The notes beneath the pieces were generated by a model. That model saw only the letters and a program-made list of their open reading frames with translations. It had not been told where the DNA came from and made no database searches. The translations under genes were made by a program, and so were the position numbers. Source: an uncultured virus (IMG/VR IMGVR_UViG_3300027851_000025) (taxonomy: Duplodnaviria > Heunggongvirae > Uroviricota > Caudoviricetes). From it: DNA of 64,000 bases. The stretch lies in the IMG/VR virus record IMGVR_UViG_3300027851_000025, one strand, 5' to 3'. Position 1 is the stretch's first letter, and every line of letters begins with the position of its first letter. Shown piece after piece: positions 1-64,000 of this stretch.

Positions 1-2
1 AT

Positions 3-803
3 AGCTATCTATTCACTGGCCCTCAAGGATGTGGGAAAACCACCCTGGCCCGGATTGTAGCCAAAGAATTGGGATGCGATGGCTACAATCTCAAAGAGCA
101 GAATGCAGCTGACTTTCGTGGAATTGACAGTGTCCGTGAAATAGTCAGGAAGATGAGGCTCCAGGGTTTATCCGGAGGACGGCGGGGATTCATCCTTGAT
201 GAAATCCATAAACAGACAAATGATGCTCAGAACGCCCTTTTAAAAGCCCTGGAAGAACCTCCTGAACATGTATATTTCTTTCTCTGCACTACCGATCCAC
301 AGCAGCTTCTGAAGACGGTCAAATCCCGATGTTCTGAATATACTGTTCAACCTCTTACCGAGGCCCAATGCATTTCACTTCTGGAAGATGTTTCAGGTAA
401 AGCTGGGGTAAAAATACCCAAGGAGGTTCTGGAGCAGATTGCCAAGGATAGCCAGGGCCATCCCCGGCAAGCTCTCACCGTTCTGGAACAGGTGATGGGA
501 CTTCCTGAGAGAGAGATGCTTAGAGCAGCAAAGCGGTCTGTGGATATTGAGTCCCAAGCCATCGACCTTTGCCGGGCATTGATCAAAGGGGATGACTGGA
601 AGAAGATTGCCGGCATACTGCAGGGTCTCGGGAAAGAGGAGCCAGAGAGCATCAGAAGGATGGTATTGAGCTATTGTGAGAAAGTTTTATTGAGCTCAGG
701 GGATTCCCAGGCTTTTGTGGTGATGGATTGCTTCAGGGAGCCCCTGTATAATACTGGAAGGCCTGGACTGGTAATGGCCTGTTATGAAGTGCTCAATGGA
801 TAA
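3..803 (+). CDS. dnaX: DNA polymerase III gamma/tau clamp loader subunit, 5' partial
   Basis: Frame is open from nt 3: YLFTGPQGCGKTT (Walker A), ILDEIH (Walker B), AQNALLKALEEPP, SRC motif. Confidence 0.92.
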   Translation, partial: SYLFTGPQGCGKTTLARIVAKELGCDGYNLKEQNAADFRGIDSVREIVRKMRLQGLSGGRRGFILDEIHKQTNDAQNALLKALEEPPEHVYFFLCTTDPQQLLKTVKSRCSEYTVQPLTEAQCISLLEDVSGKAGVKIPKEVLEQIAKDSQGHPRQALTVLEQVMGLPEREMLRAAKRSVDIESQAIDLCRALIKGDDWKKIAGILQGLGKEEPESIRRMVLSYCEKVLLSSGDSQAFVVMDCFREPLYNTGRPGLVMACYEVLNG

Positions 804-806
804 AAA

Positions 807-934
807 ATGGGGATGGCGGAATGGTAGACGCTCGGTGCCCAGTAGCTAGTGGAAATTGGGTTAAATGATTTCACTCTCCGAAAAATAAATCACAGCCCGA
901 AATATTGTGGGTTCAAATCCCACTCCCCATACCA
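807..934 (+). ncRNA. tRNA-like RNA with Leu-type D arm and expanded, non-canonical anticodon region
   Basis: Acceptor ATGGGGA/TCCCCAT plus A-CCA; D arm TGGCGGAATGGTAGACGC; T arm GTGGG-TTCAAAT-CCCAC; about 75 nt between D and T arms. Confidence 0.7.
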
Positions 935-960
935 TCAAATCGAAACCAAAAGGAGAAAAC

Positions 961-1452
961 ATGGAACTGAACCTGGACAAAGACCTCAGCATCGATCCGG
1001 ATGCCCTGGATGTGGAATGCCTCCGACAACCCACTTTATTTGCCCGCTACGCCAAGGAAGAAGCCAAGGCTAAGAAAGCCTATGCGGATGCCTGGGAAAA
1101 CGCAAAAGTAGTGCGTTCTGAGCTTGTTCTGGAGGCGGCTGAAGATAAAACCTTGAAGAACGCTGCGCTCCAGGAAGCATACTACAGAAATCATCCCAAA
1201 CACCAGGAGGCCAAGAAGAAATTAGCAGAAGCAGAGTTCAATATGAATATAGCATCTGCCGCCGTGTCGGCCATGCATCAACGGAAGTACGGTCTGGATA
1301 ATCTGACTAAGTTGCTGAGTATGGAATATTTTGCAAGGCCGGCGAGCCCAAGGGATCTTTCTGCTGAGGCAAAATCTCTTCAGGAACAAAGGGAAGAGGC
1401 CACCGAAGATAGCAGGGAAAGGGCTTCCAGAAGAATGAGGAGGGAGCGATAA
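961..1452 (+). CDS. UvsY-like recombination mediator (helical)
   Basis: ATG at 961 after AAGGAG; DLSIDPDALD N-terminus, coiled coil; lies next to SSB and RecA. Confidence 0.55.
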   Translation: MELNLDKDLSIDPDALDVECLRQPTLFARYAKEEAKAKKAYADAWENAKVVRSELVLEAAEDKTLKNAALQEAYYRNHPKHQEAKKKLAEAEFNMNIASAAVSAMHQRKYGLDNLTKLLSMEYFARPASPRDLSAEAKSLQEQREEATEDSRERASRRMRRER

Positions 1453-1652
1453 TGGGATTGACCAATCAACTCTGTTCGGATGGAACTCTGAGAACCTGGA
1501 GATGGCCGGATGGAAAACCCAACCAGATTGAAATGACTGTTACCAAAGTAGAACTTACAAGGCAAAGGAGGCAAGAACTTATTGAGGTAGAAGAACGAGT
1601 CAAGGAAGTTGATCAGCACATTAGTAGAATTGTAACCGAAAGATCGAGATAA
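1452..1652 (+). CDS. hypothetical protein
   Basis: 66-aa ORF coupled to the upstream stop (TAATG). Confidence 0.5.
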   Translation: MGLTNQLCSDGTLRTWRWPDGKPNQIEMTVTKVELTRQRRQELIEVEERVKEVDQHISRIVTERSR

Positions 1653-1654
1653 AT

Positions 1655-1775
1655 TGCTGAATGTGGCGGAATAGGTAGACGCTAAATCCTGAGAATCAGG
1701 TTGCACGGAAGTGACCCACAAGCTGCTTAAATCGATACGAGTCGCATATAAGGTGCAAATCCTTATCATTCAGCA
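1655..1775 (+). ncRNA. second tRNA-like RNA with aberrant central domain
   Basis: TGCTGAATG/CATTCAGCA closing stem; D arm TGGCGGAATAGGTAGACGC; T arm ATAAGG-TGCAAAT-CCTTAT; no canonical anticodon arm and no encoded CCA. Confidence 0.6.
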
Positions 1776-1804
1776 TCAATAAAACAACCATTGGAGGAAA
1801 CCAC

Positions 1805-3019
1805 ATGGCAAGAGACAGAAAAGAAAAACGCAGGACATCCAGGGAATCGGTTCGGGACAAAGCGCGGGCCGCTGCGGATAAACGTGAAAGAGGGGGAGGA
1901 GGTCTTGATACCCTCCAGAATCTTCCCAGGGACATCGAGTTCTGGAAGCCCAAGATGGGCAAGGGGAACAAGGGCAAAAATCGGTTTTCCATCGTGCCTT
2001 ATCTCGTCAGCATAGACACTCATCCATTCCAGACCGCCGGTGAGCCTTGGCATGAATGCACATACTGGCAACACAAGATCGGAGTCGGAGCTGACAGCAA
2101 ACGATTCATCTGCCCGGCTAAAACAGCCCAGTCCGAGAATAAGAAGTGCCCGATTTGTGAGTATCGAGCCGCCCTGTTGAAGTCTGGTCAGGACCCAGAA
2201 TTGGCGGAAGAACTCAAGCCGAAGCAGCGCCAGTTGTTCAATATCCTGGATCATGACGACGAGAACAAGGGCATCCAGTTGTTCGAGATTTCCCCGCATA
2301 TGTTCGGATTCATGTTGGATGATGAGGATAAAGCCCAGGCAGAAGATTTCGGAGATCGATACTATGGGGACTTTGAAAACGGATTGGCTATCCTGGCTCG
2401 TTTTGCTGAAGGGAACTTTGCCGGCAATAAATTCCCTGAGTGCGTTCGGATCGACTTCGAAGAGCGGGATGATCTGCCGGAAGAGATGATTACCGACGAA
2501 GCGGTTGATCTTGATGCCGCCTTGAAGATCCTCGGATACAAAGAGCTGAATGACAAATTTTTTGAGCTGGATGCCGGCGGAGGCCATGAAGAGTCTGATG
2601 GCGATCAGGATGGCGACGAAGAGGAGGAAAAGCCAAAAAGTAGAAACTCCTCTAAATCCGCTGCCAAGACATCATCTTCCAGGGCCAGAAAAAAGAAGGA
2701 AGAAGATGACGATGACGATGACGATCAGGACGACGATGATGATGATCAGGACGGCGAACCTGAAGAGAAACCTGCCGGCAGAACTCGACAGCGCAACAAG
2801 AAACCCGAGCCGGAACCCAAGGCAAGATCCAGAAAAGAAAAGGGCGACAATCCATGCCCTGCCGGCCTGAGATTTGGCAATGACTGCGACACCGACGACG
2901 CCTGTGACAAGTGTGATGTCTGGGATGACTGCCGCGATCGTCTTGACGAGATCGAAGCAGAAGGGAAGAAAAGAAGGAAAGGGAAAAAGGACGATTCTGA
3001 AGATGATATCCCTTTCTAA
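1805..3019 (+). CDS. gp32-like single-stranded DNA-binding protein
   Basis: H..CP..CPICE metal site, long acidic linker, C-terminal DDIPF; GGAGG RBS. Confidence 0.75.
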   Translation: MARDRKEKRRTSRESVRDKARAAADKRERGGGGLDTLQNLPRDIEFWKPKMGKGNKGKNRFSIVPYLVSIDTHPFQTAGEPWHECTYWQHKIGVGADSKRFICPAKTAQSENKKCPICEYRAALLKSGQDPELAEELKPKQRQLFNILDHDDENKGIQLFEISPHMFGFMLDDEDKAQAEDFGDRYYGDFENGLAILARFAEGNFAGNKFPECVRIDFEERDDLPEEMITDEAVDLDAALKILGYKELNDKFFELDAGGGHEESDGDQDGDEEEEKPKSRNSSKSAAKTSSSRARKKKEEDDDDDDDQDDDDDDQDGEPEEKPAGRTRQRNKKPEPEPKARSRKEKGDNPCPAGLRFGNDCDTDDACDKCDVWDDCRDRLDEIEAEGKKRRKGKKDDSEDDIPF

Positions 3020-3042
3020 ATAACGACCCATTGCATCGATAG

Positions 3043-3076
3043 AAAAGCAGATGGTGTAAAATCCCATCTGCTTTTT
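3043..3076 (+). terminator. intrinsic terminator
   Basis: AAAAGCAGATGG/CCATCTGCTTTTT hairpin after SSB. Confidence 0.8.
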
Positions 3077-3092
3077 GTGGGAAAGGAGGGAT

Positions 3093-3389
3093 ATGAAGAA
3101 GAAATACTGGACAGTTGAAGAGTCCATTGAAGAGGCAAAGAAGATCGGAATTGAAGTGAGCCGACCCACTCTAATCAAATGGATCAATGAATACAAACTC
3201 GGGTTTCAACTCGGTGGGAAGGGTGGTAAGTGGTACACCTATCCACAAAGATATATGAGGTACATCAATGGCGGAAGAACCCAGGCGGCGCAGGATCTCT
3301 ACTCAGACTCAGGAGACACTACAGGAGGAGCCCAAATCCCTGGCAACTCAGATGAGGGAAAGAAGGAGCAGGAGATCCCATCAAGTTGA
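3093..3389 (+). CDS. small excisionase/MerR-like HTH DNA-binding protein
   Basis: YWTVEE..IGIEVSRPTLIKWI..G.KW pattern; AGGAGG RBS. Confidence 0.6.
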   Translation: MKKKYWTVEESIEEAKKIGIEVSRPTLIKWINEYKLGFQLGGKGGKWYTYPQRYMRYINGGRTQAAQDLYSDSGDTTGGAQIPGNSDEGKKEQEIPSS

Positions 3390-4455
3390 AACCTCCAAAC
3401 CTGAATATGACAAATTCCTGTCTACAGGCAGTACAATGTTGAATCTTTCCATTTCCGACCAGATCAACGGCGGATGGCCAATGGGAAAGATAAACACTAT
3501 TCCAGGGCAATCTACTGCCGGGAAAACTATATTGGCTCTCCATAGCCTGACCGAGGCCGCCATTGATTCTAAATTCAATGACTATGAATTGATCCTTGAC
3601 GATGTAGAAAGAAGAATCAGCTTCGATCTGAAAAAGATGTTTCCTCCCCTTTGGAACCGATTGATTACTCCAACCGGGATATACTACAAAGACCTTCTAG
3701 ATGCCGATCCAGAAAAAATCGGCATCTCCAACACCATTCAGGAGTTCCAGGCCAGAATCCTCACCAAGTGCAATAAGGGAATCAAATTCATTTGGGTAGT
3801 GGATAGTCTGGATGCGCTGACCACTGATGAGGAATTGAAGAAAGAAATGGAGAGGGCCGGCAATCTGGAAAAAGGGAAAGAGACCAAGACCGGAACATAT
3901 GCAATGGAGAAGGCCAAGTACATCCACAAGATTCTCCGAACCATCAATGGGGGATTGGCAAATACAGATTCACTTTTATTGATCACCCAGCAACTCCGGC
4001 AAAAGATCGACCCCAGCTTTGGAGAAAAGCATTGGTATACCAACGGTGGTGAAGGCCCATACTTCTACTCCCACGCCCGCCCATTCCTGAAGAAAGGGGC
4101 TGCCATCAAGAAGTTGAATCGGGTGATTGGCCGGGAAACTACTGTAGATATGGATAAGAACTCCGTAAGTGGAAAGTACCGTACAATCAAGTTCAATGTA
4201 TACTATGATATGGGAATTGATGATGTCGGTTCTATGGTTCAATTTCTACTGGATGAAGAGCACTGGAAATCAGGGAGTTGGATTGAAGCCAGGGAGTTTG
4301 AATTGAGAGAGAATGGCAAGGACGCATTGGTCCGGGCCATTGAAGAAGGTGGGCATGAAAAGAGACTGAAGAGGCTGGTCCAGCGTAAGTGGAACGAAAT
4401 TGAAGAGTCTTTGAAGCTCAATCGCAAGCCGAGGTATACGAGTGAAGAAGTCTGA
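3268..4455 (+). CDS. recA: RecA/UvsX-like recombinase
   Basis: LSTGSTMLNL..GGWPMGK, GQSTAGKT, VVDSLDAL, QLR, GGEGPYFYS. Confidence 0.88.
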   Translation: MAEEPRRRRISTQTQETLQEEPKSLATQMRERRSRRSHQVETSKPEYDKFLSTGSTMLNLSISDQINGGWPMGKINTIPGQSTAGKTILALHSLTEAAIDSKFNDYELILDDVERRISFDLKKMFPPLWNRLITPTGIYYKDLLDADPEKIGISNTIQEFQARILTKCNKGIKFIWVVDSLDALTTDEELKKEMERAGNLEKGKETKTGTYAMEKAKYIHKILRTINGGLANTDSLLLITQQLRQKIDPSFGEKHWYTNGGEGPYFYSHARPFLKKGAAIKKLNRVIGRETTVDMDKNSVSGKYRTIKFNVYYDMGIDDVGSMVQFLLDEEHWKSGSWIEAREFELRENGKDALVRAIEEGGHEKRLKRLVQRKWNEIEESLKLNRKPRYTSEEV

Positions 4456-4678
4456 CTTTTGGGAATTGGTCTGGATTCCGGTTTCCAAAAGAAAGCCCCC
4501 AGAAGACCGGGGAAAGATCATCCTTGTATGGAACCCAATCTGGAAGCAGCCCATGACCATGCAATCCTCCATTGCTCTGTACTCCCTGAATGGAATTGAA
4601 AACAAGGAGCAGGTCAGCAAGGATCGAATATTCAGCCATTGGTGCGAGCCAGGACCACCAAAAAGGAGAGATGGGTGA
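4442..4678 (+). CDS. hypothetical protein (DUF551-like)
   Basis: WIPVSKRKP...SHW pattern. Confidence 0.5.
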   Translation: MKKSDFWELVWIPVSKRKPPEDRGKIILVWNPIWKQPMTMQSSIALYSLNGIENKEQVSKDRIFSHWCEPGPPKRRDG

Positions 4679-5205
4679 GACGTGTAAAAGAAGAATCAAC
4701 TATGTTAATCTCCGGCAAGATATATATCGGGATTGATAATGGTGTAAGCGGAACAATAGGCTGGTCTGGGAATCTCAATGGGAATCCTTGTTTTGGTCAA
4801 GTCTCCATGCCGGTTCGGAAAGAACTCTCATATACAAAAGAAAAGAAAAATATCAGTAGAGTATTATTCTCAGAGTTGAAACAGATCCTCTTTGCCTGGA
4901 ACTATCTTGGTTCTACTTTGGCAGTAATCGAAAGGCCCATGATCAATCCTGGGAGATTCACCGCTTCACTTTCTGCTATCCGATGCCTGGAATCCACTTT
5001 GATTGCCTTGGAGGAGCTGGAAATACCCCATCAATATATCGACAGCAAGCAGTGGCAGAGCGTGATGCTTCCAAAAGGATTGAAAGGGGACCAGTTAAAG
5101 AAAGCAAGCCTCGACATCGGGAGAAGATTATTCCCGAGCGTAAATTGTAAACCCGATGCCGATGGAATCTTGATTGCAGAATGGGCCAGGAGGACCGGAT
5201 TATGA
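4639..5205 (+). CDS. RuvC-like Holliday junction resolvase (start uncertain)
   Basis: YIGIDNG, VIE, W, DADGILIA acidic motifs. Confidence 0.8.
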   Translation: MVRARTTKKERWVRRVKEESTMLISGKIYIGIDNGVSGTIGWSGNLNGNPCFGQVSMPVRKELSYTKEKKNISRVLFSELKQILFAWNYLGSTLAVIERPMINPGRFTASLSAIRCLESTLIALEELEIPHQYIDSKQWQSVMLPKGLKGDQLKKASLDIGRRLFPSVNCKPDADGILIAEWARRTGL

Positions 5206-5582
5206 AGAAGGCGATATATCCTTGCTGGATGGATGTTCCATGTTCCGAATGTGGAAAAATATTAAAAGTGTTTTGTTACAACAGTAAGAACTTTAAACGA
5301 AATCGCCATTTCTGTGAAGACTCTCCTTGCTTGGAAAATTATTACAACAAAACGCTATCTGGGACTTCTGCAAAAAGCACTATATCCAGGCTCATAACAA
5401 TGAGGGATTATAGGAACAAGCAAATAAAAGAATACCATGAAAAACTTGATGAATCTTGGATATCAGAATTAGAAAAGGATCTTATCAAACCAAGTCCATC
5501 TGAAGGGTTTAAAAAGGAGATCCATCAAAGGGATCAAGAATATATCAGGCAGTTGAAATTGCAAAAAGGTATTAAATCATGA
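5202..5582 (+). CDS. hypothetical Cys-containing protein
   Basis: CSECGK..FC..C; ATGA overlaps on both sides. Confidence 0.55.
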   Translation: MKKAIYPCWMDVPCSECGKILKVFCYNSKNFKRNRHFCEDSPCLENYYNKTLSGTSAKSTISRLITMRDYRNKQIKEYHEKLDESWISELEKDLIKPSPSEGFKKEIHQRDQEYIRQLKLQKGIKS

Positions 5583-6637
5583 TAAATGGAATAAGGATCA
5601 TCAACTACGAATCCCACAAAGATACTAAACTGGTATTTGAACCCGGATTGAATGTCTTTGTTGGAGAGAGTGACAAAGGAAAGTCAGGAGCCTTCCGAGC
5701 ATTTGACTGGGCCAGATCCAACCAGCCACTGGGTAATGGAATGCTTCCTCTATATTGGGAAGGAGAAACTTGTGTTGAGGTTCGATTTGATGATGGCCCT
5801 GTGGTCAAGAGGATAAAGGGAAAGCAGAATCAATATCAGCTGTGGAATCCAGACTTGGTATTTGAAGGGAATGCCGGCACCGATGTACCCAAAGAGATTC
5901 AGGCTGTTTTCAATATGGGGGATGTAAACTACCAATCTCAAATAGATCGGGCATTCCTCATGTTCGATACACCTGGAGACCGTGGAAGGATACTCAATCA
6001 GATTGCCGGCCTGGACAAGATCGACTCTACCTTGTCTGCAGCCAACTCTGACATCCTGAAGTTGAACAGAGAGAAGAATCAACTGGAGTCCACCATTGAG
6101 GAGAAGGAGAAGGAGTTAATAAAGTTCAAATTGGTTCCTAAACTTCAAGGATTGGTGGAACAGGCTGAAACCCTTGACCGGATGATTAATCAAACCAGTT
6201 CAGAGATTACTTTGGTCAGTAAGATGTTTATGGCACAGAGTAAGATCCGTTTGTCCCTGGATGGATTAGAACCAAAACTGGATAAAGCGGAACAATTGAA
6301 AGAAAAGATCGAGAAAGAAGTTGCTCAGATATCCATTGTTCGAAAGAATATAGAGGATGCCGAGAAGTGGTTGATGAGGAAATCAAAGATTGAAAAGAAC
6401 CTTCCTGACCTATCTTTAATTCAAGAAGCAGAAGATCGAGTGATTGAATTGAAGAGGGTGGTGGAGAAATTCAAAAAGGAAAGTGACCTCTACTACTCTG
6501 TTGACAAGTTGCGTTCCAATCAAGCTATAAAGGGAGCAAAACTGAGAGACTTGGATGACGCAATCTTTGAACTGGAAAAGTCCATTCCCGAGGTTTGCCC
6601 TACCTGCGGAATGGTTTTGATGGAGAAGAAGAAATGA
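5579..6637 (+). CDS. sbcC: SbcC/Rad50-like ATPase, N-terminal half
   Basis: NYESH, GESDKGKS Walker A, Q-loop, coiled coil ending in CPTCG zinc hook. Confidence 0.85.
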   Translation: MINGIRIINYESHKDTKLVFEPGLNVFVGESDKGKSGAFRAFDWARSNQPLGNGMLPLYWEGETCVEVRFDDGPVVKRIKGKQNQYQLWNPDLVFEGNAGTDVPKEIQAVFNMGDVNYQSQIDRAFLMFDTPGDRGRILNQIAGLDKIDSTLSAANSDILKLNREKNQLESTIEEKEKELIKFKLVPKLQGLVEQAETLDRMINQTSSEITLVSKMFMAQSKIRLSLDGLEPKLDKAEQLKEKIEKEVAQISIVRKNIEDAEKWLMRKSKIEKNLPDLSLIQEAEDRVIELKRVVEKFKKESDLYYSVDKLRSNQAIKGAKLRDLDDAIFELEKSIPEVCPTCGMVLMEKKK

Positions 6638-7041
6638 ATACAATACTAATTCCACCAAGCTGGTCAAATAATAATGATGTTTTTCTTCATTTTACAACCT
6701 TGGATAAAGAACTTTATGAATTACAAATAACCTTTGATCAAAATCCTGTAGATTTCTTTTTGTCAAGGACGGGCGATACTGGAGATGGAAAATTTTTCTT
6801 TATTTTCAGATGCCATCCTAAATATAGGATTTCTGCTGGTAAATGGGAAATTAGTTATGAAAGTAAAGCAGATACAGCGTCACAAACGTCTTTCAAAAGA
6901 ATATCTTCAACAGGGAAAATTATAAATTGCCTTTTCGAAATTATGAATTTCTATGAATGGGAATCAAGTTTAAAAATCAGAATTGAAGAACTGAGAGAAA
7001 TAAAAAACAAAATTGTTAAAATCTCAGAGAGCATAAAATGA
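6634..7041 (+). CDS. hypothetical protein, AT-rich
   Basis: ATGA-coupled ORF between sbcC-N and sbcD. Confidence 0.55.
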   Translation: MNTILIPPSWSNNNDVFLHFTTLDKELYELQITFDQNPVDFFLSRTGDTGDGKFFFIFRCHPKYRISAGKWEISYESKADTASQTSFKRISSTGKIINCLFEIMNFYEWESSLKIRIEELREIKNKIVKISESIK

Positions 7042-7973
7042 GAAGACAACGAGAGAAAGAGCCGGAAGGAAATCCTGCGGCCATTATCTTATCTGATGTG
7101 GAGCTGAGAACCAGAGTTCCGGTATGTCGAACTGATCAAGACACCTATCTGGAGACAATGTGGGGCAAAATCGAATGGATAAAACGCCTCCAGGAGAAGT
7201 ACGACTGCCCGATTTTTGACGGTGGAGACCTCACCGACAAGGACATAAAGAAAAACCCAAATCATTTGCTTCTAGCTCGTGCGATTGCATCCCTCCCCAG
7301 CCCTTGGTATACGGTTCCTGGAAACCACGATCTGCCTGGAAAGTCGATGTTGAACTACGAGAACTCAGCAATGGCTGTTCTGGAAAGAGCGGGGGTGGTG
7401 GATGCTCAATCTGATTTTGTACCAGGGAATGTCATCCGCATCCATCGCTTCCCTTGGGGAGTCCCATTGGAAAAGATAAAACCATCTTCTAACTTTTTGA
7501 ATGTGGTTCTGGTTCATGCCATGGTCTACAATCGAAAGTTACCATTCCCGGGTTGTGAAGGATACGAAGCCGATGAACTCTTGGATCTGTGGAGTAATGC
7601 AGACTTGATTGTATGCGGTCATCATCATCAGACATTTACCCGATCCAAAGGAAAGACCATTCTGGTCAACCCTGGAAGCATGATGAGGAACGATGCTGAT
7701 CAAGCAGATCATAAGCCATGCGTGTTCTTGTGGTATCCTGACGGGGACTTCCCAAAGGTTCGTCAGATATTCATTCCAATCAAGAAGGGCGTGGTTAGTA
7801 GAGAACATCTGGACGACAAACAAGAGTTGGACAGCAGACTGTCGGCCTTTGTGGAGAAGTTGGGAACACAGGACATGACTGGAGTGGACTTCGAAAAGAA
7901 TTTGGAAATTGCCTTAACGAAAAATATTAATCAAGGTATAATAGATAAAGTGTGGAAGTATTTTGAACGATAA
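7038..7973 (+). CDS. sbcD: SbcD/Mre11-like metallophosphoesterase nuclease
   Basis: LSD, GGDL, PGNHD, H, GHHH, NPGS motifs. Confidence 0.88.
   Translation: MRRQREKEPEGNPAAIILSDVELRTRVPVCRTDQDTYLETMWGKIEWIKRLQEKYDCPIFDGGDLTDKDIKKNPNHLLLARAIASLPSPWYTVPGNHDLPGKSMLNYENSAMAVLERAGVVDAQSDFVPGNVIRIHRFPWGVPLEKIKPSSNFLNVVLVHAMVYNRKLPFPGCEGYEADELLDLWSNADLIVCGHHHQTFTRSKGKTILVNPGSMMRNDADQADHKPCVFLWYPDGDFPKVRQIFIPIKKGVVSREHLDDKQELDSRLSAFVEKLGTQDMTGVDFEKNLEIALTKNINQGIIDKVWKYFER
7914..7942 (+). promoter_or_regulatory. phage promoter motif TTAACG-N17-TATAAT
   Basis: CCTTAACGA..AGGTATAAT; same motif occurs five times. Confidence 0.75.
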
Positions 7974-8337
7974 GAAACCAGAGTGTTGCATGGGGGGGAT
8001 GAAAATGGAGCAGACAGACTACCAGAAATATCGCGGAAAGTGCAAAGAATACTCTGAAAAATTATGCGCCGAAAATCCGCACCTCAGATTAGTCAGGGGT
8101 TATTACTATTGCACAGCGTGGGGAAAACAGGAGCATTGGTGGGTAGAGAACGCCAGCGGAAATGTGATCGATCCAACTAAAGACCAGTTCCCGTCAAAAG
8201 GCTCTGGAGTTTACGAGGAATTTGACGGCAATCTTTACTGCGAGTATTGTGGAAATCCCGTACACGAAGATCAGGCGTATTTTAATGGTCATCACGGATA
8301 TTGCAGCTACAACTGTGCGTATCGAGATGTGATGTAA
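7963..8337 (+). CDS. hypothetical Cys/His-rich protein
   Basis: C..HWW..IDPT (transglutaminase-like pattern) and C-terminal CEYCG..YCS..C. Confidence 0.55.
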   Translation: MNDKKPECCMGGMKMEQTDYQKYRGKCKEYSEKLCAENPHLRLVRGYYYCTAWGKQEHWWVENASGNVIDPTKDQFPSKGSGVYEEFDGNLYCEYCGNPVHEDQAYFNGHHGYCSYNCAYRDVM

Positions 8338-8397
8338 AATACGTCAGGCAGTTTGACCAATTTCGAATAAGTATCTTGCAAACTAAAGGAACCAAAT

Positions 8398-8655
8398 ATG
8401 AAAGAAACCAACGAAGAAGCCAGATTGAAGGAAGCCAGATCCAGACTGGAGAGGCTGAACCGAAGCAGGTCTGAGCTCCAGGGAGAGCTCAAGCAGATAG
8501 ACAAGAATCTCCAGGACATGGGAGTTGGAACCGATCCCAAGGAGATTGACAAGTGGCTCAAGGAACGATCTTCCAAGCTGAGAACCATGGAAGAAAAGAC
8601 TGAGGATCTATTGAATGAGCTGGAGGAGGTTCTGGATGAAATCGGAAATATCTGA
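8398..8655 (+). CDS. coiled-coil protein
   Basis: Heptad-rich 85 aa preceding SbcC-C. Confidence 0.6.
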   Translation: MKETNEEARLKEARSRLERLNRSRSELQGELKQIDKNLQDMGVGTDPKEIDKWLKERSSKLRTMEEKTEDLLNELEEVLDEIGNI

Positions 8656-9286
8656 AGCCAGATCCCGACTGGATGAACTGAAAGGCTCTCAGAAAACCAT
8701 TCAAGACCAGCTCGATCAAGCCAGGGAAAAACTCAAGGCGACCCGGAGGGAGCTTCATTGGGCCAGGAAGGCTCATGCCATTATCCAGCAAGTGGCCCAA
8801 CAAACTCAAGAGCAACTCAGATATCAGTTGAGTGAACTTCCCAAGCTGGCATTGTCTTCTGTGTTTGATGATCCATACGACTTCGACATCCAGATCGAGA
8901 CCAGGAGGGGAAGAACTGAGGTAGACTTCTGGTTTGTTCGGGAAGGACAGCAGATTTCTCCAAGAAGGTCTTCTGGCCTTGGAGCCGTAGACATTGCCGG
9001 CATGGCTCTTCGCCCTGCTCTATGGTCTCTCCAATCGCCCAGGAACCGCCCTACATTGTGGCTAGATGAGCCGTTCAAGCACCTGAAGGGCCAGGAGGCC
9101 AATCAGAGAGCTTTGGCGATGCTGGCCGAGATTTGCCGCTCTAGACCTGAGAAGGGGTGGCCAGGGATTCAGATTGTGATGGTTGCTGATGAGAGATTGG
9201 GAAGAGAGGATCTGCTGGAAGTGGCAGATTGTGTATATGAGTTCTCAATGAAAGGAAGGCAAACCGTAGCAAGGAGATTGAAATAA
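8636..9286 (+). CDS. sbcC: SbcC/Rad50-like ATPase, C-terminal half
   Basis: Coiled coil, SSGLG signature-like motif, WLDEPF Walker B. Confidence 0.8.
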   Translation: MKSEISEARSRLDELKGSQKTIQDQLDQAREKLKATRRELHWARKAHAIIQQVAQQTQEQLRYQLSELPKLALSSVFDDPYDFDIQIETRRGRTEVDFWFVREGQQISPRRSSGLGAVDIAGMALRPALWSLQSPRNRPTLWLDEPFKHLKGQEANQRALAMLAEICRSRPEKGWPGIQIVMVADERLGREDLLEVADCVYEFSMKGRQTVARRLK

Positions 9287-9287
9287 C

Positions 9288-9488
9288 ATGTTCAGAAACT
9301 ACCCTGAAAAGGTAAGCAATGCAATTGAGGTGCTTTATAGATATTCTATGGATGCGTATATATCGAGCAGAACAAAAAAAGAATTGGATAAAGAAGGATA
9401 TGAATGCAGTAAAAAGATGGCAATGAAATTCACCTTTATTCTTCCTTATCCTTCTAAAAAAAAAGAAGACAAAGATTATAAATCATAA
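9288..9488 (+). CDS. hypothetical protein
   Basis: Small ORF continuing the operon. Confidence 0.45.
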   Translation: MFRNYPEKVSNAIEVLYRYSMDAYISSRTKKELDKEGYECSKKMAMKFTFILPYPSKKKEDKDYKS

Positions 9489-9498
9489 GGGGAAACCA

Positions 9499-9687
9499 AT
9501 GATCAAAGAAGAAGCGATAATGTTATTGAAAAAGATAGAAAGCAAACCATCTTCTGAAATAGATCAAGAACAAGATCATATAACTGCCGATAGAATACTT
9601 TTATACTTTCTCAAAACCAATGGATATGACGACTTGGCAGAAGCCTATGAAAGCACAAGAGAGAGAATCGGATTTTTCTATTCTTGA
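9499..9687 (+). CDS. hypothetical protein
   Basis: D.E..H..AD..L pattern seen in small phage proteins; RBS. Confidence 0.55.
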   Translation: MIKEEAIMLLKKIESKPSSEIDQEQDHITADRILLYFLKTNGYDDLAEAYESTRERIGFFYS

Positions 9688-9701
9688 AAATGAGGAAGCG
9701 G

Positions 9702-10286
9702 TTATGCTCTATCCCATATACCCCGGAACTCTTCACGCTCCGGGAATCTCTCCATCAAATCAAACCAATGATCAGTATATCTTGACCTGATTATCTTCAT
9801 GATTCGTTGTTCGGTTACCTCTCTGGTCGGTGGGCGCTGCATCAAAGCAATTTTCAAAGTATCAAGGGTAATTCTGCCTATGCTTCCATCATCAACTATA
9901 TCCCTGTAAAGAACCTTATTGCGATTCAATTTATTCAAAGCCATTTGCAACCATCTGGAAGCTCGTTGCGGGCCGGCATTGACTCCATAGTCAAAAACTT
10001 GCATTGCTATTGCTGGGGAGAGTTGCGACAGATGATCCCCAGCAATTGTATCCCAGAACTTTTCCCGATAAAATGCCAGGACCATTGGTTCCATCAAATC
10101 GACATCAATGGGCTTTCCTTCTTTTATCCACCTATCGATCAAAGGCCATCCTGGCCATCTTGGATGATGGATACGAGAAATTCCTGAATATGTTTCCCCG
10201 CCTGGGTCGAGCTTATTCTTGGTCCGCTTTCCCCGGCCCTCATTCTCCATGGTGGCATTATAAGCCTGAATAAAATAATCAATCAT
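9702..10286 (-). CDS. endolysin, glycoside hydrolase family 108 with peptidoglycan-binding domain
   Basis: EG..DPGGET..GI, FDYGVNAG, LQ..LN..DG.IG..T. Confidence 0.88.
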   Translation of the reverse strand: MIDYFIQAYNATMENEGRGKRTKNKLDPGGETYSGISRIHHPRWPGWPLIDRWIKEGKPIDVDLMEPMVLAFYREKFWDTIAGDHLSQLSPAIAMQVFDYGVNAGPQRASRWLQMALNKLNRNKVLYRDIVDDGSIGRITLDTLKIALMQRPPTREVTEQRIMKIIRSRYTDHWFDLMERFPEREEFRGIWDRA

Positions 10287-10642
10287 TTGATAACCTCTTT
10301 TATCTTGGATACTACTCCCATGCCAATAATAACAATAAACCCGGTAACGCTAAGGGTTAAAACTGTTTTCCAAATTATCTTGCCAGAATCCCCAAAGAAT
10401 CCATTAAAGTTTTGATAAAAGCGCATAGCTTCTTCAACTACTTTTGGGTCCAAATTTTTATAAAATAATGCTGCATCTTCTACGTCTTTAGGATCTAAAT
10501 CTCCAAAGCGACAAGTTCCCCAATGATCACTTGTTTTTTGATGAAGGGCAGCAGCAAGCCTGTTTATATCATCGTCAGTAAATACGTTTGTTCTTCTTTC
10601 GATTATATGCGTACTGTTATTTCCTCGCTCATGAAGATCCAT
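10283..10642 (-). CDS. membrane protein, possible holin
   Basis: C-terminal hydrophobic helix; overlaps the endolysin start. Confidence 0.5.
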   Translation of the reverse strand: MDLHERGNNSTHIIERRTNVFTDDDINRLAAALHQKTSDHWGTCRFGDLDPKDVEDAALFYKNLDPKVVEEAMRFYQNFNGFFGDSGKIIWKTVLTLSVTGFIVIIGMGVVSKIKEVIK

Positions 10643-10658
10643 TTTTGTACTTTCTCCT

Positions 10659-11129
10659 TTATTTGAGTAACCATGCTGCGCTTATTGGTATTTTATACCC
10701 CTGTTCTTTCTTAATCTTCCAGAATACTACCCTTCCAAAAGCATCAACCGACTGACTGTATAGGTCTGGATATCGTAAAGCATGGTTTCTCAATGCAGTT
10801 GGATACTCCCGAGATTTCTTTTCAATAATGGTTTTTGTATTAGCGAACAATCTGGAATTACAAGCATGAAATGCATCCCAAGTCGGAGAAGCGTGTTTAA
10901 AATCCTCATCATGAATCCAACAAGCGGGAGAAAGTTTGATGGATATATTTAAACAACCAGGAAGATGTTTTGTATATCCATACACATAGTCTGGAACAAT
11001 CTTTTGGCCCAAACCATCCCCGGCACCGCAATAACAATCCGGAAATTCTTCATAACTACAGAATGGAAAATGAGGGACAATCTCTTCAATAATTTGCAAC
11101 CCCATCCCTTCCCACATCTGAATTATCAT
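10659..11129 (-). CDS. hypothetical protein (phospholipase A2-like CG..C.IHD pattern)
   Basis: YCGAG...ACWIHDEDF..N..L. Confidence 0.5.
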   Translation of the reverse strand: MIIQMWEGMGLQIIEEIVPHFPFCSYEEFPDCYCGAGDGLGQKIVPDYVYGYTKHLPGCLNISIKLSPACWIHDEDFKHASPTWDAFHACNSRLFANTKTIIEKKSREYPTALRNHALRYPDLYSQSVDAFGRVVFWKIKKEQGYKIPISAAWLLK

Positions 11130-11133
11130 GATT

Positions 11134-11367
11134 TCAAACCTTGTAAGTTCTTACTGTAGGTGCAGATCCCCCACCAGCAACAATCCTGTTCCCCTGAACA
11201 GCCACCCTGGAACCTGGAGTCCAATTGATCGAACTATCGGCATGGAAAAGACCTCCAGAATCATCTCTCAATTGATACCTTCCAACCTTAACGCGTTTGA
11301 CTACAGTAGCATAAAAGCTGCTGGTAGTGGATGGCCGAAACATGTTTTCAAGGAATGTCTTTTTCAT
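11134..11367 (-). CDS. small tail-module protein
   Basis: Beta-rich 77 aa, coupled ORF. Confidence 0.5.
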   Translation of the reverse strand: MKKTFLENMFRPSTTSSFYATVVKRVKVGRYQLRDDSGGLFHADSSINWTPGSRVAVQGNRIVAGGGSAPTVRTYKV

Positions 11368-11672
11368 ACCATCTCCCTTTCAATTTCAACTGCTGAAGTG
11401 GCGGTAAAGGTCCTTCCAGAAACATCAATTGTAACGGAGTATTTCTTTAATTTTCCCCTGTAAGACCCATTAGCCTCGGTCACATTGATTAATGATCCGC
11501 TGGCCATATACGGGAGGAGAATACAATTTCCGTTCTCTAATGATCGATTAGTGGAATGATAGTCAACTTCTCTTGTTCCGCGAGCCAAAGCTACAGGTTC
11601 GGTTACAAGCAATGGATCGACCACATTGGGCCCCCACTTATCGGCAGGAATCCTTTCAACTATTATCTTCAT
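11364..11672 (-). CDS. putative tail protein
   Basis: ATGA-coupled within the tail module. Confidence 0.5.
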   Translation of the reverse strand: MKIIVERIPADKWGPNVVDPLLVTEPVALARGTREVDYHSTNRSLENGNCILLPYMASGSLINVTEANGSYRGKLKKYSVTIDVSGRTFTATSAVEIEREMV

Positions 11673-12166
11673 TTTTCCTCCACATGAATTACGACCCCAA
11701 CTCTATACTGCTCCCCCTCCTCTAAGGTTATTGTTGGAGGGATGAACCGAGCCAAATCGGCACTGTAAGAGTAGGTAATATCTCCAATGCAAGGGGTAGA
11801 AGCGGCTTTAACCTTTCTCCCTGACCTGATAATAGAAGACTGCCTACCGTCAAATACTCCAGTTGGATGGCTGGATGGGTTATGGGTCAAATCATGCTCG
11901 TCCGTCGAATCCTGAAAGAAAATCTCCATCGTGTTTTCGCGATAAACCCTGCCCTGAAGTTCCACCTGGCCAGAAGTCGTTTTAATAGAAGTGACTTCCA
12001 AGTTCGGATCATAGTGCATTAAAAAATAAACATTATCTCCTGGAAAGAAACTTGTCTTTACGTTTCCTTCGTCATCCAAATTCATAGTATCATCCAATTC
12101 CACGACGAACAAGGCATCACTGTCTACCGAGTCTCCAAAAGAAACAACTATTGTTGGTCCACTCAT
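11669..12166 (-). CDS. putative tail protein
   Basis: Beta-rich, coupled within the tail module. Confidence 0.5.
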   Translation of the reverse strand: MSGPTIVVSFGDSVDSDALFVVELDDTMNLDDEGNVKTSFFPGDNVYFLMHYDPNLEVTSIKTTSGQVELQGRVYRENTMEIFFQDSTDEHDLTHNPSSHPTGVFDGRQSSIIRSGRKVKAASTPCIGDITYSYSADLARFIPPTITLEEGEQYRVGVVIHVEEK

Positions 12167-14430
12167 GGTTGAATCTCCGGGAAGAATTGAACATCTTCAA
12201 TATTTGGATCAGTTACGATGAATTTTCTATACTTGGTGGTATAGCTTATGTTAACCAAAGAATTTTCAAGAATAGCAGTGGATATTACTCCGGATTCAGA
12301 AGTTGTTATTACTCCAAGTTCTGCTTCTTTATAATCGGGTAATCCAATAATACCGTATATTGGCTTTGTTGTATTCCCTTCACCACCTACTATTTCAACC
12401 TGTTCATCAAGAATATCTTCTGTTACAACTCCTTCACTTATTACTCCAACCCAAGTGCCACCAGAAGTCCTCAATACAATTGTATCAGTGGATTTAAATG
12501 GAATCTGATATACCAGAATATGCTTAGTTGTTGAATTGATGGGAACCTCTTCCGGAGTCAACCCTTGAGTTCCTTCATCCTGATCTGATATAGAGAAGCG
12601 GTTGAAGCCATCTCTAATATCCGGTTTTGAACTTACTGAAAAGAAATTGTCAGAGTCAGTAAGATAAAAGTCTGGTGAAGCTGTCGACCAATTTGGAACT
12701 GTAATGGGATACTCTGCCCTGCAGATCAAATCACCAGCAGGGGAGCTTTGAAGAACTCCACCAGCAGCCCCTACAATCTTTCGAATGACGGCAAGAGGAG
12801 TTTCACCATTGGCATATAAAGCACCTACCGGAATGAACCAATCTATCATATCCCAGTCGACTGTAATATTCTCCATATCAGCAAGATCCTGAACAATCAC
12901 AGAGGCCATCTTTCCACCAAGTTCCTTTTCTAATCCATCCGCATAAGGAGCATCTAAAAGAATTGTTTTGGATGCCATTGGAACATAATATTCAGTCAAT
13001 CCTGGCTGGCGAGACTTCCAAGGGCCCTCCACCAATAAGTGGTATTCCGTGCCATCAATTGGAATAGTTAATTCAGTTTCTACATGAACGCAAGAAATCC
13101 ACTCTGCTTCATCTGCAAGATGAATTTCACCCTTAATTGCAAACTCCTCTTCATCTACTTCAATTTCAATATGGTAAGGATGGAGTGTCTTTTGAGGAAA
13201 TAACGAAGTGGCAGAAGCGGTAACAGAGGTTACTGGCTTCTGAAGAGTTATCCCAGATGGTTGAATAATGTATACCTGATCCAATAATTTCTGAATCAAC
13301 TCGGTATCTTTTATGTTGTAGGCCTGCTCAGCCAGGGCCAGGTAGCGGTCGCCAGCGACCGAGTAGCGCTGTTCCATCATCGCCAGCAGCCCGGCATTGA
13401 GGCCCCAGTCCTGATCGAGCCCGGCCCGCAGCCGCAGGGCGTCGCCGTAGGGTTGGGCGACAAGACGCCGCAGCATGGCCGCCGGCCCCCAGTACTGTTC
13501 GAGCAGTTGGCGCACCACCGGCACATCACCGTAATACTGGGTCAGGGCCTGGAGTATCCGCAGCGACCAGTCCTGATTGACCACGTTACGCAGCGACAAC
13601 ATCAGGTTCCAGTCCTGGGCCAGCAGGGCGCGGGGTGATCCTTCCAGGGCGTAGAGCTGGTCGAGGATGGCGCGGATGGAGGTTATATCCGGGATCGTCG
13701 GGGCAGCGGATTTGTAGGGGTGGTCCGATCGTAACGACGATACCAAGCCCCAATCCCAAGCGAGATACCCCTCGCACATCTCGTATTGGTCGACGGTGAA
13801 TCCGGCAGGTAGGATGATTAATTCCGCCAGGAGACCACCAAGAAAAGATGACCCATTCCCAGCCCTCACCCCCAAGGACAATGCAGTTCCAATTTGCGAT
13901 GCGGATGCTGTATTGGTTACAGCAGTTCCAGGCGTGCCGTTCAGACGCATACGCAGCGATCCTGATAGCCGCGTGAACCCGGCAATAAATGGCACGTTGC
14001 TAGAGATAGCGATCCCGGCAGGGCTGTTTGATGTCCCACCAACGAAACAGGTAATATTGCCCTGATAATTGTACAGTTCAAATCCAGTGTAATTCTTTGA
14101 GATAATAGTATTTTGCGATGTTGTACCTTTGCTGACGTTAGTCATACTGCAAACAGCCAAAACAGCAAAATCCCCTGTTCCAAATTGCAGCCCGGCTGTG
14201 TCGGCGATACTGAGATTATCGCTGCTGCCATCAAACGTCGCCACGTCCTGACTGTTCAGCCCTCCAGATGTTAATGCTGGCTGGGCGGACGTGGTATTCT
14301 GCACCGCGTTTCTGTTATTTGCTGACTTATCCCCGAGAATTTTTATCCCTGTCTCAATAGTTACGGTAGACGAATCCTCCGGCCTGCCCCAAAACGCGGT
14401 GGTTATTTCCGCCGGTGTCCACAGAGCCAT
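12163..14430 (-). CDS. tail tip protein: N-terminal LamG/ConA-like domain, internal repeats, hub-like C-terminus
   Basis: WTPA..DKS.N..QP..FDG..D..EGYLAW.WGL..HPY; about 10 LxQx(Y/W) repeats. Confidence 0.6.
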   Translation of the reverse strand: MALWTPAEITTAFWGRPEDSSTVTIETGIKILGDKSANNRNAVQNTTSAQPALTSGGLNSQDVATFDGSSDNLSIADTAGLQFGTGDFAVLAVCSMTNVSKGTTSQNTIISKNYTGFELYNYQGNITCFVGGTSNSPAGIAISSNVPFIAGFTRLSGSLRMRLNGTPGTAVTNTASASQIGTALSLGVRAGNGSSFLGGLLAELIILPAGFTVDQYEMCEGYLAWDWGLVSSLRSDHPYKSAAPTIPDITSIRAILDQLYALEGSPRALLAQDWNLMLSLRNVVNQDWSLRILQALTQYYGDVPVVRQLLEQYWGPAAMLRRLVAQPYGDALRLRAGLDQDWGLNAGLLAMMEQRYSVAGDRYLALAEQAYNIKDTELIQKLLDQVYIIQPSGITLQKPVTSVTASATSLFPQKTLHPYHIEIEVDEEEFAIKGEIHLADEAEWISCVHVETELTIPIDGTEYHLLVEGPWKSRQPGLTEYYVPMASKTILLDAPYADGLEKELGGKMASVIVQDLADMENITVDWDMIDWFIPVGALYANGETPLAVIRKIVGAAGGVLQSSPAGDLICRAEYPITVPNWSTASPDFYLTDSDNFFSVSSKPDIRDGFNRFSISDQDEGTQGLTPEEVPINSTTKHILVYQIPFKSTDTIVLRTSGGTWVGVISEGVVTEDILDEQVEIVGGEGNTTKPIYGIIGLPDYKEAELGVITTSESGVISTAILENSLVNISYTTKYRKFIVTDPNIEDVQFFPEIQP

Positions 14431-14792
14431 TATCTGTCACCCCGCACGATATACTCGGTATGGCCGCACATCCCATCCCGCCACGGCTGGTCAGTTGCCG
14501 GGCGGTTCTGGCATTGGATGGCATGGGTGGCAGTTGCACTTCTGTCTGCGGGCGGAAGCGGCACAATCACAGCCGAGCTGCCACACACTGCGCAGGTGAC
14601 TACATTATCAGGTCGCCGTCTGCGAGATGCCCGGATAACAGGTGCAGCCCCATCTGTAATGGCTCCAATCCTAATATCTACCTCAGATGCCAATGCACTA
14701 CGGAAACTCTCAATGGTTTCTCTTGTCGTTATGGCCTGGTCAACAAGGATCAACAGTGATTGGAGTGACGACAGCGATAATGATTTGATCAT
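14430..14792 (-). CDS. hypothetical protein with Cys pairs
   Basis: CAVCG, CQN, CGH; fills the gap between coupled genes. Confidence 0.5.
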   Translation of the reverse strand: MIKSLSLSSLQSLLILVDQAITTRETIESFRSALASEVDIRIGAITDGAAPVIRASRRRRPDNVVTCAVCGSSAVIVPLPPADRSATATHAIQCQNRPATDQPWRDGMCGHTEYIVRGDR

Positions 14793-14800
14793 TGTTACCC

Positions 14801-16570
14801 TCAGCAGATAAATTTACATTGACCAAGAGCAGGACATGTACAATCCGACCCTGGGAGTCGTGAAATTGGTGGAGGACTATAGTTTGGTGGGCCAACCAGT
14901 GATATCTCAGAGTAGATATCAAGGTCGGCAATCGTAGCCAGTAAGTGGTCAAGGGCCACCCTACTGTTCAAGCTTGGCCCCCAATTCGATTGCGTCCAAC
15001 CACCATTAATCCATTCGTATGGAATCACTACAAGATCATAATATGTATCAAAATAAGGACCAATACTTTCTACCGCGCGCAAAGAGCAGCCATCAGTGGC
15101 TAAAGTATTTCGGTACGAGGCATCTTGAGCCCAATACCATCCATAAAGCATCCGGCAATCTACCCACTCACCCACAGTTGATCGCACTGAACCAGATATA
15201 ACTGTACAGCCATCAGTTACCTCTATTGCTCCTGTTCCACAGGCTTGAGCACCGGCGTATATCCATATATACGGAGTATTGGAAACCCCATCCCGTAAGG
15301 TATGCGCAGAGTTGAGCCAGAAATCATTGCCACGCACCGACCAGTGATAATTGCCGGACCCGCCGGTGACGCCGACGATGCCGGAGGTGTTAGGGGCGAG
15401 TACTTCAACCGAGGTGTCGCTGTCCCAGGCCATAGGTTCAACCTCATCGCAGCAGTTGTGCTGGATGATCCTGGTCTCCTCGTACCTGGTGCCGCAGCCT
15501 TCCGGGGTGATCGGGCCGAGGCCGATAAACTCTATCGGTCCGGGCCAGGCGGCGGTCAGCTCGGCTATTTTAGCCTCGGACAGGCCCTTGCCGCCTTCGC
15601 GGCGGGAAGTGCGGGTGCGGCAGCCGTCGAACGAGCCGGGGACGCAGCAGGTCTTCTCGTAGAACCATGGCTCGGTCACCGGGCTGCCGAAGGGGGCGAG
15701 CGGGTAATAGTCGATGCAGCCGTAGACCGGCTCGGGCGGCGGTGGTGGTTCCGGCTCAGGTTCTTCATCCTCGCTCTCAGTCCAGGAGGTATTGCCGCCC
15801 CAGCCGCAGACCTCCGCCAGGGTTGCATCGGAATCATCGGGCGGCGGCGTGATGTCACACGGAAACACCTGGTAGTGATAAAACGCCAGGGCGGTGCTGT
15901 CCTGCGGCTCGCCCAGATCCGAGCCGACATAGTTGGGAACGCCGGGGATCTCGACCGTTACGAGATCGTGGATGCTGGCGTATTCGGCGCGGATCGTCCC
16001 GGTGGCAGTCCCGGCCCAGAACAGGGTATTGCCGGCGGCCTTGATGGTCGGCGGCTCGATCGGGCCATTCGGACCGATCACCGTTCCCTGCCAGGTGCAG
16101 CGCAGACCGGACTGCACAGGCATCGTCAATACGGCCGAGGTGGCCCCCTTGACGTCGATGGATTCGGCCACCTGGCTCTCAACGATCGCCGTTTCCAAAA
16201 TCTCCCCGACCGACAGCCGCAGCGTGTAGGGGATGGCTGGATGGCTGCGGACTATTTTCAGGTCGGCCCTGTACGTCCCGGTCAATCGGCGCTCGCAGGC
16301 GGTGAGGTCAACCTCGACCGTCTCGGATATCTTGTCGAGGGCCTCCGTCATGTCGGCAGGTGGTTCCTCCACCGGCTCAGTACCGCTCTCGATCGGGTCT
16401 TTGCAGGGGCTCAGATCAAACAGGGCGTCGATCATCGCCGCCGCTTCGCCGGTAGTGAGTTTCTCGTCCGGTACAACCTGAGCGATGGTCAGCCAGTAGC
16501 CGTCTTCGGGGGCGATGATACCGGCGTTTGGGTCGGCAACGATACGGATGGTGAGGTTGTGGGTGTTCAT
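14801..16570 (-). CDS. Cys-rich putative tail tip/adsorption protein
   Basis: 589 aa, Pro/Glu linker, CC pairs; tail-module position. Confidence 0.55.
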   Translation of the reverse strand: MNTHNLTIRIVADPNAGIIAPEDGYWLTIAQVVPDEKLTTGEAAAMIDALFDLSPCKDPIESGTEPVEEPPADMTEALDKISETVEVDLTACERRLTGTYRADLKIVRSHPAIPYTLRLSVGEILETAIVESQVAESIDVKGATSAVLTMPVQSGLRCTWQGTVIGPNGPIEPPTIKAAGNTLFWAGTATGTIRAEYASIHDLVTVEIPGVPNYVGSDLGEPQDSTALAFYHYQVFPCDITPPPDDSDATLAEVCGWGGNTSWTESEDEEPEPEPPPPPEPVYGCIDYYPLAPFGSPVTEPWFYEKTCCVPGSFDGCRTRTSRREGGKGLSEAKIAELTAAWPGPIEFIGLGPITPEGCGTRYEETRIIQHNCCDEVEPMAWDSDTSVEVLAPNTSGIVGVTGGSGNYHWSVRGNDFWLNSAHTLRDGVSNTPYIWIYAGAQACGTGAIEVTDGCTVISGSVRSTVGEWVDCRMLYGWYWAQDASYRNTLATDGCSLRAVESIGPYFDTYYDLVVIPYEWINGGWTQSNWGPSLNSRVALDHLLATIADLDIYSEISLVGPPNYSPPPISRLPGSDCTCPALGQCKFIC

Positions 16571-17556
16571 ATAATCCCGAACCCCCCCATCGGCGCGGCG
16601 GTGACCGACATCCCGCTGATATCGACGCAGTATTTCATCGGGTCGATCCCGTCCCAGATGGTCACGATTTCCCCGGTGCAGGTCGAGTAATAGACCTGCC
16701 GGGTCGATACCTCCTTACACAGCAGGACGATGATGCGGTTCATATCGGGGCAGAACGCCAGGGCCTCTTCGACGCAGGGCGGGATCTCGAGGCGGAGCTG
16801 GTCGGTGTCGGTGCTGCCGTCGGCCTCGGTCCAGGCGGCGGTGATGGTGTTCTGCAGGTTCTCGATCTTGTAGCCGTTCATTCGGGTTGGCCGTTTCGGC
16901 ACATAGACCAGGATGCCATTATCCTCGTATTCCTCCTGTTCCTCGGTCTGGAGGATCTCCTGCTCTTCCTCGCTCAGTTCCTCCTCGGTCAGCGGCTTGT
17001 GGAGGATCATTTCGGAGACGTGGTAATAGCCGCATGCCGTGCCATTGAGGCGCAGGCCGCCGAACACCTCGGTCGAGAACTCCAGCCATGATCTGTGATT
17101 GGTAATCGCCGGACTGGAAATCTCTGCCCCATAGCGGTCGAAACAGGGGCTCTCCCATTCCCAGCTCAGATCCTCCATATAATAGGGGAGGTCGATCCGG
17201 TTGGAGTTATTGACAAACAATGAAAATTCCTTGTCCTTGCGGATGATCTGGGCCGTGCCAACGGTACCGATTGCCGCCGACAGGGCGTAGGCCAGGTCGG
17301 GGTGCGACGGCCAGACATAGACCCCGAGCCAGACATAGATGTCGTCACCGGCAAACCCGACCGGGCAGCCGGGCGGGCGCATGGTCTGGGCCGATTGGCC
17401 GGTGACAGCCCTGGTCCACATCTTATAGATATCACGGGCGCTGGCGTAATAGGCCAGCCGTGACGGCCTCACCTGCTCGAGGCGGACCCAGACGTCATCC
17501 CCGGCGGCGGTCTGCTCCTGCCCGGTAATGGCTATGCGCAGCGATTCGGTGCTCAC
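16567..17556 (-). CDS. putative tail protein
   Basis: Shares VY(V/A)(W/Y)PS.PDL.Y motif with 17553-18320. Confidence 0.55.
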   Translation of the reverse strand: MSTESLRIAITGQEQTAAGDDVWVRLEQVRPSRLAYYASARDIYKMWTRAVTGQSAQTMRPPGCPVGFAGDDIYVWLGVYVWPSHPDLAYALSAAIGTVGTAQIIRKDKEFSLFVNNSNRIDLPYYMEDLSWEWESPCFDRYGAEISSPAITNHRSWLEFSTEVFGGLRLNGTACGYYHVSEMILHKPLTEEELSEEEQEILQTEEQEEYEDNGILVYVPKRPTRMNGYKIENLQNTITAAWTEADGSTDTDQLRLEIPPCVEEALAFCPDMNRIIVLLCKEVSTRQVYYSTCTGEIVTIWDGIDPMKYCVDISGMSVTAAPMGGFGII

Positions 17557-18320
17557 TGGTCCTCCACCGGCAGACCGGAACAGTAGTCGATGTCGATGTA
17601 CTCGTCCTCTGGGTCGACATGGTCGGGCGGCTGGCGGTCATCGATCAAATCCACCATTCCGGCGCTGTGGTTGTAATTGCATTCCCCCTCCTCAGCCCCT
17701 TCCGGCTGCTCGATCTCGATCACGGTGTTGCCGCCGGACCAGCAGGCGTAGACGTGGCTCTGGACGGTGTTCTCCTCGGCCTCCGAGCGAGCGGGAATGG
17801 CCATCGTGTAGAGATGGCGGTGGACCTTGTATGAGACCAGCAACGTGCCGTAGACTCTGGCAGCGATGCGAATCCTGCCGTCAACCACCGTCACCGCCGG
17901 GCGGGTCAGGACATCCCCCTCAGGCGAGTAGGCGTCACCGATCCAGGTATAGCCGGTGACCGACAACGGCGGGTATCTGGTTTCCAGCTCGGTCTGCAGG
18001 TTGCACTGGATGGCCTCCTGGAAATCGCTCTCGTTGATCCGCCGTGGCCCGAGCGTCCCCCAGGTGCAGCCGATCAGGTAGTTGAGATCGGGGCGGCTCG
18101 GGTAGGCGTAGACGGTGCGCGGTTGCAGGGTCGGGCAATTGGCCTCGGGCGGATCGGCGGCGAACAGCAGGTGGTTGATATAGCGCAGCATGGCGAACTT
18201 GGTGATATAGCCCAGGTTCGCCTCCCATCGCTCCTGCTCCAGCAGCACGAAATCGTCGTTGTCGCGCGTTTGGGTCGGCGACATGTAATTGATCCGAAGT
18301 GGGTGGCGCTCGGAGGTCAT
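17553..18320 (-). CDS. putative tail protein
   Basis: LEQ..VYAYPSRPDLNY; appears paralogous to its neighbour. Confidence 0.55.
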   Translation of the reverse strand: MTSERHPLRINYMSPTQTRDNDDFVLLEQERWEANLGYITKFAMLRYINHLLFAADPPEANCPTLQPRTVYAYPSRPDLNYLIGCTWGTLGPRRINESDFQEAIQCNLQTELETRYPPLSVTGYTWIGDAYSPEGDVLTRPAVTVVDGRIRIAARVYGTLLVSYKVHRHLYTMAIPARSEAEENTVQSHVYACWSGGNTVIEIEQPEGAEEGECNYNHSAGMVDLIDDRQPPDHVDPEDEYIDIDYCSGLPVEDQ

Positions 18321-19357
18321 TATACCGCCTCTCCAACAATCACTTGAGTTACTCGATTGTTTGCCAAAGAGGCGGTAGCTGCAGGGATTACCCGCTTCTG
18401 GCCCATCCCAATAGCGGCAGGATGAGTAGTAAAAGTTACGGTGTCACCAGCTTCCCAAGTGCCTCCCCAAGCCTCTGTTTCAATAGTGAAATAAGGTTTA
18501 GTGAAGGTGGAGTTGTTTGGGGCGAAATCGGATGAAATTATTCCAGTAGCAACAGCCGCCCCGAGTGAATCACCTGACAATGTGAAGTGGGTGGCGTCGG
18601 TGAAAGTCAGGGTCCAGTCCTCATCCACCGTTCCAATGTTGTCCAAAATGATTGGGTAAGTGGAATCGTCCAAAGTTCCAGAAGTACTGGTAATGTTCGG
18701 AGTTGTATAACTTGTTTCAATATCAGCAGGCATATACATAGAGGAGACTCTTGGAGAAGCCTGCGTAGGAGTAGAAGCCGCTGTATAGTTATTGGCAATC
18801 AACTCAGTGACCGTAATAGTAACTTCAAGACCATCAGAGGAAACAACAGGCGCTCCATTAATAGTCAATATCTCCTCATTCCCAGTAAGGGCATCCGCTG
18901 TTGCTTTATCCGTCAATTTGATCTTGTCGGTATCGAAAAAGATTTGGTCATCCCCATCGGATAAGGCGGCGTTCTTTACATTAACTACAATTGTCTGAGC
19001 TCCAGCGGTTATATTCTCGGCAAGATAGGCGGTACCATACTTCCTTTCGGTATCTGCTCCGGTTTCATACCCGGTAATATCCGCTATGGTATCCCGTTGT
19101 CCCATAACAAACAACATTACATATTCTGTCAGGGATTTGGTGGGTGCATCCAAATAGATTTCCGGATCCAAGAGTGTACCATCAGCATCATCTGCAACTT
19201 TCCAGAAGGTCTTTACATAATCGAAATGCCCTGCTGTTCTTTGAGAACTGGTAACATGAGGGAAGACGTTCTGCAACACTCCACTGGTAACCGGGGAGGC
19301 CCCATCCATCCTTCCATTCATCTTTGCTTTGTAAACTTTCAAATCAGTATTCAGCAT
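18320..19357 (-). CDS. minor tail protein
   Basis: ATG at 19357 with GAGG RBS; NVFP.V....R..G...K.F motif; Thr-rich beta composition. Confidence 0.6.
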   Translation of the reverse strand: MLNTDLKVYKAKMNGRMDGASPVTSGVLQNVFPHVTSSQRTAGHFDYVKTFWKVADDADGTLLDPEIYLDAPTKSLTEYVMLFVMGQRDTIADITGYETGADTERKYGTAYLAENITAGAQTIVVNVKNAALSDGDDQIFFDTDKIKLTDKATADALTGNEEILTINGAPVVSSDGLEVTITVTELIANNYTAASTPTQASPRVSSMYMPADIETSYTTPNITSTSGTLDDSTYPIILDNIGTVDEDWTLTFTDATHFTLSGDSLGAAVATGIISSDFAPNNSTFTKPYFTIETEAWGGTWEAGDTVTFTTHPAAIGMGQKRVIPAATASLANNRVTQVIVGEAV

Positions 19358-19359
19358 AT

Positions 19360-19743
19360 TTACACCCTCATCAAAGTTATGGAGCCCAAGTATTTTTCCA
19401 GGGCATCGAAGGTGGACTGCCACAGAACCTTCTCAACCTGAATCCCATCATTTTTCACAATCACATTTACCGACTCCCCATGATAAGAGAGAGAAACTAC
19501 CGTTCCAGCATCTCGATATGCTCGGATTCCTTCCAATTGAGACTGGGTGAAATAACCTTTTCGAACATTGTTTTCTTCAATAGCTTCCAAAACAATTTCA
19601 GAGGAATTGGAGGCAATATCCCTTTGAACAATCACCTTCCCTCCAAGTGTGACCATCTCTGAGCCAGGAACAACCGGCTCGTTCCACCGGCCTCTCCAAG
19701 AGACATGATCGTTCAATGAGATGGTTCCCAAAGTAATAGTCAT
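19360..19743 (-). CDS. distal-tail-like protein
   Basis: Directly after tape measure; ITLG.I.L..W...TL.G pattern. Confidence 0.55.
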   Translation of the reverse strand: MTITLGTISLNDHVSWRGRWNEPVVPGSEMVTLGGKVIVQRDIASNSSEIVLEAIEENNVRKGYFTQSQLEGIRAYRDAGTVVSLSYHGESVNVIVKNDGIQVEKVLWQSTFDALEKYLGSITLMRV

Positions 19744-22478
19744 CAGCTTGATCTCCTCTTATATTTCCGGTTAAGCTGATAATACAACCGATCTGCTTCA
19801 CGATCTGTAGCCCTCACGGTGATCGGCTCAATCTCCCCTTGAATATAGTAGCTCCTGGAAGATTCCCCAGTCCCATGAAAGTTTGATACAGATCCGCCTC
19901 CGGCCAATGCCATAGCAGGAAAGACTGGCGAAACCGGCCCACCAAGTTGTAGTTTCTTGCTGAGATTGGAAACAACCTTTCCCCAGTCGCCACGATTGAA
20001 TGCCGATGCCGTATCCTTTCCGCCGGCTCGAACGGCTTCCTTCCTGAGCATGAACTCACCGGCTTCACCAAGGATTGGGATTCTGTCCCCTCCACCGTAT
20101 CCAGAAAAGAAACGTCCCACAGAGGCTTTGATTGCTTCACCCCCATTCTTCAACTTCTGGATCGGTCCTCCAAACCTTCTACCAACAGAACCGCCCACAC
20201 TATATTCAATATTGCTCGCTGCTTTCTTTACCGCATTGATATCTTCTATCATCTTTCTACGAGCTGCGTCAGATGCTTTTTCGGCTTCAGAAAATACATC
20301 CTTCCAAACGCCTTTGAAACCCTCGCCTTCCTTGGAAACTTCCTTTACATCTCCAACCATCTTAACCGATGCCTGTCCGGAAGATTTCTGTGCCTGAGTA
20401 AACGCAGTGGTATAGGTTTCCCCAATCTTGATAATCTCTTCGTTAACCCCCTGTGTTGCCTCAATAGATCCAACTTCCTTGAGTTTTACCCCAATCTGAT
20501 CAAGGCTCTTACTGGTTGCGGCAAATGTCTCTTCCGCAACCAGTTGCCCATTTATCCAGATCCTTCCCCAACCCTCTTCAACGGCGGGGAATTTGTTCAT
20601 GACAAGATCAGTGGACTTTGCTTCTACCTCAGCAAACATGGCCCCAATCTTTCCGCCGGACTGCTCAACAATTGAGTTTGCTGCCGATACTTCCACCTGC
20701 TTATTGGCACGAAGAGCTTCATCGCGAAGGGCAATCAATCTTTCAACGCCAGCAATAGCTTCTGCAGTAGCCTGAGAGGAGGAGACCATTGTCTGGTCGC
20801 CATTCTTCACTTCCCGGTTCAGATCAACAAACTTATCTTGCGCCTTCTCGGCATAAGTAATGGCATCTTCAAACAGAGTCGCCTGAACCTTGGAATCCTT
20901 TTCAACCTGAGCCGCCTGAAGAGCTTTTATTGCCGCCTGTTCATACTCCTCAGCTTCAGCCTTCATGTCGTTCCAGGCTGAGAAGTCGTCCATATTGGTC
21001 CTGCCAAGATCCCTGAGAAGTTCTTGACCGGACATCTGATTCTGCTTAATCTGATCGTTTATTTCATTGATCCGGTTGGCATGTTCCTCGTACTTCTTCT
21101 GAAGAGTCTTGAGCGATTCTGCCTGATCCTCCGCACTGGCTTTTACCGCATTTGCTGTAGCTGCCCCTGCCCGCATTGCTTCTCTTTCAGCGCTTCTCCA
21201 AGGATCTTCGATTCCTTCTTTGATGGCATCCTTGATCTTGGCATCCATCAAAGTAGATTCAAGACGCTTGATTTCAGCATTGATCGCTTCCGCCTGTCGA
21301 GCAGTCTCAGCTTTGTCCGGAAACAACTGCCAAGGAGCCTTATAATTTCGCAGCTCCTGCAGTCTCCGCTCAATCTTATCAACCTCTGTTAAAATCGCCC
21401 CTGAGCTAAAATCTCGCGTTCCTGCGGCCACATCCAAAAGATTTTGAATACTCTTAGCAAACCCATTATATGCGGAAACCCCTTGCTGTAGACTTCCAGT
21501 CTGGGTCTGCTCCAGGGCGTTGTTGAGTGTCAAGACGCCGGCAGAAGCAATAGCAGCTTGCGGGCCGAATCTGGCAAGGACTCCTCCAATAATTGCCAGC
21601 TGACCAATTCCGGGGGTCTCAAGAATATTCGATAAAGATTGAATCCCCTCAAAAAATGCCAAAGTCTTCTTCAATGCCGAGTCAATCCCTTCGCCCCATT
21701 GCTTGATGGTCTTGTCGTCAAGGCTATCATTGAAGGACTTCAGCTTTTCAGTGATCTTGTCAACCAAGGTTCCAAAAGAAGGTTGAAACAGTCTCCCTAA
21801 GAGTACCTGTGCGTTAGAAACATGGCGATTCAAAGAAGTCCATTTCTTGCCGGCGGCTCCCATTGCCGCTTCATAGGTTCCCTGAATCTTCGCCCCTTCC
21901 TTTACAACAGCTGATACTCTTGCCTGAGTTTTTTCATAATTGGTAAGTTCACCAGAGGTCTTCCCAAGAGTCGCAGCAAGTTCCTGATAAGAATCTTCAA
22001 AGTTGACGTTCAAGCCGATGTTCCGGAGAATTTCCACTTCCCCTGCCCGGATGCCGTTAATCATCCGTTCAAAGGCTTCAGAAGAGTCGATATTCCCAAT
22101 TACAGCGGCATCCTGAGCAATACGGGCGAGATCCGTAGACTTGGAAAGATCAATCTGAGCCTGAGCGAGCTTGGTTAAAGTCTCCCGGGTAGAGGTCATG
22201 GATATACCGGTCTTCTGAACCTGTTTCTCGTACTCAGCCATTTCCTTTGCTGAATACCCGGCATTTTTACCAACATTGTTCATAACTACGCCAAGTGTGT
22301 CATACCTGGCAGTGGCCATTGTAACGGTCTTAATAGCCTGGCCAATAGCGGCGACAGAAGCGATCCCGGCAAAGTATCCAGCGGCATTCTTTGCAAAGGA
22401 GGAAATGTGGGTTTCAGCCTTTGCCAGTCCAGAAGTGTCAGCCTCTATTCTGGTATACAATGCGCCAAGATCGTTCAT
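19743..22478 (-). CDS. tail tape measure protein
   Basis: LGALY..I.ADTS N-terminus, Ala-rich helical 911 aa, D.IP....GEF....AV C-terminal motif. Confidence 0.92.
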   Translation of the reverse strand: MNDLGALYTRIEADTSGLAKAETHISSFAKNAAGYFAGIASVAAIGQAIKTVTMATARYDTLGVVMNNVGKNAGYSAKEMAEYEKQVQKTGISMTSTRETLTKLAQAQIDLSKSTDLARIAQDAAVIGNIDSSEAFERMINGIRAGEVEILRNIGLNVNFEDSYQELAATLGKTSGELTNYEKTQARVSAVVKEGAKIQGTYEAAMGAAGKKWTSLNRHVSNAQVLLGRLFQPSFGTLVDKITEKLKSFNDSLDDKTIKQWGEGIDSALKKTLAFFEGIQSLSNILETPGIGQLAIIGGVLARFGPQAAIASAGVLTLNNALEQTQTGSLQQGVSAYNGFAKSIQNLLDVAAGTRDFSSGAILTEVDKIERRLQELRNYKAPWQLFPDKAETARQAEAINAEIKRLESTLMDAKIKDAIKEGIEDPWRSAEREAMRAGAATANAVKASAEDQAESLKTLQKKYEEHANRINEINDQIKQNQMSGQELLRDLGRTNMDDFSAWNDMKAEAEEYEQAAIKALQAAQVEKDSKVQATLFEDAITYAEKAQDKFVDLNREVKNGDQTMVSSSQATAEAIAGVERLIALRDEALRANKQVEVSAANSIVEQSGGKIGAMFAEVEAKSTDLVMNKFPAVEEGWGRIWINGQLVAEETFAATSKSLDQIGVKLKEVGSIEATQGVNEEIIKIGETYTTAFTQAQKSSGQASVKMVGDVKEVSKEGEGFKGVWKDVFSEAEKASDAARRKMIEDINAVKKAASNIEYSVGGSVGRRFGGPIQKLKNGGEAIKASVGRFFSGYGGGDRIPILGEAGEFMLRKEAVRAGGKDTASAFNRGDWGKVVSNLSKKLQLGGPVSPVFPAMALAGGGSVSNFHGTGESSRSYYIQGEIEPITVRATDREADRLYYQLNRKYKRRSS

Positions 22479-22858
22479 ACTTTCTTCCTCTTTTGACCCC
22501 TGTTACCACTGGTGGCAATAGTCTTCAAAACATTTGCCATATCTTCAACTGACTGCTTTTTAACAATTCGTTTCTTGGGAGGAGTTATGGTGTCCGGGAT
22601 AAAGTCTGAAGGACTCCAACTTTTTCTTCTTCCCCTTTCCTTTACTTCCATCTGGCTAAAGTTTGCTATGGTAGCACACAACAACCCGATCAAATCCGCG
22701 ATGTACCCCGTTCCAAACGGCTCCAACTCTGCATAAGCTATCCACTCCGACAACTGACTTGATGTAAGCTGCTGGAGCAGATAATCTGGATGAACTACTC
22801 CAAGTTGTTGGCAGAGTCTAAACTGGAATCTTCGCTCGGAACGGGCTCGGAGTTTTTT
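22475..22858 (-). CDS. tail assembly chaperone extension (gpGT-like, -1 frameshift)
   Basis: -1 frame from A AAA AAC is open: KLRARSERRFQFRLCQQLGVVHPDYLL..SEWIAYAELEPFG. Confidence 0.85.
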   Translation of the reverse strand, partial: KKLRARSERRFQFRLCQQLGVVHPDYLLQQLTSSQLSEWIAYAELEPFGTGYIADLIGLLCATIANFSQMEVKERGRRKSWSPSDFIPDTITPPKKRIVKKQSVEDMANVLKTIATSGNRGQKRKKV

Positions 22859-23229
22859 GTCATTTCAGCTTTGGACTCCTCCGACATTCCACTGAGCTTC
22901 ATTCCTACATCGGAGATTCTGGCTACCACCTTACCGGACTTATTGGCAAGATCGGGGAGATCCAAATCGGAAAACATCAACTTCCCGTTCTCGTCGATAA
23001 CGGTAGCGATCAGGACCCGAAGCCTCATCCCACCATTACGGTGTTCAGGATAAAGATATTTGCCGTTTTCGTCCTTCATATCCCTCTGAACAATCCACCT
23101 GTCGAAGAGGTCTCGCTGTTCGGCATCCATCTCCTGGACCCAAACATCTCCGCCCCACTCCGGAACCGAAACCAATTCCTTCCTCAATTCCTGCGCCTTG
23201 AAAATATCTTTCTTTCCTAAAACTGCCAT
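22795..23229 (-). CDS. tail assembly chaperone (gpG-like)
   Basis: V.VPEWGG.V.V, DENG..F; between tail tube and tape measure. Confidence 0.88.
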   Translation of the reverse strand: MAVLGKKDIFKAQELRKELVSVPEWGGDVWVQEMDAEQRDLFDRWIVQRDMKDENGKYLYPEHRNGGMRLRVLIATVIDENGKLMFSDLDLPDLANKSGKVVARISDVGMKLSGMSEESKAEMTKNSEPVPSEDSSLDSANNLE

Positions 23230-23272
23230 GGTTGTTCTCCTCTTTGAATCTGGTTGGGTTAAATTTTGACGA

Positions 23273-23695
23273 TTAAGTGGTCAGAGTTACCTGCCCGGAA
23301 ATCTTGATTGTGACAGTGGCGGTGACCTTGTTATCCAAAGGAACCGCCATCCCCAAATCAACTACCAAGCCGGCAAAGTCCAAAGTGGTGTTACCCGTAT
23401 CTGGAAGGACAATCTGATAGTCCACCAGAGTTTCAGTTTCGAAGTCTGTATTCAGATCCTCGTAACCAGCTCGGGTAAAGTTCATCTCCAGCTCCACCGT
23501 TCCAGCATCCCGGAAAGAGGCAATGAACTCACGATACCCGCCCTCAGAATCCAGGGAGGTGACATCGATTGTCTCCCTTGTTTTGTTGGGGCCTGTAATA
23601 CTGTTGACTTCAGCAATCGCTGTAAACGATGCCGAACTATTCATGTCCGAACGTTTGAAAGATGTTCCAACTCCTGAAAACGCATTGCTTGGCAT
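23273..23695 (-). CDS. major tail tube protein
   Basis: IAEV.SITGP..TRETIDVT.LDS.GG.REFI...D.G. Confidence 0.9.
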   Translation of the reverse strand: MPSNAFSGVGTSFKRSDMNSSASFTAIAEVNSITGPNKTRETIDVTSLDSEGGYREFIASFRDAGTVELEMNFTRAGYEDLNTDFETETLVDYQIVLPDTGNTTLDFAGLVVDLGMAVPLDNKVTATVTIKISGQVTLTT

Positions 23696-23707
23696 AATTT
23701 GTTCCTC

Positions 23708-24115
23708 CTATGTCCTTTGAATTTGAAACGTAGCGGAAAACATCGGTCTTCCCTTTGAATCATTGCCTATATGAAAAACATCCCCAAGCATCCACATTTG
23801 AATATACTTGGTGCTGTTGATCGTGAAATTAGAATGCCCTTGAAGTTCATCCACAATTGCTTCTATTATGTCGTATGCTGCCGTATAACCTCCAACCTTT
23901 CCCCTTACCAAAACCTGAATAGTGGGATTCCTTATTCCATTTGGATTTGGCGGGCTCCCAGGGGTATCCAGAAGAACTACCGCTATCCCGGTTGTCTCCG
24001 GAAGAAGACTTACAAACAAATTGCTTCCAAACACCAACTCCGGGATAAAAGAGGAACTGGAATCAGAAGAAAGAGCCTCCAAGTAATCCTTTATGTCTTC
24101 CGCACAAGAGTTCAT
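23708..24115 (-). CDS. tail terminator/completion protein
   Basis: P.IQV.VRG, G.D..GR..FS..F; position. Confidence 0.75.
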   Translation of the reverse strand: MNSCAEDIKDYLEALSSDSSSSFIPELVFGSNLFVSLLPETTGIAVVLLDTPGSPPNPNGIRNPTIQVLVRGKVGGYTAAYDIIEAIVDELQGHSNFTINSTKYIQMWMLGDVFHIGNDSKGRPMFSATFQIQRT

Positions 24116-24579
24116 TTCTTGATCTTCGCCCACTTGATTAAGATTCGAAGGATTCTTTCCTTGTTTTTCAGTAAAGCCTTCTGAAGGAATTTGTTGCTGC
24201 CCTGATTAAAGTTATAATGCGCCGGCATTTCATGCACAAATAGGGCATAGAAAGCTGTATATCCAACTATCCCTTTCAATCTCCACTTGTTCTGATTTAC
24301 AATTGCCTTTCCCTCCCCAATAGCCAAGGAATGATCCGAGGCCATCTTGCCGGCATCTGACCCACCAAAAGAAGGCATCTTGTTGTCGGGTTCATCCCCG
24401 GTCACCAGAATGAAGGCGCTGTTTCTAAGGTTGCCAAGATCAATCGGTGTTCCTTTCACGGAGTCATACTTCACAACCAAAGCGGCCTCTGTAAGTCCTT
24501 CCCTGGTATGAAGTTGAATATTCTCGATCTCTTTATTGAGATTTCGAAGAACATTTGACAACCCTTTCAATTCAGCCAT
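24112..24579 (-). CDS. HK97 gp10-like tail completion protein
   Basis: TPIDLGNLRNS, YA.FVHE, KFL..AL. Confidence 0.8.
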   Translation of the reverse strand: MAELKGLSNVLRNLNKEIENIQLHTREGLTEAALVVKYDSVKGTPIDLGNLRNSAFILVTGDEPDNKMPSFGGSDAGKMASDHSLAIGEGKAIVNQNKWRLKGIVGYTAFYALFVHEMPAHYNFNQGSNKFLQKALLKNKERILRILIKWAKIKK

Positions 24580-24920
24580 GCCTTCCTCAAGAACTGATCC
24601 GCTTTGATTGTCGGAATTTTGGCTACCGACTTAATCGTTAAAGCTCCCATATCATCTGCAGTTGAGGTACTATCCAGATCAGCCAAGCTTCCGAGGTACA
24701 TCCGGCCATTTACTTCAAAATCGGTTTCGGAAAGAATTACCGACCGTGAAAGAAGTTCCTCTATTGACCCGCCTGGACTTCCGGATACAAACTTCTCCTG
24801 CGTATCTGACCACCGAACAACCATCTCTACGGGATCTGCGTAAGTGAATCCACCCCATCCGTCAGGAATAGGAGAACCCCAGTATACAGCCGTTTGATTG
24901 AAAAACTTAGACAGATTCAT
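24567..24920 (-). CDS. head closure protein
   Basis: QT.VYW..DG.G..Y..P; position. Confidence 0.7.
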   Translation of the reverse strand: MNLSKFFNQTAVYWGSPIPDGWGGFTYADPVEMVVRWSDTQEKFVSGSPGGSIEELLSRSVILSETDFEVNGRMYLGSLADLDSTSTADDMGALTIKSVAKIPTIKADQFLRKAWLN

Positions 24921-25287
24921 GATATTCCATCATAGCTATGGATGCGGACCTCTTCATGCCATTCTTAGCCACACTTGCCAGTACACCGGTATGATCCAAC
25001 AGGATTGCTGTCTGTCCGTACAAGGTTCCATTGAGGCCCAGATCAAACCTGCCGGCGTAGTTCAAAGAAATTGTATCTACCTTCTCCGCCGTCACTCTCA
25101 TATCCCGATTGGAAAGGAAGTGAGCAGCCAGATTTCGCTCAATCTCCTTCAAAGTCTCCTCTTCAAAGGAGGCGACCGTCAAGGTGTTTTCCACGAAGAT
25201 ATGAGCGGTATTGATGAAGACGGTAAGAGGAGTCAGACTGGTGTCGATGATCTCTTTGACCTCTTCTTCTGTTACTCTTGCGGTCAT
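24907..25287 (-). CDS. head-tail adaptor
   Basis: IE..LAAHF, T.YGQ.A..LD.TG.L. Confidence 0.75.
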   Translation of the reverse strand: MTARVTEEEVKEIIDTSLTPLTVFINTAHIFVENTLTVASFEEETLKEIERNLAAHFLSNRDMRVTAEKVDTISLNYAGRFDLGLNGTLYGQTAILLDHTGVLASVAKNGMKRSASIAMMEYHESV

Positions 25288-25291
25288 GGCT

Positions 25292-25960
25292 TCAATCCTT
25301 GAACATAGTAGGGTCGATGAAAGCCCGAACCATTGGGCCGTTCCACTTCAAACCAAGAGACTCAACCAACTCCTGGGCGTACTCATAATCCCCTTCAATC
25401 ATCCGAGAAGGCCAGAACTCACGGAGGTTGATACCCGCCATTCTCATTTCCATAAAGCGCCGTTCATGAGCATCGATCCACCCCTGCCAGCCGGCTTTGT
25501 TCTGATAAGCGGTCAAGAACCGGGTCTTAAGGCAACTGTTGATAATATCTTCATGAGCCCTTCTGACTAAAACCCACTTTGCTTCGGGGAAGGCACAATG
25601 CCACAAATACCAGATCATTGCAGACTTTGGACACTTGTAAAACCATTCACCGTCACTGTAACCCTGCCTGATCATTGAGTCTTGGACCTTCTTTCTCCAC
25701 TCCTTTGCCTCGACCTGGGAAACCTCAAATACCTGTCGATTATTTGGAAGCGGTTTCTGTCCTCTGGAATCCGCCCCAATCTTCTCCAGATAAGGCTTTA
25801 CCACATTGGTTCGGAGATCCTTGTTTTCAAACATGCCTTTCTGATTGTTGGGATGGGGGCCAAACATCTCCCCGCCAAAGGCCCCACAGATATTGATCAT
25901 GCCGGCAGTCATGGAGGTCCCGCTTCTGGCGCAACCAACAATTAAAATCGGATCTCTCAT
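25292..25960 (-). CDS. sulfotransferase family protein
   Basis: PILIVGCARSGTS (PAPS loop), N..G.FE, K.P, FP.AK.V...R....I.S. Confidence 0.8.
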   Translation of the reverse strand: MRDPILIVGCARSGTSMTAGMINICGAFGGEMFGPHPNNQKGMFENKDLRTNVVKPYLEKIGADSRGQKPLPNNRQVFEVSQVEAKEWRKKVQDSMIRQGYSDGEWFYKCPKSAMIWYLWHCAFPEAKWVLVRRAHEDIINSCLKTRFLTAYQNKAGWQGWIDAHERRFMEMRMAGINLREFWPSRMIEGDYEYAQELVESLGLKWNGPMVRAFIDPTMFKD

Positions 25961-26595
25961 TTCATTTCCTCCAATAGCGGGTTCCATAAATTGGGCACTT
26001 TAAAAGGTCTTGGTTGACCATGAAAAACAAGCACTGAGCAATCTTCCGGGATTCCGTTGACACAATGTCGCTTGAAAGAGTATACGCCAGGAAAAGCATC
26101 TTGAATCTTCCCGGGATTTACTTTGTACTTTTTCAATTGGACATTGACATAATCCTCATCCCCTCTCAGCCTTCTTTTCACTTCTTCCCATTTAAAATCT
26201 TTATACAATCTGGACCAATCACCATTCCATCCCAAAATTCCAGAGATTGTATTACGTGGATTCTTGAACGCCCGGATCATCCAAAACTCCTTTTCAGAAG
26301 AGGCTTGAATCAACCGAAATAGTCCATCAATATTTCCACGAATCATTGTATCAACCCCAACTGCTACCACCGGTCCCTGGAGCCGATATAACTCAACACA
26401 AGACCACCAACCCGGATAATTCTTTTCCAAAGGGATACAGGTTGCTCCGCTTATCGGCTCTGGATGATCGGTCAAACATATAAACTCATATTCTATTGTA
26501 GAATGCTTCTTGACCTGATAAGCCAAAGCCTCCACATGCTCGGGAAGATAGTCACCGCCAGATCGAAGAACGCATGCAAACTTTGGAACTGTCAT
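25957..26595 (-). CDS. glycosyltransferase (GT-A, GT8-like)
   Basis: CVLRSGG.Y, F.CLTD, GWWS..EL, GD, VFHG.P.P. Confidence 0.75.
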   Translation of the reverse strand: MTVPKFACVLRSGGDYLPEHVEALAYQVKKHSTIEYEFICLTDHPEPISGATCIPLEKNYPGWWSCVELYRLQGPVVAVGVDTMIRGNIDGLFRLIQASSEKEFWMIRAFKNPRNTISGILGWNGDWSRLYKDFKWEEVKRRLRGDEDYVNVQLKKYKVNPGKIQDAFPGVYSFKRHCVNGIPEDCSVLVFHGQPRPFKVPNLWNPLLEEMK

Positions 26596-27236
26596 TTCCA
26601 CATTCTCCGATGAACACAATTCCAAGGTTTATTCCTGCCATGAAACACAATGACCTTGGCATCTTTTGGGATGTATCTTTTACAATCCAGAACATATGAA
26701 TAAATCCCATTTACCTCATCCTGAATCTTTCTACAGCGAACTCCGGCATTATGGAGCTTATCCAAAAGGTAATTTTCATCTCCTCGAAACTTCTCGCTAT
26801 CTTTTTTGAAGTCGAACTCCTCCCACAACCATCTCCAATCCCCGTTCCACACCTGAACCCCATTGATTAGATCACGAGCGGGATCGTACGGGTGAAAGAA
26901 GGAACGAAGCATCCAAAACTCGTAAAAGTCTGCTTGCTCTGCCAGGTCAAAAAGCGGTCCAAGGTCAGAAACAAAGGCCGTATCTAGCCCAACGACTATT
27001 GTAGGTCCACAAAGTTTCCAAAGTTCACAACATGACCACCAACCTGGATAGTTCTTTTCCAGCGGGATAATCTCAATGCCAGTTGATGGAGTTGCTTCCA
27101 TCTTATCAGTCATACAAACAAACCGATAAGGGCGATCAGCATGTCGATCAGTTTGTGCCTTCAGCTGAAGGACATGGGAAGAATTATAAACTCCGCCGGA
27201 TCTCAATACACATCCTATGGTCGGAATTGGATTCAT
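26592..27236 (-). CDS. glycosyltransferase (GT-A, GT8-like), paralog of neighbour
   Basis: CVLRSGG.Y, F.CMTD, PLEKNYPGWWSC, GDE, VFHG..KPW. Confidence 0.75.
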   Translation of the reverse strand: MNPIPTIGCVLRSGGVYNSSHVLQLKAQTDRHADRPYRFVCMTDKMEATPSTGIEIIPLEKNYPGWWSCCELWKLCGPTIVVGLDTAFVSDLGPLFDLAEQADFYEFWMLRSFFHPYDPARDLINGVQVWNGDWRWLWEEFDFKKDSEKFRGDENYLLDKLHNAGVRCRKIQDEVNGIYSYVLDCKRYIPKDAKVIVFHGRNKPWNCVHRRMWK

Positions 27237-27445
27237 TCACCAATCTCCGTAAGTTTCCAATGCTTTGTTATCTCTTCAAGTTTCTGGTCAGAAGACTTCA
27301 CTAATTGTATTGTTTCAATATAAACAGGTTCCCCAACTTCGAGATATATAACTGCTTTGGTTGTATCTTTTGGAAGGTCTATTATTTTCTCAAGTTCTTT
27401 CCAAAAATCTGTAACCGAAACGTAATCTCCCTTTTTCATAGCCAC
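27233..27445 (-). CDS. hypothetical protein
   Basis: 70 aa coupled ORF. Confidence 0.5.
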   Translation of the reverse strand: MAMKKGDYVSVTDFWKELEKIIDLPKDTTKAVIYLEVGEPVYIETIQLVKSSDQKLEEITKHWKLTEIGE

Positions 27446-27933
27446 TCACTCTCCGGAACCATTCCAATTTTACTGGCTCTGCTCTTCCCTTTTATCATCC
27501 CCCATATCTCTCCGGCCGGGATATTCTTGGTAACAAAGGAACCGGCACAAACAAAGGCGTTCTCTCCGATCTCTATTCCAGGGGCCAGTACCGAACCAGA
27601 ACCTATCCTCACCCCTCTTCCAATGACCAACCTTTCAATCTTGGGGATGGTTCGACCATGATTGGCAATGTTTTTCTCATTAGTAGTGATCACACCAGGG
27701 CCAAAGAATACCATATCCCCAATTACAGCCTCAGCAGTAATGTGACACTGAGATTGAATTGTACAGCCCTGGCCAATCACCGTATCCCTTTCAATTACGA
27801 CGTTGTGGCCAATTACCGTATTCGCCCCAATTTTTACGTTTGTCCTGATAACGGAGAAGTGGAAAATCTTGGCAGAAAGATCAATATTACATCCGCCGTC
27901 AATCCAGGTCATGGGGCTTATAAATCCTGACAT
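27436..27933 (-). CDS. hexapeptide-repeat (LbH) sugar acetyltransferase
   Basis: Repeated IG.N..IG; FFGPGV..TN; AGSFVTKNIP. Confidence 0.85.
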   Translation of the reverse strand: MSGFISPMTWIDGGCNIDLSAKIFHFSVIRTNVKIGANTVIGHNVVIERDTVIGQGCTIQSQCHITAEAVIGDMVFFGPGVITTNEKNIANHGRTIPKIERLVIGRGVRIGSGSVLAPGIEIGENAFVCAGSFVTKNIPAGEIWGMIKGKSRASKIGMVPESEWL

Positions 27934-28583
27934 ACATCCTCCACCTTTACCATTGGGAATATTGTCAAAGCCGATCCTTCAGAAGCGTTCAAAATCTCCA
28001 ACCCAAGATTCTTGGCATCCCTGGCAATCTGGGGCCAATGCCGCATGAATCTCCCATACGGATTTGACAAGATTGCATTCCGCTTATCCCACTTTGGTTC
28101 ATAAAAATTGTGCCAATGGGTCTGAGCCTTCTTGTTGTGTTTGTCTTCCGGAAGTTTCATGTCAAACCCGATCAAAACCACCCGCTTTGCCCCTAACCAA
28201 TAAGCCAGATTGATTGCGCTGGCCCCACTATTTCCATTCCAAGATACAAACTTCCTGGACTTGCTTTCAATTCCTCCAGGAATGGATCTGCCTACATAAC
28301 GAACCCTCTGCCGGCGTCTGTCCAGGCTGGTTTCATAAGCACAAGTCACAATCAAGCCGCCATACTCGTTGATTTTTCCATTCTGTAACTCGTACCATCC
28401 TTTATCCCCGAACCAACAAACATCCACCCAAGGTCCGAGGGTATAAGCCTGATTTACGCCGATCACTCTATGTTGATGGATGAGCGACAAATCCACTTTC
28501 AACAGGGAAGGACCACCGCCCAGGATGAAGACGGTAGAACCAGGCCAAAGCCTGGGGATGGCCCAAAATCCCATGTCTTTCAC
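27918..28583 (-). CDS. Maf/DUF115/CstII-like putative CMP-sugar glycosyltransferase
   Basis: VFILGGGPSL, IGVN, NSG..AINLA..LGAKRVVLIGFDM, HW. Confidence 0.65.
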   Translation of the reverse strand: MKDMGFWAIPRLWPGSTVFILGGGPSLLKVDLSLIHQHRVIGVNQAYTLGPWVDVCWFGDKGWYELQNGKINEYGGLIVTCAYETSLDRRRQRVRYVGRSIPGGIESKSRKFVSWNGNSGASAINLAYWLGAKRVVLIGFDMKLPEDKHNKKAQTHWHNFYEPKWDKRNAILSNPYGRFMRHWPQIARDAKNLGLEILNASEGSALTIFPMVKVEDVCQDL

Positions 28584-28957
28584 TTCCCTTCTCCCATCTG
28601 CGAAAGGACATCCATTGCATCCTTATACGACAAGGGCTCGTCGTTCAGCGGCTTGTCGGGATTGTCCGGGTTGATAATATCCCAAAATCCCCCACCGATA
28701 TCGATCAGCTGCGGTCCCTTGGGGGGAATAGAGGCTTTAACCCCTGTTGTTTTCGATTCTTTGCCTTCAAATTTCGCCGTTCGTGAGCGACCCCCTACTA
28801 CCTCAAGCCTCTCATACTTTTCGGCGAAACTGCCTAAAATACTCTCCGGGACCTCAACCGTCTGTCCCGGAGAGATTCTGTACTTCTGGCCGTTCCAGTG
28901 GAAGGAGTGGCTACCGCAGCCCCGTTTCCTTCTCCACCGAATGATTTCTTCTTTCAT
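28580..28957 (-). CDS. hypothetical protein after capsid gene
   Basis: 125 aa, RBS AAGGAG. Confidence 0.55.
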   Translation of the reverse strand: MKEEIIRWRRKRGCGSHSFHWNGQKYRISPGQTVEVPESILGSFAEKYERLEVVGGRSRTAKFEGKESKTTGVKASIPPKGPQLIDIGGGFWDIINPDNPDKPLNDEPLSYKDAMDVLSQMGEGK

Positions 28958-29010
28958 TATTGATCTCCTTTTGGTTGTTCAGAGATTTGAGTTATGGCCA
29001 AAAGCCCTTA

Positions 29011-30102
29011 TTATGCGGCCTTGAGCAGAGTCACACCGCAATTACCGTCCTGATCCGCTCGAATCTGCGGAACCATAATGGTCAGAACCTTGAAGTTGGT
29101 GGTGAACCCGCCGCCTTCCTGCCACTCGATCGTCTGAAGCGCCATACCTTCCACCATCCGGACAACATCGGAGGTCATCTGAACCAAGAGAACGTTGTTA
29201 GCGGTCAGTTTGTCAACGACCTTGACCTCGGTGATGCCGGCGATCTCAAGAATCCGCTGACGAATGGTCTTGTCGGACTCGGCCTTGTAGTCATCGTCGA
29301 GAACCGTCTCATATGCGGTCGGGACATAGAGGACCCAGGGGCCATAATGCTTGGCATCGATGGAAGCCTGTTTCATTGCCCGGACATCATCCAGGATATC
29401 TTCGCCGGTCTTCGCAGAGGCATCCCAGTTTGCCGTCAGAGTTACGTCATTGACGGAAGGGAAATCCACATAACCATACAGAGTACCACCACCATAGGCA
29501 TAGCTGGAAGCGCCCTGGAACAGGATGGTTTCAACCTTCTCGCTGACTTGACGGGCAGCGAGCATGGCAGTGGTGGTATCCAGCGGGGTGTTGCCATTCC
29601 GGCTGGCAGCAAGGACCCGAGCGTTGTAGCTGAAGTCCTTATGAATGATCGGCAGGGGCAAGTACTTGAGGCTGTATTCGATCCGATCCCGAACGGTCGG
29701 GGTGACGGCATCCATGGTCAGCTCTGCATCGGTCAGAGACCCGACATCTTCATACTCAAGAACGGTCTTTCCGAGGCCGTTGCCGATTCGATATACCAGA
29801 TTCCGGGAATACAGATCGGCTACGCCGACCAGCCTCTCCTGCGCAGCGAAAAGAACTGCATCATCCAGCTGTTTCCATTCATCCTTGCGGAGAGTGGCAT
29901 TGGCATTGATTCGAATTGCCTGGAACTTGCCATTGACAAGCCGAGTCATGTAGGTGTATCCGTCATCCCCGATGTAGGGCTTGAGGACGCTGGTGTCCAT
30001 GCCAGCACTGAGCAGCTTCTGCCCGATAGGACCAGACGGAGTCATTCCGCCGGCACCCATTGCCAGAAACTCCAACCCACCTGTGTTAATTCTTTTCTTC
30101 AT
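29011..30102 (-). CDS. major capsid protein (HK97 fold)
   Basis: 363 aa; LP.PI.HKDF...R.L..SR..PLD motif; strong RBS; position. Confidence 0.88.
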   Translation of the reverse strand: MKKRINTGGLEFLAMGAGGMTPSGPIGQKLLSAGMDTSVLKPYIGDDGYTYMTRLVNGKFQAIRINANATLRKDEWKQLDDAVLFAAQERLVGVADLYSRNLVYRIGNGLGKTVLEYEDVGSLTDAELTMDAVTPTVRDRIEYSLKYLPLPIIHKDFSYNARVLAASRNGNTPLDTTTAMLAARQVSEKVETILFQGASSYAYGGGTLYGYVDFPSVNDVTLTANWDASAKTGEDILDDVRAMKQASIDAKHYGPWVLYVPTAYETVLDDDYKAESDKTIRQRILEIAGITEVKVVDKLTANNVLLVQMTSDVVRMVEGMALQTIEWQEGGGFTTNFKVLTIMVPQIRADQDGNCGVTLLKAA

Positions 30103-30166
30103 TTGTTTGCCTCCTTTGAGGATTTATTGATTTGTAAAAGCCTTATTCTACCGAATCAGATTTCAG

Positions 30167-30640
30167 TTAAACGATACGAACCCGACACTTGCCGGATGGA
30201 TCAACCGCAGAGGAGCCGCTCATATTACAGGCTTCCATTGCTACGGCGACGATCTGATTGGTATTGACGGTGAAGTTAGCAGAACTGTTATTTGCATCCA
30301 CGTCTGCAGTATGAACTTGAAGGGTTCCGTCTCCGGCAGACTCAAGGAAATTCCCAATCGCGACATTCTGCCCATTGGCGATGCGGGCCTGAACCTCACA
30401 CCCCGGGTACAGAGCATCATACTGGGCAATGGCGTTCGCAGCATAAGCATCATCGATGGTCTTTCCCTGCAGATCGTCCTCGACAGCGAACAGGGCAGCG
30501 GCGTTCCCGCCGGCGGTTGCGTGAACTCGGATCTTTCCTGTGGTCATCAGTTCAACAAGATGTCCGGGAGTGATGGCAGCATTGGCCAGCGCCTCATTCC
30601 GGATTCCATGTCCTTTCAATACAATTGTCTTTGCGGCCAT
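30167..30640 (-). CDS. head decoration/cement protein
   Basis: A.AAITPG.LV, G..L.S.GDG.L; between prohead and capsid genes. Confidence 0.7.
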   Translation of the reverse strand: MAAKTIVLKGHGIRNEALANAAITPGHLVELMTTGKIRVHATAGGNAAALFAVEDDLQGKTIDDAYAANAIAQYDALYPGCEVQARIANGQNVAIGNFLESAGDGTLQVHTADVDANNSSANFTVNTNQIVAVAMEACNMSGSSAVDPSGKCRVRIV

Positions 30641-30702
30641 TTCTGGTCCTCCTTACTATGTTTGAATTGAGCTAAATATTCGACTTCCCTTTCAACCAGT
30701 TG

Positions 30703-32706
30703 TTACTGCTTCTGCCCCAAAACCGAACTCAGCGTCTGCGGGATATAAGGCTCTTCAGCATCTTCATCGGCATTGGTGAATACCCCTGCAGGCACCCGGC
30801 CGCTGAAGTCCATATTCATAACCGGCTCGGGCAACAGCTGGACCAGATTCTCCAGCATATTCAGATCCATCGCCTTGAGATCCTGCTCAGTGAACTTGTT
30901 CCGCTCATTGGCGGTGATCCTGGTGATCAGATCGGACCGTTTGTTATCCAGCTCGCGAAGGCCGGCATTCAATACGGAGCGGATTTCCGGGGGAGCTTCC
31001 TGAAGGAACTCTGCCAGGTTGTTGACCTTCTTCTTTTTGTCATCTTTCATCTCTTCTTCGTCCTCCTCGTCCGCCGGCGGGGCGGCTTTCTTTTTGGCGG
31101 CGTTCACCTCAATGGTGCTCTCCAGTTTCTCGATCTGGGCTTCATTCATGGCCTTGAGCCACTCCCGATCGTCCTCGGTGAATGCCGTGTCTTCGTTCGT
31201 GATCAGGGCATCAATCCGCTTCTCACAACAAACTCCCTCGTTCTTTTTCATTTCCTTTGCCTCCTCATTGGCTTTTCGTTTGTACTGAATTTCTTCCGCT
31301 ACTTCCTCCGGTTCCCCTTCAAAAACCACCTGCCCAGCCGTATCCAAAGAATACCCTTGCCGGAATAAGCTTTCTGTTGCTGGCTGGGTTGACCTATCCT
31401 GCTTTTGATACACAAAATACTCTGGATACACTGCCCTGATATAATGGGTTTTGGTATATGCCTGTTTGACGCTATCATACTCATCCATGGAGTCCATTTT
31501 CATCCGAACCTTGTCTACTACCTGTTCCAGACTCAGCCCGACATGGATGATCAAGTGGGGTTCCTTCTTCACATTCCACCGGACTCCACAACCATCGTTC
31601 CAGGAACAGGCCCCAGTGGCTCCAGGCAAGAGAGCAAGATGGTCCGGGATGATTTCCTGAATTGCCGATGCATACTCTTCCTCGTTCCAGGTCCCCGCCA
31701 CCCGATCCTCAGAAGCCAGAAGCCCAGTACTGACCTCAAGCTGTCCGCCAGACTGCAGGAACTCAATCAGGCCAGGAGCAAGGGACTGAACCCTGGCTGA
31801 ATTAATCCAAATATCGCCCCGTAGCTTGCCGTTCTCCCACCGAACGTTTATAACATGCCCTACCGACCACTGTTGAGAGATCGACCCATCATGATTAACC
31901 AGAATGTGTTCTCCCTGCTGATTAATGGGATGACCTATCGTAACAGGCACATTGTTCCAGAGGGCAGCGGTAGCTTCCAGGACCGACTCGGAGTAGTAAA
32001 CTGGCTCGCTCCCAACTCCTTGATGAACCCCTTCCACCAGCATGACGACCGGGAATACCTGATATGCTATCCCACCAATATTTTTGGCCTGAAATGTTGA
32101 ATTAAAAACCACAATGTCAGATAACATCAAATGCTGTTTATACATTTCCGCCTCATTAGTTTTTGCTGAAGGATCAAATATGAATCTAAGAGACCCTGGC
32201 GACATCCTTTTAAACCCAATTTTTTCATAAAATTTTATAGTATTATTGTCCAATTGAGATGTCAATGTAACTCGCCCCTCTTTCCCCATTGAATGTGAAG
32301 AGTCAATAACCTTTTTAATCAATCTTTTCCCTGACCCAGAACTTACACTCCCAATAATTTGAACTTCTAAAGAACGAGATGACGAATTGTAACCAACAGC
32401 ACCTAAGATATTCCCATCACTATCAACATCTACAAAACCAAATTTATTTCTCCTTTGTGAAAACTCAATAGCTTGTATTATAAAATCAGCATTTACAGAT
32501 TTATCAGAACCAGTTTTTATATATTTTTCACGAAGATTATCAATACCTGGCAATAACTCATTATATCTTTCTTTTGTTATCTCTGTTATATTACCTTTGC
32601 CATCTCCCCCAATGGTATTGCCTCCGCCCCTCTTCCCAGAGCAAAATTCACCACCACCTGGGCCAGGAGGATTGTGACAAGGATTTGAGTTTTGAATATC
32701 TTCCAT
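30703..32706 (-). CDS. prohead protease/scaffold (DUF2213-like) with N-terminal GNAT-like extension; probable internal start at 32145
   Basis: WN..PVT.GHP, EVSTG, DHLA.L....GAC....GC; N-terminal G.G..L..FYEK.GF. Confidence 0.75.
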   Translation of the reverse strand: MEDIQNSNPCHNPPGPGGGEFCSGKRGGGNTIGGDGKGNITEITKERYNELLPGIDNLREKYIKTGSDKSVNADFIIQAIEFSQRRNKFGFVDVDSDGNILGAVGYNSSSRSLEVQIIGSVSSGSGKRLIKKVIDSSHSMGKEGRVTLTSQLDNNTIKFYEKIGFKRMSPGSLRFIFDPSAKTNEAEMYKQHLMLSDIVVFNSTFQAKNIGGIAYQVFPVVMLVEGVHQGVGSEPVYYSESVLEATAALWNNVPVTIGHPINQQGEHILVNHDGSISQQWSVGHVINVRWENGKLRGDIWINSARVQSLAPGLIEFLQSGGQLEVSTGLLASEDRVAGTWNEEEYASAIQEIIPDHLALLPGATGACSWNDGCGVRWNVKKEPHLIIHVGLSLEQVVDKVRMKMDSMDEYDSVKQAYTKTHYIRAVYPEYFVYQKQDRSTQPATESLFRQGYSLDTAGQVVFEGEPEEVAEEIQYKRKANEEAKEMKKNEGVCCEKRIDALITNEDTAFTEDDREWLKAMNEAQIEKLESTIEVNAAKKKAAPPADEEDEEEMKDDKKKKVNNLAEFLQEAPPEIRSVLNAGLRELDNKRSDLITRITANERNKFTEQDLKAMDLNMLENLVQLLPEPVMNMDFSGRVPAGVFTNADEDAEEPYIPQTLSSVLGQKQ

Positions 32707-32824
32707 AGCAATTATACCTGATACTCGGAGTTCCCTATCTTCCTCAGCTTTAGCCTGCAGGACTGAGACTCCAACTGAACCATCCTCATCTGGGAGATGT
32801 TGGCCTCATTGAATATTCGTTTCA

Positions 32825-33025
32825 TTATTCCTCCTCAAAAACTATGTCGTTGTTTTGATCGTCTCGAACTTGTAAGTGTAAATCATCTCCATATGCTATA
32901 TCATTAGGAATGCCAGCCGGATAAGCGTCACAAACGACTCGCTCTGTAAGTTCTGTTCCATCAGGCTGTACAATTCCATTAAAATTGATGCATTTGCGTA
33001 TCTTGCATTTAGGAATAGCAATCAT
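32825..33025 (-). CDS. small Cys-rich protein following the MuF effector domain
   Basis: C....C..F...C.AYP.GIP.DI..G...H. Confidence 0.6.
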   Translation of the reverse strand: MIAIPKCKIRKCINFNGIVQPDGTELTERVVCDAYPAGIPNDIAYGDDLHLQVRDDQNNDIVFEEE

Positions 33026-33031
33026 TTGTTA

Positions 33032-34702
33032 TCACTTTTTAATTAAATGTTTCTCAAAAAAGTCTTCTATTTCTTCTGGTAATATTCCTTTTTTATATTC
33101 AGTACATGTATACTTTGCAAAAGCTTCAGAAAACAATTCAGCTGCGGAAACACCACCATATTCGCTTACCATTCTTTCCCAAAAATCACGTTCTTTTGCC
33201 TTATACATAAAGAACCATTCTTCAAAGGCTTCTTGGGATAAGCCCTGTGCATGTACTGCATGAGCATATTCATGTCGAAAACTATAAAGAGAATCATCAT
33301 ATACAGAATGCCAAGCATATGTTTCCCCAAGTACTGGAGTTTTCGTTTGCTTTGGAATGGGCATAATATTAATTTCATTTAACTTTGGATCATATATACC
33401 TAAATTTGCCCCTTCTCCAACGCCTTTTCCTGGATTCTTATCGCCAACGCTAACTGTTAACCCTCTACCTGAATAAGTTCCACCAGTTCTTGGCTTTGAA
33501 GTTAATTTTGATATTCCAGGAAGATTATTTTCTAATCTTTGTAATTCAAGTCCTATTACATTTACAGATTGTAAAATTTCCTTTTTAGAAAGTGAAAAAC
33601 TGCCAAACTCGCCAACTTGAACATTAAACAAATCAGAAATTGTTTTTTGAGCGACCTCAAGATTTTTAACAGGTGTAAACTCAACCGGTTCGCTTACTTT
33701 AGGAGTAACCTGCCTTCCAGGCGAATCATCATGAATATACGGAATGGCTACGCACCGACACTGAGGATGGACCGGGATGATGTACTCAGCTTCTTCCAGC
33801 GTATATTTCTTCCCGTTCAAAGGAGCACACTTGGGGCAAACCCTTCCATCGCCAGCAGTCAGATGCTCTGCCAGTACTGAGATCCCCATTGCTCCAGCAG
33901 CCCTGTACTCTCCCATATTGGCGGCGTGATGGGCTCGAATAACTTCTGTCCTGGCCAACACCTCGGCCCTTCTCTTGCTATCAATCCTCCTGCCCAACTT
34001 GTCTACTATTCCAAGATCCTCTCCCCGGCCCGTGATGGTCTTGTCGAGAATCCTTGCAATCTGCTTCGGTCCCCTTCCTTCTGCCAATCCCATAGCCAAA
34101 ACATCAGATACCGCAGACTCCATCTCAGCGGTAATTCCCTTCAAGGAGGTATAGGCTCTGGTATAGATCATCCCAACCCGATCCGCATGAATTGGACCGT
34201 TGAAAGCCACCTTGATTGGATCTCCACCCATCTGTCCTTCGTCAATCTCTACCCCGGCTTTCCTCAACTCCTGTCTGGCCCTGCGGATGCCCTGCTGATA
34301 AGCGCTGTCCAGGTAAGTATTGATCCATACCTTGCGGGCGGCTTCGATGTCGGTCATTCCGGGTACAATCTGGCCGGAAAGCCTCATTCCAGAAGTTCCT
34401 TGAGCCAGGATGTATTCCCTGGCCTTGCTATCCATCCACTCGGTGAAAGCATCAATCTTCCTAGAGTTGGTGGGGAAGTCAAAAGCCCCTGTGGAGAGCC
34501 CTGAAGCATTCACCTTGACCGCTTCTTTCTTCAACCCAAACACATCCAGATCCACTATGGCTTCCTTTACATCCGCCATCAACCGGAAGAATCTGGAGTT
34601 CATATCCCGAACGAATCGCTGGCGAAGAGTAATAGTCTTCGTCGGGTCAATCACGTTCACCAGAAAGAAATACTGGGATATGTTTGGGAGCGCTTTCGTC
34701 AT
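33032..34702 (-). CDS. MuF/SPP1 gp7-like minor head protein with C-terminal HExxH metallopeptidase-like domain
   Basis: RA..LARTE..AH, D..VC..C, P.HP.CRC; then RHEYAHAVH and ELFSEAF. Confidence 0.85.
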   Translation of the reverse strand: MTKALPNISQYFFLVNVIDPTKTITLRQRFVRDMNSRFFRLMADVKEAIVDLDVFGLKKEAVKVNASGLSTGAFDFPTNSRKIDAFTEWMDSKAREYILAQGTSGMRLSGQIVPGMTDIEAARKVWINTYLDSAYQQGIRRARQELRKAGVEIDEGQMGGDPIKVAFNGPIHADRVGMIYTRAYTSLKGITAEMESAVSDVLAMGLAEGRGPKQIARILDKTITGRGEDLGIVDKLGRRIDSKRRAEVLARTEVIRAHHAANMGEYRAAGAMGISVLAEHLTAGDGRVCPKCAPLNGKKYTLEEAEYIIPVHPQCRCVAIPYIHDDSPGRQVTPKVSEPVEFTPVKNLEVAQKTISDLFNVQVGEFGSFSLSKKEILQSVNVIGLELQRLENNLPGISKLTSKPRTGGTYSGRGLTVSVGDKNPGKGVGEGANLGIYDPKLNEINIMPIPKQTKTPVLGETYAWHSVYDDSLYSFRHEYAHAVHAQGLSQEAFEEWFFMYKAKERDFWERMVSEYGGVSAAELFSEAFAKYTCTEYKKGILPEEIEDFFEKHLIKK

Positions 34703-34706
34703 TGTT

Positions 34707-35057
34707 CTATTTCGTTAAAATGGAAAGATCCTCGTCAAAGCTACCTGTTTGTACCGGACTCTGAATCGAAGTATTAAGGCGAATCTTTTCTAATTCAAAC
34801 TCAATACCGGCCTTTTTATTCCGATCCCTGATCCAAAGATAAGCACCAGCAAGTGCTCCTTTAATAAGAAGAACCTGCCATCCCTCGCCATGCAACATGG
34901 CAATGATAGCTTTGATCTGCTCGGCGTCTGGAACCCCGCCCATAATGGCTGTAGCGGTGTCGACGTCGATGCCAAGAAGAACCAGAGCAACAACCCATAA
35001 TTCAGAAGTTCCTACTCCTCTTGCCAGTTGAGGTATTGCTGGCTTAATCCGAGCCAT
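34707..35057 (-). CDS. membrane protein, holin-like
   Basis: G..TSE.W N-terminal motif and hydrophobic segments. Confidence 0.45.
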   Translation of the reverse strand: MARIKPAIPQLARGVGTSELWVVALVLLGIDVDTATAIMGGVPDAEQIKAIIAMLHGEGWQVLLIKGALAGAYLWIRDRNKKAGIEFELEKIRLNTSIQSPVQTGSFDEDLSILTK

Positions 35058-35071
35058 ATGTTCCTCCTTTA

Positions 35072-35380
35072 TTATTTTGCCAGGAACAACTTTTCCTGCA
35101 GGAGATAGCCTTCCAGTTGCCAGATTTTATTTTTGGCATTCTCCCTGGAGACCCTGCGACCGATCTCTTCATCGAAGTTCTTCCGCGACACACAGGCGGA
35201 TTCACCCCGGACTGTGAAGCCATTCCGCAGGGTCAACTCGCAGACCATTGCCTTACCGCTGGGCATGACGGTATAGGTCTCACTGACGATGGCGTTTTCA
35301 ATGTCAGCCGGACACAGTCGCGGTGCATTGAGTCTCTTCTCTTGGATGAGGCGTTCTGTTTCAGTGTCGGTGTAGCTCAT
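35072..35380 (-). CDS. Phage gp49/66 family protein
   Basis: APR, C.L.L.NGF.V.G.SAC....NFD..IG......A..K.W.LEGY.L. Confidence 0.85.
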   Translation of the reverse strand: MSYTDTETERLIQEKRLNAPRLCPADIENAIVSETYTVMPSGKAMVCELTLRNGFTVRGESACVSRKNFDEEIGRRVSRENAKNKIWQLEGYLLQEKLFLAK

Positions 35381-35389
35381 GATATCCTC

Positions 35390-35713
35390 CTATTGTTTCG
35401 TGAATGCCCACGGGGCCAGCAGCTTCCCATTCATATCAAACGCATACGGGGCGGAGTGCGGGCTCTCGGTCCCATCGGAAAACATGGCCGTCAGGGTATA
35501 GACCGTAACCTGTTTTGTCAGCACCACATCACAATCCATCTCCTGCGCGGATGGAATGGCCATGACGCATACTGGCACGCCCTCCTGGTACAACCGGAAT
35601 CCGCTGACAGCCGGGGCCGTCGGCGGGGTGTAGCCCCACGTCACGTGGATGCTCTGTGCCCATGATAATACCGGAACCAATAAAGCAATAGCTGTAAAGA
35701 TTAGAACCTTCAT
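35390..35713 (-). CDS. exported Fn3-like protein
   Basis: Signal peptide; W.Y..V.GF.LY..ES..S. Confidence 0.6.
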   Translation of the reverse strand: MKVLIFTAIALLVPVLSWAQSIHVTWGYTPPTAPAVSGFRLYQEGVPVCVMAIPSAQEMDCDVVLTKQVTVYTLTAMFSDGTESPHSAPYAFDMNGKLLAPWAFTKQ

Positions 35714-36063
35714 CAGTTCTTTTTAAACTGGCCGGGGGATGCAAGGAATCTAACTGTATTACTCGGATCAGATCGTTCTAAATTCTGTGGATCAGAATCG
35801 TTAATAGCTCGTATATAAAACCTATTCACCGTTCCATTGTCATATGTAATAATCCCAGTCGCAAACCTTGCCGTCTTTGGTATATCCCCAATAGCGACTT
35901 TTTCTGGTAAAGTTCCAACTAATTGATAAATTTCAAATCCAGTAATCTCTTCCTCTGCCTCTGCGGTATAACTCCAAGAAAACGAGGTTGATTTAGTTAT
36001 TGTTCCGGCAAGAACGAATGTCGGAACCAGGCAAAGGATCATTGCGATCAGTATTCTTTTCAT
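35713..36063 (-). CDS. exported Fn3-like protein
   Basis: Signal peptide MKRILIAMILCLVPTFVLA; W.Y..I.GF.IY..FY.RA..S..SN. Confidence 0.6.
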   Translation of the reverse strand: MKRILIAMILCLVPTFVLAGTITKSTSFSWSYTAEAEEEITGFEIYQLVGTLPEKVAIGDIPKTARFATGIITYDNGTVNRFYIRAINDSDPQNLERSDPSNTVRFLASPGQFKKN

Positions 36064-36178
36064 TTCCAACTCCCATTCCATTATCAAATAACTTTCGAAG
36101 AGCATGATATAACTCTTCCGCTTCTTTCATGCTTATCTTTACGCCTTTGCCACCAATAGGGACTGATACATACTTCAT

Positions 36179-36694
36179 TCACATTCCGCAAAGTTTGACC
36201 ATCTGGCTTCGATTGCCATATGGCGCGTGCAAGTAGACACCGCCATGGGCTGTGCCGGTGTTGTCGGCCCCTTCTCCGTTCGGGCCGATCCCTGGTTTGA
36301 AGACGAAGCCGTCGCTCTCCCGGTAGTTCCGGGAGGTGTTTGGAACCATGACGGTATGTCCATTGGAGAACACCACCTTGACCCGGCTGCCGAACTCCGG
36401 GCCTTTCTGCGGGATTCTCCATGCCTGCCGGCCGCCGTTGCGAGTGCCGTAGCTCATATAGTCCTTGCTGCAGGCTCCAGAAGAGGTTGTCGGCTGCGAC
36501 GATCCGCCATCCTGGTTCGGCATCGTGGCCTTCTTTGTAGATCCATCCCGTACCCGATCCGACCGCTCATCGCCGGCCCCGCCGATGGTCCCCTGATCAT
36601 CATCAGAGGAACAGCCGACCAGCAGGATCACCAGCACGGCCAGCGCCGCCGTGAAACAGCCCATGGCCACTTTTACCAGAGTTCGCGTCTTCAT
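36179..36694 (-). CDS. putative lipoprotein
   Basis: Hydrophobic leader ending LLVGC. Confidence 0.6.
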   Translation of the reverse strand: MKTRTLVKVAMGCFTAALAVLVILLVGCSSDDDQGTIGGAGDERSDRVRDGSTKKATMPNQDGGSSQPTTSSGACSKDYMSYGTRNGGRQAWRIPQKGPEFGSRVKVVFSNGHTVMVPNTSRNYRESDGFVFKPGIGPNGEGADNTGTAHGGVYLHAPYGNRSQMVKLCGM

Positions 36695-36924
36695 TGGTCA
36701 GCGTCAGGTTCTTCCGGGATAGGAGCTACGGTTTTGTTGAAGCATTTTAGAGTGATTTCTCCGGCACCAAGATGGCCAACACCATATGCCATCGAATGTA
36801 TCGCACAAATCGCCCCGTAAAGTACGTGGCGGTCAGTGCAGGTGTCTTTTTTGGTGCAATCACCCTGGCCGCCAGGTGTTGATGAGGGATAGTTACAGCA
36901 TGGGGTTACAAGTGAATATGACAT
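36691..36924 (-). CDS. hypothetical Cys-rich protein
   Basis: 77 aa, RBS AAGGAG, coupled to next gene. Confidence 0.5.
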   Translation of the reverse strand: MSYSLVTPCCNYPSSTPGGQGDCTKKDTCTDRHVLYGAICAIHSMAYGVGHLGAGEITLKCFNKTVAPIPEEPDADQ

Positions 36925-36957
36925 TGCTATTCTCCTTTTTTGGTTGTGGTTTTACTA

Positions 36958-37662
36958 TCAGAACAAGCTCGTGTTGGAGTCTTCCGGCAGGCTGGAATTG
37001 GCCTCGCCCTCGCCGCTGTTGGTGGAGTTGCCGGTGTTGGTTTCGTAGTGCCAATTGAAGCTCGGGTTTTCCTGCCCGCCCCACGCCGATCCTTCCTCCA
37101 GGTAATACTGATCCGACCGCTCGGAATTGATATAAAGATCCCCACCAGCAACAACATCCTCAAGCGACGTGCTGCCCTCGCCGGAGTTCATGCCGAACGG
37201 CCCGCCAATATCCCAGTCCATCAACTCGCCAGCAATCCCAACGCCAAGATAAGCAAGGGGAACAAGATTGCGCTCGAACAGATCAACAGCGGTCTTAGGT
37301 GCAGCAGATGCCGGCGGTGGGGCAGTGTCACGAATCTGGGCAATGAGCAGGCTGTCGATGACACTGCCAAGAGTGGCCTCGGTCGGGGTCGAATAGGTGC
37401 GCCTTACCCCGTTCTCCATAATGGCATTAATCTTCTTGTCTGCAACTATCCTATGATTGTCAGTCCGCTTGGCATCTGCCTCATAATACATGCGAAGATT
37501 TCCTGACTCCCAGAAGTCAACCCCTTCCTCGGTCATAGTAACCCGCTCCATGCCAGTATCGGGATCAATACTTCTCGTGGTTGTCGTCCTGGTTCCGCCT
37601 GCGCATCCAGTCATAACAAGACCGCCAATCAAAACGGTAATTGCAAAACCTTTGTTTTTCAT
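36958..37662 (-). CDS. putative lipoprotein
   Basis: MKNKGFAITVLIGGLVMTGC lipobox. Confidence 0.6.
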   Translation of the reverse strand: MKNKGFAITVLIGGLVMTGCAGGTRTTTTRSIDPDTGMERVTMTEEGVDFWESGNLRMYYEADAKRTDNHRIVADKKINAIMENGVRRTYSTPTEATLGSVIDSLLIAQIRDTAPPPASAAPKTAVDLFERNLVPLAYLGVGIAGELMDWDIGGPFGMNSGEGSTSLEDVVAGGDLYINSERSDQYYLEEGSAWGGQENPSFNWHYETNTGNSTNSGEGEANSSLPEDSNTSLF

Positions 37663-37681
37663 TGTTTGTTGTCCCCTCTGG

Positions 37682-39097
37682 TTAGATAATCTCGTCCTCG
37701 TCTTCAAGCTCATCATCCCCTTCCCCATCGCCTTCCTGAATGATCCGAGCCAAATGCTTTTCAATCTTCTCCATTATCCGCCATGTAGTGTCGTAATCCA
37801 TTCCCATAATGTCTTCCAGGAAAGAATCAACCGGGAGAATCTGCTGGCTGTTGGCGCTTTCCATATATTTGACCAGGGCTTCTGTTCTACCCTTTCCGAC
37901 CTCGACCTTTTCTTTCTCGGTCATGGAAGACAAATCAGGCCATTCGATCTCATATCCGTTCTTTGGCTCGGATAATACCCCGACTTCAATAAATCGATCT
38001 ATCACTGGTCGAATGATATTGGGTTCCACATGGGTGATTCTACGATGGTCACAAAGAGCTTCCCAGGATTCACTGTCCTGGCTACTTGCCAACTCCCCTC
38101 TTTCCGACCCTTCCAAAATCCGCTTTGGAATACCAGTAGCAATGGATATCATCTTGAGCTGAACCTCCACATGACTGGAAGGATCAGCCACCACAGGAGC
38201 AAGACTTTGAACATCGACGCCTTGGAGCTTCATATACCGTTCCAGATTATGAACATATTTCTGGATCTCTTCGGTCAGCTCCGATGCAATCTGGCTGATG
38301 TCAAAGTCTTCTTGAGCCTTGAATGCCATACCCGGGAAAGCCCCTTGCCAGAACATCTCAGCAGACCCCCCGACAATCAGATCCAGATTGAGGAGACGAT
38401 TGTACGCCCTTTCCAGTCGAGACAATCCATATACAGAAGACTCAAGGGGATTCTCCACCAGATGGAAGATACGCGAATGATGCGCCACAATCTCCATTGA
38501 AGCAACGGTATTTGGCGTAGTGGCCAGCTTCAATCCATAGTTTTTTACCAAACCATACCGAGCATCGTTCTTGTCGGTCACAAAATCTTTCAAAGTCGCA
38601 GAGCCTTCGGAAAAAGGCTGGAGATACAGGATATCAGAAATCTTACCATTCACTGGCTCGGATAGAGATACTGCCCCGTCTTTATATCCCACCAACAAAC
38701 AGGCATACCGACCAATGCCGGAAAGGATATCCCAACGAATCATATTGGCAAACAGTCCAAGTCTTTTCTGTAACTTGTCAAACTCGTCTTTCCAGATATC
38801 GTTCGGATCATCTGTAGCCCTGACTTCAGGCAGCTTCCTCCAACTCCCCTCTACCGGCTTCTCCACGATCTTGCCGGCAATGTCCTGACGACGATAGCGC
38901 AGATAATAGTCTTCAAAGGTAATCCGATCCAGGGAAGGATATCCAAGCGCCTCCCATACATCCCGCAGGCCACCAAAGGTCTTGCTATTCCCATACGACA
39001 TCCGGGAAGCTACAATGGACAGGGCATTGTTCAGCATTACTCTTCTCAGTTGATCTTGCTTCTCCCCGTCGGTCAAATGAACTACTTTACCTTTCAT
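37682..39097 (-). CDS. portal protein (DUF1073-like)
   Basis: Y.R..IA.KIV..P...W, GIP.RIL.G...G..AS..D; position after terminase. Confidence 0.88.
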   Translation of the reverse strand: MKGKVVHLTDGEKQDQLRRVMLNNALSIVASRMSYGNSKTFGGLRDVWEALGYPSLDRITFEDYYLRYRRQDIAGKIVEKPVEGSWRKLPEVRATDDPNDIWKDEFDKLQKRLGLFANMIRWDILSGIGRYACLLVGYKDGAVSLSEPVNGKISDILYLQPFSEGSATLKDFVTDKNDARYGLVKNYGLKLATTPNTVASMEIVAHHSRIFHLVENPLESSVYGLSRLERAYNRLLNLDLIVGGSAEMFWQGAFPGMAFKAQEDFDISQIASELTEEIQKYVHNLERYMKLQGVDVQSLAPVVADPSSHVEVQLKMISIATGIPKRILEGSERGELASSQDSESWEALCDHRRITHVEPNIIRPVIDRFIEVGVLSEPKNGYEIEWPDLSSMTEKEKVEVGKGRTEALVKYMESANSQQILPVDSFLEDIMGMDYDTTWRIMEKIEKHLARIIQEGDGEGDDELEDEDEII

Positions 39098-39855
39098 TTC
39101 CCTTCCTCCAGGGAGTTGCAATACAATCTGGCAGCAATCAAATCTTTATAGGTATTGATCTCGATTCCAGGCTCGTAAATTGTTTCTATCAGTTTGACCT
39201 TCATGCCCATCTCTACCGCCCTCAACTGCTCTAATCCCTCGGCAATCTCCCAAGAAGTAGAATTAGCATGAGCGAACACTTGCAGGGGCTCGTTTCTCCA
39301 GGCATATACCCCATAGTGATGATACCAATACCCCAAGCGGTCGATGCCAAAAGGAATAGGAGAGCGGGAGAAGTATCTGGCCTCCCCGTCTTTCCCCTTT
39401 ATGGCCTTCACCGTGTCTGAAGAAGCCCACAACTCAGATAAGGAAGTTTGGCGAATGGCCGGCGTAACCATATCCAGCTTTGGATTCTTTTCCAGTTCGG
39501 CAATCAATTCCTCTACCACTTCAGGCTCGACAAAGGGGAGATCACCCTGGAGATTAACCACTATTTCCATTGGATGCGAATCGTGAAAGTACTCCCACAT
39601 GGTCAAAGCTACCCTGTCAGATCCTGTCCTGCAACCTCCGGTCCTGACTACCTTCCCGCCAAACTTCAAAACTTCCCTTTCGACCAGAATACTGTCGGTA
39701 GAAACCACTAAGTTGGAGACTCCTTTGATCTGATGTGCCTTCTCCCATACTCTCTGAATAGTTGACTTCCCCCTGATGTCTGCCAAAGGTTTATTCGGAA
39801 GACGGGAAGACCCTATCCTGGCTGGAATGATCACCGTTACAGAAGTTGTATTCAT
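39094..39855 (-). CDS. kdsB: 3-deoxy-manno-octulosonate cytidylyltransferase (CMP-Kdo synthetase)
   Basis: IIPAR.GSSRLP.KPL.DI.GK, TGSDR, VNLQGD.P, YFSRSPIP, H.GVYA, E.LEQLR. Confidence 0.92.
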   Translation of the reverse strand: MNTTSVTVIIPARIGSSRLPNKPLADIRGKSTIQRVWEKAHQIKGVSNLVVSTDSILVEREVLKFGGKVVRTGGCRTGSDRVALTMWEYFHDSHPMEIVVNLQGDLPFVEPEVVEELIAELEKNPKLDMVTPAIRQTSLSELWASSDTVKAIKGKDGEARYFSRSPIPFGIDRLGYWYHHYGVYAWRNEPLQVFAHANSTSWEIAEGLEQLRAVEMGMKVKLIETIYEPGIEINTYKDLIAARLYCNSLEEGK

Positions 39856-41267
39856 TACCAGACCCCTACTCGTCTCGTTGTGGTAAGCTCATCATACGCG
39901 TCAGAGAATGCATCCACCTGATCGTCATGGAGCCCTTCCGGGAAATTCTCCAACTCCGAAAAGAAAGCCTCATTCCATGGTCCTCTCAAAACCTTGATGT
40001 TGCCGGCCTGAGCCTGCGTACTCGCTGGCCCTGCGCGATGCTCTTTGCTCCCAGTTACCGGAAGAGCGGTAACTAAAAATCCATTCAGCATCATAATGTA
40101 CGACTTGACCTGGGCTTTCCCCGCTTGCCCTGGGTCCTGTGGGAGCCTGACCCGAACTCTTCTGCCGTCCTGACCAGCAATGGCTTTTACTCTTCCTGCA
40201 ACCTTTGGCGGGTCCTCCCTAAACCTTTCTATGTGCTCAACGAAGTACAAGCCGTCATCTGTCTTGCTCATTCGGACTCCGGCCGTCCAATCGGGATCAC
40301 CTGCTTTGCGTTCTCTTCTCTCTGCTGTATCTTTCCGCTCAGTACCGGCAAGATCCCAGGCCCTAACCCGCTTTGCTATGCCAGGAACAGCGTCTACAAT
40401 CTCGAAATCGCTGCGTTTGAAGTAAGTGCCTGCAGTTGCCCTGATATCCCAGTTTCCGTCGAGTAATCGCGCTCTCTCGACTCTTGTCAGGGCGTGAAGG
40501 TTGGCCAGATATCCAGGGTTGGTTTCCAGGAGAATCTTATTGTCATAGACAGACGAGCGGATGAAGGTAAAACTCTTTGGCAATGAGCGCGGGAATTTGG
40601 CAATCAACTCATCCCTGGTATTCCCCCATACCACTTCATCCCCATCAACAATAAACCATCGTATCTTGCCGGATCTCTCAGGAATGGCAAACCCATCCTC
40701 TCCAATATACCAGTCAATAAAGGATCGAACCCAACTGTCTGGATCTGGATTAGTGGTAGCTTTCAGTGTCGGAATAACGCCGGCATCTGACCGCATCCTG
40801 GAGATCATATAATTGAACTGTTTCCAGGTAAAGTGAGTCAACTCATCGAACTTTACATCAGGAAGCTGGGAACCCTGCCAGTCGTGTCTGGTAGTCTCGT
40901 GCTCCATGTGATGGAAGCTGACCTTCATCCCACTGGGGAATATAGCATGAAGGGCAGGACTTTGAATCATCCTTGCCCTGTCGCCATCACCGAGACTGGT
41001 ATAGAGGTCGGAGGCGGTATCCCACAATCCACCCTCATTCGTAATTTGTTTTGTAGTGCGCCGGAAGATGACCGAGCCAAACTTGGAATTGTTTACATGA
41101 TAAAGAGGATCTAACAAGAGGGCGTATGACTTCCCTCCGCCAGCCGATCCTCCATATATGATGACCTCGGCTGGTGAGGTCAGGAACTGCGTTTGTGGAC
41201 CGGGTTGCGGTCCCACTATCCTCGATCCAGGTGGAATCCCTGGTATAGAAGGCATTGCTTTTGTCAC
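39855..41267 (-). CDS. terL: terminase large subunit
   Basis: PQPGPQ, YGGSAGGGKS, FDELTHF, TTNPD, RAWDLA, HDDQVDA. Confidence 0.95.
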   Translation of the reverse strand: MTKAMPSIPGIPPGSRIVGPQPGPQTQFLTSPAEVIIYGGSAGGGKSYALLLDPLYHVNNSKFGSVIFRRTTKQITNEGGLWDTASDLYTSLGDGDRARMIQSPALHAIFPSGMKVSFHHMEHETTRHDWQGSQLPDVKFDELTHFTWKQFNYMISRMRSDAGVIPTLKATTNPDPDSWVRSFIDWYIGEDGFAIPERSGKIRWFIVDGDEVVWGNTRDELIAKFPRSLPKSFTFIRSSVYDNKILLETNPGYLANLHALTRVERARLLDGNWDIRATAGTYFKRSDFEIVDAVPGIAKRVRAWDLAGTERKDTAERRERKAGDPDWTAGVRMSKTDDGLYFVEHIERFREDPPKVAGRVKAIAGQDGRRVRVRLPQDPGQAGKAQVKSYIMMLNGFLVTALPVTGSKEHRAGPASTQAQAGNIKVLRGPWNEAFFSELENFPEGLHDDQVDAFSDAYDELTTTRRVGVW

Positions 41268-41902
41268 GCTGGAATTTCTTCCTTGGATGGCAAAACTACC
41301 ACCGATTGATTCTGCAACTTCTCCCCACCGCTTGTTACATCCTGCCGATCCACCAGTCCCAAGTCGCGGGCAATGATCTGCGTATTAAAAAACCCTGCTG
41401 CTGCTCCAGTAAACTTCTGCTGCCTGATCATTTCGTCAATAACCTCAGTGACATAAGAAAACCCTTCCCCTTTGTTCTTCCTGTACTCGCCCCAAGTCAT
41501 CAGGGAAATATCCAGAAATATCATCAAGCTACCCAGGGTCAACGGCCGCTTCTTCGGAATATAGTCTATTACTGGCTCCCCTAAGTGGGTACCGCATACC
41601 TTATACTCATAGAAAGGATTATCATGGACCCACTCTATATATTCCATGCAAGCCTTAAATAATTGCTGTGGGGTCTTGAATACTGGCTTTCTACCAAAGG
41701 AGGATCGGGCCTCCCAGAACTTAGCTTCCTTGGGGACTTGTCGGAAAAACCTTTCTTTGGCTTCCTTTACTTCCTTGTCGACGCCTTCCAGTTTGTTCAT
41801 CCTTCTGATCCGCTGGGCTTTGGTAAGGGGGCGATCTTTGACGTGGCTCTTCCTGGGCTTCTTTTCAGGTGAGGTTGATTGTTGGGGTTGGACTCTGGTC
41901 AT
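41264..41902 (-). CDS. terS: terminase small subunit (P22 gp3-like)
   Basis: FW..RS..GR.P.F..P..L, RP.T...L..FL, QKF.GAA...N..IIARDLGL. Confidence 0.9.
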   Translation of the reverse strand: MTRVQPQQSTSPEKKPRKSHVKDRPLTKAQRIRRMNKLEGVDKEVKEAKERFFRQVPKEAKFWEARSSFGRKPVFKTPQQLFKACMEYIEWVHDNPFYEYKVCGTHLGEPVIDYIPKKRPLTLGSLMIFLDISLMTWGEYRKNKGEGFSYVTEVIDEMIRQQKFTGAAAGFFNTQIIARDLGLVDRQDVTSGGEKLQNQSVVVLPSKEEIPA

Positions 41903-41954
41903 GGCTGATTGTTGTAGTTTTGGTAGGTTGTAATTTTTCTTTCCTTTATATGGG

Positions 41955-41965
41955 ATTATACCCGG
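41955..41965 (-). promoter_or_regulatory. candidate -10 (GGGTATAAT) for the terminase/virion operon
   Basis: TATAAT preceded by GG about 50 nt upstream of terS; no matching -35. Confidence 0.45.
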
Positions 41966-42106
41966 ATTTTTGCCGTAGGAAAAGGGATTGGCCCTGGAAG
42001 GGGGTTAGTCTTGGAGGATTGGGATTGGGAAATTTGTAATGATTTCAATTTCAAAGGGGCTGGAGGAGGAAAATAAACTTTTTTACCTTTTTTTATTTAA
42101 AATTCC

Positions 42107-42135
42107 TTTACTTCTCTGAAAAAACAGGCTATTAT
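42107..42135 (+). promoter_or_regulatory. sigma70-type early promoter
   Basis: TTTACT-N17-TATTAT with A/T-tract upstream element. Confidence 0.65.
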
Positions 42136-42250
42136 TTAATTGTAGGATAGTGAGAGGGACCACAGGGAGAGCCTGAGAGAGAAACGGGGGAGGTTAAACG
42201 AGAACCCAAAAGGCAGGCCAGGGAGAACAACCCCCGCTTGCCAGGAGAAG

Positions 42251-42307
42251 GATTGTCTTGATCTACAGCTGATCGACTGACGATGGCCCAGCAGGGCCGA
42301 AACAATC
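42251..42307 (+). ncRNA. hammerhead ribozyme, type III
   Basis: GATTG-TC / TTGATC..GATCGA / CTGACGA / GGCCC-AGCA-GGGCC / GAAA-CAATC. Confidence 0.9.
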
Positions 42308-42324
42308 AAATAAGGAGAAGAGCC

Positions 42325-42693
42325 ATGAATAAAAAGGGTGATATTGGATACTACATCAGAATGTGGAACGAAAATACGGCAGTTTATGAGCCTTGTTGCG
42401 TGTATTCATGTGGTAAAAAGAAAATGATTCTGATGTCTAATGATGGGAGATGCCTTGGCATGAACTTCAACCCAAGCCTCAAAATAGATTATGAAAATCC
42501 TCAAAAATCAGCCCTTGAAATGGCAAGAGAGGAAATGGCAGCTGAAATTAAACGTTGTAAAAACAGACTTGAACAATTCAATAATGCCGGGGAAAGTTAC
42601 AAGAAGACCATGATTTCCAGGATAGAATCTATTTCCAAAATGACACCCCAGTCAAAAACTTACGAAGAAGCAATGAAGCCGTATCGCAAATAA
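42325..42693 (+). CDS. hypothetical early protein
   Basis: TAAGGAG RBS, ATG at 42325. Confidence 0.65.
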   Translation: MNKKGDIGYYIRMWNENTAVYEPCCVYSCGKKKMILMSNDGRCLGMNFNPSLKIDYENPQKSALEMAREEMAAEIKRCKNRLEQFNNAGESYKKTMISRIESISKMTPQSKTYEEAMKPYRK

Positions 42694-42727
42694 CCCCACC
42701 GACCCGGCCACGTCGTTAAACTGGCCA

Positions 42728-42781
42728 GATTGTCTGCTGGATCTTAACCAGCACTGAAGAGGCCAGATGGCCGAAACAATC
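42728..42781 (+). ncRNA. hammerhead ribozyme, type III
   Basis: GATTG-TC / TGCTGG..CCAGCA / CTGAAGA / GGCC-AGAT-GGCC / GAAA-CAATC. Confidence 0.92.
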
Positions 42782-42807
42782 ACAAAACCTAAATCAAGGA
42801 GCTGATT

Positions 42808-43077
42808 ATGTCAATGAGAAAAGAATGTACCATTCAAGAGGCCATAAAGGAAGTCAACAAAAAACGGAATCTGAAACACATTGGCTTTCGAGTAAGAACA
42901 ACCCCACACCTTCCGACCGGAGATGATAAATACTTTCCTGGAATGTCTTCAGTGAAGGTTTCCAAGGTTGTTTTCATCGACACAATTAAAGACTGCCTTG
43001 AACACTTTGAGCCACGAGGGGCCAAGATTGAATTGACCATTCCTACTGTAGATTTTGAATCCTTCTATATTGGATAA
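42808..43077 (+). CDS. hypothetical early protein
   Basis: AAGGAG RBS. Confidence 0.65.
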   Translation: MSMRKECTIQEAIKEVNKKRNLKHIGFRVRTTPHLPTGDDKYFPGMSSVKVSKVVFIDTIKDCLEHFEPRGAKIELTIPTVDFESFYIG

Positions 43078-43166
43078 GAAACTGAAAGCTGCTTCCTGGC
43101 CTTCCAAGTGGAGGCCAGGGACAAGCGGTCAGGCAAAAGTACAGATCAATTCAAATGGAGGAAGTT

Positions 43167-43388
43167 ATGAAACTGACCAAATGGCAAAAATCAGTTATCA
43201 AAGAAATTTCTGATGAACGATCCAGTGGAGATGGAATTTGGGTTTATCTCAAAAACGGTCTCCTCAATGATGTAGATGGAACCCATTGTATCCATGAAGA
43301 TACCTGGGAAGAAGTTTTCAATAAACTTTATAAACCAAATATTGTAAAATGTAATTGCCAAGGTTGTATAGAGGAGTCAAAGTTATGA
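43167..43388 (+). CDS. hypothetical early protein
   Basis: GGAGG RBS. Confidence 0.6.
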   Translation: MKLTKWQKSVIKEISDERSSGDGIWVYLKNGLLNDVDGTHCIHEDTWEEVFNKLYKPNIVKCNCQGCIEESKL

Positions 43389-43609
43389 AAACGTTGCAAG
43401 ATAGGCTTTGCCAATATTTAATCGACAAAGGTCTGCAGGAAGTAAAATCATCAAGCAAGAAATATCGGCAATTCAAACCGACCAATCCCGATGACCGAAT
43501 GTTCTATTATATTGGCAAGGTAGGGGCATGGAGAAAAGGCCCCAATGTTTCCTCCAGCCACTCTATCTGCAGCAACACCGCCTCTTTTCTGAGCAAACAT
43601 GGATACTAA
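43385..43609 (+). CDS. hypothetical early protein
   Basis: GAGGAG RBS, ATGA overlap. Confidence 0.6.
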   Translation: MKTLQDRLCQYLIDKGLQEVKSSSKKYRQFKPTNPDDRMFYYIGKVGAWRKGPNVSSSHSICSNTASFLSKHGY

Positions 43610-43622
43610 CGGAGGCCAAACT

Positions 43623-43805
43623 ATGCGCAAACTTAAACTGTGGCAAACAGCTGGATTTTCGGAAAGATCGCATAAATATTTCATGAAAGTTCAAAATAAC
43701 AACTCTGAATGTTTAAAAGTAATGAATAGGGGATTCCCCTGGTGGGGCTCATATAGATACCAATCCAATCCAGTATTCACCAATCTTTTCTCCGTTAACA
43801 AATAA
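43623..43805 (+). CDS. hypothetical early protein
   Basis: GGAGG RBS. Confidence 0.5.
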   Translation: MRKLKLWQTAGFSERSHKYFMKVQNNNSECLKVMNRGFPWWGSYRYQSNPVFTNLFSVNK

Positions 43806-43818
43806 GAGGATCTCAGCC

Positions 43819-44082
43819 ATGACAAAGACAGAAAAAGCAAAACAGAGTTTCAAGAACCAACTCGAATCTTTTTATAATCTCAAAGCAGACGGGTACGGGA
43901 ATTACAAGTTGATGGATGATGTCAGAGAAAAAGAGTACAGAATCAAGATTGGTAAGATCAACTATCGGTTTGAAGCCTGTTTAGGCAAGCAAGCTGGATG
44001 GGTCAGGTTGTTCTCTGGTAAGTTTAATGATGAAATTTCTAAGCCACTTGCTCATTATCTTAACATCTGTTCATCCAAATAA
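43819..44082 (+). CDS. hypothetical early protein
   Basis: GAGG RBS. Confidence 0.6.
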   Translation: MTKTEKAKQSFKNQLESFYNLKADGYGNYKLMDDVREKEYRIKIGKINYRFEACLGKQAGWVRLFSGKFNDEISKPLAHYLNICSSK

Positions 44083-44152
44083 ACCTTTCGAAAGCCGGAC
44101 ATGGAGATCCGGCTCCAACTCCTTAAGCAAGGGTTGCTGATGAGATAGCTTT
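44081..44152 (+). ncRNA. hammerhead ribozyme, type II
   Basis: C-GAAA / GCCGGA..TCCGGC-TC / CAAC(T)CCTT..AAGGGTTG / CTGATGA-G; stem II open and imperfect. Confidence 0.75.
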
Positions 44153-44183
44153 CTTCAAATCGACTTTAATAGGAGGAAAAACA

Positions 44184-44381
44184 ATGAACAAGAAAGGTTG
44201 TTCCACCACCAATAATGGAATGGAAGAATGGGAGAGGTTTCAAACCCGGGGAAGGATCTTCTTCCAGTACGATTACAGGACAAAAGATGGTCATTTGTTC
44301 AGTTGCGTAGGGCCATCCCTGGAGAATTGCAGGATCAGAAGAGACTGCTGGTTGGATAAAGAAGGACACTCAGAAGCATAA
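44184..44381 (+). CDS. DUF3873-like small protein
   Basis: GCS..G.E..E.F..QYDYR..DG.LFS.V...LE.CR..RD.WL. Confidence 0.65.
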   Translation: MNKKGCSTTNNGMEEWERFQTRGRIFFQYDYRTKDGHLFSCVGPSLENCRIRRDCWLDKEGHSEA

Positions 44382-44478
44382 TTGGAGGGTCTATAAAATA
44401 CTTTCTCATGATTTTGCTTTGGTCGTTGATGCCGGCATATTACCTACTGGAAACCCTTATCAAATAAAGGAGAAGTAA

Positions 44479-44649
44479 ATGAAAAATGCAATCGCTCAAA
44501 CCAATACTGTTCCCCTCTATCGAGCATTCAAAGTCGGCAGAGAATGGCGTGCCAAAACCCCTCATGGGGTGATCATCAGAAGAACTAAAAGGGATGTTGC
44601 CAAAGCCGCTGCGGCCTGGAAAGAAGTTGTCCAGATGATAAACTCTTAA
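44479..44649 (+). CDS. hypothetical 56-aa protein (not in ORF track)
   Basis: AAGGAG RBS; MKNAIAQTNTVPLYRAFKVGREW... Confidence 0.55.
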   Translation: MKNAIAQTNTVPLYRAFKVGREWRAKTPHGVIIRRTKRDVAKAAAAWKEVVQMINS

Positions 44650-44661
44650 TTGGAGACCGCC

Positions 44662-44751
44662 ATGAAAACATTTTTTGGTGGGTTTGTATTTCTCATTCTG
44701 ATTCCTTTTGTATATTTCATAGTTGGATTCCTGGAGCTGGTACTAAGATGA
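44662..44751 (+). CDS. 29-aa hydrophobic peptide
   Basis: GGAG RBS; MKTFFGGFVFLILIPFVYFIVGFLELVLR; ATGA overlap with next gene. Confidence 0.5.
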   Translation: MKTFFGGFVFLILIPFVYFIVGFLELVLR

Positions 44752-45284
44752 GAGAGGAAGATTATCCGAAACACGAAGGCATCATTGTAAAGGTGTTGGG
44801 CTGGCAAGCCATGAAGGATGGGGAAGGAGTCGAACCATATCTGAAGGCTTGCCGGACCTATAATCCAGAATGTGGATCTTTCAGCACATGGCTCTGGAAT
44901 AACCTGGCTCTGAGAAAAAAGAAGATGGAGGACGCTACCAAAAAACAACTCGACACAATAAGCCTGGATGATATCCTTTCCGCCAGTTTGGACGACCCTT
45001 ACCTCTCCACTGAAAACTGCTCTATCGAAAGACAGCTAGACTTCAGGAAAGCGGTTATGGATTTGTCAGAAGATGCTAAAACGATCGTACACTGCTTATT
45101 TGAAGGGGTTGCCAGCCAACCCCTAAAGAGAAGGAGGACAAATTTCAAGGAAGATATCACAGTCAGCAGGAAGAAGCTCAGGAGAGAAATCAAGGACCAC
45201 TGCCGGAATTGCCTGGAATGGTCCTGGCCAAGATATTGGGCAGCTGTCCATGAAATCGAAAAAATGTTAACGAAACTCAAATAA
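44748..45284 (+). CDS. sigma-70-like transcription factor (divergent)
   Basis: Region 2-like TYNP..GSFSTWL, ISLD, region 4-like LSEDAK.IV. Confidence 0.55.
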   Translation: MREEDYPKHEGIIVKVLGWQAMKDGEGVEPYLKACRTYNPECGSFSTWLWNNLALRKKKMEDATKKQLDTISLDDILSASLDDPYLSTENCSIERQLDFRKAVMDLSEDAKTIVHCLFEGVASQPLKRRRTNFKEDITVSRKKLRREIKDHCRNCLEWSWPRYWAAVHEIEKMLTKLK

Positions 45285-45295
45285 CCAGGTATAAT
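45267..45295 (+). promoter_or_regulatory. phage promoter TTAACG-N17-TATAAT
   Basis: TTAACGA..CCAGGTATAAT upstream of SNF2 helicase. Confidence 0.8.
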
Positions 45296-45340
45296 CTCTA
45301 AAACCAATCCGACCTCTAATTGAGACAAAGGAGAATCATC

Positions 45341-47341
45341 ATGCTACAACCTGTCGCCACATCCAACCCAGAAATCTTCCGCAAAGTCATAGAAAAGGAC
45401 GAATATGCCATTGGTGCCCTTCTCGTCCTCTACTCCCATCAAACCATCGACGAGCAACTTGAAAAAGGAACCAAATACCAGAACGGGACCGGGTTCAACG
45501 GGACTGATGGTAACTTTGGGGCCTCCCTGGCAGAGCAATACCTGTCTAGGGGAAGATTGACCGACAAACAACTTGCTGCCCTGAAGAAGATCCTCCCCAA
45601 GTATCACGGTCAAGTCAAACTGATTGAACCGAAAGAAAATGGTCCTGCGCCAGCCTCGACCAAACCAGCACAAAAGAACCTTGCCAGCCTCCATGGGGAC
45701 ATCGTTCATTTAGAGTTCCCGTTCAGCTACGAAATGGTAGCCAATGTAAAGAATCTCCCGAACCGGAGATGGAATGGTGCAGCCAAGCGTTGGGAAGTTC
45801 CATTGAATGAACTCTCCTTCCAGATGATTGAAAGGCTTGGAATTCCTTTGTGCGAAAACCTCCTCAAATGGAAAAACAGGCCAGTAGCAAAACCAGAATC
45901 AATCGATACTATCAAGGGGCTCCGCTGTAACCTAATGGACTTCCAGAAGACCGGAATCGAGTTTGTCTGCTCCAAAAATGGTAGGGCCTTGATTGGTGAT
46001 GATATGGGTCTCGGCAAGACGGCACAAGCCCTGGCATGGCTGCAGCTGAAGAAGAATATTGCCCTGCCGGCATTGGTCATCTGTCCGGCAAGTATCAAGA
46101 TCCACTGGGCCAGGAAGGCGCTTGAATGGACTGAGTTGGAACCGGTCCTGTTAAGCGGCAAGGATCTCAAGCATACCATCTTCCCGGGAGGGACCAGAAA
46201 AGATTTGTTTGTAGTTAACTACGACATCATTCATTCCTCGGTAGTTTGTCCAAAATGCGAAGGGAAGAAGATGATCCATGGAATAAAGTGTAAGAACTGT
46301 AATGGCAAAGGGAAGGTTCCCGAACTCCATCCGGAACTGAAGAAACTCAATCTGAAGACCATCGTATTTGACGAGATCCACTACACCAAAACCAGAGGAA
46401 CGGGTCGGACCTTGGCTGCTCAAGAATTGGCCAAAGATGCAGAGTTTGTCCTGGGATTGAGCGGAACCCCGATCACCAACAGGCCAATTGAGTTCTTCGA
46501 GCCCATTCAGATGATCAATCCCAAACTGTTCCCGTCTTGGTGGGCATATACCAAGAGATATTGTGCCAGAAAACATTCTGGATTTGGCTGGGATGTTTCA
46601 GGGGCCAGCAACACCGAAGAGCTGAATAAGATCCTGACCAGCTCCATAATGGTTCGCAGATTGAAATCAGAAGTTTTAACCCAACTGCCTCCCAAAGTCA
46701 GGCAAGTCATCCCGATTGAAATCGACAAGGGAAAGTATTCCAGAATCATGGAAGAAATCAAGGATGAATTAGAAAGATCGGAAAAGCAGGCAGAGCATCT
46801 GGTCATCATTGAAAAAGCCAAACAACTCGTAGTCAAGATGAAAATGAAGGTCTCACTGGAGTGGATCGAGGACTTCATCCAGAATGAGAAGTTAGTCGTA
46901 TTTGCCGAACATCGGGAAGTGATCGAAGAGATCCATAATCACTTCAAGGATTCTTCAGTTGTTGTATATGGGGGGACTGATTCCAAAGCCAGGCAATTAG
47001 CAGTCGATCAGTTCCAGAACGATCCGAATTGCCGACTGTTTATTGGCAGCAAAGCGGCAAAGGAAGGTTTGACCTTGGTTGCCGCCTCCTCCACCGCTTT
47101 CATGGAATTATGGTGGACTCCAGGCGACCACGATCAGGCAGAAGACCGGGTCAACAGGATTGGCCAAGAGGCGCAAAGTATTAACGCCTTCTATCTCCTG
47201 GCAGCAGATACAATAGAAGAGGATATCGCCCAGCTCCTCGACACCAAGCGACAAATCCTTTCATCGATACTGGATGGGAAAGAAGTAGAAGACATTTCCT
47301 TACTGACCGAACTCATGAAGAAAATAAGGGGTGAAAAATGA
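45341..47341 (+). CDS. SNF2-family (HARP-like) helicase
   Basis: DDMGLGKT, VICPAS, FDEIH, LSGTP..N, QAEDR..RIGQ; HARP-like FP..RRW...RW. Confidence 0.92.
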   Translation: MLQPVATSNPEIFRKVIEKDEYAIGALLVLYSHQTIDEQLEKGTKYQNGTGFNGTDGNFGASLAEQYLSRGRLTDKQLAALKKILPKYHGQVKLIEPKENGPAPASTKPAQKNLASLHGDIVHLEFPFSYEMVANVKNLPNRRWNGAAKRWEVPLNELSFQMIERLGIPLCENLLKWKNRPVAKPESIDTIKGLRCNLMDFQKTGIEFVCSKNGRALIGDDMGLGKTAQALAWLQLKKNIALPALVICPASIKIHWARKALEWTELEPVLLSGKDLKHTIFPGGTRKDLFVVNYDIIHSSVVCPKCEGKKMIHGIKCKNCNGKGKVPELHPELKKLNLKTIVFDEIHYTKTRGTGRTLAAQELAKDAEFVLGLSGTPITNRPIEFFEPIQMINPKLFPSWWAYTKRYCARKHSGFGWDVSGASNTEELNKILTSSIMVRRLKSEVLTQLPPKVRQVIPIEIDKGKYSRIMEEIKDELERSEKQAEHLVIIEKAKQLVVKMKMKVSLEWIEDFIQNEKLVVFAEHREVIEEIHNHFKDSSVVVYGGTDSKARQLAVDQFQNDPNCRLFIGSKAAKEGLTLVAASSTAFMELWWTPGDHDQAEDRVNRIGQEAQSINAFYLLAADTIEEDIAQLLDTKRQILSSILDGKEVEDISLLTELMKKIRGEK

Positions 47342-47571
47342 GAACCAGAATCAAAGCAGAGGAACCAAAGAAGAAAAGAACCAGGATCAAAGAAGCTCCA
47401 ATCCGCCGGCGAATAGAAAAAACAGAGATAGTAATTTGCTCGGGTGTAGCCAAAGGATCTTGTTGGTTTCAGCAAGGTTGTGTTCATAAAACTCCTCATG
47501 AACATTCCGTTGCCTGTGAACAGACCTTTTGTTCATTGGCAAGAATCCACTGCTGTTGCAAAAAATCATGA
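47338..47571 (+). CDS. small basic Cys/His-rich protein
   Basis: RTRIK repeated twice, Cys cluster; ATGA overlaps. Confidence 0.55.
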   Translation: MRTRIKAEEPKKKRTRIKEAPIRRRIEKTEIVICSGVAKGSCWFQQGCVHKTPHEHSVACEQTFCSLARIHCCCKKS

Positions 47572-48491
47572 TAGATATTATTCGCCTCTACGATGACCGG
47601 GGAGTGGAATATAAGCTCCCAGGTCATAAACACGTATCGGCAGGATGGGTGGGGGTTCCCTGCCCATTCTGTTCCGGGAACCCTGGGTATCATCTCGGTT
47701 ATTGTATCGACCCTGGAAGCAAGTATGCAGGAAGGTTCGTATGCTGGAGATGTGGCCCAAAGAAAGTAAGCGATGTTTTGTGCCGTATTTTGCCGATTGA
47801 TAAATCTAGGCTAAGAGTCCTCCTTGACCTATACCAGCAAAATTTGCCTATAAATTTCGAGAATAACGAGGGGAAAAAGAGGGAGAGGAAATCCAGATTG
47901 GTCCTGCCTGCCGGAACCGAGGAGATGAATAAGAGACATCGGCGATATCTAATCGACCGGAAATTCGATCCGGATAAGTTGGAAAGGGAATGGGGATTGA
48001 AAGGAACCGGGCCTGTCGGACCATACAAACATCGCATCATTATCCCAATTAAATACAAAGGACAACTGGTCAGTTATCAGGGCCGGGATATCACCGGCAA
48101 GTCAGATATGAAGTACAAAGCATGCCTGCAAGAGGATGAAGTTCGAGACCATAAAGACTGCCTATATGGCCTGGATAAAGCCAGATCAAACAAGGTCATA
48201 GTGGTTGAAGGAGTGACCGATGTCTGGAGGATGGGGCCAGGATCTGTAGCTACCTTTGGAATAAAATACAAGCCTTCTCAAGTCAGGTTATTGCTGAATT
48301 TTTCCATGGCATTTATCCTCTTTGACCCGGAATCTGAAGCCCAGGAACAGGCCAGAAAACTCGGTCTTGAATTGAAAATAGCCGGCATTCAAAGCGAACT
48401 TATTGACATAGGAAGCGGTGATCCTGGAGAGTTATCGGATGAAGAAGCAACTTATATATCCATGAATTTATTAGGTAAAAAAATAAATTAA
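47568..48491 (+). CDS. DNA primase (Zn ribbon plus TOPRIM)
   Basis: CPFC..H..CWRC, RIIIPI, YQGR, VVEG..D, FD.E, DPG. Confidence 0.85.
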   Translation: MIDIIRLYDDRGVEYKLPGHKHVSAGWVGVPCPFCSGNPGYHLGYCIDPGSKYAGRFVCWRCGPKKVSDVLCRILPIDKSRLRVLLDLYQQNLPINFENNEGKKRERKSRLVLPAGTEEMNKRHRRYLIDRKFDPDKLEREWGLKGTGPVGPYKHRIIIPIKYKGQLVSYQGRDITGKSDMKYKACLQEDEVRDHKDCLYGLDKARSNKVIVVEGVTDVWRMGPGSVATFGIKYKPSQVRLLLNFSMAFILFDPESEAQEQARKLGLELKIAGIQSELIDIGSGDPGELSDEEATYISMNLLGKKIN

Positions 48492-48500
48492 TAAACATCC

Positions 48501-48529
48501 TTAACGATTTAAAAAAATCCAGGTATAAT
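48501..48529 (+). promoter_or_regulatory. phage promoter TTAACG-N17-TATAAT
   Basis: CCTTAACGA..CCAGGTATAAT upstream of initiator. Confidence 0.82.
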
Positions 48530-48702
48530 ATAAAGACCGGACCTTTTTATTATGGGATATCAGCTGATCACTGAGAAGAGCGAAGTTAGCCGGAGGATGG
48601 ATGTTGATAGTTTGAGTCGATCTGGTCCAATTAATTCACTATCCCCTTCCTGACATCCATCCTTCCCCCATTTCCTTTCAACCTTTCTCTGCAGAGGCCA
48701 AT

Positions 48703-49683
48703 ATGACGACAATCATCGACGAAAACAAAGGCTTTACGATTATTGACAATAATATTCTGGATAGGTGGTTAAGAATTATCGGTCCCGGACCATATATGGT
48801 TTATAGTGTCCTTAAAAGAATGTGTAGAGGAAATTCACAAATAGTTTTCCCGCATGTATCGCAATATGACTGGTCCCAATATATTGGAATATCGGAATTG
48901 TCTTTCAAAAATCATATAAATACCCTCAGTAACCATAGACTAATTGAATGCGAAATCCCAAAAAGCTCAGAAAGGAGAAAAGGATTTACAGCTAAATACA
49001 TTCTCACTTCTCCTGAGAAATGGTGTTGCAAAGAAGAAGATATGCCAAAGCCAATAAATTCAAATTGTAAATTCCACGATCCAATATACGAACCGGAACA
49101 ACCTTTATTCCGCGGAAAAGAAAATGATTATTATGTTATTTCCCCTCCTATAAAAAATATCGAATCCCCCCATATAAAAAATATAGGGGATACCCATATA
49201 AAAAATATAGGAGTATATAATACAGGATATAAGGACAATAATAAAAATATATTCTCTCGACAAAGAATTTTTGAAAAAGAAAAGAAATCCTCTCCGGTCA
49301 AGTCTAAAGAAGGAGAAGAACAAAATAAAACATACATCCGGCTGGCAAGAAGACTTCGCCGGATAGTAGAATCAGCAAATCGAATTACATCCGCCACAAA
49401 AACAAATCAATGGCCTGACCAGTTTCGCAAACTCCACGATGTTGACAAAGTTCCGCTCCTGCAGATCAATAAAGTGTTGGACTGGTATGAAGAACATATT
49501 GGACAGCAATATGTTCCGGAATGCTTTTGCGCCTCCTCTTTCCGCAACAAGTTTCCCAAACTGGAACTCTCCATCACCCGCTCCGAAAAACAGAAGCCGG
49601 TATCAGATTGGAGGTCCAAAAGAAAGTATCTAAACCCTCCAGGCACCTACGGCCGCAATGTTACAGTAATTGAAATTGATTGA
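48703..49683 (+). CDS. replication initiator (N-terminal wHTH, internal iterons)
   Basis: GFT.I.N.ILD..VY..L; HTH-like segment; followed by DnaC-like gene. Confidence 0.7.
   Translation: MTTIIDENKGFTIIDNNILDRWLRIIGPGPYMVYSVLKRMCRGNSQIVFPHVSQYDWSQYIGISELSFKNHINTLSNHRLIECEIPKSSERRKGFTAKYILTSPEKWCCKEEDMPKPINSNCKFHDPIYEPEQPLFRGKENDYYVISPPIKNIESPHIKNIGDTHIKNIGVYNTGYKDNNKNIFSRQRIFEKEKKSSPVKSKEGEEQNKTYIRLARRLRRIVESANRITSATKTNQWPDQFRKLHDVDKVPLLQINKVLDWYEEHIGQQYVPECFCASSFRNKFPKLELSITRSEKQKPVSDWRSKRKYLNPPGTYGRNVTVIEID
49146..49212. repeat. three iteron-like repeats, 24-nt period; candidate origin
   Basis: TATAAAAAATAT at 49149, 49173 and 49197, followed by an AT-rich tract. Confidence 0.75.
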
Positions 49684-50330
49684 AACCAGAGGATTCTATG
49701 ACTACGTGTTCTTGTGGAACCATCCTCCGCAATGGGGAAAAGAAGTGCCAGCAATGCAGAAGAATACAGATGTTTGTAAATGGATTCCCGGCCCATCTGA
49801 TCCCTGCCGGCCTCCCTGGTGTGATTGTCCGGAATCTGGAGAAGAGGCGAAAAGTAACGCTGCCAGAACCTTTTGATAGAGGATTCTTCCTGTATGGGCC
49901 TGCCGGACATGGCAAATCGCATCAGGCAGCGGCATTGCTTCTGAATCTATTGGAGAATGGAACGGTCAGGGGAATGAGCTACAAGTGGGTAAATATTCCA
50001 GAGATGCTTTTCTCTCTCCGATCCTCATACCAGTCAAATCAATCAAGTTTTGAAAAGGATCTGATTGAATCCTGCGCCGGCGTAGATTGGTTGTGTTTGG
50101 ATGATCTTGGGGCCGAGAAGACAACTGATTGGACCATGTCCACCCTGTACCTAATCATTAACAAAAGATATGAATCAGGAAAGATTACGGTAGTGACTTC
50201 CAATCTGAGTTTTGAAGAGCTGGATGAACGATTTGGGGATGATAGGCTGGTCAGCCGGATTCAAGGGATGTGTGAGCCCTATTTGATCAACAGTAAAGTA
50301 GGCGACAGGAGAATCCCAAGCAATGGCTAG
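49680..50330 (+). CDS. DnaC/IstB-like helicase loader ATPase
   Basis: LYGPAGHGKSH, LDDLGAE, II..RY, TSN, SRI. Confidence 0.88.
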   Translation: MKPEDSMTTCSCGTILRNGEKKCQQCRRIQMFVNGFPAHLIPAGLPGVIVRNLEKRRKVTLPEPFDRGFFLYGPAGHGKSHQAAALLLNLLENGTVRGMSYKWVNIPEMLFSLRSSYQSNQSSFEKDLIESCAGVDWLCLDDLGAEKTTDWTMSTLYLIINKRYESGKITVVTSNLSFEELDERFGDDRLVSRIQGMCEPYLINSKVGDRRIPSNG

Positions 50331-51873
50331 ATATCAGAGGAAGGCGATTGAAGAGAGCCCAGAACGACAGATAGTCCTGGGTATGGTAGTTTCAGATCGA
50401 TTCATCAAGGAAGTTCAACCAATCCTCCGCCCGGATCTCCTAGAGTCACCATGGGCCATGAAGGTGATTGGTTGGTGCCAGAACTATCATACCAAGTTCG
50501 GCAAAGCGCCTGGAGTCCACATTGAAGACATCTTCCGACAAGAGGTGGAACAGGGCAATCTGGATGACGATCAGGAAAGCATTATCTCCAAGCTGCTGGG
50601 GACTCTCTCAGACGAGTATGAGCGGTCCAAAGAGTTCAATGCCGAGTTTCTTCTGGATAGAGCTGAAAAGTATTTCGAGTCGAGAAACCTGGAGAAGAAG
50701 GCGGCAAACATCAAGGCTCTATTGGGCAGAGGAGATGTGGCTGCAGCTCAGGCCGAGTTCAATTCATATCAGTCAGTTTCCAGGCCCGGGTCAATGGGGG
50801 TTGATCCCTTTTCAGACCGAGATTCCATGCTGGCGGCTTTTGAATATTCTTCAGAGCCATTATTCAGGATGCCCGGCGCGGTAGGTAGATTCCTGAACGA
50901 CTTGATGGAAAGGGAGGCATTCGTCACTTTACTTGGGCCGGAAAAGCGTGGAAAAACATGGATGCTGATTGAAATATCATTGTGGGCAAGAAGAGCCGGA
51001 TTGAATGTGGCTTTCTTCTCTGCTGGGGATATGTCACAATCTCAGCTGGAGGTCAGGTTTGGAATCAGATTTGCCGGCAGATCCAATCGGCCAAAAAACT
51101 GTGGGGAGATCCTTGTTCCGGTTCTTGACTGCAAGAGGAATCAGGACGACACCTGCGACAACCCAAACAGGGCAGGGACCTTTGCTATTATGGACCCGAA
51201 CACTAAGCAACTTCTCCCGTATGAAGAATGTCCAGACCATAATCCATGCACCTACTGTATGAAGAACCCAGGCGAACAGCCAGGGTATAAAGGGGCATCT
51301 TGGTTGAGAGTTCGCCCTCCTGTCCCTGTTCTGGATGGCCCTGGAGCGGCAAAAGCGGCGCAGAGAATGGCAAGGAGATGGGGAAAGAAGGCCAGGATGA
51401 AATTAATTGCTTTCCCGAACGATACCTTGACCATTAGCCGGATAGACCAGCAACTGGATGCCTGGGAGTCGCAGGAGAGCTTTATTCCGGATGTGATTAT
51501 AATTGACTATATGGATTTGATTGTTCCAGATACCCTTCATTCGGGGGAGCAGGTCCGGCATGGAATTGGAAAGATATGGGGAGGAGTCCGAAGGATGTCT
51601 CAGGAAAGGCATTGTCTGGTCCTTTCCGCCTCCCAATCTGATACCGAGTCGTATGATACCAAATGGATCACCAGCAAGAACTTCAGTGAAAGTAAGCAGA
51701 AGAACGCTCATGTAACAGGGATGATCACCCTTAACCAAACCAGGGAGGAGAAGAGAAGAAAAGTAATGAGGTTGGGGACAATCCTGACCCGTGAAGAAGA
51801 ATTTGATGACCACAAAGGAGTAGCAATACTGCAAAGCCTGGAACAAGGCAGACCATTGATTGCCTCATTTTAA
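50323..51873 (+). CDS. dnaB: DnaB-like replicative helicase
   Basis: GPEKRGKTW, IIIDYMDL, SASQ, FSE...K. Confidence 0.8.
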   Translation: MARYQRKAIEESPERQIVLGMVVSDRFIKEVQPILRPDLLESPWAMKVIGWCQNYHTKFGKAPGVHIEDIFRQEVEQGNLDDDQESIISKLLGTLSDEYERSKEFNAEFLLDRAEKYFESRNLEKKAANIKALLGRGDVAAAQAEFNSYQSVSRPGSMGVDPFSDRDSMLAAFEYSSEPLFRMPGAVGRFLNDLMEREAFVTLLGPEKRGKTWMLIEISLWARRAGLNVAFFSAGDMSQSQLEVRFGIRFAGRSNRPKNCGEILVPVLDCKRNQDDTCDNPNRAGTFAIMDPNTKQLLPYEECPDHNPCTYCMKNPGEQPGYKGASWLRVRPPVPVLDGPGAAKAAQRMARRWGKKARMKLIAFPNDTLTISRIDQQLDAWESQESFIPDVIIIDYMDLIVPDTLHSGEQVRHGIGKIWGGVRRMSQERHCLVLSASQSDTESYDTKWITSKNFSESKQKNAHVTGMITLNQTREEKRRKVMRLGTILTREEEFDDHKGVAILQSLEQGRPLIASF

Positions 51874-51883
51874 AGGGATAAAC

Positions 51884-52228
51884 ATGATTGATCTAAAACA
51901 AAAACAACTGAAAGAATGGCAGGAAAAAAACTTCGGAATTCACGAAGACGATCTTTTGAAGTGTGCCCTTGGTATGGCCGAAGAGGTAGGTGAGGTCTGT
52001 CATCATATATTGAAAGGGGTTCAAAGAATCCGTTGTGGCGCTGACGGAATTGATAAAAAGCAGGTGGCAGACGGCATTGCTGATACTTTGATTTTTGGTC
52101 TTCAGATACTTTCTAAACTTGACTTGGATGCAGAGAAAGAGATTGCAGAAGTCATAGAAAAGGTTTTGCAACGAGACTGGATAAAAGATCCATCTGGAAA
52201 GAAAATGGACAAGCCGGTTCAGGTATGA
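51884..52228 (+). CDS. MazG-like nucleotide pyrophosphohydrolase
   Basis: W...NFG, EEVGEV, D.IAD. Confidence 0.75.
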   Translation: MIDLKQKQLKEWQEKNFGIHEDDLLKCALGMAEEVGEVCHHILKGVQRIRCGADGIDKKQVADGIADTLIFGLQILSKLDLDAEKEIAEVIEKVLQRDWIKDPSGKKMDKPVQV

Positions 52229-52272
52229 CGCAGATACATAATGTCAAAAATATCTAAACCAAGGAGAAAATC

Positions 52273-52644
52273 ATGATTTCAGTAACAAAGAAGTTTTCAT
52301 TCAGTTATGCCCATCACCTCCCCGAATATGACGGAGACTGTCAAAGGGTCCATGGTCATAACAGCAATGTGGAAGTGGAGTTTTCGAACCAGGCCCCCAT
52401 AATGCCGGCGGCATACCCGGGAATGGTGGTTGATTTCAAAATCATTAAAAAGATTATTGACCCGATCATCGATGAATTGGATCATCACGATCTCAATCAG
52501 GTAATTGTCGGCAATCCAACTGCTGAAAACATTGCTCAATGGATTGCCGACAAGATTGGGAAAACCAGTATTGGGGCTGGTTTGGTCAGGGTCCAGGTAT
52601 CTGAAACCGACGATTCTTTTGCTACCTGGAGGAAGGGAAAATGA
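52273..52644 (+). CDS. queD: 6-carboxytetrahydropterin synthase
   Basis: F..AH.L..Y.G.C...HGH, GMV.DF, LDH..LN, PTAE, ET. Confidence 0.92.
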   Translation: MISVTKKFSFSYAHHLPEYDGDCQRVHGHNSNVEVEFSNQAPIMPAAYPGMVVDFKIIKKIIDPIIDELDHHDLNQVIVGNPTAENIAQWIADKIGKTSIGAGLVRVQVSETDDSFATWRKGK

Positions 52645-53321
52645 GAGTAAATGAAATCTTTTGTTCTTTGGATGGGGAAGTAAATCAATGGGGGCAGGGC
52701 AAACCAACTGTATTCATCCGGCTCCAGGGCTGCAATCTCAGGTGTCCTTACTGCGATACCAAACAGACATGGGATTTGGAAGGGGGAGGTGAATTATCAG
52801 TTTATGAAATTATGGAAAAAGTAAACTCCTCTGGATTTGGCAAGGTCACTATAACTGGAGGGGAGCCCCTTTTTAGTCCTGAATTTGTAATGTTGGCAAA
52901 GGCTCTGGTCGGAATGGGGATTCAAATATCAGTGGAGACGAATGGAACCATCCCGATTCCGGCTGGAGCATGGGCAGATAAAATCTGTTGGGTGGTTGAC
53001 TATAAATTGGAGCTGAAACAATCCCTTGGAGAGTTCGTATCCATCTTGGGGAGAAAACCAAGCATGTGGGTAAAAATCATTATTGGAGGATATGATGATT
53101 TTTACAAGGGGATGGAAATGGTAGAGGATATCACCTTCCTTTTGCCTGATTGTAATTTTGCTTTCAGCCCCATGTTTGGGAAAACCAGTGAGGAACAGAT
53201 TTTTACCTGGATGATCGAGAATAGATATAAACACCCGACTATATTGAATAAAGTGGTGGTGAATACCCAGCTCCATAAAATTATTTTTCCAAAAGGCGAA
53301 AAAAACTTTGTTTTGCCTTAA
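52641..53321 (+). CDS. queE: 7-carboxy-7-deazaguanine synthase (radical SAM)
   Basis: EIF.SL.GE, FIRL.GCNLRC.YCDT, ITGGEP, VETNGT, QLHK. Confidence 0.92.
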   Translation: MRVNEIFCSLDGEVNQWGQGKPTVFIRLQGCNLRCPYCDTKQTWDLEGGGELSVYEIMEKVNSSGFGKVTITGGEPLFSPEFVMLAKALVGMGIQISVETNGTIPIPAGAWADKICWVVDYKLELKQSLGEFVSILGRKPSMWVKIIIGGYDDFYKGMEMVEDITFLLPDCNFAFSPMFGKTSEEQIFTWMIENRYKHPTILNKVVVNTQLHKIIFPKGEKNFVLP

Positions 53322-53346
53322 CGATATATTGTTTTCCAGGTATAAT
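53318..53346 (+). promoter_or_regulatory. phage promoter TTAACG-N17-TATAAT
   Basis: CCTTAACGA..CCAGGTATAAT. Confidence 0.82.
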
Positions 53347-53419
53347 CTAACATAAGCAAGACAGGGGAAGGTCCCCAACCAGATCAATTCGATCAACCAA
53401 AAGTACAAAGGAGAACCAC

Positions 53420-54175
53420 ATGGCCAAGAAGAAAGCAGCAAAAGCCCCAGAAGTCCCCCTGGAAGCCCTTCAGGCAGTAGCAATGGACTTCAATTCCTTC
53501 ATGAAGTTTGCCGAGGGAGATGAGATCCCGGTAGATATGGCATACGACGATCTGCTCGGCGAGCTCACCGAATGTGCTGCCCAGTTGGAAGAGTCCGATA
53601 CCATCCAGCCCGGCACCGCCGAAACCCTGACCGCCTTGGGGTTAGAGTTTGCCGCCACTGTCGCTGAGGGCGAAGCCCAGGCCGATGATGATGCCGATGA
53701 TGATGCCGATGATGATGCCGATGATGATGCCGATGATGATGCCGATGATGATGCCGATGATGATGCCGAGCCCGACAATTCGGAGCTGGTTGCCAAGGTG
53801 AACAAGGCTCGCAAGATCGACGATCTTCTGGTTATTGCCAAGGAAGAGCGGATTGCAGTTCCCCCTCCCTTCCGGAAGGACATCAAGAAGCTGAAGGAAT
53901 ATCTGGTCAAGAAACTGGAAGAAGGCCCCAAGGAGAAACCGGCCAAGAAGGAGAAACCGGCCAAGAAGGAGAAGGCGCCGCGCGGCCCGTCGGTCACGAA
54001 TATGATCTCCATGGAAATCTGCAAGAACGAGAAGGCATCAACAGAAGACATCGCCAAGGTCTTGAAAGAGAACGGAATGGTATTCAGCGACTCTACCATC
54101 AACACCACGAAGGCCGGCGTTCTGAAGGTTCTGAATTGCCTGAAAGAACTCGGTCGACTCAAGCCCATCAAGTAA
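53420..54175 (+). CDS. acidic N-terminal / basic C-terminal protein of unknown function
   Basis: Own promoter and terminator; (ADDD)7 and KEKPAK repeats. Confidence 0.7.
   Translation: MAKKKAAKAPEVPLEALQAVAMDFNSFMKFAEGDEIPVDMAYDDLLGELTECAAQLEESDTIQPGTAETLTALGLEFAATVAEGEAQADDDADDDADDDADDDADDDADDDADDDAEPDNSELVAKVNKARKIDDLLVIAKEERIAVPPPFRKDIKKLKEYLVKKLEEGPKEKPAKKEKPAKKEKAPRGPSVTNMISMEICKNEKASTEDIAKVLKENGMVFSDSTINTTKAGVLKVLNCLKELGRLKPIK
53681..53764 (+). repeat. perfect tandem repeat (GCCGATGATGAT)x7
   Basis: Read directly from the sequence. Confidence 0.95.
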
Positions 54176-54196
54176 TTCCCGACAAACTATATATTG

Positions 54197-54227
54197 AAAG
54201 GGGATGGAGGTTTCCATCCCTTTTTTT
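54197..54227 (+). terminator. intrinsic terminator
   Basis: GGGATGGA-GGTT-TCCATCCC-T7. Confidence 0.88.
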
Positions 54228-54238
54228 GGAGGATCTGT

Positions 54239-54901
54239 ATGAAAGCTATTCTCGCTTTGTCAGGAGGAATGGACTCCGCTACGGTTCTTGCCTGGCTTCG
54301 GAAAAATGGCTATGAAGTGGAATGTTTTTCTTTCTCCTATGGTTCCAAGCATAATCATTGGGAAGGAAATGCTGCCCAGAAAGTAGCAGCATTTTATGGA
54401 ATGGAACTGCAGGAATCGATTGATCTGTCAAACATCACAAAACAATTCAAATCCAATCTCCTGAAAGGCCAGGGCGAAATCCCGGAAGGCCATTATCAGG
54501 ATGAGACCATGTCGCAGACGGTGGTACCCGGAAGAAACATCATTTTTCTTTCTATCTGCGCCGGCCTTGCCTGGTCAAAAGGCGCATCCAAGATTGCCAT
54601 AGGGATTCATCAGGGAGATCATACCATTTACCCCGACTGCAGGGTAGAGTTCTACGAAGAGATGTCTAAGGCGATCTCCACCGGTACAGATGGAAATGTG
54701 GATGAGATCATCGCCCCCTTCCTCCACACCGACAAAGCAGGCATACTCGCTTGGGGCCTGAAAAACGGGGTTCCATATCACCTGACCCGGACTTGCTATA
54801 AAGACCAGCCATTGTCGTGCGGGAAATGTGGATCTTGCGTCGAGCGCCTGGAAGCCTTTGCTTCGGTCGGGATTAAAGATCCGATTGAATATGCAAAGTA
54901 G
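54239..54901 (+). CDS. queC: 7-cyano-7-deazaguanine synthase
   Basis: LSGGMDS, YG..H, VPGRN, YPDCR, TCY..CGKCGSCVER. Confidence 0.95.
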   Translation: MKAILALSGGMDSATVLAWLRKNGYEVECFSFSYGSKHNHWEGNAAQKVAAFYGMELQESIDLSNITKQFKSNLLKGQGEIPEGHYQDETMSQTVVPGRNIIFLSICAGLAWSKGASKIAIGIHQGDHTIYPDCRVEFYEEMSKAISTGTDGNVDEIIAPFLHTDKAGILAWGLKNGVPYHLTRTCYKDQPLSCGKCGSCVERLEAFASVGIKDPIEYAK

Positions 54902-54909
54902 AATAATTT

Positions 54910-55134
54910 TTATTTTTTATGCAAGCCATAAACTGGATGAGTATAGTTATTAATCCAGTTTATGAGGTCTAAGTCTGCCGATTGAGTTTTAGTATAAGCC
55001 GAACGAATTGGATGTTCTTTGGGTATTTTGTTGATATGTTTATGAATAAGACCCAAAGCTTCTTCTAATTTTGATTCGGCTTTGGAAAAATCTAAAAGTT
55101 GTTCATCTGAAAAAGTAAGCATTTTAGCCTCCAT
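54910..55134 (-). CDS. small AT-rich protein antisense to the que cluster
   Basis: 74-aa ORF filling the intergenic gap. Confidence 0.5.
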   Translation of the reverse strand: MEAKMLTFSDEQLLDFSKAESKLEEALGLIHKHINKIPKEHPIRSAYTKTQSADLDLINWINNYTHPVYGLHKK

Positions 55135-55193
55135 AGAGATTGGTTTAATGTATTTAATTATTTTCCGGCTGAAATTGCAAGAGGATTCAACAT

Positions 55194-55415
55194 ATGCAAA
55201 GTAGAAGGGAGTCGCTGGCAGAAGCCTCCTTGAATATCCTCACTGGATTTCTGGTATCCTGGCTGATCACCCCTCCCATCCTGCAGATGTTTGGATACTC
55301 AATATCCATGAACAAGGCGTTTGGCGTCACTGTAATCTATACGGTGTTTTCATTTCTGCGTTCTTACATTTGGCGTAGGATTTTCAACAGGAGAGTAAAA
55401 TGGCAAAAAAGATAG
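55194..55415 (+). CDS. small two-helix membrane protein
   Basis: QS...SL.E...N...G..S..RSY..RR.FN. Confidence 0.65.
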   Translation: MQSRRESLAEASLNILTGFLVSWLITPPILQMFGYSISMNKAFGVTVIYTVFSFLRSYIWRRIFNRRVKWQKR

Positions 55416-56278
55416 TCCTTTCAAACGAACAGATTCAGGAGCGGTGTGCCGACATAGCCAATGACCTGCCAGCTCACAAAAACTTCTATGGGGTGCCAAG
55501 GGGAGGAATCGCTCCTGCTTATTTACTGGCCGGCATGTCCGATGGCTTTGTGGTTTCGAATCCGGAAGAAGCAGATTTCTTTGTCGATGATCTTATCGAC
55601 TCCGGAAGAACCCGGGCAGAATATCGCGAGAGATTCCCCTTCACCCCATTCATCTTTTTGTATGAAAAGATCGATTCCTCCCAGTGGTTCGTATTTCCTT
55701 GGGAAGTTGACAATTCCGGCAATGATACTTCTGGCGAAGACATCTTTATCCGACTCCTGGAGTTCATCGGTGAAGATCCGAGCAGGGAAGGGCTTTTGGC
55801 TACTCCCAAGAGGATGATGCGGGCCTGGACTCATTGGACTCAGGGATACGGCAAATCTCCGAAAGATGTCTTCACTTCATTCGAAGATGGTGCGGAAGAC
55901 TATGACCAGATGCTTCTGGTCGATCCTATTCCATTCTTCTCCCATTGCGAGCACCATCTGGCCATATTCTTTGGGGAGATCCACATCGCCTATATCCCGC
56001 ACAAGAAGATTGCCGGCCTGTCAAAGTTCATCCGGCTGGCAAGGATCTTCTCTCAGCGCCTGCAAGTCCAGGAAAGACTGACGGTTCAGATTGCCAACGC
56101 CATCTTCAACAGCGGCCTGGAAACCCCGGGAGTCGGGGTATTCATCAAGGCCCGGCACATGTGTATGGAATCCAGGGGGGTTTCCACTTTTGGGACCTAC
56201 ACCAAAACCTCGGCTCTCCGGGGGGTATTTATGAAGCCGGAGGTTCGGGAAGAGTTTTTCAACATGATCAAGTTGTAA
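55400..56278 (+). CDS. folE: GTP cyclohydrolase I with N-terminal phosphoribosyltransferase-like domain
   Basis: N-terminal GVPRGG, VDDLIDSG.T, FPWE; C-terminal REGL..TP.R, SHCEHH, GLSK, LQVQERLT, H.CM..RG. Confidence 0.92.
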   Translation: MAKKIVLSNEQIQERCADIANDLPAHKNFYGVPRGGIAPAYLLAGMSDGFVVSNPEEADFFVDDLIDSGRTRAEYRERFPFTPFIFLYEKIDSSQWFVFPWEVDNSGNDTSGEDIFIRLLEFIGEDPSREGLLATPKRMMRAWTHWTQGYGKSPKDVFTSFEDGAEDYDQMLLVDPIPFFSHCEHHLAIFFGEIHIAYIPHKKIAGLSKFIRLARIFSQRLQVQERLTVQIANAIFNSGLETPGVGVFIKARHMCMESRGVSTFGTYTKTSALRGVFMKPEVREEFFNMIKL

Positions 56279-56311
56279 TCCATTTTCCAATTTAACCAAA
56301 AGAGGAAATAA

Positions 56312-56842
56312 ATGAAAAAGTATCTGTGGCCGGCACTGTACCTGTCCAGCATTCTTCTTGGAAACTTCTTTGTCATGTGGTTTGGGATCGTCAAGTTTGC
56401 CGGCCTGACCTTCCCTGCCGGCGTTATCTTTGTCGGTCTGACCTTCTCCTTCCGAGATTTTGTTCAACGCCAATGGGGAGACTACGCCTGCTGGATCTGG
56501 ATGGGCCTGGCCACAGTCATTACCTTCTTCCTCAACCGGCAAATTGCCATCGCCTCGGTCACTGCCTTTTTTGTTTCAGAGCTGGTCGACTGGGCTTGTT
56601 TCAAATACTTGAAGTTTTCATTCAGGAAGAGGATATACATCTCAAACCTGTTCTCCTGCCCATTGGATTCTATAATCTTCGTTACCCTGGCATTTGGATG
56701 GTTTTGGCCGGCGATCTGGGGTCAGGCTCTGATCAAGTATCTTTCCGGGTTATTGGTCCTACCTTTCCTTGGTTTGAAGGATCGCATTCCTGCCGACAAT
56801 AACTATACCGACATCTTCCCTTCTTACGGAGTTGGAAAGTGA
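56312..56842 (+). CDS. yhhQ: VUT-family queuosine precursor transporter-like membrane protein
   Basis: N.., G.TF..RD..Q, IA.AS..AF..SE..D, SN..S..LDS..F...AFG. Confidence 0.75.
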   Translation: MKKYLWPALYLSSILLGNFFVMWFGIVKFAGLTFPAGVIFVGLTFSFRDFVQRQWGDYACWIWMGLATVITFFLNRQIAIASVTAFFVSELVDWACFKYLKFSFRKRIYISNLFSCPLDSIIFVTLAFGWFWPAIWGQALIKYLSGLLVLPFLGLKDRIPADNNYTDIFPSYGVGK

Positions 56843-57049
56843 AAGTTTATCTTGCCGGGGTTCCAGGGGGGTTCTCCAGGAGATTGTAAGAGGGAGAGGG
56901 AACTCTCCATTAAGTTCAAAAGAAGACTACATTCTTACTATCACATCAAAATAACAAAAAGTAATCTGATCAATCCAAATGAAAATATATCTAGCATCGG
57001 GATATTCTGTAATGAATACCAAAGGCAGAGAGAGAGAGATGCTAAGTAG
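56839..57049 (+). pseudogene. mini-module 1, frameshifted at G6 (56866-56871)
   Basis: MKVYLAGVPGG stops early; +1 frame gives SPGDCKRERE..KRRLHSYYH. Confidence 0.7.
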
Positions 57050-57167
57050 ATTTGGGGGCGCGTATAAAAGATTAGTATCCTATTATGATTTGTCAAGAGG
57101 CAATAAAATACTTAATATAATAAATCTGAATACGAATGAAAATATATCTTGCCGGAAATACCCCTGA
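56979..57167 (+). CDS. mini-module 2, intact
   Basis: MKIYLASG..RERE..KRLVSYY; (AG)6 tract. Confidence 0.75.
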   Translation: MKIYLASGYSVMNTKGREREMLSRFGGAYKRLVSYYDLSRGNKILNIINLNTNENISCRKYP

Positions 57168-57318
57168 CAGAGAGAGAGAGGAGAAAATTCTTTTACAGAA
57201 AAACCTGACCAGAAAAAGACTTTTGGCTTTCCATTACCTTCTCTGTGATAAGAATGTAAAATTAATGTTTGATCTATGGACAAATGAAAATAAACTTTGC
57301 AGGAACTCCAGGAACTAG
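57136..57318 (+). CDS. mini-module 3, intact
   Basis: MKIYLAGN..RERE..KRLLAFHY; (AG)6 tract. Confidence 0.75.
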   Translation: MKIYLAGNTPDREREEKILLQKNLTRKRLLAFHYLLCDKNVKLMFDLWTNENKLCRNSRN

Positions 57319-57419
57319 AGGGAGAGAGAGATTGGCAAAAGATTTTCAATAAGCGCCTGCTCTCCTTCTGGAACTATACAAATAATGAATTTAACATCCC
57401 ATTTGCTTTTGAGGAATCA
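57284..57419 (+). pseudogene. mini-module 4, frameshifted at (GA)5; its +1 frame is continuous with the DpdA-like ORF
   Basis: MKINFAGTPGTRGRER stops at 57352; +1 frame gives DWQKIFNKRLLSFW...MKNKIDIFLDSGAF. Confidence 0.72.
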
Positions 57420-58313
57420 ATGAAAAACAAAATTGACATCTTTCTCGACTCCGGGGCCTTTTCCGCATTCACTCAGAATGTTCAAATCGACATCGAAGAA
57501 TACATTGCCTTCATCAAGGAACACCAGTCGAATCTGGAAGTATATGCCAATCTAGATGTTATAGGTTCGCCGAAAGGGACCTGGATGAATCAGAAGATCA
57601 TGGAGCGTGCCGGCCTGAATCCCCTCCCCTGTTTCCACTACGGGGAGGATCTGAAGTGGCTCCACAGATATCTGAATACCGGGTATGAGTATATTGCCCT
57701 TGGAGGCATGGTTCCGATCTCGACCCGTGATCTCATTAAGTGGTTGGATACCCTCTTTGCAGAGCACTTGACCGACTCCAATGGTTTCCCGATAATCAAG
57801 GTCCATGGCTTCGGCTTGACCAGCTTGACTCTCATGCTTCGCTACCCTTGGTTCAGTGTCGACAGTACTTCCTGGGTTATGACCGGTAGAATGGGCTCTA
57901 TCTACGTTCCCAAGCGAACCAAGGGGCAATGGTCATATCATGAGGAAGCGGTGAAAATAGCCGTATCTACGCGCTCTCCGAGCAAGAAGGATGCCAACCA
58001 GCATATCTCCACCCTATCCCCGAAAAGAAGGCAGGTCATCCTCGATTACTTGGACGAAAAAGGATATGCCCTTGGGTCCTCCAGGTTTCGGAAAGAGTCC
58101 GAGAAATACGAGCTCAAAGAGAATGAACGATGGGATGGCAAGGCTGTAAATGGAAAGAGGGGCGTGGAGGAAGTCATCGAACCGGGAATCAGCAATGACT
58201 ACAAACTCAGGGACGAGATGAACATTATCTATTTCCTCGATCTGGAAAAGTCCTTTCCGCCGTATCCCCGGCAATTTCAGGTCAAGAAGAGAGTGGGGTT
58301 GAAAGGACTATGA
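57420..58313 (+). CDS. dpdA: TGT/DpdA-like 7-deazaguanine transglycosylase core
   Basis: FLDSGAFS, LDVIG, P.FH.GE, ALGG, VHGFG.T, SVDSTSW; GAGG RBS; adjacent preQ0 genes. Confidence 0.75.
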   Translation: MKNKIDIFLDSGAFSAFTQNVQIDIEEYIAFIKEHQSNLEVYANLDVIGSPKGTWMNQKIMERAGLNPLPCFHYGEDLKWLHRYLNTGYEYIALGGMVPISTRDLIKWLDTLFAEHLTDSNGFPIIKVHGFGLTSLTLMLRYPWFSVDSTSWVMTGRMGSIYVPKRTKGQWSYHEEAVKIAVSTRSPSKKDANQHISTLSPKRRQVILDYLDEKGYALGSSRFRKESEKYELKENERWDGKAVNGKRGVEEVIEPGISNDYKLRDEMNIIYFLDLEKSFPPYPRQFQVKKRVGLKGL

Positions 58314-58495
58314 AAGTATTTCTTGCGACTTGGGTTTTGGAGCCTTCCCAGGGTCAGACCTTGACAAAGATGGAGGCTGGCAATAGGCTTTTGAGTTACT
58401 TCCATACCAAGCAGAAAGAAGAGGTCTTTTCCGTATATTGTAGACGAGGTGTAAATGAAGATATATCTGGCAGGAAACGGGGCAATGCCAAGTGA
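58310..58495 (+). CDS. mini-module 5, intact
   Basis: MKVFLAT...NRLLSYFH. Confidence 0.7.
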   Translation: MKVFLATWVLEPSQGQTLTKMEAGNRLLSYFHTKQKEEVFSVYCRRGVNEDISGRKRGNAK

Positions 58496-58650
58496 AGAGA
58501 GAGAGAGTATATTCAGAAAAAGAATGCTTCTTTATTCATCAGCGCCTCTTCTCTTTCTTTGAAATTCAGCCTGGAAGATTTGCCCACTCTCAATGGAATT
58601 GGATAATCCAAAACAAGGGGAAAATTCATGAAGAGGATCGAGGATGTTAA
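58455..58650 (+). pseudogene. mini-module 6, frameshifted at (AG)6 (58496-58507)
   Basis: MKIYLAGNGAMPSEERE; +1 frame gives VYSEKECFFIHQRLFSFFE. Confidence 0.7.
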
Positions 58651-59218
58651 AACTGGGATGGTAAGAAGAAAAAACGTTACTTCCTATTTCGAAAGGGAAC
58701 TTACCAAAAGAGGGAAAGGATATATCAAAGCTATTGGACCATCATTTATCGAAGAAGAATTAACCCCAAAACAAATACATGATCTCAATCTTCCGACAAA
58801 TAGAACCTTGAGAAATAATTCAAACAGTCTTGGTTTGACCTGGCAGTTTAAGAATGAAATAACCAGAATCAGCAGACTCGTTGAAATAAGAGAATATGGG
58901 GATAATTATTTGAAATCACCATCTATTTATAATGGTGATATTGATAAAGCGTATGATTTCTTTAGTCCACATATTTTCCTGGTAGTGGAATATGATAATG
59001 AAAATAACCCATGTAAATTTAGTAACTTAGTAGAAGTAGGAAGTATCCCAAAGAAAATGTTTTACTTTTCCGAATCAAAAGGGAATCGAAATCGAATAAA
59101 TATAAAAGGATTCTCCAGATATTTTACTATGTATAAAATGAGCAAACACCGGAGTGGTATTTTGAATCGGCCAGATGTAATCGATCAACTGGATATTATC
59201 CTTTCCGGTAAAGAATGA
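58628..59218 (+). CDS. AT-rich hypothetical protein, possible PD-(D/E)xK/DUF559-like nuclease
   Basis: YDFF....FLVVEYD pattern only. Confidence 0.4.
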   Translation: MKRIEDVKTGMVRRKNVTSYFERELTKRGKGYIKAIGPSFIEEELTPKQIHDLNLPTNRTLRNNSNSLGLTWQFKNEITRISRLVEIREYGDNYLKSPSIYNGDIDKAYDFFSPHIFLVVEYDNENNPCKFSNLVEVGSIPKKMFYFSESKGNRNRINIKGFSRYFTMYKMSKHRSGILNRPDVIDQLDIILSGKE

Positions 59219-59388
59219 AAATCTATCTAGCCAGCACCGCTCCAGGAACGGAAGGAACTGAAAAAAACCAGTTGATCTCCATCCCAATTCCAAAGCGCCT
59301 GCTCTCTTATCACCATATCAAATTCAATCAGTTCGGAACCCGGGTCGTCTTTAATGCCTTAACCACAAGGAGGAACAAAACCAAATGA
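59215..59388 (+). CDS. mini-module 7, intact (57 aa, not in ORF track)
   Basis: MKIYLASTAPGT...KRLLSYHH; ATGA overlaps at both ends. Confidence 0.75.
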   Translation: MKIYLASTAPGTEGTEKNQLISIPIPKRLLSYHHIKFNQFGTRVVFNALTTRRNKTK

Positions 59389-60392
59389 AAATCAATCTGT
59401 CGCAATTCAAGGAAGTTCTTGGCAAGGTCAAGCCAGGCTTGTCAAGCGGTAAGGAGACTACAGAGCAGTCCGACTGCTTCGTATTCCACAAGAACCGGAT
59501 CTTCACCTACAACGACGAGATTTCAGTCAGCTGCCCCTGGGAATCCCCGATTGAAGGTGCCGTCCCGAGTAAGGAGCTTCTGGCCCTGGTCAATAAGTTG
59601 TCGGCTGAAGAAGTAGAAATGAACATGGAGAATGGGGAGCTCAGGATCAAGTCAGGCCGATCCAAGTCAGGGCTGGTAGTTCAAGCAGACATCCACATGC
59701 CCATCGACGAGATCGTGATGCCAAAGAAGTTTAGTCCACTTCCCAAGAACTTCACTGCCGGCCTGAAGTCATGCGTCTTCTCTGCTTCCAACGATTTCAG
59801 TTTTCCGATCCTCACGGTCGTCCATTGCCTGGATTCTTGGATGGAGTCTACGGATAACGATCGGGCAACCAGATGGGAGTTGAGCAAACAGTGGTTCAAG
59901 AAGCCGGTCCTGATCCCGGTCGTCGCCGCCAAGGCTTTGTCTGGGTATTCAGATGTAAAAGCCTATCACGACGATGGGAGTTGGGTCCACTTCCAGATTG
60001 GGGATTCCTTGGTATTCAGCTGCCGGACCATTGATGGGGATTTCCCTGACATTGGAGGATACTTCAAGACCGATGGGTATGAGCTGGAGTTCCCTAGCTC
60101 CACCCTGGATATCCTTAGCAGGGCCGGTATATTCGTGGAAGCCGACAACTCTGAGAAGCTGGTCCACGTCTCGGTGAATGAGAAGGGGGTTATGGAGATC
60201 AAGGCTCAGTCGGATCATGGTTGGTATAATGAAACCATTCGATTGAAAGCAGCGCCAAAAACAGCCCTGGCATTCTCCATTCATCCCGACTATCTGTCAC
60301 AGATACTCAGCTCCACCGGGAAAGCCACTATTGGTGAAAAGCTGGTATTGTTTGAGACAGAGAACTTCAAACATGTAATTGCCTTGGAATAG
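59385..60392 (+). CDS. dnaN: DNA polymerase III beta sliding clamp-like protein
   Basis: 335 aa; P.LT.V, STD..R, RTIDG.FP; three-domain beta-clamp pattern. Confidence 0.75.
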   Translation: MKINLSQFKEVLGKVKPGLSSGKETTEQSDCFVFHKNRIFTYNDEISVSCPWESPIEGAVPSKELLALVNKLSAEEVEMNMENGELRIKSGRSKSGLVVQADIHMPIDEIVMPKKFSPLPKNFTAGLKSCVFSASNDFSFPILTVVHCLDSWMESTDNDRATRWELSKQWFKKPVLIPVVAAKALSGYSDVKAYHDDGSWVHFQIGDSLVFSCRTIDGDFPDIGGYFKTDGYELEFPSSTLDILSRAGIFVEADNSEKLVHVSVNEKGVMEIKAQSDHGWYNETIRLKAAPKTALAFSIHPDYLSQILSSTGKATIGEKLVLFETENFKHVIALE

Positions 60393-60426
60393 AATAAACA
60401 AACCCATTAAACAGGAGAAATCAACC

Positions 60427-60720
60427 ATGAAGCATGCCAGAACCGACTACGACTGTATCCAGGACCCATCCGGCAAGATCGCTGAAGACGAACCTGTATT
60501 CCTTCTTCGTGCCAAGGATAAGATTGCTCCCACCATCGTCAGGGCCTGGGCAAAGCATTTGAAGCTAAATGGAGGGGATTGGCGGACCGCCAATAGGGCA
60601 ATGGATTGGGCAAACGAAATGGAGAAGTGGCAGAAAACGAATGGATCGAAGATGCCGGATACTCCCAAGGAATTGATTCCCGAGTTTCCTGCCGGCCAAG
60701 TCAACGATCACTTCTGCTGA
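60427..60720 (+). CDS. small conserved phage protein
   Basis: DEPVFLLRAKD..AP..V..WA; AGGAG RBS. Confidence 0.65.
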   Translation: MKHARTDYDCIQDPSGKIAEDEPVFLLRAKDKIAPTIVRAWAKHLKLNGGDWRTANRAMDWANEMEKWQKTNGSKMPDTPKELIPEFPAGQVNDHFC

Positions 60721-61250
60721 GATCGATCGTGAGTTTATTCCGGATTGAACAATTAGCAGGGGAGGCAGAAAAAGTCCTCCCCTGCGATATCGAAAAGATT
60801 CAGATCCTCAATACTAAAGAGGAAGTGGACAAATATCTTCTTGAGGTATTGAGGTTAAAGCCAAAGATCATTGCCTTTGATTATCATGGGGTATCCGCCG
60901 GCGGGAAAATCAATATAGTTTGCTGTTCCATGTGCTGGCAGTTGATCAGATCCGTTTCCTGGCAATGGGTTAATACCGACCCCAAACTATTTAGAAAGTT
61001 CCTTGAAAGTAATGATATTGGGAAAACAAGTCAGTATCATAAGCAAGAAATAGAATGGTCGGAAAATAGGTTTAGAAGGACTACAATAAACAACTTAATT
61101 GAATATGATTATCCAGGTATAATAAAGAGGGAGAGAAGGGTTAATGGAAATATGCCAATAGAAAGAATACTGAAAAGTATGGCATTAAACAGTCTATCCA
61201 AATACAAAGTAATAGCCGATCAAATAATAGAACTGGGGATTATAAAATGA
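60606..61250 (+). CDS. degenerate 3'-5' exonuclease-like protein (start uncertain)
   Basis: IAFDY..I.C.S..L....I.K resembles a PolA-type exonuclease but acidic residues appear incomplete. Confidence 0.4.
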   Translation: MGKRNGEVAENEWIEDAGYSQGIDSRVSCRPSQRSLLLRSIVSLFRIEQLAGEAEKVLPCDIEKIQILNTKEEVDKYLLEVLRLKPKIIAFDYHGVSAGGKINIVCCSMCWQLIRSVSWQWVNTDPKLFRKFLESNDIGKTSQYHKQEIEWSENRFRRTTINNLIEYDYPGIIKRERRVNGNMPIERILKSMALNSLSKYKVIADQIIELGIIK

Positions 61251-63940
61251 GTTTTTGCCACCTTCATGTCCATAATGAATACTCAGTTCTTGATGGGGTC
61301 GGAACCTCAAAACAATATGCCACAATCGCAAAAGAACTCGGCCAGACCCATCTTGCCTTAACCAATCATGGGAATGTCGATGGCGCAATAGAACATCAAA
61401 AACAATGCCTTGAAATAGGGATAGAACCGATCATTGGGGCAGAGATGTATCTGGTTCCGGATCTTTCCATTAAAGAAAAGGGAGAAACTCGCTATCACAT
61501 GACCCTGCTGGTGGAGAATCAAACAGGCTGGCGGAACCTCCTACAGCTCTTGACGATCGCCAATATAGATGGGTTTTATCACAGGCCCAGGATCGACCAT
61601 AAGACCTTGATGAAACATCTGGAGGGCCTGGTTGTTATGAGTGCCTGCTCCGCTTCCTTTATCCATCACAAACCTCATACTAAATTCCTCCGGGATTATA
61701 TTGATAGGATCGGAAATAACAGAGTATTCTTGGAAGTAATGCCGCACAAGATCCCGGAGCAGATTGAAACGAATAAGTTGGCCATTTCTCTTTCAAAGAA
61801 ACTCGGAATCCAAGTAGTGGCCACTAATGACTGTCATTATCCAACCTCCAAAGCCACAAAACATCAAGAAGTCCTCCTTGCCATCCAAACCAAAAAGAAG
61901 TGGTCAGACTCCAGCAGATGGAAGTTTAATTGTGATGGCCTTTTCCTCCGGTCAGAACAGGAAATGATTGAAGCATTCCAGGAACAAGATTGTCTATCTG
62001 ATGGCGAAATAAAGAAGGCGATCAGGAGGACAATGACCGTTGCCAACATCTGCCAATCATTCCGAATAGAAAAACAAGAAGTATATCTTCCAAGCATTAA
62101 GAACTTCCCGACAGAAGAAGATGAATTGATCTTTCTGGAAAACTTGGTTTATAGAGGGCTCAAGCGGCGCATCGGGGATCTGCCATACGACGATCTAAAA
62201 GAATACAAAGAAAGAATCGAAATGGAGATGAAGCTGATTATCTCCAAGAAGTTTGTTCGATATTTTCTGATTGTTTGGGATCTTATCAAATGGTGTAAGA
62301 AGAACAATATTATGACCGGCCCAGGGAGAGGTAGCGTCGGTGGATCATTAGTTGCCTATCTTCTATTTATTACCGACTGTGATCCGCTTATATACGGCAC
62401 GGAGTTCTTTCGATTTGTATCTGAGGACCGGAATGACCTCCCGGACATCGATATGGACTTTGAGGATATCAAAAGGCAGGAGGTCAGGAAGTACCTGTCT
62501 GATAAATACGGGGAGTTCAATGTTTCTGGCCTTTCAAACTTCTTGACGATGAAGGGGAAAGGGGTTCTCAGGGACGTTTCCAGAGTATTCGACATCCCCC
62601 TCAAAGAAGTCGATGTAGCGGCGAAAGCCATGGTTGATGGGGAAGATGGGGAGGAGATTTCAAAGTCTTTCAAAGAGGTTGGAGAATGCCGGCGCTTTGG
62701 TCACAAGTATCCAGAAGTGGTCGAGATATGTAAATCAATAGAGGGTCAGATTAGGGGGTATGGCCAACATGCTGCAGGGGTTTGTATTTCCGAAAAGGAC
62801 TTGAGAGAAGGATATAATTGCAATCTTGTTACCCGGTCCAATACCATCGTGGCAAACTGGGATATGCGGAATGCGGAGTATTGCGGTTTGATGAAACTCG
62901 ATATTCTTGGATTGAGTGCCTTAACCATCCTCAATGAATGCCGACGATTGGTAAAGCAAAATCACGATATTGATATAGACTACAAAGCAATTTCATTTGA
63001 TGACAAAAAGGTATTCCAGGAAATCTCCAATGGTCATACTGTTGGGGCATTTCAGATAGGATCTTCTGGCCTGACCAATTATTGTAAAGAGCTTGGGGTT
63101 GATAACTTTGCTATGCTCTATGCAGTGACTGCCCTCTGGAGGCCAGGACCATTGCAGTCCGGGATGACCGAACTCTATGCCAAGAGAAAGAGGGGACAAG
63201 TTAAGATCCAAAAGATCCATCCAATATTCGATAAAATTACTGAAGAGACTTTTGGTGTAATTGTTTATCAGGAACAGGTAATGAAGGTGGTTAATCAACT
63301 GGCAGGAATCCCAATGTCCACCTGTAACAAGATCAGAAAGGTCATGGGAAAGAGTATGGGTCATATTGCCTTTGACAAATACAAAGAAGAATTTCTCCAG
63401 GGATGTAAAAATAACGAAATAAACTGGAAGAAGGCAAACCAAATCTGGGACATGATGTCGAAGTTTGGTGGATACGGATTCAATCTTTCACACTCTGTTG
63501 AATACTCGATGATTACCTATTGGGATATGTGGAGCAAGACATATTATCCCAATGAGTTCTTGGCTGCTTCTCTGACCCTTGGGGATAAGACCAAAAATAT
63601 TATATATATGCAGGAAGCAAAAAGACTGGGTCTCAAGATCAATCTTCCGAAAATAGGCAGATCCGAGGCGGTTAGATGGAATTGTGATGACAAAGGTAAT
63701 TTATATGCCCCTTTCATTTCCATAAACGGCGTTGGAGATGCTACGGCAGAGAAGATTGCTGAGGCAAAAGTAGAGAATAAAAAGAGAAGGGGATTTTTCA
63801 ATCATTTGAAACAAAGCGAGAGGATTCCTGGAGTTGATAAAAATGTAATTGATATCCTCACCAAAATAAAGGCTTTTGATCCTAACCATGAAACCACAAC
63901 CCAAGACCTGAGAGAGTTTAGATCATATTTTATTTTTTAA
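61247..63940 (+). CDS. dnaE: DNA polymerase III alpha subunit
   Basis: HLHVH..YS.LDG (PHP), GPGRGS, PDIDMD, HAAG, KLDILGL, RPGP, YQEQ, YGFN.SH. Confidence 0.96.
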   Translation: MSFCHLHVHNEYSVLDGVGTSKQYATIAKELGQTHLALTNHGNVDGAIEHQKQCLEIGIEPIIGAEMYLVPDLSIKEKGETRYHMTLLVENQTGWRNLLQLLTIANIDGFYHRPRIDHKTLMKHLEGLVVMSACSASFIHHKPHTKFLRDYIDRIGNNRVFLEVMPHKIPEQIETNKLAISLSKKLGIQVVATNDCHYPTSKATKHQEVLLAIQTKKKWSDSSRWKFNCDGLFLRSEQEMIEAFQEQDCLSDGEIKKAIRRTMTVANICQSFRIEKQEVYLPSIKNFPTEEDELIFLENLVYRGLKRRIGDLPYDDLKEYKERIEMEMKLIISKKFVRYFLIVWDLIKWCKKNNIMTGPGRGSVGGSLVAYLLFITDCDPLIYGTEFFRFVSEDRNDLPDIDMDFEDIKRQEVRKYLSDKYGEFNVSGLSNFLTMKGKGVLRDVSRVFDIPLKEVDVAAKAMVDGEDGEEISKSFKEVGECRRFGHKYPEVVEICKSIEGQIRGYGQHAAGVCISEKDLREGYNCNLVTRSNTIVANWDMRNAEYCGLMKLDILGLSALTILNECRRLVKQNHDIDIDYKAISFDDKKVFQEISNGHTVGAFQIGSSGLTNYCKELGVDNFAMLYAVTALWRPGPLQSGMTELYAKRKRGQVKIQKIHPIFDKITEETFGVIVYQEQVMKVVNQLAGIPMSTCNKIRKVMGKSMGHIAFDKYKEEFLQGCKNNEINWKKANQIWDMMSKFGGYGFNLSHSVEYSMITYWDMWSKTYYPNEFLAASLTLGDKTKNIIYMQEAKRLGLKINLPKIGRSEAVRWNCDDKGNLYAPFISINGVGDATAEKIAEAKVENKKRRGFFNHLKQSERIPGVDKNVIDILTKIKAFDPNHETTTQDLREFRSYFIF

Positions 63941-63943
63941 TCC

Positions 63944-63972
63944 TTAACGATTTTATAAAATTTAGGTATAAT
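63944..63972 (+). promoter_or_regulatory. phage promoter TTAACG-N17-TATAAT
   Basis: CCTTAACGA..AGGTATAAT after dnaE. Confidence 0.8.
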
Positions 63973-64000
63973 CTATAAACCAACCAATAAAGAGGAAGAC

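Follow-up and report, generated by a model that had tools for sequence, protein, structure and literature searches.

Candidate interchangeable head modules arrayed around a dpdA-like gene in an uncultured phage

Among described enzymes, the DpdA of Salmonella Montevideo (PDB 7UI4; PMC10164549) is the best structural match to the modelled product of the phage locus considered here, with which it shares a TGT-like TIM barrel and catalytic residues that come in the same order (D95/D130/H181/D256 of 7UI4). In the sections of that work drawn on here, Ins1, the loop between strand 1 and helix 1, helps to form the DNA-binding surface, and a structural zinc site (CxCx2Cx22H) is stated to be conserved in the DpdA family (PMC10164549), whereas the clade of the present enzyme is without it. 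Phage members have been placed in subfamilies DpdA1-DpdA4, and in the passages of that preprint drawn on here the words 'frameshift' and 'truncated' occur 0 times (bioRxiv 10.1101/2023.04.13.536721). FolE, QueD, QueE and QueC accompany known phage DpdA, as they do at the present locus. The described DpdA enzymes consist of one chain each, while at this locus the first two units of the barrel are also found as several separate genes.

Among cultured relatives, single-chain DpdA is found in Burkholderia phage BcepGomr (gp31) and Shewanella phage S0112_095, whose proteins are 41-42% identical to the present one in a match that runs from residues 3-4 and includes the N-terminal segment referred to here as the head. 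Their gene order (QueC, QueD, FolE, x, DpdA, x, clamp, polymerase) is also that of the window, by which is meant the whole 64,000-nucleotide stretch of viral DNA that was analysed. Unlike the window, both phages have a single fused head without an array of GA tracts, and extra head units were not found within 2.5 kb on either side (best i-Evalue 8.5).

A phage DNA-modification gene toggled by simple-repeat slippage has been described in T2, where loss of agt evades a modification-dependent defence and its regain evades another restriction system (bioRxiv 10.1101/2025.10.21.683753). Such escape by loss and regain would be a good reason for a phage to switch dpdA heads. The T2 tracts are, in the parts of the study drawn on, homopolymers of A that turn a whole gene on or off, as opposed to the (GA)n tracts of the window, which lie in paralogous heads and leave a translatable core when off; that study scanned only homopolymers of at least 6, and 'dinucleotide' and 'deazaguanine' occur 0 times in the text as available to us (bioRxiv 10.1101/2025.10.21.683753). 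In phasevarions, which depend on phase-variable Type I/III methyltransferases, repeats or alternative specificity modules randomly vary DNA modification across a population, as is proposed here (PMC5909438, PMC7383803). As outlined in those sources, the phasevarion enzymes are bacterial methyltransferases with target-recognition domains, whereas the window encodes a predicted phage base-exchange enzyme whose variable part lies within the catalytic barrel.

A literature search found no paper describing this head array around dpdA. The array may be likened to Neisseria pilE/pilS, where partial gene copies are arrayed beside an expression copy, and the pairing of head and core to (beta/alpha)8 barrels split in the laboratory, whose fragments reassemble non-covalently. 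The copies in the window differ from both in having their own starts, purifying selection and predicted separate polypeptides, and we know of no natural quarter-barrel gene family.

Seven head units and a full-length dpdA gene

In the window, preQ0 pathway genes and a transporter gene (52273..56842, + strand) lie directly upstream of an array of seven head units and dpdA, arranged as follows.

52273-52644, + strand: QueD (Pfam PTPS, 1.6e-31)
52641-53321, + strand: QueE-like radical SAM protein (Pfam Radical_SAM, 1.3e-14)
54194-54901, + strand: QueC (Pfam QueC, 4.3e-59)
55400-56278, + strand: FolE with an N-terminal extension (Pfam GTP_cyclohydroI, 1.4e-60)
56312-56842, + strand: Vut_1/YhhQ-like membrane protein, a transporter (Pfam Vut_1, 4e-13)
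56839..57049, + strand: unit 1, class-1 head ('VPGGG..GDCKRERE..RLHSY'), in two frames, broken at a G6 run at 56866-56871
56979..57167, + strand: unit 2, class 2 ('GGMTVMNVKGRERE' type), intact 62-aa mini-gene with (GA)n at 57027-57039; profile i-Evalue 5.8e-6
57136..57318, + strand: unit 3, class 3 ('GNTPDRERE'), intact 60-aa mini-gene with (GA)n at 57169-57180; profile i-Evalue 1.1e-7
57284..58313, + strand: dpdA, made up of unit 4 (class-4 head, ATG at 57284) and the core, with a frameshift in (GA)n at 57322-57331
58310..58495, + strand: unit 5, class 5 ('ATWLxExSQG..LTK..RLLSYFHTK'), intact 61-aa mini-gene without a repeat tract
58455..58650, + strand: unit 6, a head split between two frames and containing (AG)6 at 58496-58507
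58628..59218, + strand: ORF196, a 196-aa gene between units 6 and 7, an inserted passenger and not a unit
59215..59388, + strand: unit 7, class 7 ('ASTAPGNE..RLLSY'), intact 57-aa mini-gene; profile i-Evalue 3.2e-7

The unit starts (56839, 56979, 57136, 57284, 58310, 58455 and 59215) are all the exact matches of the pattern RTGAARRTNWWYYTNGC in the 64 kb, with none elsewhere; 0.01 matches would be expected by chance and 0/100 shuffles gave seven, a count that is no independent test, since the pattern was made from the units themselves. An independent profile, built from the N-termini of 44 full-length homologues that all come from other sources, matches 7/7 units at these coordinates (i-Evalue 1.9e-10 to 1.6e-4, best part per unit), and its only four matches elsewhere in the window have i-Evalues of 2.5 to 15. 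In the reverse search, a profile made from the four intact units of the window matched 24 of 120 homologues (i-Evalue below 1e-3), of which 22 begin within homologue residues 1-5 and 22 fall among the 48 full-length forms, while 0/61 short forms were matched at the same threshold. By this homology in both directions, the units, whose conserved module is ~45-50 aa, are paralogues of the N-terminal ~45-50 residues (the head) of full-length DpdA/TGT-like proteins.

A preliminary description of this DNA had placed seven units at these starts and expected a profile built from them to match the N-termini of full-length homologues, both of which hold. It had also taken each unit for a gene of ~57-70 aa, which is correct for the intact single ORFs only (units 2, 3, 5 and 7), as units 1, 4 and 6 are each divided between two frames. 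In unit 1, which begins with a GTG that overlaps the stop codon of the preceding Vut_1-like gene, the profile matches at 56842-56880 (i-Evalue 0.15) and 56870-56953 (i-Evalue 1.9e-10) lie in different frames, as do those of unit 6 at 58455-58529 and 58519-58596. The free-standing intact mini-genes are joined to their neighbours by ATGA or GTGA overlaps in an operon-like run, the start of unit 5 overlapping the dpdA stop (ATGA). Tracts of (GA)n at 57027-57039, 57169-57180, 57322-57331 and 58496-58507 code for the RERE-like segment and make up four of the five dinucleotide tracts of at least 5 units in the window.

The homologue P0001 (343 aa, 90% identical) is the uninterrupted counterpart of unit 4 plus core and is open from MKINFAGTPGTKERERDWQK, whereas the window gene, its tract being 2 nt short, is open for 22 codons, and for 343 after addition of one GA unit. 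On this comparison, unit 4 plus core is an ordinary full-length dpdA gene broken at a (GA)n tract one GA unit short. The preliminary description had regarded the core as natively headless and the units as copies of its missing N-terminal barrel segment; the kinship with that segment stands, but the segment is not missing. An internal ATG at 57420 starts a 297-aa headless core, and a Met lies within 12 residues of the core motif in 47 of 50 full-length proteins (27% expected); an SD-like motif was seen ahead of the junction ATG in only 20/66 loci.

The core matches phrog_887 ('queuine tRNA-ribosyltransferase') at 5.3e-59; for the dpdA product, Pfam (including its TGT model) gave nothing but noise at E<=0.1, and a PDB sequence search gave no match. 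In 46 full-length sequences D56 (Asp of the DSG motif, the general acid), D92 (the second, base-binding Asp), the His-Gly pair H175-G176 and D194 (Asp of SVDST, the nucleophile) are invariant, with these roles as expected of DpdA/TGT enzymes, and these were paired with D95/D130/H181/D256 of 7UI4 by order and strand position, not by residue-level superposition. The zinc motif CxCxxC..H was found in 0/46 full-length and 0/61 short-form sequences. The best reading of the dpdA product is that of a TGT-like enzyme with the predicted activity of putting a 7-deazaguanine into DNA.

The head as part of the barrel

The full-length model has a pLDDT of 81.7, with its lowest confidence in the head (56-71), and shows strands at 5-6 and 25-26 ahead of the DSG strand. 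The top Foldseek match of the model is 7ui4 (DpdA; E 1.9e-3), followed by TGTs; structural alignment (VIA) to 7ui4 gave Z 11.7 and rmsd 4.7 over 254 aligned residues (model 4-327), and to TGTs Z ~11, with the Z. mobilis TGT aligned from residue 37/38. In the structure models the head thus supplies the TIM barrel with its first two strand-helix units, and the core modelled alone (pLDDT 92) has only six barrel strands. When the core was co-folded with unit 5, an ipSAE of 0.89 was obtained (runs 0.90, 0.87 and 0.89; best of 3 controls 0.00; partner pLDDT 76), a mark reached in the tool's own benchmark by 116/157 solved complexes vs 2/215 mismatched pairs. Contacts are made by unit 5 residues 2-5 with core 145-148 and by residues 26-30 with core 7-11, so that unit 5 is predicted to supply the headless core with strands 1 and 2 of the barrel, in keeping with the barrel completion that had been suggested earlier; this pass may only mirror the homology of unit 5 to the natural N-terminus, the model placing it by likeness.

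From sequence and models, it appears fairly probable that the locus encodes a modular DpdA whose heads are interchangeable and in some cases switchable by repeat slippage, its activity, specificity and reversibility being predicted. The first quarter of the enzyme (strands 1 and 2 of the barrel plus their loops) would be the head and would exist in many versions, one of which (unit 4) is written before the core as a full-length gene, with six more around it, four of these as free-standing mini-genes. With the cis head out of frame, translation of the core would begin at the conserved internal Met, and the barrel would then be closed in trans by a free-standing head. The GA and poly-G tracts would act as contingency loci that toggle single heads by replication slippage, and a changed head may in turn change which guanines, or how many, are modified, because the strand1/helix1 and strand2/helix2 loops, which touch DNA and flank the active site in solved DpdA, belong to the heads. 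If this is true, one enzyme core may serve several switchable front pieces.

It is conceivable, if rather unlikely, that the mini-proteins are selected for but are not productive parts of the barrel, being instead regulators or inhibitors of DpdA that occupy the head site of a headless core or compete with the cis head, or else docking the enzyme to partners such as the products of the neighbouring replisome genes. The co-fold shows only that unit 5 fits the site, and unit 7, which has ATGA overlaps with ORF196 upstream and the sliding-clamp gene downstream, is translationally coupled to the latter. In class 5, the Gly that follows strand 1 in other heads is missing, and 'ATW' and 'YxKTG' are conserved as features of its own. 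Free-standing heads are moreover found beside cores with an in-frame cis head in 11/12 loci (at least 700 nt on both sides), and are therefore not simply substitutes. As opposed to this, the predicted contacts of unit 5 are exactly those of the native strands 1 and 2, and classes 1 (in other phages), 4 and 6 occur fused to the core, with class 4 also free-standing, which argues that free and fused heads are equivalent. The modular reading in its strictest form, as a split enzyme, would have a core never occur without a fragment gene, yet in 5/29 loci without an in-frame cis head (at least 700 nt on both sides) there is no intact free-standing head in the available flanking sequence, so that the core may work alone, or the heads may lie elsewhere or be too diverged for the profile.

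Head arrays in related phages

Across 71 non-redundant loci of related uncultured phages, 176 units were found; 91 of them precede the core and 85 follow it. Among the best 120 homologues, 50 have a head, 9 begin inside it and 61 begin at the core, and the full-length ones start with unit sequence. The units form conserved classes (assigned by simple motifs, with 39 units unclassified), in an order conserved across cores only 50-60% identical; they share descent, and their counts are not counts of independent events. Class 5 is whole in 28/28 units, always 3' of the core and fused in none, and class 7 is whole in 12/12 units, every one downstream, so that 0/40 units of these two classes are broken. 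The class-5 profile found 324 representative clusters, mostly of proteins of 41-107 aa (148 of the top 150 being <=107 aa). Orthologues of unit 2 (L002, L005 and others) are whole in 8/8, those of unit 3 are found in L002 and L024 (class 3: 5 whole, 1 split), and those of unit 6 are free-standing mini-proteins (L030 4033, 46 aa and in frame; the N-terminal unit of P0132).

As judged from substitution patterns, the free-standing head classes are under purifying selection: pN is below pS in 351/351 class-5 and 66/66 class-7 pairs, and in 28/28 and 10/10 pairs of two further classes (four classes in all). Against L001, a locus with flanks 91-98% identical to the window, dN is 0.021 and dS 0.248 for unit 5, and dN 0.019 and dS 0.367 for unit 7 (dN/dS ~0.05-0.09). 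In L001, a single different head fused in frame replaces units 1-4, so that the fused head is of class 4 in the window and of class 6 in L001 on near-identical cores, the breakpoints falling where the unit and the core begin. Sequence comparison has thus shown that heads are exchanged between close relatives at these two conserved positions. Both the keeping of several units under selection and the swapping of heads onto the core by recombination had been anticipated in the preliminary description.

The exact placing of indels at unit start and core start among close relatives could also be read as a sign that the units are functionless debris, namely 5' dpdA fragments left by recombination and by homing-endonuclease and intein traffic, with the frameshifts as decay. 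Mobile elements do occur in this family, as seen in the L001 core, which holds an intein-like insert, in P0141, with an HNH-like fusion, and in ORF196, which gave no Pfam or PHROG match and only weak leads to a PD-(D/E)XK nuclease fold. ORF196 is missing from L001, where the junction falls in the unit start, and from a relative in run X4, whose contig joins 58605 to 59214. A plain 5' remnant is represented by L006 2638, a head still carrying FFLDSGAF and then a stop, and units 1 and 6 of the window are broken. Debris is nonetheless improbable given the conserved class order, the intact class-5 and class-7 units, the selection in all pairs and the ATGA overlaps that tie units to their neighbours, and because the frameshifts cluster in repeat tracts and leave both halves conserved.

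Repeat tracts and reading frame

In a set of 148 distinct units, a GA tract of at least 10 nt is present in 53, of which 25 are split (out of frame) and 28 whole, and absent from 95, of which 2 are split and the other 93 whole (Fisher p 1.4e-11). Among relatives, tract lengths vary in 2-nt steps, that is, in whole GA units, as in the series L087, L090 and L060, where tracts of 12, 10 and 14 nt give 358, 27 and 23 open codons. The frameshifts have thus been shown to sit almost only in (GA)n tracts, differing by whole GA units. In class 1, whole units have purine runs of 15 nt (five units) or 9 nt (one), and split units have runs of 13 nt (five), 11 nt (two) or 17 nt (one); one further split 15-nt unit in this tally is probably of another class. 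RERE is encoded as AGAGAGAGAGAG in 13/18 cases, where ~1.5% would be expected from codon use.

The broken window units are restored in 3/3 cases by altering one repeat tract, by one repeat unit in units 1 and 4 and by two AG units in unit 6. In silico, removal of one G lifts unit 1 from 16 to 69 open codons, and deletion of 4 letters at 58496, which are absent from the contigs of the X4 relative, lifts unit 6 from 35 to 63; this relative has other tract lengths in both units 4 and 6. Repeat-tract switching and conserved classes did not figure in the preliminary description.

Recurrence of the breaks at one place, with both halves conserved, might also be expected if programmed ribosomal frameshifting or transcriptional slippage gave full-length DpdA whatever the tract length, and a two-base shift on (GA)n would re-pair the same codon. 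Such read-through is very unlikely, however, as both offsets are seen (+1 in 17 units, +2 in 10), in-frame and broken alleles of the same classes occur at similar frequency, and 2-nt steps around the in-frame length are the pattern of DNA slippage and not of one programmed shift. The unit-4 tract is identical (0 differences) in contigs of two other runs from other samples and studies (records 6 and 15), its off state being the same in all three runs, in a comparison of assembled contigs, in which minority variants drop out. While simple repeats are error-prone in some chemistries, it is hardly credible that the frameshifts are sequencing or assembly errors, given this agreement, the identity of the independent record L027 over units 5-7 with the unit-6 break included, and the same pattern in dozens of unrelated assemblies.

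Heads, core and the frameshifted dpdA gene

The preliminary description held that seven paralogous mini-genes lie around the core of a DpdA/TGT-like enzyme, and all seven have been borne out by a profile made from proteins of other sources. Here, head denotes the N-terminal ~45-50 residues of a full-length DpdA/TGT-like protein and core the remainder; the features of the window concerned, all on the plus strand, are as follows.

56839, start of unit 1, head-like mini-gene
56979, start of unit 2, head-like mini-gene
57136, start of unit 3, head-like mini-gene
57284, start of unit 4, head-like mini-gene
57284..58313, dpdA, consisting of unit 4 and the core
57420, ATG of the core (297 aa)
58310, start of unit 5, head-like mini-gene
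58455, start of unit 6, head-like mini-gene
58628..59218, ORF196
59215, start of unit 7, head-like mini-gene

A 17-nt start pattern has seven matches in the window, all at the unit starts (chance expectation 0.01), and because this pattern was derived from the units themselves the evidential weight lies on the independent head profile, which was built from the N-terminal segments preceding the core in 44 full-length homologues and searched in six frames against the window and 26 related loci. This profile matches all seven units at the coordinates first given (best part per unit, iE 1.9e-10 to 1.6e-4), and its four other matches in the window all have an iE of 2.5-15; a repeat search independently placed six of the seven starts in one family (D1). 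In the reverse direction, with a cut-off of iE<1e-3, a profile of the four intact window units finds 24 homologues among the best 120, 22 of them at residues 1-5, with 22 matches among 48 full-length forms (homologues with a head) and none among 61 short forms (homologues beginning at the core). The MKINL start of the sliding-clamp gene was considered as an eighth unit and dropped, because the head profile gives no match there. The core and the four intact units had no meaningful match in Pfam, the units had none in PHROGs, and a PDB sequence search with the core returned noise only (E 1.9). In a scan of 54000-60500 for promoters and terminators, the counts were no different from those in shuffles (14 vs 9.2±3.0 and 6 vs 7.8±3.0), and thus gave no unit-specific signal.

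With the 338-aa open frame as query, 4293 relatives were found at E<=1e-5, and among the best 120 of these the lengths are bimodal: 61 start within 11 residues of the xFLDSGAF motif, 50 have 46-96 residues ahead of it, and 9 begin part-way through the head, several exactly at RERE. The homologue P0001 (343 aa, 90% identical) starts MKINFAGTPGTKERERDWQKLINKRLLSFWNY...ESMKNKIDIFLDSGAF, a sequence corresponding to unit 4 joined to the core. The frame opened by the unit-4 ATG runs for 22 codons in the window before it meets a stop, and the core is read in a frame shifted by +1 from it; a spacer of 16 nt separates the Thr codon from the Trp codon there, as opposed to the 18 implied by P0001, and addition of one GA unit in silico at 57322-57331 raises the open codons from 22 to 343. 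The core had been taken as natively headless, which it is not: the window gene is a full-length dpdA frameshifted at a GA tract through which P0001 reads. Assembly error as the cause has been ruled out, since contigs of two other runs (other samples and other studies; records 6 and 15) are identical across the tract, with no differences; in a more distant relative, from sequencing run X4, the spacer is 14 nt at the same place. The main lines of the earlier reading have stood, but the frameshifted full-length gene with its slippery tracts had been overlooked. Of 50 full-length proteins, 47 have a Met no more than 12 residues ahead of the core motif (27% expected), which fits a conserved internal start; an SD-like motif is present upstream of that Met in 20 of 66 loci only.

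An AlphaFold model of P0001, built from 46 full-length sequences (mean pLDDT 81.7; head 56-71), shows a strand at residues 5-6 and another at 25-26, separated by a helix, ahead of the DSG strand at 53-55. Among known structures it comes closest to the DNA preQ0 insertase DpdA, 7ui4 (Foldseek E 1.9e-3; VIA Z 11.7, rmsd 4.7, 254 aligned, model residues 4-327), followed by tRNA-guanine transglycosylases with Z about 11, in which model residue 1 is aligned to Z. mobilis residue 37/38. The core modelled alone from the 61 short forms (pLDDT 92) has six barrel strands by DSSP, and the head is therefore predicted to supply the first two of the eight strand-helix units. The proposal that the units correspond to the missing N-terminal barrel segment is supported by profile homology and by the six strands of the core-alone model. 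Residues D56, D92, H175-G176 and D194 are invariant in the 46 full-length sequences, in an order that follows the catalytic D95, D130, H181 and D256 given for Salmonella DpdA in its structural report (PMC10164549). The zinc motif of Salmonella DpdA, in contrast, was found in none of the 46 full-length and none of the 61 short-form sequences. According to that report, the strand1/helix1 insertion of DpdA helps to form the DNA-binding surface, and the strand2/helix2 insertion lies beside the active site and may have a part in sequence-specific recognition (PMC10164549); on this basis, the heads could tune specificity.

Head arrays and their exchange

Head-profile matches were obtained in 23 of the 26 viral loci, all on the strand of the enzyme gene, and once 80 metagenome loci were included, the total came to 176 units in 71 non-redundant loci, a lower bound because many contigs are short. 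These comprise 123 whole units, 29 split between frames, 20 C-terminal parts and 4 N-terminal parts; relative to the core, 91 are on the upstream side and 85 on the downstream side. Such arrays are common among uncultured phages, and the units fall into recurrent classes.

Head classes in the survey (class; motif; window unit; units; state; position relative to the core)
Class 1; VPGGG..GDCKRERE..RLWSY; unit 1; 26; 13 whole, 13 split; 25 upstream, 12 fused in frame
Class 4; TPGTxREREWQ..RLLSFWDI; unit 4; 17; 8 whole, 9 split; 16 upstream
Class 5; ATWLxExSQG..LTK; unit 5; 28; 28 whole; all just downstream, 0 fused
Class 6; TTV; none; 9; 9 whole; 8 fused
Class 7; STAPGNE; unit 7; 12; 12 whole; all downstream

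Fewer units belong to classes 2, 3 and 8, and a further 39, window unit 6 among them, were left unclassified. Class 4 is free-standing in the surveyed loci and fused to the core in P0001, in two further homologues (P0003 and P0004) and in the window. Overlaps of 4 nt link the window units to their neighbours: GTGA between the Vut_1 gene and unit 1, and ATGA between dpdA and unit 5, between ORF196 and unit 7 and between unit 7 and the clamp gene. In every pair compared pN is below pS, namely 351/351 pairs in class 5 (median pN 0.353, pS 0.856), 66/66 in class 7, 28/28 in class 2 and 10/10 in class 3, and between the window and its close relative L001 dN and dS are 0.021 and 0.248 for unit 5 and 0.019 and 0.367 for unit 7. 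These substitution patterns indicate that the free-standing units are coding and under selection. A class-5 profile from 27 proteins, searched against 1.84 billion representatives, matched 324 clusters at E<=1e-3, 145 of which also pass E<=1e-10; among the 150 top-ranked matches, 148 are 41-107 aa long and none is a full-length DpdA. Two heads in one frame occur in some relatives, as head-head-core in P0060 and as small head-head proteins in P0124, P0132 and P0144.

The suggestion that heads are swapped onto the core by recombination is supported by L001, the flanks of which are 91-98% identical to those of the window, and in which one class-6 head is fused in frame in place of 56859-57419 (units 1-4). 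The two sequences are homologous up to 20 nt into the start of unit 1 and again from the core ATG onward, so that a different head stands on the same core with breakpoints at a unit start and the core ATG; 58472-59213 is likewise missing from L001, with the junction within a conserved unit start. In the X4 relative unit 6 is present and 58605 is joined to 59214, without ORF196, and a further locus, L027, is 99.96% identical to the window over 57452-60110, the unit-6 break included. As judged from these junctions, heads are exchanged in nature.

ORF196 (58628-59218) is an indel between close relatives, absent from the L001 and X4 contigs; it could be assigned to no family, the only leads being weak ones to PD-(D/E)XK restriction-endonuclease-like folds (features 0.91-0.93, TM 0.39-0.52), and it may be a mobile nuclease promoting shuffling of the locus. 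The L001 core carries, at 3038-4003, an in-frame insert of ~322 aa between RYPWY and SVDSTSW that the window does not have and for which Pfam gave no match; it looks like an intein adjoining the presumed nucleophile Asp, because it begins with Cys and ends with Asn before Ser, and the L026 core, of 622 aa to its stop, is grouped with it. P0141 (218 aa, another metagenome) has a class-5 head read through into HNH-type homing-endonuclease-like sequence, a further sign of mobile nucleases at this locus. Over 2.66 kb, the window and L027 differ only by a T gained or lost within a short T run of the sliding-clamp gene (59936-59938), by which the clamp frame would be shifted in one of the two records.

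Repeat tracts and split units

The window has five dinucleotide tracts of at least 5 units, of which four are the GA tracts of units 2, 3, 4 and 6; the fifth, a GA tract at 507, lies inside a clamp-loader-like ORF (3-803) and is unrelated to the units. Among 148 distinct units, 25 are split and 28 whole where a GA tract of at least 10 nt is present, as against 2 split and 93 whole without such a tract (odds ratio 41.5, p 1.4e-11), and the split units are offset by +1 in 17 cases and by +2 in 10. Whole units of class 1 have, following the Cys codon, a purine run of 15 nt (five units) or 9 nt (one); in split units this run is 13 nt (five), 11 nt (two) or 17 nt (one); one further split unit with a 15-nt run probably belongs to another class. 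Three loci with head regions 89-93% identical (L087, L090 and L060) have tracts of 12, 10 and 14 nt and 358, 27 and 23 open codons, respectively. All three broken window units were reopened in silico by altering one repeat tract each: besides the GA addition in unit 4, removal of one G from the G6 run of unit 1 raises its open codons from 16 to 69, and removal of 4 tract letters from unit 6, as in the X4 contigs, from 35 to 63. RERE is encoded as AGAGAGAGAGAG in 13 of 18 cases in whole units, which are not independent, where about 1.5% would be expected from window codon use (AGA 27% of Arg, GAG 45% of Glu). The pattern is a signature of slippage-prone, candidate contingency tracts; tract lengths were compared in the assembled contigs of four runs, in which minority lengths are not visible. 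At 3411-3458 of locus L006, nine consecutive G interrupt a class-1 head at a place occupied by GGN Gly codons in other heads, and together with the G6 run of window unit 1 this makes poly-G appear to be a second kind of slippery tract in the heads.

Completion of the core and comparison with known systems

The preliminary description also proposed that the units complete the core in trans. When the core, represented by an alignment of the 61 short forms, was co-folded with unit 5, represented by an alignment of 27 sequences, the ipSAE was 0.89 (runs 0.90, 0.87 and 0.89; best of three controls 0.00) and the partner pLDDT 76; the runs shared at least 91% of contacts. In the benchmark of the co-folding tool, 116 of 157 solved complexes attain this mark, as do 2 of 215 mismatched pairs; these figures apply only roughly here, because custom alignments were used. 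Unit 5 residues 2-5 contact core 145-148 (the FSVD strand) and residues 26-30 (RLLSY) contact core 7-11 (IFLDS), which are the places of barrel strands 1 and 2, as had been anticipated; this fit may reflect likeness rather than real binding, since unit 5 is a homologue of the natural N-terminus. Completion by a free head is thus suggested by modelling. A simple split enzyme is argued against by the free-standing heads kept in 11 of 12 loci with an in-frame cis head (one fused in front of the core) and by the lack of an intact head in the available DNA at 5 of 29 loci without one, tallies that are approximate because automatic core-state labels were wrong at some loci (L015 and L017 were labelled "none upstream" despite a long-linker fusion and a frameshifted head). 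The plain 5' remnant of dpdA at 2638 of L006, which still has FFLDSGAF, also counts against it.

The working of the array, which we infer from the models, can be pictured tentatively, and with considerable doubt, as one core with many exchangeable, slippage-switched heads. A headless DpdA core made from the conserved internal start would pair with any of several quarter-barrel mini-proteins that differ in their strand1/helix1 and strand2/helix2 loops, and each pairing would modify guanines in a different sequence context. Slippage in (GA)n and poly-G tracts would switch single heads on and off, and recombination at the conserved unit starts would reshuffle them. Within one phage population, different 7-deazaguanine patterns would thereby coexist, as bet-hedging against classical restriction and against defences recognising the modified base.

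The arrangement is a variant of a known enzyme system, DpdA. Cultured relatives of the enzyme are 41-47% identical, and the two examined, BcepGomr and Shewanella phage S0112, have the gene order of the window; they differ from it in having one fused head, with no extra head units found. Modification with 7-deazaguanines is a main phage route past restriction enzymes, and to our knowledge what determines the target motif and the extent of modification by DpdA is an open question in the field. The locus points to the first barrel quarter as a natural, exchangeable specificity part, and the same core with different heads would provide ready natural chimeras for testing the role of the head. If heads act in trans, the locus would encode a naturally occurring split TIM-barrel enzyme of combinatorial make-up, a core with interchangeable quarter-barrel subunits, with a bearing on TIM-barrel evolution and on the engineering of sequence-specific DNA base exchange. 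Literature searches on DpdA with frameshift and on deazaguanine with phase variation yielded no description of a head array, and none was found in the passages searched of a 2023 DpdA preprint (bioRxiv 10.1101/2023.04.13.536721). In phage T2, the DNA-modification gene agt has been described as a homopolymer contingency locus that escapes modification-dependent defence; that study concerns homopolymers, with dinucleotide repeats and deazaguanine genes outside its scope (bioRxiv 10.1101/2025.10.21.683753). The GA tracts would widen phage contingency loci from homopolymers to dinucleotide repeats and from whole genes to enzyme parts.

Just upstream of the units lie the preQ0-pathway neighbours QueD, a QueE-like radical SAM gene, QueC, FolE and a Vut_1/YhhQ-like transporter. 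Two sequences among them, both without a Pfam match, may be recorded: a protein of 251 aa, encoded between QueC and the QueE-like gene (53420-54175), that contains a long acidic stretch of DDDA repeats, and a ~115-aa N-terminal extension of FolE (55400-55750) with a VDDLIDSGRT stretch, which we take to be typical of phosphoribosyltransferases.

Follow-up and report, generated by a model that had tools for sequence, protein, structure and literature searches.

A phage preQ0 cluster with an array of small modules

The window analyzed here, that is, the whole 64,000-nucleotide stretch, is a tailed-phage contig with terminase, portal, capsid, tail tube, and lysozyme genes, and all of it was recovered in a freshwater metagenome run. 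An array of small modules and the core of a DpdA enzyme sit inside a preQ0 gene cluster (QueD, QueE-like, QueC, FolE, and YhhQ, with a sliding clamp), whose supply genes (52273..56842, plus strand) are all upstream of the array. The association with FolE, QueD, QueE, and QueC known for DpdA1 is thus found here. The features are as follows.

52273-52644, plus strand: QueD (Pfam PTPS)
52641-53321, plus strand: QueE-like radical SAM protein (Pfam Radical_SAM)
54194-54901, plus strand: QueC (Pfam QueC)
55400-56278, plus strand: FolE (Pfam GTP_cyclohydroI)
56312-56842, plus strand: YhhQ transporter (Pfam Vut_1)
56839..57049, plus strand: unit 1, VPGG-type DpdA N-terminal module, GTG start, OFF
56866-56871, plus strand: G6 tract of unit 1
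56979..57167, plus strand: unit 2, SGYS-type free module, ON; (AG)6 at 57027-57038 plus one A
57136..57318, plus strand: unit 3, NTPD-type free module, ON; (AG)6 at 57169-57180
57284..57419, plus strand: unit 4, TPG-type module, OFF at (GA)5, 57322-57331
57420..58313, plus strand: DpdA catalytic core, barrel strands 3 to 8, with its own ATG behind GAGGA (phrog_887, E of 5e-59)
58310..58495, plus strand: unit 5, ATW-type free module, ON, no tract
58455..58650, plus strand: unit 6, NGAM-type free module, OFF at (AG)6, 58496-58507
58628..59218, plus strand: ORF of 196 aa, no significant Pfam or PHROG match
59215..59388, plus strand: unit 7, TAPG-type free module, ON; A7 at 59261-59267
59385..60392, plus strand: sliding-clamp gene (phrog_947), which closes the array with an ATGA overlap with unit 7

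No match to QueF, ArcS, or Gat was found among the 53 window ORFs scanned, and dPreQ0 is therefore the expected base, following the grouping by accompanying genes given in the accessible part of PMC6884629.

The seven units share the start motif MK(I/V)(Y/F/N)(L/F)A, at positions 56839, 56979, 57136, 57284, 58310, 58455, and 59215. Units 2, 3, 5, and 7 are intact. In units 1, 4, and 6 the MKxYL/FAG start lies in one frame and the second motif (RLHSY, RLLSF, and RLFSF, respectively) in the +1 frame, with each break spanning a tract, G6, (GA)5, and (AG)6. An earlier note made from the letters alone had described these three breaks and listed the tracts, all of which were found in place, that of unit 2 reading as six AG units followed by one A. 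Its remark that the long conserved genes are unshifted also held, as QueD, QueC, FolE, YhhQ, the DpdA core, the clamp, and Pol III alpha are each one open frame. The second half of unit 4 is in frame with the core, so that its ON allele would be a single-chain DpdA, and unit 5 is probably constitutive. The junctions between units 1 and 2, 2 and 3, 3 and 4, 5 and 6, and 6 and the next gene are long +1 overlaps. The window has five dinucleotide tracts of at least five units, and four of the five are inside modules, which occupy about 1% of its length (P of about 7e-8 in a post-hoc test). The free modules gave no match to any Pfam or PHROGs family.

Several neighboring genes have peculiarities of their own. 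The 196-aa ORF had an Atlas feature score of 0.91 to a cluster in which 51% of the members carry PF24579, with a TM of about 0.5, below the bar, a hint of a PD-(D/E)XK or restriction-endonuclease-like fold. FolE carries some 116 additional N-terminal residues ahead of its GTP cyclohydrolase domain (55400-55750). Between QueE and QueC (53420-54175) there is an acidic protein of 251 aa in which DDAD is repeated in tandem, and indel variation in a similar acidic repeat was seen in six relatives (L045 and L181-L185). Pol III alpha (61247-63940) has only 897 aa, and the phage also encodes clamp, clamp-loader-like, DnaB-like, and RecA-like genes; with replication genes of its own, tract slippage may depend on the phage replisome. 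Sulfotransferase-like, hexapeptide acyltransferase, MptE-like, and cytidylyltransferase genes among the virion genes (25292-28583 and 39094-39855) suggest virion glycosylation or other surface chemistry. MAG contigs with related loci carry organism names from many phyla.

Repeat tracts, frame breaks, and length alleles

We surveyed 200 related loci belonging to 146 lineages, two of the search sets being the best 80 of 436 and the best 80 of 377 matches. Searching with a profile built from intact modules, we obtained 304 distinct module sequences, of which 242 are intact, 3 have an in-frame stop, and 59 are frameshifted, and at least one scored module was present in 102 of the 146 lineages sampled. 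Breaks go with tracts. Taking as a tract an AG run of at least 8 nt or a G/C run of at least 6, we found one in 54 of the 59 broken modules versus 55 of the 242 intact ones (odds ratio of 37, or 43 with one representative per lineage). Among the lineage representatives, 47 of 94 tract-bearing modules are broken versus 4 of 175 without a tract, and the break pattern recurs in 33 of the 146 lineages. AG tracts of ON modules center on six units (22 cases) and those of OFF modules on five (21 cases), with further OFF modules at seven and eight. Repeats of (AG)5 or longer number 72 in 20.6 kb of scored modules versus 20 in 659 kb of flanks; 19 of these 20 lie, on inspection, in modules missed by the score or in module tails, and the other is at a contig edge. 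The DpdA core is without such a tract and almost never broken: of 153 core motif hits, 139 continue in frame to the second catalytic motif and 11 are open for at least 179 residues, the rest being cut by a contig end (one) or short (two).

The module types differ in how often they are found OFF. The VPGG type of unit 1 is OFF in 15 of 26 copies, 24 of them with a tract, and the TPG type of unit 4 in 14 of 26. The ATW type of unit 5 has 74 copies, of which 5 have a tract, 3 are OFF, and none is fused to the core. For the NGAM type of unit 6 there was no ON copy among four; viral contigs had no exact match to 26-base stretches of units 4 and 6, and the second half of unit 6, used as a protein query, returned a single weak locus.

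Some details of the earlier reading had to be amended. The A7 of unit 7 does not seem to be a switch, since none of 14 modules in which a run of A7/T7 or longer is the sole run is broken. One extra repeat unit does restore the frame at the dinucleotide tracts, but the proposed loss of one G in unit 1 (G5) does not fit, and its ON allele is probably G8, because the family reads PGGGS at this site. The shared +1 correction is true of the three window breaks and fails as a rule of the family, in which 39 of 59 frameshifts need +1 and 20 need -1.

The window tracts were checked on assembled contigs, which drop rare alleles. Run X1, which may be the window's own source, had no differences from the window (contig depths of 82.5 and 98); the unit 6 tract is spanned unchanged in X2 and in X3, which also spans that of unit 4 unchanged, at depths of 2 to 6 in both runs, and X1 alone spans G6 and the tracts of units 2 and 3. 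As the contigs of the three runs agree letter for letter wherever they bridge a tract, the breaks appear to be biological and not due to assembly, and long-read deletion error was dropped as their cause on the same agreement. Repeats are error-prone and this evidence comes from contigs rather than raw reads, but with identity at depths of 82 to 98 in X1, and again in X2 and X3 where bridged, and with a pattern that recurs across 33 lineages and spares the core, sequencing or assembly error is almost certainly not the explanation. In X1, a 309-base piece of the core (57733-58041) had a depth of 141 versus 82 to 98 on either side, with adapter-bearing tips flanking it.

No length variants of the tracts of this genotype were found in the contigs of X1, X2, X3, or L121 wherever a tract was bridged. 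Related genomes, which the earlier note had proposed to compare, do show different ON/OFF patterns. Over 5,090 aligned nt, 8 substitutions and 3 indels separate L013 from L160; one indel, an additional GA, turns a TAPG module (the type of unit 7) ON through its AG tract, a second, an additional AT, turns the next module OFF, and the third is inside an NVG module that has decayed in L160. L040 and L175 have no mismatches in 2,853 nt, their sole difference being G8 versus G9. Loci L028-L031 present C7, C8, or C9, G8 or G9, and AG runs of 11, 17, 17, and 19 nt, and at the site of the unit 1 tract L029-L031 have either G8 (OFF) or G9 (ON). In run X4, relatives of the window have one more AG in the unit 3 tract and, in the unit 6 tract, one AG fewer (depth of 44) or one more (depth of 2.8); the latter, a minor ON allele of unit 6 in one contig, may belong to another strain or be an error. 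Most near-identical pairs show no tract difference, some of them being the same data filed twice or tract-less. One X4 contig of a relative (record 24) stops exactly at 57331, the end of the unit 4 tract, which is what a branch between length alleles would cause.

The type of tract also varies within and between module types. The NTPD type has AG repeats in the window (unit 3) and a C7-C9 run in L029-L031, the NGAM type in L028 and L031 is broken at a C run instead of AG, and other modules have an AT tract after the second motif. These different solutions point to repeated gain of mutability. Arg-Glu stretches are encoded by perfect repeats in 39 of 60 RER and 33 of 48 ERE motifs of ON modules, and in 0 of 20 and 0 of 41 in neighboring long genes. 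All 59 breaks can be opened by a single lesion, and in only one of the 59 is the frame beyond the second motif short. Around this motif, pN/pS was 0.18 for ON-ON (25 pairs), 0.28 for ON-OFF (12 pairs), and 0.07 for OFF-OFF comparisons (11 pairs), the pairs being non-independent, so that purifying selection is apparent and the further decay of broken units that was looked for was not seen.

These are the traits of a contingency locus: a perfect repeat early in the coding region sets the frame, whole-unit length alleles occur in both directions among near-identical genomes (L013/L160, L040/L175, L028-L031, and X4), and OFF alleles are revertible without further decay, as judged from 11 non-independent pairs. 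Those of programmed frameshifting (conserved site, fixed direction, invariant DNA) were not found. Two-way breaks, lack of further decay, and tract differences in near-identical genomes argue for slippage of DNA rather than a programmed +1 shift. The slipped-strand ON/OFF switching proposed for the window is thus supported at the family level, at which we consider it very probable; tracts of five to six units are short, which is a point against it.

Modules as a quarter of the DpdA barrel

L005, a natural single-chain relative, gave a model with a pLDDT of 86 (62-row alignment), in which strands span residues 2 to 5 and 30 to 33 and the Asp-Ser-Gly strand residues 52 to 57, with the module corresponding to strands 1 and 2. 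The model aligns to TGT from residue 1 (Z of 17.6, rmsd of 3.4, 246 residues aligned), and a unit 2 profile matched the N terminus of full-length DpdA with an hhalign probability of 95.9. From this fold, the TGT alignment, and the profile match, each unit is the first quarter of the barrel; in other words, strands 1 and 2 of DpdA, which is a 7-deazaguanine DNA transglycosylase, are what the units copy.

The window core has intact DSGAF and SVDS motifs, and its D10 and D148 are invariant in 23 cores. The TGT-type eight-stranded barrel with two catalytic aspartates that is characteristic of DpdA1 is therefore recognizable (phrog_887 and the TGT match above), although not in a single polypeptide, as the window head is out of frame. 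Alone, the core has a predicted fold with a pLDDT of 87. A Met stands just before strand 3 in 98 of 110 in-group lineages, and about 45 of the 110 in-group cores are without an in-frame head, in a crude classification in which L069, L078, and L099 seem to have been placed wrongly. In the 24 out-group lineages the enzyme is single-chain and free modules are absent. Four module types were never found fused to the core: ATW, TAPG (37 copies), SGYS (31), and NTPD (14). In a looser set of 351 modules, 168 have no scored next module in reach and 48 run in frame into the core. A point missed in the earlier note is that fusion to the enzyme is impossible for most modules, which probably work in trans on a core with a start of its own.

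A modelled complex of the core with free unit 2 scored 0.91, with 0.00 for the best of three controls; the mark applied to this score is reached by 116 of 157 solved pairs and 2 of 215 mismatched pairs. Runs showed at least 98% contact agreement and a partner pLDDT of at least 91, and the two strands of unit 2 were placed against the first and last strands of the core (residues 6 to 9 and 145 to 148), closing the barrel. This docking supports binding without demonstrating it, because halves of a split fold can pass by their likeness to solved barrels. Trans assembly of modules with the core is, on this modelling, probable. A PDB sequence search found no DpdA relative (two matches, E of 1.9), and bacterial DpdA was absent among the 50 structure matches listed. 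In bacterial DpdA, according to the accessible part of PMC10164549, the loops after strands 1 and 2 lie beside the active site and shape or extend the surface that binds DNA.

Recombination also swaps and removes modules. L001 is 97.6% identical to the window up to 56858, has another, single fused head, and rejoins the window at 57420, the joints being at module starts; it is also without unit 6 and the 196-aa ORF, which were lost together. L028-L031 differ in module content as well.

Two further variations of the enzyme were observed among the relatives. The DpdA core of L001 has an in-frame insertion of some 320 residues (~3040-4000 of that locus) that the window is without; its first residue is Cys and its last Asn, directly before the SVDS catalytic motif, and these ends suggest a possible intein. 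A second, shorter DpdA-like paralogue is found near the main core in L006, L032, L073, L127, L163, L167, L173, and L189, and in L006 it is broken directly after the DSGA motif.

A candidate contingency locus, its alternatives, and its relatives

Taken as a whole, the likely explanation is a phage contingency locus acting on a split DNA transglycosylase. The core (strands 3 to 8, with both catalytic aspartates) would be translated from its own start, and the missing strand-helix-strand-helix quarter would be supplied by any of several modules of ~50 residues, mostly separate coupled genes whose products would bind the core in trans, although unit 4 could also fuse. Perfect AG, G, C, or AT tracts would gain or lose one unit at replication, so that progeny would differ in their sets of ON modules, with units 2, 3, 5, and 7 ON and 1, 4, and 6 OFF in the present genotype. 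Recombination at the shared start motif may reshuffle the module set more slowly. The modules might alter which guanines, or how many, become preQ0, possibly as a form of bet-hedging between hosts that restrict DNA without the modification and hosts that restrict DNA with it.

That they change the target sequence we hold only tentatively, somewhat short of an even chance. The same caution applies to a possible combinatorial epigenetic switchboard, in which interchangeable quarter-barrel subunits would each have their own guanine context, giving mixed 7-deazaguanine patterns per burst and up to 32 states from the five window tracts. DpdA of phage CAjan modifies GA and GGC, as reported in the accessible part of PMC7544227, and since this related enzyme does so, the AG and G tracts may, speculatively and by analogy, themselves be substrates that feed back on their own slippage.

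If switching is real but sets only the level of DpdA activity, through redundant heads or inhibitor modules, and not the target sequence, the array would have its precedent in T2 agt, described in the available text as a plain ON/OFF of modification (10.1101/2025.10.21.683753), and the tract-poor ATW type, ON in 71 of 74 copies, could be a housekeeping head. We regard this as unlikely, since one switch in the core would suffice for it, yet the core is tractless and almost never broken, and at least seven distinct module types persist in distant phages, with differences in the loops that follow strands 1 and 2. Another version, in which the array is a store of cassettes that work only once recombined onto the core, so that tracts matter only in fused modules, is suggested by the head swap of L001 with its joints at module starts, by the differing module content of L028-L031, and by the 48 of 351 modules in frame with the core. 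This version is quite improbable given that four types are never fused, that some 45 of 110 cores are headless, that free ON modules are under purifying selection, and that unit 2, of the never-fused SGYS type, docks in the model.

Neutral decay would have dispensable duplicates breaking at repeats that an Arg-Glu motif happens to create, and the shortness of the tracts, their invariance in the window genotype, the three modules with in-frame stops, the decayed NVG module of L160, and frequent module loss all agree with it. It is nonetheless very improbable: perfect repeats are far above what codon use would give, different tract types arose within one module type, all 59 lesions are single with a pN/pS of 0.07 for OFF alleles, and ON and OFF alternate between near-identical genomes. 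Programmed +1 (or -2) ribosomal or transcriptional shifting through breaks and overlaps, yielding a polyprotein, would account for the +1 direction of all three window breaks, of the five window overlaps, and of 39 of the 59 family breaks. However, 20 of the 59 need the opposite shift and tract length varies in the DNA. The junctions of the looser set comprise 66 ordinary ATGA stops, 52 +1 overlaps, and only 2 in-frame overlaps, counts that argue against a programmed polyprotein; a +1 polyprotein through all junctions was dropped on the 66 stops versus the 2 in-frame overlaps, and programmed shifting in general is hardly credible, although some low-level leak-through may occur. The contingency locus on a split enzyme is accordingly our preferred reading.

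Multispecific phage C5 methyltransferases are among the nearest known systems. Phage contingency loci have already been published. In the T2/T4 agt gene, A-runs flip the frame reversibly and hedge between opposing host restriction systems, according to the available part of a recent preprint (Gomez, Barrick and Waters, bioRxiv 10.1101/2025.10.21.683753). As far as this text goes, agt shares with the array a simple repeat in a phage DNA-modification gene and differs in having mononucleotide runs, one intact enzyme, and all-or-none loss, whereas here mostly dinucleotide tracts in several small subunit genes, with the core spared, allow combinations. The available text of the preprint has no occurrence of DpdA, deazaguanine, queuine, or dinucleotide, and phage-wide repeat tables in its supplement could bear on this. 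Campylobacter phages are reported (2021) to have polyG (G7-G11) phase variation acting on host recognition, which is likewise repeat driven and in a phage gene but, unlike the present array, without a split enzyme. In bacterial phasevarions (PMC7383803 and PMC7394358), methyltransferases are reported to be phase variable and hsdS specificity genes switchable, so that repeats or recombination similarly alter how a DNA-modifying enzyme is expressed or the part of it that sets specificity. The bacterial enzymes are methyltransferases whose target-recognition domains are separate, whereas in this array it is one quarter of a transglycosylase's catalytic barrel that is switched.

Among known enzymes, the single-chain phage DpdA1 of CAjan, 9g, and JG054 shares with the window core PHROG 887, the TGT-like barrel, the Asp-Ser-Gly motif, and the second Asp, and the spacing of D10 and D148 resembles that of Asp63 and Asp206 in CAjan (PMC7544227, accessible part). 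Pseudomonas phage JG054 (Queuovirinae) has the same folE-dpdA-clamp-polymerase order as the window, but its dpdA is annotated as one gene and no modules are encoded between folE and the clamp. The 237 matches to cultured phages were all <60% identical, and unit 5 had no match among 50,697 phage records. A literature search covering titles and the openings of abstracts, mostly outside subscription papers, found no switchable split-DpdA array, nor was one found in the main texts, as far as accessible, of PMC10516641, PMC7544227, and PMC6884629, so that such an array is apparently unpublished.

The system is real and widespread and joins two known themes, the contingency locus and DpdA1. There is also a warning for annotation, as DpdA genes that lack a head, and modules that look like "pseudogenes", are probably functional. 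With a natural set of exchangeable heads for a single core, what determines the sequence specificity of phage DpdA can be tested directly, and base-exchange enzymes that can be retargeted could follow. The array belongs to a widespread uncultured clade, judging from the proportion of sampled lineages with at least one scored module, and, if the proposed reading is true, bet-hedging in phages would include, besides the ON/OFF control of single genes, an array of several switches by which a DNA-modifying enzyme is rewired.

What the first reader, a model, noticed from the sequence alone, without database searches (positions are those of the whole stretch)
57284..58313. One extra GA converts the DpdA-like gene into a full-length fusion
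Seen: with (GA)6 the frame reads MKINFAGTPGTRGRERDWQKIFNKRLLSFWNY...EESMKNKIDIFLDSGAFSAF without a stop. With the observed (GA)5 it stops after 22 codons and only the internal ATG at 57420 remains. Inference: the tract toggles between a self-contained enzyme and a headless core that is inactive or must recruit another module.
Basis: partly seen in the sequence, partly recalled or inferred. Interest (0 to 1): 0.8.

Follow-up and report, generated by a model that had tools for sequence, protein, structure and literature searches.

The report
Split phage DpdA with slippery heads
A phage enzyme that swaps guanine in DNA for a protective look-alike base is cut from its first quarter by a short GA repeat one unit short, and six small neighbouring genes encode alternative versions of that quarter, so the phage may assemble the enzyme from switchable parts.

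Summary
Observation confirmed: (GA)5 at 57322-57331 stops the N-terminal piece after 22 codons; one more GA puts it in frame with a DpdA1-like core (57420-58313) and restores the 42-nt spacing of 13 of 14 in-frame orthologous pieces. It is not an assembly error: contigs of two other studies carry (GA)5; no (GA)6 allele was seen. Across 157 related loci, 68 of 291 heads are frameshifted, 63 of them carrying a GA or G/C tract; orthologous tracts differ by whole units in both directions. Cores keep their own ATG, 34 of 117 are headless, stand-alone heads are under purifying selection, and a model docks a stand-alone head into the core (0.90, best control 0.01). Best reading: a two-part deazaguanine DNA transglycosylase whose interchangeable heads are contingency loci; that heads change target sequence is inferred, untested. 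Not found in seven literature searches; this scan noted the same system six times on other genomes.

The parts
57284..57419 (+). TPG-type head (first two strands and helices of the barrel), out of frame: first half stops at 57352, second half is in frame with the core
57322..57331 (+). (GA)5 tract, one unit short of the in-frame spacing (40 nt against 42 nt)
   Evidence: allele confirmed in X2, X3 contigs
57411..57415 (+). GAGGA Shine-Dalgarno-like site before the core ATG
   Evidence: sequence
57420..58313 (+). Headless DpdA1-like transglycosylase core, 297 aa; D10, D46, H129, D148 invariant; about 80-aa C-terminal part not matched by cultured DpdA
   Evidence: phrog_887 E 5e-58; 44% to phage 9g DpdA over 217 aa
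56839..56985 (+). VPGG-type head, out of frame at G6 (56866-56871); end approximate
56979..57167 (+). SGY-type head, in frame, AG tract 57027-57039
57136..57318 (+). NTP-type head, in frame, AG tract 57169-57180; a relative in run X4 has one AG more
58310..58495 (+). W-type head, in frame, no tract; docks into the core in the model
58455..58630 (+). NGA-type head, out of frame at AG tract 58496-58507; relatives in run X4 show +AG and -2; end approximate
59215..59388 (+). APG-type head, in frame
52273..56842 (+). preQ0 pathway genes: QueD 52273-52644, radical SAM (QueE position) 52641-53321, QueC 54194-54901, FolE 55400-56278, Vut_1 family transporter 56312-56842
   Evidence: Pfam

Best explanation
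The phage makes preQ0 and inserts it into its DNA with a two-part DpdA1-type transglycosylase. The catalytic core is translated from its own ATG (57420) and lacks the first two strands of the barrel; a 50-residue head, supplied by any of several small paralogous genes, closes the barrel next to the two catalytic aspartates. Most head genes carry a GA or G/C tract that slips during replication and turns that head on or off (contingency loci). In this lineage one head (TPG type) has lost its stop and sits in frame with the core, so its tract decides between a covalent head-core chain (six GA) and no TPG head (five GA, the allele seen). SHOWN here: anatomy, tract variation among relatives, selection on heads, kept internal ATG. 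MODELLED: head-core docking. INFERRED: reversible switching (about 0.75), complementation in trans (about 0.7), and that different heads change target motif or modification level, as bet-hedging between restriction enzymes and defences that attack modified DNA (about 0.4).
For: Tailed phage with FolE/QueD/QueE-like/QueC next door. 68 of 291 heads in 157 non-redundant loci are frameshifted; 63 of 68 carry a tract against 54 of 219 in-frame heads (odds ratio 38.5) and 94 of 6798 background windows. TPG heads: 13 of 14 in-frame have a 42-nt spacer; out-of-frame ones have 38, 40 (x5), 44 (x6), 46, 47. L040 and L146: 2853 bp, no mismatch, one indel, in a head's G run; L013 and L131 differ by one GA in a head tract. 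No main core was broken in 157 loci. ATG 4-15 codons before FLDSG in 36 of 39 fused, 21 of 21 broken-head and 50 of 57 other cores, against 18 of 36 in distant single-chain relatives. 34 of 117 cores are headless; 21 of 24 headless and 14 of 14 broken-head loci with full flanks keep an intact stand-alone head. dN/dS 0.12 over 28 pairs of stand-alone heads. L001, with a nearly identical core, carries a different head fused; head types are scattered over the core tree. Natural TPG fusion L063 folds as one DpdA/TGT barrel from residue 1 (pLDDT 87.9; 7ui4 Z 15.8, rmsd 4.4, 272 aligned). Core plus stand-alone W head: score 0.90, best of 3 controls 0.01 (mark reached by 116 of 157 solved and 2 of 215 mismatched pairs; runs agree in at least 94% of contacts, partner pLDDT at least 82); head 2-5 pairs with core 146-148 and head 26-30 with core 7-9. 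In Salmonella DpdA the loops after strands 1 and 2 are proposed to contact DNA (PMC10164549 passages).
Against: No (GA)6 allele of this tract in 4 runs; (GA)5 is the consensus in three studies, and the tract is interrupted and short. 6 of 8 core-linked TPG heads are out of frame, and neither in-frame one has a long tract. The docking pass may come from likeness to solved single-chain TGT/DpdA barrels. A strong Shine-Dalgarno match precedes the internal ATG in only 12 of 39, 5 of 21 and 23 of 57 cores by a crude test. 3 of 24 headless loci show no intact head within the flank. Loci are related, so the counts are not independent; the head finder is a motif search tuned on this clade and misses phage 9g's own N-terminus; pairs for dN/dS were chosen at 70% identity or more, which lowers the ratio. 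No evidence here on enzyme activity, target motif, expression or host.
Confidence: 0.6

Rival explanations
1. Tolerated decay: Arg-Glu codons make a mutable repeat by accident, and redundant heads let any one be lost; the frameshift is a neutral lesion, not a selected switch. The two-part enzyme is real, the bet-hedging is not.
For: (GA)5 is constant in three studies; the tract is interrupted; W-type and TSV-type heads mostly lack tracts; 4 heads carry plain stop codons.
Against: 24 of 28 TPG heads keep a perfect tract of 9 nt or more although synonymous codons break it in 4; different head families use different repeats (GA, G, C) at the same part of the gene; broken heads keep both halves recognisable.
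Confidence: 0.22
2. Plain on/off switch: only the covalent fusion is active; free heads are regulators or inhibitors that plug the core unproductively.
For: Precedent in T2 agt (PMC12633550); 41 of 62 core-linked heads are in-frame fusions; a docking model cannot tell productive from inhibitory binding.
Against: 34 of 117 cores have a stop within 30 codons upstream and can never fuse by slippage, yet all 126 aligned cores keep D10, D46, H129, D148.
Confidence: 0.1
3. Recoding: RNA polymerase slippage or ribosomal frameshifting on the tract makes some fusion from the (GA)5 allele, so no DNA change is needed.
For: Most core-linked TPG heads are out of frame (6 of 8), and the allele is stable.
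Against: Shifts go both ways (44 against 24) and tract length varies in DNA, unlike a fixed programmed frameshift; transcriptional slippage is not excluded.
Confidence: 0.06
4. Assembly or sequencing error at a repeat.
For: Repeats are error-prone; only assemblies were seen.
Against: Same allele in contigs of three studies; no broken main core in 157 loci although cores hold tracts at background rate.
Confidence: 0.02

Closest known systems
Phage DpdA1 (Enterobacteria phage 9g gp3, CAjan, iggy; PHROG 887)
   Same: 44% identity to 9g DpdA over core residues 7-217; same DSG, LD, HGFG and S-x-DS motifs; same FolE/QueD/QueE/QueC neighbourhood.
   Different: Cultured members seen here are single chains (9g 317 aa); none of 237 matching phage records covers 80% of the core; the W head found no match in 50,697 records. 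Here the first quarter is detached, multiplied and repeat-switched.
Bacterial DpdA (Salmonella Montevideo, PDB 7ui4; NCBIfam NF041059)
   Same: Best structural match of the natural fusion, Z 15.8, tied with TGTs.
   Different: 26.9 bits against a cut-off of 200; no CxCxxC zinc motif in the core; no DpdB/C seen.
Phage contingency loci (T2 agt; PMC12633550)
   Same: Repeat in a DNA-modification gene giving reversible frameshifts.
   Different: There A runs switch one whole enzyme off; here GA and G/C tracts act on several small parts of one enzyme. The preprint has 0 mentions of DpdA, deazaguanine or dinucleotide.
Phase-variable methyltransferases and switchable HsdS specificity subunits of type I restriction systems (recalled; seen only in search listings)
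   Same: One catalytic part, alternative small parts, repeats or recombination choose among them.
   Different: Bacterial methylation; HsdS is a separate domain, whereas these heads are a quarter of the catalytic barrel; specificity role untested here.

Membership tests
Phage DpdA1 | Sequence similarity to phage 9g DpdA | tested here: met
   44% over 217 aa, E 1e-58; phrog_887 E 5e-58
Phage DpdA1 | TGT-type barrel with catalytic aspartates and conserved histidine | tested here: met
   Fold (natural fusion L063); D10, D46, H129, D148 in 126 of 126; match to Asp95/Asp256 of PMC10164549 is inferred from motif order
Phage DpdA1 | Encoded with preQ0 pathway in a phage | tested here: met
Phage DpdA1 | Single chain holding the whole barrel | tested here: not met
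   Core starts at the third strand; head out of frame: hence filed as a variant
Phage DpdA1 | Inserts a 7-deazaguanine into DNA at a motif | not testable with these tools
   needs LC-MS and nanopore
Bacterial DpdA (NF041059) | Reaches the curated cut-off | tested here: not met
   26.9 against 200 bits
Contingency locus | Simple repeat in the coding sequence whose length sets the frame | tested here: met
Contingency locus | Length varies by whole units among relatives | tested here: met
   X4 contigs for two neighbouring tracts
Contingency locus | High-frequency reversible switching within the population | tested here: inconclusive
   only contigs available; (GA)5 in X1, X2, X3; no (GA)6 seen

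The most novel reading that the evidence does not exclude
A naturally split barrel enzyme with a combinatorial set of plug-in quarters: each head carries the loops that read the DNA sequence, each is switched by its own repeat, so one phage population paints different deazaguanine patterns on its genome (up to 2^5 head sets from the five tract-bearing heads here). Since GA is the known target motif of DpdA1 (PMC10484667), the GA tracts would themselves be modified, and the enzyme could feed back on its own switching rate.
Probability: 0.3. Interest if true: 0.88.

Novelty: new variant of a known kind. Interest (0 to 1): 0.7.

Why it matters
What sets DpdA target motifs (GA only in iggy, GA and GGC in CAjan) is open; a natural panel of interchangeable heads on one core makes it directly testable and could give a reprogrammable DNA base-exchange tool. 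It would also extend phage contingency loci from single on/off genes to a modular epigenetic switchboard, and is a natural case of a barrel enzyme completed in trans. Standard annotation misses it: the heads hit no Pfam or PHROG family.

Tried and rejected
No whole genome is held for this window. Pfam: no family for the core frame or the three heads scanned; PHROGs none for the 4 heads and the head half scanned. PDB by sequence: nothing meaningful. ESM Atlas: no usable hit for the W head. Sequencing runs: no RNA holder listed and only contigs, so expression and rare alleles could not be read; the X4 contig ending at 57331 is not counted as evidence. The automatic fused/headless labels were wrong for many distant relatives and a few close ones, so its label counts were not used; replace them. 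Silent-cassette model (heads as donors recombined onto the core) considered and set aside: heads keep start codons and dN/dS 0.12, and three lie downstream; recombination at the shared head starts does occur (L001 against the window). Dinucleotide bias of the window (GA 1.19) is uninformative. Tree is a quick one with 53 of 136 inner branches open; used only to show scatter. Literature: searches listed no paper on a split or phase-variable DpdA; subscription papers and supplements were not seen.

Full report
Observation. The ATG at 57284 gives 22 codons and a stop; the next frame is open from 57297 to 58313 and holds the rest of the N-terminal piece and the enzyme. The tract is (GA)5 at 57322-57331, so two more bases join the frames. 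Four of the five GA/AG tracts of five or more units in the window lie within 57027-58507; 0.33 are expected per 64 kb. Contigs of runs X2 and X3, from other studies than the probable source X1, span the tract without a gap; no (GA)6 allele was seen in the 4 runs laid, all contigs.

Setting. The window is a tailed phage (terminase, portal, head, tape measure, DNA polymerase; 18 of 21 proteins scanned hit PHROGs). QueD, a radical SAM enzyme, QueC, FolE and a Vut_1 transporter lie just upstream. The core matches phrog_887 and phage 9g DpdA at 44% over 217 aa, and falls far below the bacterial DpdA cut-off. I infer dPreQ0; no QueF or ArcS was found among the proteins scanned, which were not all of the window's.

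The piece at 57284 is one of seven paralogous mini-genes of the form MK[IV]YLA...RLLS[FY]: 56839, 56979, 57136, 57284, then the core, then 58310, 58455, 59215. Three are out of frame (G6, (GA)5, (AG)6), four intact. The W-type head aligns to residues 1-38 of natural full-length enzymes (probability 94%). A natural in-frame fusion of the TPG type (L063) folds as one barrel (pLDDT 87.9) whose best match is DpdA 7ui4, Z 15.8, rmsd 4.4, 272 aligned, tied with TGTs. The head is thus the first two strands with their helices (strand numbering inferred from the model).

Relatives. Four scans gave 200 loci; with the window, 3 lacked the core motif and 41 were dropped as duplicates, leaving 157. Of 291 heads found by motif search, 68 are frameshifted, 219 in frame, 4 carry a stop; 63 of 68 frameshifted and 54 of 219 in-frame heads hold a GA tract of four or more units or a G/C run of six or more, against 94 of 6798 background and 18 of 1309 core windows. 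Stand-alone heads occur in 67 of 75 close loci with full flanks and 2 of 27 distant ones, though the search is tuned to the close clade. Of 62 core-linked heads 41 are in frame, 20 frameshifted (19 with a tract), 1 has a stop. No main core is broken; 7 loci have a second paralogue, one of them frameshifted.

This head type. Of 28 TPG heads 20 are stand-alone (12 in frame, 8 out) and 8 core-linked (2 in, 6 out). Thirteen of 14 in-frame ones have 42 nt between the two motifs; the window has 40; other broken ones have 38, 40, 44, 46 or 47. So six GA is the canonical length. The nearest cores (L028-L031) have the same layout with tracts of 11, 17, 17 and 19 nt, all out of frame, and differ in which other heads are on. 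Near-identical pairs differ at head tracts: L040/L146 (sole difference in 2853 bp) and L013/L131; most other near-identical pairs show no indel. In run X4, relatives at 85-95% show +AG at 57168 and both +AG and -2 at 58495, probably from different strains.

Two-part enzyme. The internal ATG is kept in 36 of 39 fused, 21 of 21 broken-head and 50 of 57 other close cores, against 18 of 36 distant ones; a strong Shine-Dalgarno match is present in a minority, and in the window. 34 of 117 close cores have a stop within 30 codons upstream, and four catalytic-site residues are invariant in 126 of 126 aligned cores. Stand-alone heads have dN/dS 0.12 over 28 pairs picked at 70% identity or more. L001, 99% identical in the second half of the core, carries another head type fused and lacks three upstream heads and 58472-59213, with breakpoints at head starts and at the core ATG. 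Core plus W head scored 0.90 against a best control of 0.01 (mark reached by 116 of 157 solved and 2 of 215 mismatched pairs; 94% contact agreement, partner pLDDT at least 82), with the head closing the barrel beside D148 and D10; the pass may reflect likeness to solved single-chain barrels.

Mechanism. Slippage during replication turns single heads on or off; the core, made from its own start, takes whichever heads are on; at 57322 the on state would be a covalent fusion. That heads alter target choice is inferred from their hypervariable loop after the first strand and from PMC10164549 (passages and section 31 seen), which proposes that the insertion after strand 1 shapes the DNA-binding surface and the one after strand 2 may read sequence. 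Against rapid switching of this tract: it is short, interrupted and constant in three studies.

Literature. 10.1101/2023.04.13.536721 (passages: DpdA1-4, 0 mentions of frameshift); PMC10484667 (passages: GA motif); PMC6884629 (passages); PMC12633550 (first of six parts and a term search: phage contingency loci, none on DpdA). Seven searches listed no description of this system; supplements were not read. Among cultured phages no record covers 80% of the core and the W head has no match. Six earlier notes of this scan describe the same layout on other genomes; I had reached this reading before opening them, and they are not independent support.

Verdict. Real; a new variant of phage DpdA1. Interest 0.7.

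Noticed in passing
window 58628-59218: 196-aa ORF inside the head array, absent from L001 together with the NGA head; no Pfam or PHROG hit; Atlas gives viral hypothetical clusters and weak PD-(D/E)xK nuclease-like leads.
   Followed up: partly
L001 2040-3000 and L026 420-2318: An intein-like insertion of about 320 aa in the core just before SVDS, next to the putative nucleophile D148; intein label is my reading of the C...N ends.
   Followed up: no
L006, L032, L073, L098, L134, L138, L144: A second, shorter DpdA-like paralogue within about 1.5 kb of the core.
   Followed up: no
window 55400-56278: FolE has about 115 extra N-terminal residues outside the Pfam match; an earlier scan note calls such a piece phosphoribosyltransferase-like.
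   Followed up: no
window 53420-54175: 251-aa acidic and lysine-rich ORF with (DDDA)n repeats inside the preQ0 cluster; no Pfam hit.
   Followed up: no
window 55194-55415 and 51860-52228: DUF7220 protein and a weak MazG-like protein in the cluster.
   Followed up: no
window 507-516: The only other (GA)5 tract, inside an open frame near the window start.
   Followed up: no
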